The notes below the pieces were generated by a model. It saw nothing but the letters and a program-made list of their open reading frames with translations, ran no database searches and was not told where the DNA came from. Below are positions 1 through 32,000 of a stretch of 32,000 nt of DNA, in pieces. How positions within the stretch are numbered: the stretch's first letter is position 1; every line of letters starts with the position of its first letter. Made by a program: the position numbers and the translations under genes. The stretch is from Telmatocola sphagniphila (lineage in GTDB: Bacteria > Planctomycetota > Planctomycetia > Gemmatales > Gemmataceae), in contig NZ_CP074694.1 in assembly GCF_018398935.1 (NCBI RefSeq), positions 2,310,001-2,342,000 of the forward strand, written 5' to 3'.

Positions 1-143
1 CATTTTTCGGCAAATGAAGCCACCGTACCATTCAAAGTCACTATCCCGTTAGCGACTGCAACGCCTATCTGGGCGGCTTTGGCACTCGGTTCCCACTTGA
101 TCTCATCCATGACGTCTTTTTGTAATTGCGCATCCGTTTTCAT
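1..143 (-). CDS. BON domain-containing protein (OsmY-like); only the N-terminal 47 codons are present and the gene runs off the left edge
   Basis: Not in the ORF track (too short). Hand translation of the minus strand from the ATG at 143..141 gives MKTDAQLQKDVMDEIKWEPSAKAAQIGVAVANGIVTLNGTVASFAEK, a typical opening of BON/OsmY-type proteins. GAGGA lies 7 nt upstream of the ATG. Confidence 0.6.
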   Translation of the reverse strand, partial: MKTDAQLQKDVMDEIKWEPSAKAAQIGVAVANGIVTLNGTVASFAEK

Positions 144-615
144 CTGATTATCCTCGATCTGCTTAAGCCGACGATCCAACAGAGTAAATTCTGATTGGGT
201 TGACCAGCTGCTATATCAGTATCTCAACTCTAAAAAGTGAATAGGACAGATCATCCGGCAGAGTATGAGGGGAAAACTCGCAAAGTGGGGTAAGGGAAGA
301 ATGATGCGACCAATCCCAGACAGGAACAGGGCAGATCAAAAATAAGGTTTCCGATAGCTTGGAGTGATCTCTCCTGACTCGCTTTTGCTTTATCACCCGA
401 CACCGGAATCGCTTCTTGCGACCGCACATTTGAATCAGCCCCAAGTTATCAGAATGTTGCGGGTCGGTAAAAAAAGGGATTTTCTCGAGCTTTAATTTGC
501 TGCTTCGGACGCAGCCATTAAGATAGCCAGTGAGTAGCGGCCCGAAAAGCGGAACGTACCGCACTCAAGGAGAAATCATTCAACGAACGAACCCACCAAC
601 GCCGCGACATTCGGA

Positions 616-1656
616 TTAGACATCGGTATTGTTGCTCGACCGTACTCCGCTCTTCACCTCCCTACCCTTCAATAAACAACACTGTTTATATTTCTTGCCG
701 CTGCCACAGGGGCAGGGAGAATTCCGATCGTATTTCTGACGTCGAAGATTTGGCTCATTTAAAATTGAGCGAGTATCCTGATGGAACATTTCTCGAAGCA
801 TGCCGTACAATTCCGGATCTTTCTTCTGCAAGAGCTCCGGCGATTTAAAGAAATACTCGGCCAGGACCGCTAAAAATTCCTGATCGTTCGTGTAGGCGTA
901 ATCTTTGAAGTAGGCATGGTTTTTGGCGGGATGAGCAAGTTCTTTCGCCACGTATTGCACCCAATGCCGGACAGACTCCCAGGGAACTTCCGTCGGCAGG
1001 CCATGTTCGAGTTCTTCCTGTTCGATCAAATGGACGAATTCATGGATGCCGACATTGTCTGAGCCAATTGGATTATCGAAGCCGGCCAGGAGCGACGGTT
1101 TGGACAGGATCATCACTCCGCTAAGGTGTTTCAGGCCGACCATGCCGAGAATGTTCTCATCGGTATTTCCAGTCGTTTGATATTTCTCGTCGAACGATTC
1201 CGGATAGATCAGGACTTCACCCAGTCGATGATATTCCCAATCGTGGAACCCGAAAATGGGGATGATCGCACTCGCCGCCACCAGTAGCCGAACAGTGTCA
1301 TCAGCTTCGGTGCGAATACCCGTAATGCGGATTTCGTCGAGGAAAATTTTCACGAGTTGTCGGAAACGCACTTTTTCAGGGTCAGGCAGAGATTGAAAGA
1401 AGACCACGTGACCCTCTAGGATTTTTTCCCACTCTGCGGGAAATGGTCGTCCCATGATAGACAGACGGCGAAGACATCGTCGTCGAAGCAACCAGTAGCA
1501 GAGCGGGCATAGGATCAGAGTCATTAGAAAAGGTGGGAAAAACCGGCCAACCACTACGAAGAGGATTGCCATCAGCCCAACACTAACAAGGGCGCGATTC
1601 CGGTTGAGTCGGTTGGCTTCGGGGGTCACTAACATCGCTAGAATCTCCGGTGACAT
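616..1656 (-). CDS. MtfA/peptidase M90-like zinc metallopeptidase with N-terminal TM helices and a C-terminal SEC-C motif
   Basis: 346-aa ORF with ATG start. HExxH motif (HEFVHLIEQEE) in an MtfA-like context. Two hydrophobic N-terminal segments (LVSVGLMAILFVVVG, FLMTLILCPLCYWLL). C-terminal CPCGSGKKYKQCC is a SEC-C metal-binding motif. Confidence 0.75.
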   Translation of the reverse strand: MSPEILAMLVTPEANRLNRNRALVSVGLMAILFVVVGRFFPPFLMTLILCPLCYWLLRRRCLRRLSIMGRPFPAEWEKILEGHVVFFQSLPDPEKVRFRQLVKIFLDEIRITGIRTEADDTVRLLVAASAIIPIFGFHDWEYHRLGEVLIYPESFDEKYQTTGNTDENILGMVGLKHLSGVMILSKPSLLAGFDNPIGSDNVGIHEFVHLIEQEELEHGLPTEVPWESVRHWVQYVAKELAHPAKNHAYFKDYAYTNDQEFLAVLAEYFFKSPELLQKKDPELYGMLREMFHQDTRSILNEPNLRRQKYDRNSPCPCGSGKKYKQCCLLKGREVKSGVRSSNNTDV

Positions 1657-1695
1657 CGCAAAACGATTCTGAGGATTCGTCCCGCGTACGGGCCG

Positions 1696-2526
1696 CTAAT
1701 TTTTCTTGGAGGCGTGGTATTCCCGACGAATGTGTTCCAGATCCACAGAAGGCTTGGGAAATTTCAAATCCAACTCTTCCAGGTGTTCCACAACAATTCG
1801 TGCGATCGCGAGGTTTCGGAACCACTTGTGATCGGAGGGGATAATAAACCAGGGGGCGTCGTGAGTACTGCATCGAGACAGGACATTCTCGTAGGCAGCG
1901 ATATAATCGCTCCAGAATTCTCGTTCTTTGTAATCGGCCTCGCTGATTTTCCATTGCTTCGCAGGAAGGTCGAGTCGCTCTTTGAAACGACTCAGTTGTT
2001 CTTTCTTTGAGAGATGCAAGTAGAACTTGAGAATACGAGTATTCTCCTCAACAAGCCCTTTTTCAAAATCGTTGATCCGATCATATCGAAGAGACCAAAC
2101 CGCTTTCGGCACCAGATCGTGGACGCGAACGACGAGTACGTCCTCATAATGGGAACGATTGAAGATGGCCACTTTTCCCCGGGCCGGTGCATGTGGGTGA
2201 ATTCGCCATAAGAAATCGTGAGATAACTCTTGAAGAGTCGGCTGTTTGAATCCGACCACGCTACAGCCTTGAGGATTCATAGCTCCCAGGATATGGTCGA
2301 TCGTGCCATCTTTGCCTGCAGTATCCATGCCTTGAAGGCAAATGAGTAGAGAGTAGCGTCCATCGGCATAAAACAACTCCTGGAGCTTTCGAAGTTTCTT
2401 TCGATCTTCGTCGATCTCTTCGGAGGCTTGTTTGTGGTTATCGTGCTGGTCCTTGAACCCGGGATCAATCTCCTTGAGCTTGACCTTACTTCCGGGGGCG
2501 ACTTTGAACCGATTGATATATTTCAT
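1696..2526 (-). CDS. ppk2: Polyphosphate kinase 2 family protein (single-domain polyphosphate:nucleotide phosphotransferase)
   Basis: 276-aa ORF. PPK2 hallmarks are the P-loop-like GMDTAGKDGT, FNRSHYEDVLVVRVH, and LSKKEQ...RF..R (lid). Its size and N-terminus resemble one-domain class III-type PPK2s. A GAGG-containing purine tract lies upstream of the ATG at 2526. Confidence 0.9.
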   Translation of the reverse strand: MKYINRFKVAPGSKVKLKEIDPGFKDQHDNHKQASEEIDEDRKKLRKLQELFYADGRYSLLICLQGMDTAGKDGTIDHILGAMNPQGCSVVGFKQPTLQELSHDFLWRIHPHAPARGKVAIFNRSHYEDVLVVRVHDLVPKAVWSLRYDRINDFEKGLVEENTRILKFYLHLSKKEQLSRFKERLDLPAKQWKISEADYKEREFWSDYIAAYENVLSRCSTHDAPWFIIPSDHKWFRNLAIARIVVEHLEELDLKFPKPSVDLEHIRREYHASKKN

Positions 2527-2650
2527 CGCTATCTTCCTCTCTGAATGCTACGCGACCGAGGTCGGGATATGCTTACTCATCTTTATCACTTTCAAAGCAC
2601 CGATTACTATCAGTCAAGATACCATGACATAAGCGAATATCTCTGACATT

Positions 2651-2705
2651 TGCACTCCGGGTAACAAGGGCCGTCGGGGTAGTTCCCCCCGAGTCCGGAG
2701 AGTGT
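2651..2705. other. GC-rich nested stem-loop in the gap between the small membrane protein gene and ppk2
   Basis: Outer stem CTCCGG (2655-2660) pairs with CCGGAG (2695-2700), extendable with a 2-nt bulge. Inner stem TCGGGG (2674-2679) pairs with CCCCGA (2687-2692). No U-tract follows on either strand. Confidence 0.3.
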
Positions 2706-2847
2706 CCACTACCTCCACAGCAAGAAGTACGGCCTCGAGAATCTTGCGAGGAATCGTCGACCAGAACGAGCGTCGTTCCCGCCGAAAAAGGAAAGAACGT
2801 CGATGAAATCATGCAGAATCCGGGAGCAGAAGCTTCTCAGGGCTTTA

Positions 2848-3099
2848 CTATTCGCCGCCAATCTTTCCCGTCGCCTGCCGATCTCGCACTAAACGAATGT
2901 AGAGTATCAGAAGAGCCAACGGCCCCAGCAGAAGACCTGCAATACCCCAAAGGGCCTGGCGGAGTTGGCTGAAGCCCAATTCCATGGCCCACTTGGCAGA
3001 AATAATTCCGCAGGTCAAGGCATGAAGACTGTAGGAATAGTGTTCGATTTCCATGACGTACTGTCTTCTCGATTCGAGAAGTGAACTCCGCGACTTCAT
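2848..3099 (-). CDS. Small hypothetical membrane protein, translationally coupled to fba
   Basis: 83-aa ORF. Its ATG overlaps the fba stop as ATGA (3096-3099). It has a C-terminal hydrophobic helix (WGIAGLLLGPLALLILYI). No family recognised. Confidence 0.5.
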   Translation of the reverse strand: MKSRSSLLESRRQYVMEIEHYSYSLHALTCGIISAKWAMELGFSQLRQALWGIAGLLLGPLALLILYIRLVRDRQATGKIGGE

Positions 3100-4130
3100 G
3101 AGTTAAGGGAGGGCGTTTCCAAGAGAGCCGTATATTCACCGCGCCGCGCCGCCCGATTGCAGGTGGCTCTATGATACAGCGCTTTCTGAGCCTCCGAGAC
3201 GTTCTCGGAGGTTCCATGCCAAATTTCCAGGGCCGGTTGCTGGATCGCGCGGGCAAAGGAAAAGGTTAACACCCAGGGCAATCGAGATTGGAATTTCAAA
3301 TTCAGGGCATTCAAACGAGCTGAGGCCAATTCAGCAGATTGACCCCCGGACAAAAAAGCAATTCCCGGAACCGCGGCGGGCACAGTCCGCAGGAGGCAGC
3401 GGAGAGTAGCATTTGCCACTTCTTCCACAGTTACTTGTTTATAGGAAGACGTTCCCGGAAGTATCATATTCGGTTTCAGGAGGATTCCCTCCAGCATCAC
3501 CCGTTGACCGTAAAGAGCTTCGAAAATCATTCGCAAGACTTTCTCCGACAATTCCCCACACCGCTCCAGAGTATGTTCGCCCTCCATTAGAACCTCCGGT
3601 TCGACGATGGGGACGAGTCCAATTTCCTGACACAAAGCCGCATATCGCGCCAATGCCTGTGCATTGGCCTCGATGCAACCCCTGCTGGGAATCCGTTCGC
3701 CGATTGCAATTACCGCGCGCCATTTTGCAAATCGAGCGCCCATCTCGAAATACTCCGCAAGGCGTCCGCGCAAGCCGTCCAAGCCTTCGGTTATTTTCTC
3801 TTCCGGATGCCCTGCTAAATCCTTGACGCCGGTATCGACTTTGATACCAGTGAGGATTTTCGCATTGCTAAGAACCTTTAAGAAAGGAGTGCCATCTTTC
3901 TGCTTTTGCCGAATTGTCTCATCGTAGAGAATAACTCCGCTGATGCTCTCATTGAGACCGGGTGTTGTGATAATCAACTCCCTATAGGCGCGGCGGGCCT
4001 CCTCCGTTTGCGCAATACCGATTTTGGCAAATCGTTTATTGCAAGTTTCCGTACTTTCATCCATCGCCAGCAGGCCTTTATGGTCGGCTAGTAATTCTTG
4101 AGTAGTCTCTCGGAGGAGTTGCGTGTTCAT
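3096..4130 (-). CDS. fba: Fructose-bisphosphate aldolase, class I (eukaryote-type 'Glycolytic' family)
   Basis: LLAMDES near the N-terminus, the Schiff-base lysine context EGILLKPNM, and FLSGGQS ... FSFARA. The ORF-track start at 4157 is a GTG without an SD. I prefer the ATG at 4130 (MNTQLL...), but either start is possible. Confidence 0.9.
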   Translation of the reverse strand: MNTQLLRETTQELLADHKGLLAMDESTETCNKRFAKIGIAQTEEARRAYRELIITTPGLNESISGVILYDETIRQKQKDGTPFLKVLSNAKILTGIKVDTGVKDLAGHPEEKITEGLDGLRGRLAEYFEMGARFAKWRAVIAIGERIPSRGCIEANAQALARYAALCQEIGLVPIVEPEVLMEGEHTLERCGELSEKVLRMIFEALYGQRVMLEGILLKPNMILPGTSSYKQVTVEEVANATLRCLLRTVPAAVPGIAFLSGGQSAELASARLNALNLKFQSRLPWVLTFSFARAIQQPALEIWHGTSENVSEAQKALYHRATCNRAARRGEYTALLETPSLNS

Positions 4131-4356
4131 AAATTTCGATTCTTCTTTGGGGATCACAATTCGAATGTGGATTCACTTCTTGTACGCGCTGCTAAGTCCT
4201 CGAGGATGAGCTAGCTAAGCACGCATATCATCAGGAGTGCAATCCGCGTTATAACTCGATTATTTCGATGGATGCACTCCCGGCGAGGAGGTAGCTCGCG
4301 AACGAGCGCTTGCTCATAAGAAGCCGATCGTTCTCGATGATTCTGTTTCTCAGCAT

Positions 4357-6831
4357 TCATCGTGTAACCGTTTTTTTCGAGGAATTCGCGGGAGCTCGAG
4401 GGTCTAAGTTGTGGGTTTTCTGATCCATCCATTTCCAATTGCGGATTTCCGGCATGTCTTCGCCCCGTTCGTCGATAAAGCTCTTGTGTTCCACGAGCTT
4501 GTCTCCAACCATCTGTTTCAAATAGGCCGCCCGATCTTTCAACTGAGGCAATCGGTCGATCACGTCCTGAACCAGATGAAAGCGATCCAAGTCGTTTTGA
4601 ACTCGCATATCGAAGGCAGTCGTTATTGTGCCCTCCTCCTTGTATCCGCGCACGTGAAGATTTTGATTGGTACGTCGATAGGTTAGACGATGAACTAAGC
4701 TTGGGTAACCGTGAAATCCAAAGATGATGTGTTTATCTTGGGTGAAGAGTGAATCGTAATCCGTTTCACTCAGTCCGTGCGGATGTTCGCTCGCGGATTG
4801 CAGCTTCATGAGATCAACGACATTGATAACGCGTATCTTCAGATCGGGGAGATAGTAACGCAGAATCGAAACCGCCGCGAGAATCTCCAGCGTCGGAGTG
4901 TCTCCACAGCAAGCCATCACGACATCCGGTTCGGCCCCCTCGTCGTTACTAGCCCATTTCCAGATGCCGATGCCTTCGGTGCAGTGCACGACCGCAGCAT
5001 CCATTGTCAGCCATTGCGGCAGGGCGTGTTTGCCGGCCACCACGACATTCACATAGTTGCGGCTGCGTAGACAATGGTCGAAAACCGACAAAAGACAGTT
5101 CGCATCGGGGGGTAGATAGACCCGGACGATTTCGGCTTTTTTGTTGATGACGTGGTCGAGAAAACCGGGATCCTGATGAGTGAAACCATTGTGATCTTGC
5201 TGCCAAACGTGCGAAGCGAGCAGATAATTCAGCGAGGAGATCTTTCGGCGCCAGGGCAATTCCAGCGTGACTTTCAGCCACTTGGCGTGCTGGCTAAACA
5301 TGGAATCTACGATACGTATGAAGGCCTCGTAGCTATTGAAGAGGCCGTGACGACCGGTTAAGAGATAGCCTTCCAACCAGCCTTCGCACTGGTGTTCGCT
5401 GAGCATTGAGTCTAGCACTTGGCCTTGAGGAGCCAAGAATTCATCGTTCTGAATTTCGCGTGCGTCCCACTGTCTGTCCGTGACTTCAAAAACTGCGCCG
5501 AGAAGATTCGAGAGCGTCTCGTCCGGGCCGAAAATGCGAAAATTCCGTTGCTGTTGATTTTGCTTGGCAACATCCCTGAGGAACTTTCCTAACACGAGAG
5601 TATCCTGGCCACTGACCGCACCCGGTAAGGGAACATCAACGGCGTGCTGATGAAAATCGGGCATCCGAAGATCTTCGAGGAGAATTCCCCCGTTGGCGTG
5701 AGGATTCATCCCCATCCGGCGGTTTCCCTTCGGAGCAAGCTCCGCCAACTCCGGTTTCAGTCGACCACTTTCGTCGAATAACTCCTCGGCCTTGTAGCTT
5801 TTCATCCAACTTTCCAGCAATTTGACATGCTCAGGATGAGCGGGATCCACCAACAGTGGCACTTGGTGGGCGCGGAAAGTGCCTTCGATCTGCAGGCCAT
5901 CCACGACTTTGGGTCCCGTCCAGCCTTTGGGGGATCGCAAGACAATCATGGGCCAACGTGGCCGGACGCACGGGGAATCTGGAGAGAGACTGCCCTTTTT
6001 ATCTTCCTTCTTGTGACGTGCTTCTTGTTGGATTTTTTGGATCTTTTCCACTACCGTATCGAGTGTTTCGGCCAGCGCCTGATGCATCAACGCGGGATCA
6101 TCGCCTTCTACGAAGTAGGGACTCCAGCCGTTTCCGCGAAGAAATTGTTCCAGTTCTTCGTGCTCGATCCGAGAAAGCACGGTCGGGTTACTGATCTTAT
6201 AGCCGTTAAGGTGCAAGATCGGCAGCACCGCGCCGTCGGTAATAGCATTGAGAAACTTGTTCGATTGCCAGGAGGTCGCCAAGGGACCCGTTTCCGCTTC
6301 GCCATCCCCGACCACGCAGGCAACGATCAGATCGGGATTGTCGAAAGCTGCCCCGAACGCATGGCTGAGAGAGTATCCCAATTCGCCGCCTTCGTGAATC
6401 GAACCCGGGGTCGTCGGCGCGACGTGACTGGAAATCCCGCCGGGAAAGGAAAACTGCTTGAACAGCTTTTTCAATCCGGCTTCATCCTGGGTCACATTCG
6501 GATAAACTTCGCTCCACGTTCCTTCGAGGTAAACATTCCCCACGATTGCCGGGCCGCCATGTCCTGGCCCGGCGATATAGAACATGTTCAGGTCGTACTT
6601 CTTGATGACTCGATTCAAATGCACGTAAATGAAATTTTGGCCCGGCGTGGTTCCCCAGTGACCGACGACCAACGGCTTTACATGCGAAAGTTGGAGCGGT
6701 TCTTTCAGAAGCGGATTGTCGTAGAGATAAATCTGCCCCACCGACAAATAATTCGCGGCCCGCCAGTAGGCATCGATTTTTCGCAACTGTTCCTGATCCA
6801 AGGATGCGATTTTGCCTTCACGTTTCGACAT
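4357..6831 (-). CDS. xfp: Phosphoketolase (xylulose-5-phosphate/fructose-6-phosphate phosphoketolase)
   Basis: [40 protein letters not shown] and the overall ~820-aa length are typical of XFP. The ORF-track start at 6885 is a GTG overlapping the atpG stop. The ATG at 6831 has AAGGAG 7 nt upstream and is preferred. Confidence 0.92.
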
Positions 6832-6881
6832 CGTCAACTCCTTCGAATAGTCCGGTATTTTTTCGCAGTCCGGTTTGCCGC

Positions 6882-7784
6882 TCACGAATTCTCGGGTAAG
6901 CGCGCTTTTGCTTTGGACAACGATTCGTAACCCGCGAGTACATCGAATAATTCCTCATCGATAGTTGCTTGGCGTTGGCGACGGAAAGTCTGGTTGAGGA
7001 CCTCCAGAATTTCGTCGATATTTCTTTCCGCACGTTGCATGGCGGCCAATCGACTCGCATTTTCACTCGCGAGGGATTCGGCCGCGGCCTTGAAGAGGGA
7101 AACGAAAAAATATTCCCGGAGGAGCACCCGCAACATCGCCTCAGGGTTGCCGATGATCTCCGGCAGGTTTCCGCTCGGCCAAGGAAGGTGAACCAACCGG
7201 AGCCGCCACTTCTCATCCAATGGCAGCAGGCGTTGGCTCACCGGTTCATAAGAAGCTCCCGCCTGGGGATGATTGTGAAAAAGGTAAAATTCACCGATCT
7301 CCCCTTTCTCATAGTGCGCTTCACATTCGACGAGAATCTGCCCGACGAGTGGCGTGATGGCAGTTACTGAGGACGGAACCCCGAAAACTCCCACGGAGGA
7401 GAAACCGACGTCAGCCAGCCGGGATTGAATGCGTTCGCCGACGGCCCAAATATGCTTTTCTCCCGGAAGCGTATTCAGAGCTTGAACGACAAAATCGGCC
7501 AGCCGGTCGTTGAATTGTCCTACCAGTCCTTGATCTGAACCGAAGACTACGGCGTTCACCGCTTTCGCCCGGGACACGATCGCGTTTCTGCCGAAATTCC
7601 CCGGCATTCGTAAGCAGACGGCTAAACCAAGTTCAACCGTTCGGTAGTAGTCGGTCAGAGCAAGTACCGATTTCTCGTACTGTGTAATGCTCGATGCCGC
7701 CAGGGCCTTCATGGAGCGAACTACTGCTTCCAGATCGTTCGCTCCGCTGATTTTGCGTCGCAAGCTCACCAAGGTATCGCTCAT
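6882..7784 (-). CDS. atpG: N-type (alternative F-type) ATPase, F1 gamma subunit
   Basis: 300-aa ORF with the gamma C-terminal signature [18 protein letters not shown]...[17 protein letters not shown] overlap with the atpA stop (7781-7784). It is the last gene of the atpDCQRBEFAG array. Confidence 0.9.
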
Positions 7785-9340
7785 GGATGGCTTTTGAGTT
7801 CGGGATGAGTTTTAGGGAGCAAGGTCTCGAGCGCTTCCGTCGCCAAACGCAGAATCAGTTTGTGATCATCGTCGTTCAACTTGTCGTTCGAAGTGAATCG
7901 CTTCTTGAGATCCGGCGCCAGGTCGGCTGCGACCTTTTTCAACGCGTGCTCGGCTTCCGGAATCGAGCCGAGCGGCAGACGGTCGAGCAGACCGCCGGTC
8001 AATGCGACCAGGAGGACAATTTGCTCGGGAACGGAGGCCGGCTCGAACTCCGGCTGTTGGAGGAGAGCGCGGATCCGTTGGCCGTGGTCGATGATTTTGC
8101 GGGTGCGTTCATCGAGCCGGGTGCCGAATTTCGCAAACGATTCCAGTTCCGAGAATTGAGCGTAGGCGAGTTTCAAATCTCCTGCGACGGCCCGGTAAGA
8201 AGCGCGCTGGGCCACACCGCCGACACGCGAAACCGATTTGCCAACATCCACCGCGGGCAGAATGCCCAGTTCAAACAACCTCGGCGAAAGATAAATCTGG
8301 CCGTCGGTGATGGAAATCAGATTCGTTGGAATGTAGGCGGAAATATCCTGCGCCTCGGTCTCGATGATCGGCAGCGCGGTCAGGGAGCCCCCGTGAAGTT
8401 CTTCGGTGAGATGAGTGGCGCGCTCCAGGAGTCGGGAGTGGATGTAAAAAATATCGCCGGGGAATGCTTCGCGGCCCGGAGGTCGACGGAGCAGCAGGGA
8501 AAGCTCGCGGTAAGCCCGGGCGTGATGAGTCAAATCGTCGAACACGATGAGTACGTCTCGACCCGCTTCCATGAAGTACTCCGCGATGCTGGTGGCGGCA
8601 TAGGGAGCGATGTAGGCCAGTCCCGGCGGATCATTACCCTCCGCCACAACCACTACCGTGTACTCCAGCGCGCCTTTTTGACGCAAATTGGCGACGACTT
8701 TGGCGACTGCGGAGGCTCGTTGACCGATAGCGCAATACACGCAAAGGACGTTCTGATCACGCTGGTTCAAGATGGTATCGATGGCGATGGCCGACTTACC
8801 GGTTTGCCGATCGCCCAGAATCAATTCGCGCTGGCCTCGACCAATCGGAATCAAGGCATCGATTACGATCAGGCCGGACTGTAAAGGCACGCTCACCGGA
8901 GCCCGGTCCAGGATCGGTCTGGCCGGACGTTCAATGGGCAGATGCTGTTTAGAGTCAATAACTCCTTTTTCATCCAGAGGCTGGCCCAGCGGATCGATGA
9001 CTCGTCCGAGCAATTCCTCGCCTACGGGTACGTCCATCACTCGGCCGGTGCGTTCCACCTCATCTCCGGCTTGTAATAGTGAGCAATCCCCGAGCAAAAC
9101 AACACCGATTTCGTCCGCATCGACATTGAATGCGATACCATAGAGATCGCCGGGAAACTTCACGAGTTCTTCGAAGCCCACGTTCGGCAGACCCGAAACC
9201 TGAGCGATGCCGATGGAGACGCTCGCGATCGTACCGACTTCGCGCGGCCTCAACTGCGGCGTGAAAGCCTGAAGCGTCCGGCCGATCCCCTCGTACGCCT
9301 GGTTGAAAATCGCGTGCAGAGTATCGAGTGGGTTATTCAA
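7781..9340 (-). CDS. atpA: N-type ATPase, F1 alpha subunit
   Basis: 519 aa. Walker A GDRQTGKS, and the alpha signature [19 protein letters not shown]. The TTG start overlaps the atpF stop (TTGA at 9337-9340). Confidence 0.95.
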
Positions 9341-10179
9341 GAGGACGCCTTCAGGGCCGCTGGCGCCGTTAAATTCCCGAGTTTGGATCCGGGCGGAACG
9401 CGGGAGGGTCGCTCGGACTTGGAATCCCCCGGAAGAAGTTCGCCGGCGCTCTTTTCTAGGGCCGCAAGATAGTCCGCGATGCTCCAGGCCACTTTCTGAC
9501 CTTTGGTGGAAAGCTCGATGCCGCTGACAATGTCCGGCTTGGTATCGAATTGGATTTTCACATCGGTAGAAAATGTTTCATTAATCGCCCTCTGGATGTC
9601 AGCTCGTTGGGCCGGGGGGAGTTCGAACGCACTCCTTACGCGGACCGAGTCGGACGAAGCCTTGAGGTCGGCGGCAAATTGCTCCCGGGTCGGCCCCGAG
9701 ATAGCCCGCAGCCTGCTGACGAACACGGCAGTGATCCGCGCTTCGAGGTCCTCGGCGGAGAGATCCGCCAGGGTCTTTCGTGCAATCGCGAAGACTTGCT
9801 TCTGGGTCCACTGGGTAATTTCTCGGTTCAAATGACGCTGCTCGCTCTGCAGGGCTTCCTGGCGTTTGGCCCGCCATTCGTCGGCCTCCGTTCGCGCTTT
9901 CTCCAGTAATCGCGTTCGTTCGGCTTTGACTTCGTCGGTGCTTTTTTGCCACATCCCCGCCCGCTCCTGGTCGAAAGCTTCGTTCTTGTGCTGGAATTCG
10001 TCGTGCTCCTTCTGCGATTCCGCTTTTTTTGCCGCGGCCTGCGCGAGTTGGTTAGAAATCCCTTTCTCCCGTTCATCGATCGCGTGAAGAATCGGCTTGT
10101 ACAGGAACCGCTCCATCAGCCCGACCAGGATGAGGAAGTTGATCACTTGGGCAACCACCGTGAACCAATCGATCGGCAT
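9337..10179 (-). CDS. atpF: N-type ATPase, Fo b subunit with a delta/OSCP-like C-terminal domain
   Basis: 280 aa. It has an N-terminal TM helix ([16 protein letters not shown]) and a long charged coiled-coil. Residues ~178-244 ([66 protein letters not shown]) match the pattern of the delta-subunit C-terminal domain. GGGAGGG lies upstream of the ATG. Confidence 0.85.
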
Positions 10180-10182
10180 GGT

Positions 10183-10464
10183 TCACCCTCCCGTTGCGGG
10201 TATGATGGCATGGTTCCAGAAGGGATTCGCGAAGATCAAAATCATGGCGATCACCAGACAATAGATGGCAATTGATTCAATCATCGCCAGGCCGACGAAT
10301 AAAGTTCGAGTTATAGTTTTTGAAGCATCGGGCTGCTGGGCCAGCGAGCTTAAAGCCGTCGCAACCGCTCGGCCTTCACCGAGCGCCGGGGCGATGCTCC
10401 CCACCGCGATCGTAACGCCAGCGGTCGCAATCGAAGCGATTGCGATGAGAGTCATACTGTCCAT
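10183..10464 (-). CDS. atpE: N-type ATPase, Fo c subunit (proteolipid)
   Basis: 93 aa with a two-helix hairpin and the polar loop AQQPDA. The helix-2 site is MIESIAIY (E63, S64, Y68) and helix 1 carries E30. GGAAGGA lies 5 nt upstream of the ATG. Confidence 0.9.
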   Translation of the reverse strand: MDSMTLIAIASIATAGVTIAVGSIAPALGEGRAVATALSSLAQQPDASKTITRTLFVGLAMIESIAIYCLVIAMILIFANPFWNHAIIPATGG

Positions 10465-10494
10465 ATCTGTCCTTCCGGTGAATTTTGCATTTGC

Positions 10495-11163
10495 TTATTC
10501 GTTCGTTCGCGTGGCTGCAGCGATGTAAACGGCCGCCAGGATGCTGAAGATGTACGCTTGCACCATGCCCGTTAACAGACCCAGCAGGTTCATAAAGATC
10601 GGGAACAGAAGCGGCGTTATCGTCAGCAAGATGCCGACAATCATCGCCCCACTCATGATGTTGCCGAACAGTCGGATCGCCAGGGCGAACGTACGCGACA
10701 ATTCGCTGATGACGTTGAAGGGCAGCATGATGAAAGTGGGCTTTAGGTAAGACTTCAGATAACCGATTAATCCCTGCTTCTGAATGCCGAAGATCAGAAC
10801 TGCGACAAAGACGGAAATAGCCAAAGCCGACGTCGTGGAAAGCGAACCTGTCGGCGGATCGTACCAGGGAAGAATCATGCAGAGATTCGAAAAGGCAATG
10901 AAAAGAAACAAAGTACCGATGAAACCGAGGTACTTCCCGGGATTGTGCAGGCCAACTTCTTCGATCTGTTCGCGAATCGTGGTGACGACGATTTCGAGAA
11001 ATCCCTGCCAGCGTGAACCGGGTCCCTCCGTTTTCAAACGTCGGGTGATCAAGAGCGATCCCAAGGTCAGAACAAACATCAACGCCCAGGTCGTGACGAT
11101 CGTACTATTGAGCTCGACGAACTTCCAGCGCCAGAGAATGATTTCATCGGGACTAAGATGCAA
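10495..11163 (-). CDS. atpB: N-type ATPase, Fo a subunit
   Basis: 222 aa, multi-pass, with the essential-Arg motif LAIRLFGNIMSG. TTG start with AAGGAG 7 nt upstream. It overlaps the atpR end by 11 nt. Confidence 0.9.
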   Translation of the reverse strand: MHLSPDEIILWRWKFVELNSTIVTTWALMFVLTLGSLLITRRLKTEGPGSRWQGFLEIVVTTIREQIEEVGLHNPGKYLGFIGTLFLFIAFSNLCMILPWYDPPTGSLSTTSALAISVFVAVLIFGIQKQGLIGYLKSYLKPTFIMLPFNVISELSRTFALAIRLFGNIMSGAMIVGILLTITPLLFPIFMNLLGLLTGMVQAYIFSILAAVYIAAATRTNE

Positions 11164-11482
11164 GAGGATTCTCCTTCACGAGTTCCGTCCGTTCTCTTAA
11201 CAGCATTCTGGCCAGCCCCCGGACCACAAAAATTCTCGCACACAGAAATCCCAGCAGGCAGGCAGAGAGACTCTCCCACGGCCCCTGCGAAACGAAATAA
11301 AATCCGACGAGCACCAGGGCGGCCCGGAGCAAAAAGCTGCCGAGGAACCAGAGGGCCGGATTATTGGACACTAAGCCCTTTTGGACTGTCCACCAGAGGC
11401 CGCCCAAAAAAACGATCCCGAGCAAAAGGCCGGCTATCCAGGCATAGGCAAGGTTTGAGTAACTACTCATGGTTCTCTTCAT
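11153..11482 (-). CDS. atpR: N-ATPase-specific small membrane subunit AtpR
   Basis: About 105-109 aa with three hydrophobic helices and an intramembrane Arg (FLLRAALVL). It lies between the AtpQ-like gene and atpB, as in described N-ATPase operons. There are two possible ATG starts (11482 or 11470). Confidence 0.7.
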   Translation of the reverse strand: MKRTMSSYSNLAYAWIAGLLLGIVFLGGLWWTVQKGLVSNNPALWFLGSFLLRAALVLVGFYFVSQGPWESLSACLLGFLCARIFVVRGLARMLLRERTELVKENPLAS

Positions 11483-11775
11483 GCATCTGATGGAATTGAG
11501 ATTTGATCCAGTGCCAGGACGTCCAACAACCGATGATCAAGCCCAGCAGAAGAAGCATCAACGTCCAGGAATAAGAGCTCGGGTAACGCTTGTCCAACCA
11601 CAGGCCCAGAGCCGCACCCAGAAGGGTAGGAACCATGACCGACCAGCCAATTAAGCCGGACATCCCTAAGCCGAACCAGATCGTTTTGGTGGTATCGGCC
11701 TGCGCCTTCAGCTTGCGCGCCGCCTCCGCAGCCACCTTCTGGCTGAATTTGGACTCTTCGAGGCCGCGTGGTTCT

Positions 11776-11783
<8 letters not shown>
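11463..11783 (-). CDS. atpQ: N-ATPase accessory membrane protein AtpQ (AtpZ/AtpI-like 'ATPase gene 1' family)
   Basis: 106 aa. The motif WFGLGMSGLIGWSVMVPTLLGAALGLWLD is typical of the AtpZ/AtpI-like family. 8-nt overlap with the atpC end (ATGGATGA). Confidence 0.75.
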
Positions 11784-14079
<2,296 letters not shown>

Positions 14080-14105
14080 TAGAAACTCCCTTGAATGTAA
14101 AGCCG

Positions 14106-14783
14106 TTAAGATTCTCTAGGATTGGGCTCGGTTTTTGAGAGTCCGTGGGTACTCTCAATTTGTTCAAGTGCCGCTACCATAGCTCGACGACGGATGTGCC
14201 GCACAGCGCCGCTGACTTTCGCGGAAAGAAAGATCTCGATCAGCTCGATTGCCAGAGCACTGCCGATCACTTGGCCTCCCAGGCAGAAGACATTCATATC
14301 GTCATCTTCCACACCCTGATGCGCCGAATAGAGATCGTGGATCAGTCCCGCGCGGACAGAAGCAATTTTGTTGGCTGCGATGGTCGCCCCGACCCCGCTG
14401 CCGCAAAGCGCTACTCCGCGTTCGACTTTCTCGGAAGCGATCGCTCGGGCCAGAGGAATGATAAAATCTGGATAATCGTCTTCGGGATTGAGTTCGTAAG
14501 CCCCAAAATCGACTACTTCAAAACCTTTGTCCAGAAGTGTCACGGCTATCTGCTCCTTTAAGTTGTACCCGCCGTGGTCCGCCGCGATTCCTACTTTCCT
14601 AGGGGCTTTTCCTTCTTTCGGAGACGGCTGGAGTAGTTTCGTTTCCCACGATTCCTCATTGCGACTCCAGGCTTCGGAATTTTGCTTTACCGAGTGAAGA
14701 CTACCGGTGATCGAAAAAGGAACGAGGGTAACGGCTAACTCTTCTCGTTCGATTTGATACTTCGGCAGGGACTTCTTTATCAT
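14106..14783 (-). CDS. rpiB: Ribose-5-phosphate isomerase B (RpiB/LacA/LacB family) with an N-terminal extension of ~62 aa
   Basis: The core runs KVGIAADHGGYNLKE ... GVALCGSGVGATIAANK ... VFCLGGQVIG. The ORF-track start at 14804 is a GTG overlapping the HAD stop. The ATG at 14783 has GAGGGG upstream. No start codon exists closer to the core. Confidence 0.85.
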   Translation of the reverse strand: MIKKSLPKYQIEREELAVTLVPFSITGSLHSVKQNSEAWSRNEESWETKLLQPSPKEGKAPRKVGIAADHGGYNLKEQIAVTLLDKGFEVVDFGAYELNPEDDYPDFIIPLARAIASEKVERGVALCGSGVGATIAANKIASVRAGLIHDLYSAHQGVEDDDMNVFCLGGQVIGSALAIELIEIFLSAKVSGAVRHIRRRAMVAALEQIESTHGLSKTEPNPRES

Positions 14784-14800
14784 AACTTTCCCCTCGGCGT

Positions 14801-15544
14801 TCACTTTAAACAGTCAATAATGGCTTGGGTAACCCGTTTCGTTTCGGTCGGATCTCGGACTTCAATGGAATCGACGCCCGCTTGTTTGACGGGGTAGTCG
14901 TTACCGCCTGGAAACAGCGCATCGCCGAGATAGATCATTTCGTTAATGGAGATTTTTAGAATATCTTGGAGTTTTCTAATTCCGTAAGCTTTGTCGATGC
15001 CGTTTTTCGTAACGTCGATGGAAGTCGCTCCTCCCATCCGCACCGAAAACTCCGGGATCAACTCCACTAGCTTGGCCGTGATTTTCTTTCTCTTGGCATA
15101 ATCCGGATCCCACTTCTTCTTCTCTTCCAGGGGAGCGAGTTGCCCGAGTGCGGAAAAAGTAATCTGACTTCCCCGATCCTCTATCATTTCACCCCAAAGT
15201 TGAATGGGCTTATAGTCCGCTTCTTCAAGAGCCCTGCGGAAAGAAGCCAGGATCTTGACTTTTTGGCTCGGGGAAAAATCCTCCGAATAAAGTTCTTTCC
15301 AACCGACTTCATAACTAAAAAATTTGGTGCCGCACGTGGGCAGCAGAGCCAGATTTTTCAAGTTAGAATTCTCCGAGAGCTTGGAGAGCACTTGGATTTC
15401 GAACTGAGGCCAATTTCCTCCCGAGATGACAGCCACATGGACGATGCGACAAAGGTTACCTATCAAGGAAGCCATTTCCGCATCTAGTGAAGATTTGCTC
15501 GGAGCCAGCGTGCCGTCCAAGTCGTAGACTATTAGCTTTTTCAT
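14801..15544 (-). CDS. HAD-IIB family hydrolase, eukaryotic-type phosphomannomutase (PMM)-like
   Basis: 247 aa. HAD motif I is YDLDGTLAP. The C-terminal part, SIDVTKNGIDKAYGI...IYLGDALFPGGNDYP...V.DPTETKRV, resembles the PMM (PF03332-type) pattern. Confidence 0.8.
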   Translation of the reverse strand: MKKLIVYDLDGTLAPSKSSLDAEMASLIGNLCRIVHVAVISGGNWPQFEIQVLSKLSENSNLKNLALLPTCGTKFFSYEVGWKELYSEDFSPSQKVKILASFRRALEEADYKPIQLWGEMIEDRGSQITFSALGQLAPLEEKKKWDPDYAKRKKITAKLVELIPEFSVRMGGATSIDVTKNGIDKAYGIRKLQDILKISINEMIYLGDALFPGGNDYPVKQAGVDSIEVRDPTETKRVTQAIIDCLK

Positions 15545-15571
15545 GGAGATCCGAAAGGGTCGGTCGATTAA

Positions 15572-16348
15572 TTAAGCCTCGAGTGGCACAGCGGGTTTGG
15601 TGGCAATTAAAGCCTGAATTTTTTTCATTTTGGAGCCGACGAATAAGACGTTAGTCACGAACATCTCCACACCTCGTCCGCCCATAGTCCGGATATGTAA
15701 ATCGCCCGATCCCATTCCAATAATCCAGTGTCGAAAAAAATCGTCCTGTCGATTGAGGGATATCGTCATATTCTGCGTGTCGTACGTATTGTTCACGATT
15801 CCCCCGAGAAATTCATGGGTGACTTGGCCGGGCCGAAATCTCCAAAAACTCAGACGATCTACGAAGAAAACACTTGTGGCCCAAACCACCAAAAGCAGAG
15901 TGGAGGAGAATAGGTAGTAGCCGAGACTCAGAGAAATCGATTGATTGCCAAACCAGCCGAGGATAACTCCCCACCATTCCAGATGGACGGAAAAGAGTAT
16001 CAAAAAACTCGCGGCGGCAATCAGCAGCGCCGCTTTCATGCCCTTGATTTTGGTGCTGGAAATCAAGATTAACAGGAGCAGAAGCGAAGTGTAGATCACA
16101 CCGAGATCTCGGCCGCGGTAGAACCATTCCATTTTGCTGCCTATTTGGACCTGATCGTGATTCGACCAGGTCAGTAGAGACATGATGTATCCGGCCACCC
16201 AAAGAGGCCACCAGTAGAAAATCGCGGAATGACCGACGACGATCACCTGAGTCGCGATCGCGGGAGTATGGACTGTGACCTGTTTGGGCACCACTCCTTG
16301 TTCGGTGGCCAGCGTAGAGTCGAGTGGTTGAATAATTTTATTGGACAT
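15572..16348 (-). CDS. Hypothetical multi-pass membrane protein with a soluble C-terminal beta-rich (possibly bPH/YdbS-like) domain
   Basis: 258 aa with 4-5 hydrophobic helices. The C-terminal ~90 aa (DLHIRTMGGRGVEMFVTNVLFVGSKMKKIQALI) loosely resemble bacterial PH-like domains. AGGAGA lies 8 nt upstream of the ATG. Confidence 0.6.
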   Translation of the reverse strand: MSNKIIQPLDSTLATEQGVVPKQVTVHTPAIATQVIVVGHSAIFYWWPLWVAGYIMSLLTWSNHDQVQIGSKMEWFYRGRDLGVIYTSLLLLLILISSTKIKGMKAALLIAAASFLILFSVHLEWWGVILGWFGNQSISLSLGYYLFSSTLLLVVWATSVFFVDRLSFWRFRPGQVTHEFLGGIVNNTYDTQNMTISLNRQDDFFRHWIIGMGSGDLHIRTMGGRGVEMFVTNVLFVGSKMKKIQALIATKPAVPLEA

Positions 16349-16425
16349 TGATGGTATCTCCTGAACGATTGGGGGTCTCCAGTAGACCAGTCCCTTTTGA
16401 AAGATCTCTTCCTCCGAGAGAGGCG

Positions 16426-16680
16426 CTAACTCGCCTCTTCGGAGTTTCCTTCGTGTTGTTGAAGGATCTGCTCGGCTCGAACGAGATTTGCAGGTTCGAC
16501 CCAGACTTCAGCCGCTAGGCCGGAGATGTCGCCGAGTCCGGCATCCAGGTAATCGCCGAATACTTTGCAAGGAATGCCTTCGCGCTCGAGTGCATTCTGC
16601 CAGATATGGGCTAAAAACGGGTTCGCGGCAGAAGCTAAGCGAACGAAGTCGTAGGGTTTCTCAGTCGGCAAAATTTTCAT
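16426..16680 (-). CDS. DUF2007 domain protein (putative signal-transducing, PII-like fold)
   Basis: The pattern ...FLAHIWQNALEREGIPCKVFGDYL...EVWV....L.RAEQIL is typical of DUF2007. The ORF-track start at 16692 is a TTG. The ATG at 16680 has GGAG 6 nt upstream. Confidence 0.7.
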   Translation of the reverse strand: MKILPTEKPYDFVRLASAANPFLAHIWQNALEREGIPCKVFGDYLDAGLGDISGLAAEVWVEPANLVRAEQILQQHEGNSEEAS

Positions 16681-16700
16681 GATATTCTCCAAAAAACTCT

Positions 16701-16910
16701 CTAGCCTATCGAGAAGCCTTCGCTCGGCCGCACCGAATCGTTCGTTGAGTCAGAGGCGATGATGGCATGTACCGCTTCGCGCCAAAAGCGATATTTCGCT
16801 TCTTCGCCGTTCAACTCTCCTGCCACTTCCCACAAAATGTAGAAGCGAGGATGAATTAACTTGGATTGATCGGGTTCGCGAATCAGCTGCTGGGTTTCAA
16901 GTTTTTCCAC
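16701..16910 (-). CDS. Small hypothetical protein
   Basis: 69-aa ORF with a GTG start and an AGGAAGGA tract upstream. It lies 8 nt upstream of the DUF2007 ORF as drawn in the ORF track (TTG at 16692), or 20 nt upstream of the preferred ATG at 16680. No family recognised. Confidence 0.4.
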   Translation of the reverse strand: MEKLETQQLIREPDQSKLIHPRFYILWEVAGELNGEEAKYRFWREAVHAIIASDSTNDSVRPSEGFSIG

Positions 16911-17605
16911 GGAAGTTCTTTCCTTCCTAGAACCGCTCGATGGCAGGAACTTAACAACTATTACAACGCACGAGAAACGCCTGAAACTTAGTTAGGTATT
17001 GCACCCCATCAATTCGTAACTTCGGCGGAGCGAACCCGGACGTCCCCTCTAGCCCTAACATCGACATTCGGTTTCTCCGATGTGGCATCACCTCGTTGTC
17101 TCGGGATCGATCAGAGGCTAGTTGGCTTTTCCAGGCTTCATGTTTCCCTATGGCTTAGTTTGCAAATCCCAATCGGTGAGTTAGAGAGGTAATGTGGTAG
17201 AGTGAGATAGATGAATGAGAAATTGGGTGTCAGGGAAAGCCTGTCGGGCCTAGGGAATGATGGACGCAAGATGCGGAATTATTAAACGTCTTCGATCCCG
17301 CGAGCGGGGCGAAGGAACAAATTCGAGCGTTTCTTCTTAGAAGTCCCGGTCGTCGAACGCCAAGCGAAACGCTCTTCGATGGACGAGATAAAAGGACTTT
17401 AAGAACAACTACGCCCAATATCTCTTAAATGATCATCTTCCCGATGAAGCGGTACACAACTCAGGCAAAGTCCACTTCCGTAAGGTCCCGATTGAAACTG
17501 AAGGCACTCAGAGTAGGCTGACAAAATATCGTTTCGAAAATTCCCAACCAGATTTTAACGCCGATAGGGTAATCCGAAATCTGAAACAACTCGAAGAGCA
17601 AGCTT

Positions 17606-18517
17606 TTACACCCTCTGAGAAAACCAGTGATTGGGTGGAAAATTTTCAGATTCCAGCAACCAGTACTTTTCATCCGAGGACCAAGAAGCCGCGATTCGAA
17701 AAGCGGCTTCAACCACCCTCGGGGTTAATTCTCGGGGAGGTAAGGCCCAACGCAACAGCTGATCTCCAGAATCTAATCGGAGGATTGTTTCGGGTTTCGC
17801 TGGATTTGCATCCCATGCATCGGATTGGGCCGAGCGAGTTGAGAATAGATTTCCCAATCCATTTCCTAGACCGCAGAACCAATCCCTCTGATCGGCTGTC
17901 CAAGGCCCTTTCCAGTCAAATCGTTCTCGATAAATCGGCTCTCCTCCCCGGCGAATTTCCAATTCCTGGATGATTCGATCAAATGCAAACCACTCGGAAC
18001 TATCCCCTCGCTCGTAGCGGCCGGGTAACCAAATATCGGCCCAAATAAAATTGGCTTCGGCAGCCAATTCTACTTCGACCTTCTGATAGTATCGGCTGCC
18101 GCGATAGGGAATGGTTGGCCCAGGAAGAACTACTAGCTCCGCTCCTTCTTCGACTCGGATGTGCCATTGCTGCGTACTGAATTCCTGACCTGCAGGATGG
18201 ATGCGATTGGCCGATTGGCCGGTGACGATGGTACGTGTTCCCGCCCGCGCCGTAATCGAGATCAACTGGGCATCCCCGGCCAGCAAACCCGCAGTCGGGT
18301 TCAGAATATACAGCAGTGAAGCGGATTCCCCTGAAAAATGAAAAGGAGGAAGGATTCGCAAAGGCACTTGCTGGTAACATTCCCCCAAACGTGTTTTGCC
18401 GGCGGTATTGAGAAGTTCCACTCGAAGTCCGCCGATCTGACCAGCAGACTTTTGAGCCAACTGCAACGCAGTAAATTCGGGAGGTATCACAAAATCCCCC
18501 ACTTCGATCCTTTTCAT
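17606..18517 (-). CDS. ureD: Urease accessory protein UreD (UreH)
   Basis: UreD-like core ([36 protein letters not shown]). The ATG at 18517 overlaps the ureG stop as ATGA. The 13 upstream codons of the ORF track were dropped. Confidence 0.85.
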
Positions 18518-19260
18518 CGAGCAGACTTTCGAGCAGCGAGTTGGGCGCGCACCCAATCGACGACCAGATGGGAATTCTCTCCCTGCCTAAGGCTAATCAT
18601 GAAAAATGGTTTTTCGCCGCGCATCTTCGTGGCGTCCCTCCGCATGACTTCCAGATCCGCGCCCACATGAGGAGCCAAATCCACCTTATTGATGACCAAC
18701 AGATCACTGTTGCAAATTCCGGGGCCACCTTTGCGAGGAATTTTATCCCCTTCGGCTACGTCGATGACGAAAATGAAAAGGTCCGCCAGTTCTCGAGAGA
18801 AGACGGCGGTCAAATTGTCTCCTCCCGACTCGATAATCATCAATTCCAAGGCCGGGATTTGACGTTCAAAGTTGGCCACGGCACTAAGATTCGCGCTGGC
18901 ATCATCCCGGATAGCCGTATGCGGGCAACCGCCGGTCTGCACTCCGACAATTCGCTCTAGTGGGAGCACATTTCGTCGGGAAAGAAACTCCGCATCTTCA
19001 TGCGTATAAATATCGTTGGTGATGACTGCCAAATTCACGCTGGGCCAAAGATCGCGGCAAAGTCGCTCCACCAGGGCCGTTTTGCCGGAACCGACCGGCC
19101 CCGCAATTCCCAGTGTAAAAACTTTACGCCGGGGACCGGCAAATCGGCCGCCGCCATGCGAATGACCCGAATCGTTGGGATCGCGATGGTAGAGACGCTG
19201 GCTCGAAGAGAGATGCGATTTAGGATCGAAACATTCGAGAGTAAAGTCGGGTCTGTTCAT
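18514..19260 (-). CDS. ureG: Urease accessory GTPase UreG with a His-containing N-terminal extension
   Basis: P-loop [20 protein letters not shown] and NKVDL motifs. Start taken as the ATG at 19260 (alternative ATG at 19275). No start codon lies downstream of the ureF stop, so ureG overlaps ureF by at least 41 nt. Confidence 0.9.
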
Positions 19261-19906
19261 CGCATAAAACCTCATAGAGCGGATTTCCACTGCCGGCCAT
19301 TTCGACCGGACGATCAGACATGATCTCAGCCAGGGATTCAATTTCCGAATGCAAGTATGCGAGTATTTGCTGCCCGTGGGTATGATTGACTGGGATGGCT
19401 CTAGCCCCCGCACCGATCATCCCCAGGCTTGCCTGATGCAGATAAACGATCAGGGTATTTTTCGCAGTCGATTCTGCTAACGCACCCAGTAATCCGAAGA
19501 CAATCGCATGATGCCAACCTGAACCGATTCCGTTTGGGAATAAATATTCCAACCCCTGAGCTGACCAGTTCCAGGTGCCCGCCAACCAGAAGAGTTGATC
19601 CCCCATTTCCAGACTGGCCGCTCGCAAGGAGGGGACGGGCATCATCGCGGTCATCAACCGATTCAATCGTTTCAACTCGACAGCATGGTCGTCGGCATGG
19701 ATTTCGCGACTGGCTTTGTGCGCCGCAGCCAAGAAAACCCCTTCCAGGGGAGCCAGAGAATAACGCAACCAGTTTCGGGTCCAAGTTTCGAGCGACTCGG
19801 AATCCATCACTGTCTTTCTCGCAATCGCTGCTTCCAGACCCCAGGAATGTGTATACCCACTGATCGGTAGTGCCGAATCGCCTATCTGAAGCAAACGGAG
19901 GTTCAT
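19220..19906 (-). CDS. ureF: Urease accessory protein UreF
   Basis: 228 aa. The opening [24 protein letters not shown] is typical of UreF. Confidence 0.85.
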
Positions 19907-19918
19907 GGATTCGGACTT

Positions 19919-21640
19919 TTAAAACAAAAAATATCTTTGTGTCATGGGCAATTCACGGGCCGGTTCACTACCAATCTTTTCGCCATCTACCCAAACCTGA
20001 TAGGTATCCGGATCGACCCGAATATCGGGAGTCAAATCATTCAATTTCAAATCCTTTTTCGAAATATCGCGGCATTTCTCGACTGCAACCAGCGGACGTT
20101 GCAAGCCGTATTTTTGGGCGATGCCTTCCGCCAGCGAAGCCTTCGAAACAAAACTAAAGCTGGACTCCGTCATAGCGCGGCCGAACGAAGCAAACTGGGG
20201 GCGTTGATAGACGGGCTGAGGCGTGGGGATACTGGCATTGGGATCGCCCATTTGGGCGTAGGCGATCATACCCCCTTTTAGTATAAGCTCTGGCTTAACT
20301 CCGAAATAGGCTGGTTTGAACAACACCAGATCCGCCCACTTACCCGGCTCAATACTGCCAACCTCACGAGAGATACCGTGAGTTAACGCTGGGTTAATCG
20401 TGTATTTGGCAATGTATCTTTTCGCCCGAAAATTATCGTTTCGAGAATTGTCTTCCGGAAGTGTTCCAAATTGCGCTTTCATCTTGTGGGCGGTTTGCCA
20501 GCAGCGGATGATGACTTCACCAATCCGGCCCATGGCTTGCGAATCGGAGCTGAACATACTCAATATCCCGCGATCATGCAGCACATCCTCTGCACCGATG
20601 GTTTCTGGCCGGATGCGACTTTCGGCAAAAGCGACATCTTCCGGCACTGATCGCGACAAATGATGGCAGACCATCAGCATATCCAGATGTTCATCAATCG
20701 TGTTAATAGTGAACGGCCGGGTGGGATTCGTGCTGGAAGGCAAAACGTTTTTCAGCGAAGCGATCTTGATGATATCCGGAGCATGCCCACCCCCTGCTCC
20801 TTCCGTGTGATAGGTATGAATCGTCCGACCTTTGAACGCGGCGATCGTATCTTCTACAAATCCGGATTCATTTAAAGTGTCGGTATGAATGGCCACTTGG
20901 ATATCGAAACGGTCGGCTACAGCAAGGCAATTATCGATGGCCGCCGGAGTCGTTCCCCAATCTTCGTGGAGCTTCAATCCACAAGCCCCGGCTCGTACCT
21001 GTTCTTCAAGAGATTCCGGTAAACTGCAATTACCTTTGCCTAAGAAGCCAAAATTCATGGGAAAAGCTTCGGCGGCCTGGAGCATTCGCTTCATATACCA
21101 GGGGCCTGGAGTGCATGTAGTTGCCCAGGTTCCCGTGGCCGATCCGGTCCCACCGCCAATCATCGTTGTAATTCCAGAAGCAATTGCCACTTCAATCTGC
21201 TGAGGACAGATGAAATGAATGTGCGAGTCGATGCCACCCGCAGTGCAGATCATTCCTTCACCCGAAATGACTTCGGTTCCCGCACCGATCACCAGCTTCG
21301 GATCCACTCCGGTTTGAATGAGGGGGTTTCCCGCTTTGCCGATACCTACAATCCGACCTGCCCGGATTCCAATATCGCCTTTAACGATTCCCCAGTAATC
21401 GAGGACGACCGCATTGGTAATCACCAAATCGAGATGCGGATATTCCGCAGGCAATTTCCGGGAAGTCTGCCCTCCTCCATCTCGGATGACTTTGCCGCCC
21501 CCGAAAACGACCTCTTCCCCATAATGAGCAAAATCTTTCTCAATTTCGATGATGAGATTCGTATCGGCTAGGCGGATGCGACCGCCGGTGGTGGGTCCAT
21601 AATGACCGGCATAAGAAGCCCGCGAAATTCGCACGCTCAT
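19919..21640 (-). CDS. ureC: Urease alpha subunit
   Basis: 573 aa. It has the carbamylated-Lys context [15 protein letters not shown], and the nickel-ligand His motifs (IDSHIHF). ATGA overlap with ureB. Confidence 0.97.
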
Positions 21641-22023
21641 GATGACTCCTTCCGGGGCTCGTCGCCAAAGCCTTCAGCACGCATCCGTTCGAGGCTCTGT
21701 TTGCGAATCCCAGGATCGTCGAGTTCCCCGGAGACTAGACCACTTCCCCCAAAAACGATTCGACTTCCACCCAAAGGCACCAGGCTCACTTCTCGGATAT
21801 CTCCCGGTTCAAACCGAACTGCGGTGCCGGCCGGCAAATCGAGTCTTTGACCATAGGCTTTTTCCCGATCAAAGACCAAAGCTCGATTCACCTCGAAAAA
21901 GTGAAAGTGAGAGCCCACCTGTATGGGACGATCTCCTCGATTGGTCACGCTAATTGCGGTGACCGGCCTCCCGGCGTTCAGTTCCAGGGAAGGACCATCG
22001 AACAGGTATTCACCGGGAATCAT
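21637..22023 (-). CDS. ureB: Urease beta subunit
   Basis: MIPGEY...[17 protein letters not shown]...GTAVRFEPG, followed by a ~25-aa C-terminal tail. Confidence 0.95.
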
Positions 22024-22030
22024 CGTACCC

Positions 22031-22333
22031 TCAAGAAATCGGATCGTGAACGGTTACAAGTTTAGTTCCGTCGGGAAAGGTCGCTTCTATCTGGATCTCA
22101 TGGATCATTTCGGGCACACCGGGCATCACTTCGTCACGCTTCAATATACTTCGACCCGCCGCCATGATTTCTGCAACCGTCAAGCCCTCTCTGGCCAGTT
22201 CCATCAAAGCGCTGGCAATCAGGGCGGTGGCTTCGGGTACGTTCAACTTAAGTCCGCGCGCTTTGCGAGACTTAGCCAGTTCTCCGGCTGTGTAGATTAG
22301 AAGCTTATCTCGTTCCTGCGGAGTCAGATGCAT
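22031..22333 (-). CDS. ureA: Urease gamma subunit
   Basis: [32 protein letters not shown]...I; 100 aa. Confidence 0.95.
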
Positions 22334-22388
22334 GGAAAAGCAACGCCTTACTGAATTATGCCTCGTTTCAGGTCATTCTAATGATTTG

Positions 22389-22413
22389 CACCATTTTGAT
22401 TTACAAAATGGTG
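22389..22413. promoter_or_regulatory. Perfect 10-bp inverted repeat (CACCATTTTG-attta-CAAAATGGTG) 56-80 nt upstream of the ureA start; candidate operator or 5'-UTR hairpin
   Basis: Read directly from the sequence. The arms are 22389-22398 and 22404-22413, with a 5-nt spacer. Confidence 0.4.
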
Positions 22414-22609
22414 AGGTAAACGATTAGTAGCCAGCAAGATCCGAAAAGAATGGCAGCCTGGATCAAGGCATGCTTTTGGTCATTAGTAGCGAATTGTCAT
22501 GTAGCGGCCACTTGGCAACTCGCTACTTTACCGAGTGTCCCCGTATCTTGACAGGCGACGCTGAAATGCGCAAGTCCTGTTAACGGAGTAATACTAGCTA
22601 AGTCTCCGC

Positions 22610-22640
22610 CGGCTGCGGAAAGCTGATGGCACCGCGGCCG
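22610..22640. other. Stem-loop about 85 nt downstream of the TlpA-like gene stop
   Basis: CGGCTGCGG (22610-22618) pairs with CCGCGGCCG (22632-22640), giving 9 bp including one G-U, with a 13-nt loop. The T-rich tract (ATTATTTG) lies on the + strand side only. Confidence 0.3.
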
Positions 22641-22723
22641 ATTATTTGCAGAGAGGATCAAACGCTACAGGAGTTTCGGATACGATAAATGAGGACCAGG
22701 ATGCGATTTGCAAATCCATTATC

Positions 22724-23842
22724 TTACAGCCCATATTTCGTTAAGATTCTCACTACTTCTTCATTGGCTTTGCTGTCCGGATAATTCTTCTTAAGCACGG
22801 CCGCTTTTTGCTTCAGCTGCTTGAGCTGAGCGGCCATCGCTTTCTGAAATTCGGTATTTTTGAGATCGACGCCGGCCGCGGCCGCAACCAGTTGCATATC
22901 CAGCTTTTTGATCATTTCCAAACCTGGACGAGCCGACAGTTCGTTGGCAACCACTTTTTCTTTCTTCAAAGAGACGATCAATCCGTTGGCCTTGGTGGCG
23001 ACCGAGGTTCCCTTAAAGGAGGTCGACAGGGGTTCGACTTGGAGGAATGCTTCCAGGGGACTATCCTTGGCCAAATCTTCTGCTGTGGTCAGTTTCTTTT
23101 GAGCCTCTGAGACAATCGCATCCACGAGAGATTTGGCTTCAGTGGCAATTTCATTCGACCCTCGCGACAACGCGACGAGCTTCGGCAGCACAGACAACGG
23201 CGGAACGCCTTTGATCAGACTGTCCGCATGAGTTTGCACCGGTTTTGAAAAGGTACTTTTTCCGGTCTTGGCCACGATCGCTTTACCCACGGCCGCACGA
23301 ACGATGGGATAAGCTCCGTCGGGATAGCCTCGATAAATGCAAGCGCCCGTGTGGTCGAATACTATGCTGTGGGGGATGGTTGAAAAATCGTTCGCTCCAT
23401 TCACACGCGTTCCCGTCGTAATCGTGTAACTGACTCCTTTGCTCTCGGCCATCTGCCGGATTTCGGCGTCCGTTCCCTCTTGAGCATGCGAACCGATCGT
23501 CACCAGTCCAAAGTCAGCCAGCTCCCTGTTTAGAGCCGAGACATGCGGTAAGGAGGCAATACAGGGAGGACAGTGGATGCCCCAATATTCGAGAAAGATA
23601 ACTTTATCCTTCAGGTCTTCCCTCTTCTCTTGAGGGCCGCTAACGGTCTTGCCAAGGAAAATATCCGTAGTCTTAACTTTCAGGTTATAGTTGCCATCTT
23701 TGGGATCTTCTCCGCCGTCGTCCTTCTGGCTACTTTTGGTAGACGATTTCTTGCCCGCGGGAGTTTGAGAAAACCCCGGAGTGGAGTTCAGGCAAAACAA
23801 GGTAAAACAAGTGAGCAAAACAGTCAGGCGAATCGCAAACAT
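22724..23842 (-). CDS. Secreted TlpA/ResA-like thiol-disulfide oxidoreductase with a long helical C-terminal extension
   Basis: 372 aa. It has an N-terminal signal peptide, the thioredoxin-fold active site WGIHCPPC, and a C-terminal ~170 aa that is Ala/Lys-rich and helical. Confidence 0.8.
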   Translation of the reverse strand: MFAIRLTVLLTCFTLFCLNSTPGFSQTPAGKKSSTKSSQKDDGGEDPKDGNYNLKVKTTDIFLGKTVSGPQEKREDLKDKVIFLEYWGIHCPPCIASLPHVSALNRELADFGLVTIGSHAQEGTDAEIRQMAESKGVSYTITTGTRVNGANDFSTIPHSIVFDHTGACIYRGYPDGAYPIVRAAVGKAIVAKTGKSTFSKPVQTHADSLIKGVPPLSVLPKLVALSRGSNEIATEAKSLVDAIVSEAQKKLTTAEDLAKDSPLEAFLQVEPLSTSFKGTSVATKANGLIVSLKKEKVVANELSARPGLEMIKKLDMQLVAAAAGVDLKNTEFQKAMAAQLKQLKQKAAVLKKNYPDSKANEEVVRILTKYGL

Positions 23843-24061
23843 GATTGTTATCTCTGATCCGTAGTTAACGAAAATATTCTATAAGGGAAAAGATTTGAGA
23901 AAATAGTTCCTGTGCTTTTCCACCATGATTGATCGATTTCAAAGATCCTATTTCGATACCTACCTTTTCTTGGCGCAGGTAAGCATGAATTCGAATCGCC
24001 GTTTCCATGCACGGGCAAAATCGAGAAAGTAATCATCGATTTGAAATGACAATCTCCCCAA

Positions 24062-24883
24062 GTGAAATATCCTACCTTTGCATCGCCCGGCAAGGTAAAA
24101 GCAATGATCAACCCGACTCATTATCCGCTTCTTGTTTTCGCGATTTCATTCAGTTCGCTCTGGCTCTCGGCGTGGATCGGCTGGTCGTTGCTTCGAAGGC
24201 AGCGGGCCATGGAATCGGATTTACGAGAAGACTTCGGCCTCATTCTTGCGGCTTCACTCACCTTACTCGGACTCATCATCGGATTCAGTTTTTCGATGGC
24301 CACAAGTCGGTACGACCTACGTAAAAACTACGAGGAAGCCGAGGCTAACGCGATTGGAACGGAATACTTCCGGGCCGATTTGTTACCCTTTGCCGAAGCT
24401 GCGAAAGTGCGTTCGCTGTTGAGAAACTATCTCGATCAACGTATTGAGTTTTATCAGGCGGACGACGAACAGCATCTCCAGCAGATCAATGCGCGTATTG
24501 TCAAGTTGCAGAATGAGTTATGGTCGGTTGTCGCAGCCGCCGCGGAGGCCCATCCCACGCCGGTCGTCGCTCTGACAGTTTCGGGTATGAACGATGTGTT
24601 AAATTCCCAAGGATACACGCAAGCAGCATTCTGGAACCGAATCCCGACGACGGCCTGGGCTCTGATGGCCTTTATCGCATTAGGCTGCAATTTACTGGTG
24701 GGGTATGGTTCGCGAAGCACCACTTCGGGTTCTAAATTATTGCCAATACTTCCCTTTATCGTTTCCGTTGCGTTCATGCTCATTGCAGACATCGATTCCC
24801 CGCGCCACGGAATTATACGAGTGAAGCCCCAAAACCTGATTAGTCTCTCCGAATCCCTGCAAGTGCCCAACCTGTCGAATTAG
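24062..24883 (+). CDS. DUF4239-like (bestrophin-like) integral membrane protein
   Basis: This is the only + strand gene. It has 4 hydrophobic helices flanking a soluble helical region (RYDLRKNYEEAEANAIGTEYFRADLLP...). The GTG at 24062 or the ATG at 24104 (AAGG 8 nt upstream) are both possible starts. Confidence 0.65.
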   Translation: MKYPTFASPGKVKAMINPTHYPLLVFAISFSSLWLSAWIGWSLLRRQRAMESDLREDFGLILAASLTLLGLIIGFSFSMATSRYDLRKNYEEAEANAIGTEYFRADLLPFAEAAKVRSLLRNYLDQRIEFYQADDEQHLQQINARIVKLQNELWSVVAAAAEAHPTPVVALTVSGMNDVLNSQGYTQAAFWNRIPTTAWALMAFIALGCNLLVGYGSRSTTSGSKLLPILPFIVSVAFMLIADIDSPRHGIIRVKPQNLISLSESLQVPNLSN

Positions 24884-25093
24884 TGGTACTTTGTGTGCTT
24901 TTGATCAGGCTATGATCGTCAATCGTAGATGGGCCAGCGAACCGTCGAAGACTCTTAGTCATTACTACTCTGAACAACTTTCAAAGTAAAAGGCGCGAAT
25001 AGCGCCCCGCCAGAAAGAGCAGATACCGTTTTTTCATTTTTGGAACTAAAAAAACCTCATCTTGCTCCGCTCTTCTCGTCCTGATGGGGTCGT

Positions 25094-25363
25094 CTATCGA
25101 ACGGTATCGAATGTCGCCTGAACAGTGCATCGATGAGTGAATTCGACTTGCTCTGTTTGAGGGACATACTTGAACTCGAATCTACAAACGTGAGTCACTT
25201 TACTGCAGGAACCGCAGATGGCGGCATGCGAGAAAATTTGGCCCTTAATCGATCGATTTTGAAAATCTCGAAAGCTCGGATCATTCGATTGGATATGGAT
25301 TCGGTGAGGCAAATCAGCTGAACTCCCGTCCCGCGGCTGGTGGAGAAATCCAACCGCAGTCAT
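25094..25363 (-). CDS. Small hypothetical Cys/His-rich protein
   Basis: 89-aa ORF with an ATG start and GGGAG 8 nt upstream. It lies 30 nt downstream of the C25-like peptidase gene. Codon choice looks like that of neighbouring genes. No family recognised. Confidence 0.35.
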   Translation of the reverse strand: MTAVGFLHQPRDGSSADLPHRIHIQSNDPSFRDFQNRSIKGQIFSHAAICGSCSKVTHVCRFEFKYVPQTEQVEFTHRCTVQATFDTVR

Positions 25364-25368
25364 GAGTT

Positions 25369-25387
25369 GATCTCCCGAAAGGAGATC
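25369..25387 (-). promoter_or_regulatory. Hairpin whose 3' arm contains the Shine-Dalgarno sequence of the small ORF
   Basis: GATCTCC-cgaaa-GGAGATC is a perfect 7-bp stem with a 5-nt loop. It starts 5 nt after the peptidase stop codon (25393-25395) and ends 5 nt before the ATG at 25363. Confidence 0.4.
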
Positions 25388-25392
25388 CTTCT

Positions 25393-26796
25393 CTATTTTT
25401 CCTCATTCTCTTGTACCGCCAGGGGCAACGTAGGATCCCCAAACACCATGAATTTCATTCCCTGAAAAAAGATCGACGGAGGATACCAGTCGTCGCTCGG
25501 TTTCAGTCGCGCCAACCCTTCCTTGGCATAGTAGTAACTGATGGCACTAGACCAGCAATCCCCGAGGTGGGGATGCGGTGCCTTTCTCAGAGTCATCATA
25601 AATCCATCGAGTAACGTCAAGGCGCAGGGTTGACTTCCCGTATTGCAGCCGATGTAAGCCACTGCGCCGTTGAGGCCGCGCTTCAATACTTGTTCCCCAA
25701 GCCCGGTAGGGTTATACTTCCCCTTCTGATACGGGGCAGGTGGAGGTGGTGGCTCCTTGAAAACCTCGCCTCGGTTGGTTCCGATATGTTCCTGCCCCTG
25801 GATATCCACATACGCTTCATAGGGCGGCAGTGGAGCGAAGTAACTCGTACTGCAACCGACCGAGATCATGATTGGCAAACGATCGGAGTTCTTCACGCGA
25901 GCGAGACTGCCGACTGAGAAACAACCTTCCCAAGTATTTTCACTGCCGTGCCCGGCGTGGACCACCAAGGAGCTCCCTTCGTTTAACAAGGCCAATACAT
26001 TCTTTTCGTTGGGTGGAAGTGTTTTGAATTTCGGATTATCGTTGCTGAAGAAGTATCGCTCGGCTTTCCAAGCCATGGGCATCTCGGAGGCGATTTTCTC
26101 CAACTGGTTGCGGGCATCGACCCATCCGCCTACATGGAAGAGGCCCATCTTGTGCAACCCAGGATGGTTACCATCGAGAATACTCTTCTCATATGCGAGC
26201 GATTTGGTGGCCACGATGTTTACTTCTGCAGGAGTGCTGACGGGCCAGCGGCCGACGGCAATTTTGGGATGGTACTCGATCTGATCGTAGTTGATTGGAT
26301 CTTTCTTGTTTTTCTCGCCGCGCACTTCACCGAAATAATGGACGTGGAATCCTTCTTTCCGGGCATTCCAATCTTCGAAACTGCCATCTTTTTTGGCCAG
26401 GTCGGAGTAATAGAGATCGGAGGGGTAAAAAGAATAATCGAATGCGGCCGGAGTGACGCGGTCCAGGACCATATAGCGGACGGGGAACACATCGATATCC
26501 CCGACTAACAGCACATACTTGAGATGGTTTTTACGATACGCGTCATACAAGAAACGTTTGACTTTTTCCGGGTCGTCAGCACCCGCAGTTGTTTTGAGAG
26601 TTCTTTCCAGCGAAACCAGTTCCACCTTGAAAAGCTTCTGTTTTTGCTGAACGTAATCCTTCAGCGCAGTATGAAACTGATCGGGGGAGACGATCATAAA
26701 CAGGCTAGGATCTTTCTTGGGCTCTTGCGGCGACTGTGCAAAAGCTGTCGAAGCGTATAAGAATCCCAAAATTGAAATAAATAAAAATCGAGGCAT
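25393..26796 (-). CDS. Secreted peptidase C25 (gingipain)-like cysteine protease
   Basis: Signal peptide, then VLLVGDIDVFPV..., VGRWPVSTPAEV. The catalytic His context is VVHAGHGSENTW and the Cys context is MISVGCSTSYF. Confidence 0.75.
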   Translation of the reverse strand: MPRFLFISILGFLYASTAFAQSPQEPKKDPSLFMIVSPDQFHTALKDYVQQKQKLFKVELVSLERTLKTTAGADDPEKVKRFLYDAYRKNHLKYVLLVGDIDVFPVRYMVLDRVTPAAFDYSFYPSDLYYSDLAKKDGSFEDWNARKEGFHVHYFGEVRGEKNKKDPINYDQIEYHPKIAVGRWPVSTPAEVNIVATKSLAYEKSILDGNHPGLHKMGLFHVGGWVDARNQLEKIASEMPMAWKAERYFFSNDNPKFKTLPPNEKNVLALLNEGSSLVVHAGHGSENTWEGCFSVGSLARVKNSDRLPIMISVGCSTSYFAPLPPYEAYVDIQGQEHIGTNRGEVFKEPPPPPAPYQKGKYNPTGLGEQVLKRGLNGAVAYIGCNTGSQPCALTLLDGFMMTLRKAPHPHLGDCWSSAISYYYAKEGLARLKPSDDWYPPSIFFQGMKFMVFGDPTLPLAVQENEEK

Positions 26797-26955
26797 CGAT
26801 TAAACTCTAAAAGGAGTGCTATTCCGAAAATGGTAAATTTTTAAACCGAAAAATTAAGTGCCAGAAGACATTGCTCAGGAAGACTTCAGCTCAAGACGCG
26901 CCGCTCACAGAAATTCAGTCGTTGCGATGTCTCTATTACGTTCCCTTATTTAAAA

Positions 26956-29319
26956 TCATTTTACCTTCCAACGCAACACTGTCAGAGAAAGGGGCGGAAA
27001 AGTATAATCGAATCGACTTGAAGTCGCTTTCCAGTGACTTTCGGTCACGGCTACCCGATTAGGAGAATCAAAATCATTGGTGACATCCGGTTCTCCGGCC
27101 TTCCGAGTATCCGACAATGTGAAGACATCGGCTGGAGGAAGCGAATCCCCAAAAGCTGACAGATCGAGCGGTCGGATCTCTTCCTGCAACGAATTGTTGA
27201 CGGCAAACAGAGTAAGGGTGGTCCCATCTTTCGAGAGAGTAGCGCTGAGATCGGGAACTAAATTCACCGGGAGATTCGATTCGATTTTCAGAGCAATCTC
27301 TCCGGCGTAAGTGGCATAAAGTTTTTGGGCGTAATAGGTCGGTGTTTTATATATTCGATACGAATCGGTTTGAATAATTCCGGAACAGAAACTATTAATG
27401 AGGTTGGATCGGTTGGCAATGGTTACCAGATCGGCATTCCGGTGCAACAGGTTTTGATATCGCGAGCACAGCAGTGCATTTTCCAAGGTCCAGAGCATAC
27501 CACGCCGAGGTCCGAAATCCCCGGCGGTCGTATTCCATTCCGTTACGCCGACTTTAATCGATCGCTTTCGGGCATGCTTCTGGATCAATTCCCGCACACG
27601 TAGCAGCTCGGCCTCCGTACTGGCGATGTCGCCGATCGAGTACTGATGCGGACAAACGAAATCGAGCCACTTGCCCGCTTTTTCCAACACTCCTGCAGAC
27701 GGATAACTCGATAAAAGGCAAATACTGGGATCCACCGCCTTCATGGCTTTACAGAACTCGGGTAGTCGATTTTCGTAGTCCGAGCCGGACCGCTCGTTAC
27801 CGATTTGCCAGTACATGATCCGGTAAGGTTCCGGGTGGCCATTCGAGGCGCGGAGCCGGCCCATCGGCGTGTTCCCATCGCCATTGAAATATTCCACCTG
27901 ATCGGCTGCATCCTGAACTCCTTTCTTGGTCACTCGAACGCAAATCAACGGCTCCGCATTGACAGAGCGGCAAAATTGCACGATCTCTTCCAAGCCTGGG
28001 CCGGTCGGTTGAAGCCCGCCCCAGGCTCGAAAAGGCTTGCGATGATCGGGATTGCCGAGCGTATCGCGCCAATCGAATTCCCCTAGGTTGGCATCATCCA
28101 GGGCGCTGCCGCCAAAACGGATAATCCCTGGCCGGAGTTCCTTCACTGCTTCGACGACATCGGACCGCCAACCACCGACCGTTTTGACCGGCATCAGGGA
28201 AACATTGTCGATCCAGAGTGTGCCCGGTCCCCGAAACGAAATCTCAATACGTCCGGAGGTCTCTTTCTGACGAGGGGTCAGTCGAGCTGAAAATTTTTGC
28301 CATTTCTGTCCCGCGGTGAATTCGCAGGCCGCCAGTTCTTCCGAAGTCCCTTTCAACCGAATATGAACCGGGCCGGAGATTCCCATCTGGCGTAGATAAC
28401 AGGTCAAAAGGCAAGGTTCGTTGGCATCGAGGGCCAACCCATCTTGACTCACGCCCACCGTGCAGGGCGAAGATCCGGTGACGGCGATTTTCTGGGAAAC
28501 CAGACCGCTAACCGGATTCGTTTTGTCGAGCGTAAAATTGGCTCGATTGGTGGCCCCACTCGGGTACCAGGGCTGTTCGAGCGAATCTTTTGCCCCAAGG
28601 AAACGAACCTTATAAGGGGTTAACCCTTCGAAGCTGCCATCGTGAATTTTTTCGGCCCACATGCTCGGGATGAGATCGCAGAGATATTCGACGAATTGAC
28701 CGTACTGAAACGGATCTATCGATTCTTTGAATAGCGGTTGATGGGTGATCTTCAGAGGAAATTTTCTCGGATCGATTTCTTCCAGTTTCAGATCGCTGAA
28801 CCAGACTGTGCCTGTCCCTTTTCCAAATCCCACAAAAAAAAGGACAAGCCGGATTTTACCGTCGGGAGGCGGCCCGAACGCAAGTGCAACCCGAGTCCAC
28901 TCGGTGGTGCCCCGACGATTGACACCACTGACGATACTTCCCTTCCCTTCCGACTTCTGGACCTGGATGGTTGCGCTAACTGACGCCGCGTGCGGATCGA
29001 GATTGTTTGTGCGGACCCATCCGGTGATTTGATACATTTTCGCAGGATCGAGCGTCATCTCCTGGCCTAGAGCCGTGTCGGATTCCATCGTGGAGGAAAT
29101 TCGGACGGACTTCTTCCCTTCGTGGGTGATCGCAGGGTCGACGGTCACTTCCGCCTGGGCTCCATAAGTCGTCACCTGCCAACCAGTTATTCCTTCCTCA
29201 AACAGCGCATTTCGAAACGTCGCTTTCGCGGGAGTGTCCGAGCTATGGAGTGCGGGTGTAAAGATCAAGAAAATGCTCAGGAGCAAACGGGTAGAAAATG
29301 TTCGCGGTAGATGCATCAT
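26956..29319 (-). CDS. Secreted glycoside hydrolase, clan GH-A, alpha-L-arabinofuranosidase (GH51)-like, with N-terminal CBM-like beta-sandwich domains
   Basis: 787 aa with a signal peptide. The N-terminal part is CBM4/9-like (GWQVTTYGAQAEVTVDP...). The (beta/alpha)8 core has IIRFGGSALDD, the acid/base motif YWQIGNE and the nucleophile motif VGVTEWN, followed by a C-terminal beta-sandwich. Confidence 0.7.
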   Translation of the reverse strand: MMHLPRTFSTRLLLSIFLIFTPALHSSDTPAKATFRNALFEEGITGWQVTTYGAQAEVTVDPAITHEGKKSVRISSTMESDTALGQEMTLDPAKMYQITGWVRTNNLDPHAASVSATIQVQKSEGKGSIVSGVNRRGTTEWTRVALAFGPPPDGKIRLVLFFVGFGKGTGTVWFSDLKLEEIDPRKFPLKITHQPLFKESIDPFQYGQFVEYLCDLIPSMWAEKIHDGSFEGLTPYKVRFLGAKDSLEQPWYPSGATNRANFTLDKTNPVSGLVSQKIAVTGSSPCTVGVSQDGLALDANEPCLLTCYLRQMGISGPVHIRLKGTSEELAACEFTAGQKWQKFSARLTPRQKETSGRIEISFRGPGTLWIDNVSLMPVKTVGGWRSDVVEAVKELRPGIIRFGGSALDDANLGEFDWRDTLGNPDHRKPFRAWGGLQPTGPGLEEIVQFCRSVNAEPLICVRVTKKGVQDAADQVEYFNGDGNTPMGRLRASNGHPEPYRIMYWQIGNERSGSDYENRLPEFCKAMKAVDPSICLLSSYPSAGVLEKAGKWLDFVCPHQYSIGDIASTEAELLRVRELIQKHARKRSIKVGVTEWNTTAGDFGPRRGMLWTLENALLCSRYQNLLHRNADLVTIANRSNLINSFCSGIIQTDSYRIYKTPTYYAQKLYATYAGEIALKIESNLPVNLVPDLSATLSKDGTTLTLFAVNNSLQEEIRPLDLSAFGDSLPPADVFTLSDTRKAGEPDVTNDFDSPNRVAVTESHWKATSSRFDYTFPPLSLTVLRWKVK

Positions 29320-29380
29320 GACTGTGATTCGTCTGAAGGAAGAGGATGTAGCAATGCTGCGGAAAGTTTCACATACTGTC

Positions 29381-29415
29381 GGCAGAATTCAACAGCAATT
29401 CTGCCAAACTTTTTG
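29381..29415. terminator. Perfect 9-bp stem-loop followed by T5 on the + strand (orientation ambiguous)
   Basis: GGCAGAATT-caacagc-AATTCTGCC (29381-29405), then AAACTTTTTG. It lies 96 nt downstream of the minus-strand gene ending at 29501 and 62 nt upstream of the GH gene start. Confidence 0.35.
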
Positions 29416-29500
29416 TTCATGGGCTAGCAGATTCTTTATCCTCTTCCGAAATCTCGCGGGCATAACGTACCGGAGATCGCTTGGAGAGGCTTTGTACCAC

Positions 29501-31459
29501 TTATCTCGACGATAGTTCACCAGACAACAGCCGGAGGGCGGCGTCTCGAACCTCAGAATTCGTTTGAGCTTCCGCAGCTTTTTCTACCACCCTCATCAAT
29601 TGAGGAAAGCGTTCGCGCATCGGCCAGAGCAGATTCAAAGTCGCCAATCGAACTTTAGTGGATTCATCCGTTTGCAATACATTTTGAAGGGTCTCATAGG
29701 CTTGCGAAGTTAGAAAACGAAACCGGAAAGTGACAACCACTTCTTCGCGGATATCGGAATCCGAATCAGTAGTGAGAGTGTGCAGAAGAATTTCTTCGGT
29801 CTCCTTCGAATGAATGAAGCGTAATGCGGATATGGCCGTGCGCCGGAGGATATTACTTTTATCGTTAAGATAACTACTGATAATCGGTACGCTTTCACTC
29901 AGTCCGGCATTGCCGAGTATCATTAGCCAGTGCTGCGTCTTTTCCTCGCTATCCGCTTTTTGAATTTCTTCGACCGCCCAGGCGACGATCTGAGCAGCGC
30001 GGGGAGCTGCCGTTTTGGATAAGTTGCGGGCAATCGAACCTAGGCAAAGCTGGGCCAGCGGCGCGAGCCCAGGTATCGGCGAGTTCCTGGCCAGATCGCG
30101 CACGGCTTCTTCTAGGGCTAGAGTCGGGGCCTTAATCTGGGAGATCGTAACCAATAAAGATTGTGCCACGAGAGGTTCCGGGGAACGCGCTTTCAGCAGA
30201 TTGAGTAGGGCCAGTTGACTCTCATCATCGCCGACACTCACCAAAGCGGTTGGGATGAGCTTCAGGGTCAGACTGCCGGGTGTTGCCCGCCTTGCCAAAT
30301 CTCCCCAGCGCTCGCTCGATTCCGGATGAACGACCATAAAGGCCTTAATTTTCAAATAGAGAGGAGTCTGATCTTTTTTCTCCTGTTGGTTACTCTCTTC
30401 ACGAACTAAATCCGCGACGAGACTTTCGAAGGTGGAATCGCCGAGCTGCTTAATTTGCAGTTTCTTAATGTCGGCGGGAGCAAAATGATTCGTGAGGGTT
30501 TCCGGATTGACGCTCTCAGCTATTTTTGAACTCTGCTTGATGAGAAGGCTCAGCTGTTCTGCAGATGCATGTTCGTTTCTCAGAAATTCATATCGAATGC
30601 TCGATTCACTTGTAGAAAGAGTGGTGTCGCTAACTAAAACTTCTGTACTTTCGGTTCCTTCGATGGAGCGCACTAGACCGAGCTGGGAATCGAATATAAT
30701 TTGCAAGCTGCCGGCTGGAACGAAGGTCATTCCCATAGTCTCTTCACCAGTTGTTCGATGGAACTTAGGAGGCTCAATTTCTTCTCGGCTTTTAATGAGT
30801 GCAATTCGCTCGGGGTGAATACTGAAATTCGACTGATAGACGGCTCGACAACGACCTGCGGGTACGTCCTCCCAAACTTCCCAGGCCTCCGGATCCTGTT
30901 CGTCCTTAGGTAAGCTAACTTGAAAGGACGCTATGATCGTCCGAAACGAATTCCGGGATAGTTCGTCATAATATTGAGGAAACAGCAGTGAGTGAATCTG
31001 CCCCTGGAGATCGAGATCCGCAATCACAGGCTTGGCAAAGTCGGTTGATATTTTCTTGGCACTCTCTAAAAGCAACTGCTCGCCCAAAAGAAGCACAATC
31101 TCCGAGTTGGGCATGGAGTAGGCAACTCGCAGCGTGTCGTTATTTCTCTCCAAGACGGCGACCGACAGTTCCCCTTCCGCAATAATTTTCATAGACTGGG
31201 TTTGCTTGCCCGTGACAACCAACTTTTGACCATTACCGAGGGAATTTAAATCGATAGCTCCAGACCCCGCATAGCGGAAACTGTAGATAGAGCGCTCACC
31301 TGGAAGAAGCCGGTACGAAAAGGTGGGAGAATGAAAAAGAAGGGGTCGAAGCACTCCCCCCGCTAAAAAACCGGAACAGATAACGAATACGAGAGAAAAC
31401 CAATACCACTGGATGTGACTGCCGTTTATGATCGAAGACCGAGATTTTAGCGTAATCAT
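29501..31459 (-). CDS. Membrane-anchored protein with a beta-rich N-domain plus an alpha-solenoid; tentatively vitellogenin-N / large lipid transfer protein (LLTP) N-terminal module-like (would otherwise be annotated as a HEAT-repeat protein)
   Basis: 652 aa. ATG with GGAG 8 nt upstream. N-terminal TM segment (WYWFSLVFVICSGFLAGGVL). The ordered motifs are PGERSIYSFRY; PVIADLDLQGQIHSLLFP...FRTIIASFQVSL; WEDVPAGRCRAVYQ...IALIKSRE; WLMILGNAGLSESVPIISSYL; and LRRTAISALRFIHSKETEEILLHTL..DSDSDIREEVVV. Confidence 0.85.
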   Translation of the reverse strand: MITLKSRSSIINGSHIQWYWFSLVFVICSGFLAGGVLRPLLFHSPTFSYRLLPGERSIYSFRYAGSGAIDLNSLGNGQKLVVTGKQTQSMKIIAEGELSVAVLERNNDTLRVAYSMPNSEIVLLLGEQLLLESAKKISTDFAKPVIADLDLQGQIHSLLFPQYYDELSRNSFRTIIASFQVSLPKDEQDPEAWEVWEDVPAGRCRAVYQSNFSIHPERIALIKSREEIEPPKFHRTTGEETMGMTFVPAGSLQIIFDSQLGLVRSIEGTESTEVLVSDTTLSTSESSIRYEFLRNEHASAEQLSLLIKQSSKIAESVNPETLTNHFAPADIKKLQIKQLGDSTFESLVADLVREESNQQEKKDQTPLYLKIKAFMVVHPESSERWGDLARRATPGSLTLKLIPTALVSVGDDESQLALLNLLKARSPEPLVAQSLLVTISQIKAPTLALEEAVRDLARNSPIPGLAPLAQLCLGSIARNLSKTAAPRAAQIVAWAVEEIQKADSEEKTQHWLMILGNAGLSESVPIISSYLNDKSNILRRTAISALRFIHSKETEEILLHTLTTDSDSDIREEVVVTFRFRFLTSQAYETLQNVLQTDESTKVRLATLNLLWPMRERFPQLMRVVEKAAEAQTNSEVRDAALRLLSGELSSR

Positions 31460-31538
31460 ATTATAATCTCCGATGTAGGCACAAACTTGTTATAATCCGG
31501 TTGCAAATGACAACCAGATGTAAATTATCTTCGAGTAA

Positions 31539-32000
31539 TTATTTCAAAGGAATAATCTTTTCTGTCGGGTAAATTAGATCCCCATTGATGGGGGTCCAAT
31601 CGGGCCAAGAAAACAACTTGTAATCGGCTACTTGCTGCCAGCTAAGATTCCAAACGTCAGGAAAATTAGGCAGATTCATTTTGCCGATGATATCGATTTC
31701 GCCGCCTAGAAGTGAAAGTGTGTCGTTCGCATAATAATCGAATATTAATTCGGGTGTATTAGCAAAACTGAGGGTCACAGATCCATAAAGATTGAATGAT
31801 TCATTGATAAGGTTCAAGGTTCCACTCACATCGAGTTCAACTTCATCCAACAATGAAACACCGACAGTTGCATAAATTGTGCATGAGATCTTCAAAGCGG
31901 GATTTATCGAAGCCGTGGTAGGCGCAAGTAGGAAATTCATGTTGGCTTTAAAATCACCCTTTGTGGCGAGGCCAACATCGACCCCAAAAAAGAGAATGGG
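31539..32000 (-). CDS. Hypothetical beta-rich protein, C-terminal part only (the reading frame stays open to the right edge of the window)
   Basis: The ORF track gives 133 aa from the ATG at 31940. The 20 codons upstream (PILFFGVDVGLATKGDFKAN) contain no stop, so the gene probably starts beyond 32000. It is markedly AT-rich compared with the rest of the window. Confidence 0.5.
   Translation of the reverse strand, partial: PILFFGVDVGLATKGDFKANMNFLLAPTTASINPALKISCTIYATVGVSLLDEVELDVSGTLNLINESFNLYGSVTLSFANTPELIFDYYANDTLSLLGGEIDIIGKMNLPNFPDVWNLSWQQVADYKLFSWPDWTPINGDLIYPTEKIIPLK

Follow-up and report, generated by a model that had tools for sequence, protein, structure and literature searches.

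A bacterial homologue of the N-terminal module of large lipid transfer proteins in Telmatocola sphagniphila and its candidate beta-sheet partner

The window analyzed here, a 32,000 nt stretch of DNA from Telmatocola sphagniphila (Planctomycetota), harbors on the minus strand a gene (29501..31459) whose 652-aa product is a homologue of the N-terminal module common to all large lipid transfer proteins (LLTPs). The gene was found as an open reading frame and by an independent gene call, and its product comprises a beta-barrel together with an alpha-solenoid. Rather than being confined to a single genome, this protein belongs to a large bacterial family, and the gene upstream of it probably supplies the cavity sheets that are missing from the 652-aa polypeptide.

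Results

Match of the Whole Protein to Large Lipid Transfer Proteins

Pfam Vitellogenin_N (PF01347) matched the 652-aa protein with an E-value of 2.3e-17 and 63.3 bits at a gathering cut-off of 24. The AlphaFold model had a pLDDT of 91.7, and its nine best Foldseek matches in the PDB were all LLTPs (MTP, lipovitellin, apoB-100, and honeybee vitellogenin), with E-values of 8e-18 to 1e-11 over 620-760 columns for the 652-residue query. Generic ARM/HEAT proteins appeared in the same list from an E-value of 4e-6 on; the LLTP E-values were better than that of any HEAT/ARM protein by at least five orders of magnitude, and by about 12 for the best match. The best match was MTP-alpha (PDB 6I7S, 8EOJ; E 7.7e-18, 637 columns), with which the protein shares about 14% sequence identity and not the disulfides. 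The apoB-100 beta-alpha-1 region (PDB 9BD1, 9E9R) was matched structurally by the N-terminal module at E 4e-14, but in apoB-100 a very long amphipathic belt follows, and the bacterial protein has nothing comparable.

A preliminary description of this DNA had proposed the LLTP module from motifs read by eye, and Pfam, the beta-half, and Foldseek support this identity. Profile searches did not return generic HEAT/ARM matches alone, since PF01347 was matched also by the beta-half and lipovitellin was retrieved, and the predicted fold of the N-domain was not unrelated to LLTPs, as the nine best Foldseek matches show. A single-sequence phmmer search against the PDB gave no matches. Word-indexed homologue searches with the protein or with a 76-sequence alignment yielded nothing beyond the protein itself and noise from HEAT repeats, since words of the HEAT type crowd out other candidates.

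Beta-Barrel Domain and Alpha-Solenoid

The beta-barrel domain (residues 55-297; 30569..31297, minus strand) was delimited by DSSP of the AlphaFold model, by Pfam, and by the alignment to lipovitellin. In the model, it has 12 strands and two helices (residues 131-141 and 166-179 by DSSP), and helix 166-179 is the counterpart of the helix at the center of LLTP barrels. Residues 40-330 alone matched PF01347 with an E-value of 8.6e-6, with residues ~140-225 aligned to profile positions 79-164. In a PDB search with a profile of 34 beta-domains, no sequence other than lipovitellin reached E<=10; the aligned lipovitellin residues 90-161 include the central helix and the G-x-C/Y-x-x-Y strand. All five peptide strings quoted in the preliminary description occur in the protein, some with slightly shifted boundaries. 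PGERSIYSFRY is found at residues 53-63, PVIADL...FQVSL at 144-183 (given as 143-182), VWEDVPAGRCRAVYQ at 195-209, and IALIKSRE at 219-226. The LLTP patterns given there for the regions 144-183 and 195-226 reappeared nearly letter for letter in the HMM alignment to lipovitellin 90-161. The conserved barrel disulfide of LLTPs, Cys156-Cys182 in lipovitellin and Cys174-Cys194 in MTP (PMC6717300), is not kept. Cys204 aligns with lipovitellin Cys156 and is replaced by Tyr in most family members, and the second barrel cysteine is absent.

Behind the barrel, residues 300-646 (29522..30562, minus strand) form an alpha-helical solenoid of two layers, as assigned from the AlphaFold model, PF01347, and the family profile. 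It comprises 20 helices in the model and is about two helices longer than in the Pfam domain. The predicted layout of a ~300-aa beta-rich domain and a ~300-aa alpha-solenoid thus agrees with the modeled strands (55-297) and helices (300-646). The sequence of the solenoid is HEAT-like. Residues 400-608 aligned with PF01347 positions 359-586, and HEAT_2 was matched as well (E 5e-13, residues 495-574), but the HEAT description accounts for no more than roughly one fifth of the chain. The family profile aligned with residues 404-507 of lipovitellin (PDB 1LSH) and with residues 349-535 of MTP. The remaining two quoted strings lie here, WLMILGNAGLSESVPIISSYL at 511-531 (given as 511-530) and LRRTAIS...VVVTF at 538-578 (given as 538-580). 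The LGNAG codons are located at 29903..29917 on the minus strand, precisely where they had been placed; Gly516 does not vary, and 75 of the 76 family members have Asn517.

These HEAT-like features could suggest that a generic HEAT-repeat protein carries an unrelated N-domain rich in beta-strands and shows LLTP motifs by chance, a possibility which the preliminary description had itself raised. Likeness to HEAT proteins of the PBS-lyase/alphaRep type is seen at residues ~495-610 (HEAT_2/HEAT, designed alphaRep), and designed alphaRep repeats matched the full-length family profile far more strongly than lipovitellin did. Moreover, NCBI and JGI name the family proteins HEAT repeat proteins, and 33 of the 34 beta-domains gave no PF01347 match when scanned singly, while one did. 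HEAT-repeat proteins, however, lack the N-terminal barrel, whereas the barrel part of PF01347 is matched by the beta-half alone and the beta-domain profile finds lipovitellin as its sole PDB sequence. The fusion relatives described below match profile positions 1-164 with a whole-protein E-value of 1e-22, and the LLTP Foldseek alignments span the whole chain at E 1e-11 or better, compared to 4e-6. A HEAT identity also leaves unexplained the colinear full-length LLTP match and the conserved beta-sheet partner. The resemblance to the LLTP module lies far beyond chance, and we consider the generic HEAT reading, which has a negligible probability, to be refuted.

N-Terminus and Annotation

Hydropathy and a helix at residues 16-33 of the model revealed an N-terminal hydrophobic helix (residues 18-37; 31349..31408, minus strand), in accordance with the single transmembrane anchor that had been claimed. 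Its best 19-mer has a Kyte-Doolittle mean of 1.99, and Lys5 and Arg7 precede it. Neither an AXA cleavage site nor a canonical lipobox was present at the N-terminus of the 652-aa protein, and the helix is probably a signal-anchor. The NCBI gene model is shorter (563 aa, start at Met90) than the independent gene call of 652 aa.

NCBI names the Telmatocola product "HEAT repeat domain-containing protein". The preliminary description had expected such a label; PF01347, however, is already listed for the protein in precomputed Pfam tables. The UniProt entry for the Herpetosiphon homologue bears the name 'Lipid transport protein domain', and the LLTP domain has already been flagged by database pipelines. 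A search of open-access papers yielded no description of bacterial LLTPs.

The Bacterial Family

The family comprises at least 215 clusters at 50% identity (E<1e-30). Nearly all members have a length of ~650 aa and are colinear over residues 45-646, with 23-43% identity among them. At least 58 genomic loci from at least eight bacterial phyla were confirmed, including Planctomycetota, Myxococcota, Cyanobacteria, Acidobacteriota, Bdellovibrionota, and others. The two alignments contained no conserved stretch of 7-10 columns; the loci were searched with a degenerate DNA pattern, and the taxonomic survey is a sample. About half of the loci found with the pattern were chance HEAT-only matches and were removed by demanding the beta-domain profile. 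An N-terminal hydrophobic segment was present in 108 of 114 full-length representatives, with a lipobox-like motif in 14, and the family members are predicted to be exported or anchored through the N-terminus. Many of the hosts are predators or surface-associated (Myxococcota, Oligoflexia, Herpetosiphon).

The Partner Gene and Its Fusions

The 3' end of a second gene on the same strand (31539..32000, last 153 codons and stop) runs off the window and encodes the long-strand part of a beta-sheet domain. We recovered the full partner gene in locus L126 at 6282-7781; its product has 499 aa as called, or ~542 aa with a Sec signal from an upstream start. A 79 bp spacer (31460..31538, minus strand) separates the partner gene from the LLTP-like gene, and GGAG is found at 31468-31471, 8 nt before the ATG of the latter. 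Scans for promoters and terminators around the pair gave nothing above chance. Of the 46 testable loci, 37 have the partner immediately upstream in the same orientation. The other nine had no partner at the thresholds used, although for two of these, L018 and L020, clustering revealed that the upstream ORF resembles a divergent partner. Export signals are present on both proteins of the pair. A word-indexed search with the partner returned only two partner proteins.

The only other recurring neighbors were Ser/Thr kinases (7 loci), which we set aside as part of the system, such kinases being very numerous in these phyla. Neighbor clustering revealed no recurring PDI-like gene beside the pair; one redoxin-like gene, at a distance of ~6 kb within the window, is not conserved. 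Two genes for secreted hydrolases, a GH51-like arabinofuranosidase and a C25 peptidase, flank the Telmatocola pair.

Four proteins of 809-861 aa, from Herpetosiphon (A9AX29), Archangium, and a Chloroflexia MAG, combine barrel, solenoid, and partner domain in this order. By hhalign, the main family aligned at fusion positions 32-568 (probability 99.9%) and the partner at positions 591-845 (probability 99%, E 9e-18). Barrel against barrel, the main family and the fusion subfamily aligned with a probability of 92.8% and an E-value of 3.9e-7. The fusion proteins matched PF01347 with 80-83 bits, and in the search with the profile of their subfamily every HEAT protein ranked below lipovitellin (E 6.5e-6, barrel residues 76-222) and MTP (residues 102-501). 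The split form begins with the partner gene and the fusions end with the partner domain, and because of this reversed order the fusions are not simple read-throughs.

The Fold of the Partner

The partner model had a mean pLDDT of 64.8, with 70-85 in the beta domain. In this domain, about six strands with lengths of 6-17 residues come before five with 20-28, a pattern which agrees with the C-sheet and the twice-longer A-sheet described for MTP (PMC6717300). Two MTP chains were the only Foldseek matches in the PDB at E<=1e-3 (7.4e-6, 284 columns), followed by lipovitellin (0.011) and Vg (0.074). MTP-alpha is thus the best structural match of both proteins of the pair. The 284 columns compare with 281 residues of the MTP C-domain, but the Foldseek output lists no target coordinates, and the match could fall on the MTP N-barrel instead of the A/C sheets. 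The MTP match had a probability of 1.00 and an rmsd of 9.5 A, and TM-scores were low (0.26 normalized to the 499-aa query). A profile of the partners detected no LLTP among PDB sequences, only noise, and Pfam Vit_open_b-sht (PF09172) matched 1 of 37 partners weakly (E 0.015, 147 colinear residues). Descent of the partner from a duplicated N-barrel was rejected (hhalign probability 0.1%). The partner domain is a candidate equivalent of the LLTP A/C sheets. The preliminary description had stated that the large cavity sheets are absent; this is correct for the 652-aa polypeptide, which ends after the solenoid, but the upstream gene appears to encode them.

The modest quality of the partner model leaves room for another assignment, an outer-membrane beta-barrel with the LLTP-like protein as its periplasmic or lipoprotein companion, comparable to the plug-and-barrel pair LptD/LptE. 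In that case, the MTP match would have arisen artificially from long beta-hairpins in a model of mediocre quality. EspP, OmpT, BtuB, OccK8, and BamA fill the Foldseek list after the LLTPs, and many partners have an aromatic-rich C-terminus (...YLY, ...YF, ...PW). These matches, however, had probabilities of 0.01-0.3, TM-scores of ~0.1, and an rmsd of 22-30 A, compared to 1.00 and 9.5 A for MTP, and strands of 20-28 residues far exceed membrane-spanning strands. In Herpetosiphon and a further genome of the Chloroflexia, the C-terminus of the solenoid also carries the domain as a fusion, and Chloroflexia are generally regarded as lacking an outer membrane. We regard this assignment as very unlikely.

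Discussion

With some confidence, though well short of certainty, we favor the view that the two proteins form an exported, split MTP-like lipid-binding complex. The 652-aa protein would be exported and held at the cytoplasmic membrane by its N-terminal helix, with a barrel wrapped around a central helix and a two-layer solenoid forming an LLTP-type module. Outside the cytoplasm, both proteins would assemble into a split MTP-like particle in which solenoid and barrel clamp the sheets of the partner, as in MTP, to form a hydrophobic pocket. In the envelope or on the surface of the cell, this pocket may bind lipid or shuttle it. The homology of barrel and solenoid to LLTPs, the extent of the family, the linkage and fusion of the two genes, and the export signals of both proteins are shown; assembly of the pair, the equivalence of the partner domain to the A/C sheets, and lipid binding are inferred.

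MTP is the smallest LLTP and not itself a lipoprotein scaffold, and it has a pocket for single lipids (PMC6717300). Its order of barrel, solenoid, and two beta-sheets is that of the bacterial fusions, and its length of 894 aa compares with 809-861 aa. Unlike MTP, the bacterial form is usually encoded by two genes and has no PDI subunit, and a bacterial signal or anchor exports it, whereas MTP is retained in the ER. Lipovitellin/vitellogenin (PDB 1LSH, 9ENS, 9ENR; PF01347, PF09172) provides the sequence-level anchor of the bacterial barrel. Compared to these proteins, the bacterial one is about a third of the size and lacks the large funnel cavity, phosvitin, vWD, and the DUF1943/1944 shell, as well as a yolk or receptor role.

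Bacteria have other exported carriers that shield lipid in a hydrophobic pocket or groove lined by beta-sheets, such as LolA/LolB, LptA, MlaC, and the bridges of the AsmA/TamB/YhdP type. None of these was among the significant Foldseek matches of either protein, and the analogy is functional only, with no relationship of fold or sequence detected. The AsmA-like and VPS13 families are a precedent for eukaryotic lipid transporters with bacterial kin.

A true homologue of the LLTP module could also act as a docking or chaperone scaffold for a secreted beta-sheet effector, e.g., an adhesin, toxin, or predation factor binding to target-cell surfaces, instead of carrying lipid. The MTP N-module serves apoB and the vitellogenin N-module its receptor in such a way. 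In some partners, the beta domain is followed by five PA14 domains or by Ig-like domains, additions typical of surface-binding proteins, and predatory or surface-associated hosts are frequent. The secreted arabinofuranosidase and peptidase beside the Telmatocola pair, and pore and barrel proteins of low probability in the second tier of the partner's Foldseek list, point in the same direction. However, the PA14 and Ig additions are confined to a few lineages, the best and only significant structural matches of the partner are lipid-binding LLTPs, and the layout of the fusions reproduces that of MTP, in which the C-domain holds the lipid site (PMC6717300). We consider a scaffold a less probable role, though one with an appreciable chance.

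All characterized LLTPs are animal proteins (PMC12214520), and the emergence of LLTPs has been tied to lipid transport in multicellular animals (PMC12214520; PMC13540394), with MTP as possibly the oldest member of the superfamily (PMC6717300). We tentatively propose, while thinking it doubtful as a whole, that bacteria hold an ancient, widespread, and complete lipid transfer module, in most cases made up of two exported subunits (one with the sheets, one with barrel and solenoid) and fused in Chloroflexi and some Myxococcota, from which the animal LLTPs descend. MTP, apoB, vitellogenin, and apolipophorin would then not be an invention tied to animal multicellularity. Conversely, the bacterial family may have been acquired secondarily from animals and then spread among bacteria. 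The animal origin of all characterized members, the patchy distribution within bacterial phyla, and the GC content of the Telmatocola partner gene (41.6%, compared to 50% for the locus), a hint of mobility, would fit such a transfer. It is nevertheless improbable in view of the low identity among the members and the number of their clusters, the spread over at least eight phyla, the export signals and operon organization of bacterial type, and the split architecture, which is unknown in animals.

In light of the bacterial barrel-solenoid family, the origin of apoB, MTP, and vitellogenin is to be sought in a different place, the more so because its conserved and sometimes fused partner looks like the lipid-binding domain of MTP. 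If our view of the pair as a split lipid-binding complex is correct, it would provide a minimal, PDI-independent, and naturally split model of the way in which the module clasps its sheets and takes up lipid. It also points to an undescribed system of envelope or extracellular lipid handling in Planctomycetota, Myxococcota, Cyanobacteria, Acidobacteriota, Bdellovibrionota, and others, and hundreds of entries that now bear the names 'HEAT repeat protein' or 'hypothetical protein' could receive a new annotation as members of the pair. Bacteria may thus hold a two-piece version of a machine that was thought to be an animal invention.

Identity and start of the LLTP-like gene

The open reading frame proposed to encode a protein related to large lipid transfer proteins (LLTPs; MTP, lipovitellin/vitellogenin, apoB) was found where the preliminary description had placed it, at 29501–31459 on the minus strand of the Telmatocola sphagniphila (Planctomycetota) sequence (652 aa). 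The five peptide strings quoted there were all present (5/5), their ends differing from the stated ones by no more than 2 residues, and the LGNAG codons lie at 29903–29917, as claimed. Residues 18–37 are the only strongly hydrophobic segment, in agreement with the proposed N-terminal membrane segment, and the product bears the predicted label, its NCBI name being "HEAT repeat domain-containing protein". The NCBI version (P0001) has 563 aa and starts at Met90, so that both the membrane helix and the first strand of the barrel are lost (31193–31459, minus strand). The 652-aa reading is more likely correct, because a Shine-Dalgarno-like GGAG (31468–31471) is located 8 nt 5' of the ATG at 31459, an independent gene call also gave 652 aa, and the alignment of the family, like the Pfam barrel, starts near residue 49, upstream of Met90.

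Sequence and fold of the barrel-solenoid protein

In a Pfam scan the 652-aa protein matched PF01347 (Vitellogenin_N; gathering cut-off 24 bits) at E 2.3e-17 and 63.3 bits. The best stretch, residues 400–608 (profile positions 359–586), was adjoined by weaker HEAT_2 and HEAT matches. Since this stretch could be due to mimicry by HEAT repeats, residues 40–330 were scanned separately; PF01347 was the sole Pfam match (E 8.6e-6, 25 bits), at profile positions 79–164, which represent the barrel. When the complete set of PDB sequences was searched with a profile made from 34 beta-domains, exactly one match was obtained at E ≤ 10, residues 90–161 of lamprey lipovitellin (E 0.011). The alignment sets the bacterial "RtlLAatQfVlP...WeteEedpnGqyvArY" opposite lipovitellin "RGILNLFQLSL...FELQETGVEGICQTTY", which is the correspondence read by eye in the second and third quoted strings. 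When the 34 beta-domains were scanned singly against PF01347, the Telmatocola domain alone reached the profile and the other 33 did not; the barrel signal per single sequence is therefore weak across the family. The conserved LLTP barrel disulfide is absent from the Telmatocola protein.

An AlphaFold2 model built from a 76-sequence alignment was confident (pLDDT 91.7, pTM 0.81). In the model, residues 55–297 form 12 strands and two helices and residues 300–646 form 20 helices, the described layout of a beta-rich domain followed by an alpha-solenoid. In a Foldseek search against 350,542 PDB chains, ranks 1–9 were all LLTPs: MTP 6I7S (ranks 1–2, E 7.7e-18, 637 columns), lipovitellin 1LSH (rank 3, E 5.5e-16, 652 columns), apoB-100 (ranks 4, 6 and 7, E 4e-14), honeybee vitellogenin (ranks 5 and 9, E 3e-13) and MTP 8EOJ (rank 8, E 8.3e-13, 622 columns). 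Generic ARM/HEAT proteins followed from rank 10 (E 4e-6). The Pfam, lipovitellin profile and Foldseek results all support the original interpretation: the barrel-solenoid is very probably homologous to LLTPs, and in sequence and fold the Telmatocola protein qualifies as an LLTP N-terminal module. As had also been noted, the cavity sheets are missing from the polypeptide itself.

A conserved partner gene upstream

At four metagenomic loci a Pfam-negative gene lies directly upstream of the LLTP-like gene on the same strand, and these genes are mutually homologous (E 3e-40). The ORF cut off by the end of the window (31539–32000, minus strand), the AT-rich ORF to which the preliminary description had drawn attention, is homologous to them (E 3e-6) and colinear with their C-terminus. 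Of the 46 family loci in which 900 bp or more upstream of the gene were available, 37 had the partner as the next gene upstream in the same orientation, as found with an iterated profile; neighbour clustering revealed divergent partners in two more. It is highly likely that the two products are functionally paired. Besides the partner, neighbour clustering showed no recurrent gene except Ser/Thr kinases (7 loci), which may be coincidental, kinases of this kind being numerous in these phyla. Kinase genes lie near the pair in L118 (5675–7174), L051 (3838–5769), L123 (6583–7998) and L011 (1–3168), and a Telmatocola kinase-WD40 gene is located about 6 kb upstream of it (1–408 of L126, a longer contig on which window position 32000 is 7320).

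The full Telmatocola partner (P0156, 499 aa) occupies L126 6282–7781. As called, it has no signal peptide; if translation begins at an in-frame ATG-type start 43 codons further upstream (L126 6153–6281), the product gains MRLFGRKKKLLTLGLCALLSTTTGAVCFGQ, a classical Sec signal, and partners of other species have clear signal peptides. A scan of the 79-bp spacer between the two genes gave no promoter- or terminator-like site better than expected by chance, which is compatible with co-transcription.

The partner gene is markedly AT-rich (GC 41.6%, GC3 0.435; window 31539–32000 and L126 6153–7781), compared with 49.5% GC for the LLTP-like gene and about 50% for the locus; this could stem from a Lys/Asn-rich composition or from foreign origin. 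Two tandem partner paralogues (855–1859 and 2407–3579) precede the LLTP-like gene in a Planctomycetota MAG (L041), and in L056 (1503–3464) an LLTP-like gene is followed by a partner-like one. Many partners (L126 6282–6960; P0157–P0164, P0182, P0183, P0189) carry a second conserved N-terminal module with the motif ..P-I-x-F-K-P-F...D-P-x-T-G-K...L-T-L-P-N-G....A-G-E-Y-Y..L-N.L-E..F-N.L-G-Y-S-L, which had no Pfam or PDB match and is lacking in Photobacterium and several myxobacterial partners.

Fusion proteins and fold of the partner

Four proteins contain both parts in a single chain: Herpetosiphon aurantiacus ABX04837/A9AX29 (861 aa), a Chloroflexia MAG protein (809 aa) and two Archangium proteins (829 aa and about 900 aa). 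The partner domain is C-terminal to the solenoid in all four. By hhalign, the main family aligned to fusion positions 32–568 (probability 99.9%), the beta-domain profile to 90–326 (92.8%, E 3.9e-7) and the partner to 591–845 (99.0%, E 8.7e-18). The order of barrel, solenoid and partner domain is that of MTP, with its barrel (21–297), helical domain (298–603) and A/C-sheet lipid-binding domain (604–884) (PMC6717300). The fusions also gave the strongest barrel signal: residues 49–213 of Archangium P0184 matched PF01347 positions 1–164, and residues 43–201 of P0207 positions 3–161. Against the PDB, the fusion profile matched lipovitellin first (6.5e-6, barrel residues 76–222) and MTP second, in a single colinear stretch (102–501) above all HEAT proteins. 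A9AX29 is named "Lipid transport protein domain" or "lipid transporter" in source databases; annotation pipelines have thus already detected the domain in bacteria.

The partner profile matched nothing meaningful by sequence in PDB or Pfam. P0156 was folded with a 22-sequence alignment, 20 exact gene products being used for its rows. The N-terminal half was poorly predicted; residues 227–495 (pLDDT 70–85) are all-beta, with about six strands of 6–17 residues, five of 20–28 and three shorter ones. This resembles MTP, in which the C-sheet is six-stranded and the A-sheet strands are twice as long (PMC6717300). Foldseek returned only two matches at E ≤ 1e-3, both MTP 6I7S chains (E 7.4e-6 and 1.8e-5, probability 1.00, 284–285 columns), followed by lipovitellin (0.011, probability 0.91), honeybee vitellogenin (0.074) and MTP 8EOJ; the remainder were outer-membrane barrels (probability ≤0.3, rmsd 22–30 Å). 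In one Polyangiaceae partner, residues 73–219 matched positions 126–275 of 303 of the Pfam family "Vitellinogen, open beta-sheet" below threshold (E 0.015). Based on fusion position, strand pattern, aligned length and this weak Pfam match, we infer that the partner is probably an MTP-type A/C-sheet domain; the Foldseek output gives the length of the MTP alignment but not the part of MTP aligned. The idea of a duplicated N-barrel was discarded, no similarity of the partner to the N-barrel profile being found (probability 0.1%).

Other genes around the locus

Immediately downstream of the LLTP-like gene on the minus strand lie a GH51-like alpha-L-arabinofuranosidase gene with a CBM4_9 module (26956–29319) and a C25 (gingipain-type) peptidase gene (25393–26796); these secreted hydrolases are not kept beside the pair in other genomes. 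A urease cluster at about 17600–22300 (minus strand; alpha 19919–21640, beta subunit ORF 21637–22023), unrelated to the pair, includes gamma subunit, UreF and cobW/UreG-like genes identified in L126. Two large same-strand genes precede the partner (L126 715–5938), encoding a 932-aa protein without Pfam match and one of 824 aa that has CarboxypepD_reg-like domains; downstream of the pair in L003, a CarboxypepD_reg protein is encoded as well.

Distribution and possible role of the family

Searched exhaustively with HMMER, 1.84 billion cluster representatives gave 2070 matches at E < 1e-3, of which 215 reached E < 1e-30. Among the 150 matches listed, nearly all had 620–700 aa and were colinear over query residues ~45–646; source databases name family members "HEAT repeat protein" or "hypothetical protein". 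In addition, a degenerate DNA pattern from the ungapped L..LGNAG...R..A...LR block was run against 185,579 reference genomes, and matches were confirmed with the full-protein and beta-domain profiles. Together with five metagenomic loci obtained separately, this sample comprises at least 58 loci with both domains. By record titles they belong to Cyanobacteria (Calothrix, Rivularia, Brasilonema, Scytonematopsis, Leptolyngbyales), Acidobacteriota (Blastocatellia, Pyrinomonadaceae, Terracidiphilus), Planctomycetota, Myxococcota (Minicystis rosea, Polyangiaceae, Labilithrix, Byssovorax), Bdellovibrionota/Oligoflexia, Gammaproteobacteria (Photobacterium, Ca. Halobeggiatoa), Bacteroidota (Pedobacter psychroterrae), Desulfobacterota and Armatimonadota. 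Archaeal proteins among the matches listed had the HEAT part only and did not match the beta-domain profile. Several MAGs have two separate copies (L016/L044, L008/L061, L050/L124). An N-terminal hydrophobic segment was present in 108 of 114 full-length representatives and a lipobox-like motif in 14, which places the family outside the cytoplasm.

In the mechanism that we propose, both proteins are exported, the Telmatocola barrel-solenoid protein being held by its N-terminal helix, which in other species is replaced by a lipid anchor or a cleaved signal. By analogy, the two subunits would join in one particle whose sheets line a hydrophobic pocket, and this particle would bind or shuttle lipid within the envelope or on the cell surface. 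We consider this mechanism as a whole somewhat more plausible than otherwise; for lipid binding by the pair, which is argued from analogy, the chances appear even. A surface-binding or effector role is a real alternative, in favor of which are the predatory or surface-associated lifestyle of many hosts and the PA14 or Ig-like domains appended to the partner in some lineages. In a Desulfamplus MAG (L120 3693–6026), Minicystis rosea (L123 3655–5433) and a Polyangiaceae MAG (L043 1681–2856), the beta-sheet domain is followed by five PA14 domains or by an Ig-like (AIR9-type) domain, which suggests a surface or extracellular extension that may bind glycan or another ligand.

The emergence of LLTPs has been linked to animal multicellularity (PMC12214520; PMC13540394), and no description of bacterial LLTPs was found among about 8 million open-access papers and preprints. 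Because the Telmatocola protein has the sequence and fold of the module but not the barrel disulfide or, in cis, the cavity sheets, we class it as a bacterial LLTP variant, usually split in two, that is nearest to MTP. Identity within the family is 23–43%, with at least 215 clusters at 50% identity. This depth of divergence, together with the bacterial operon and export features, argues for an old bacterial family.
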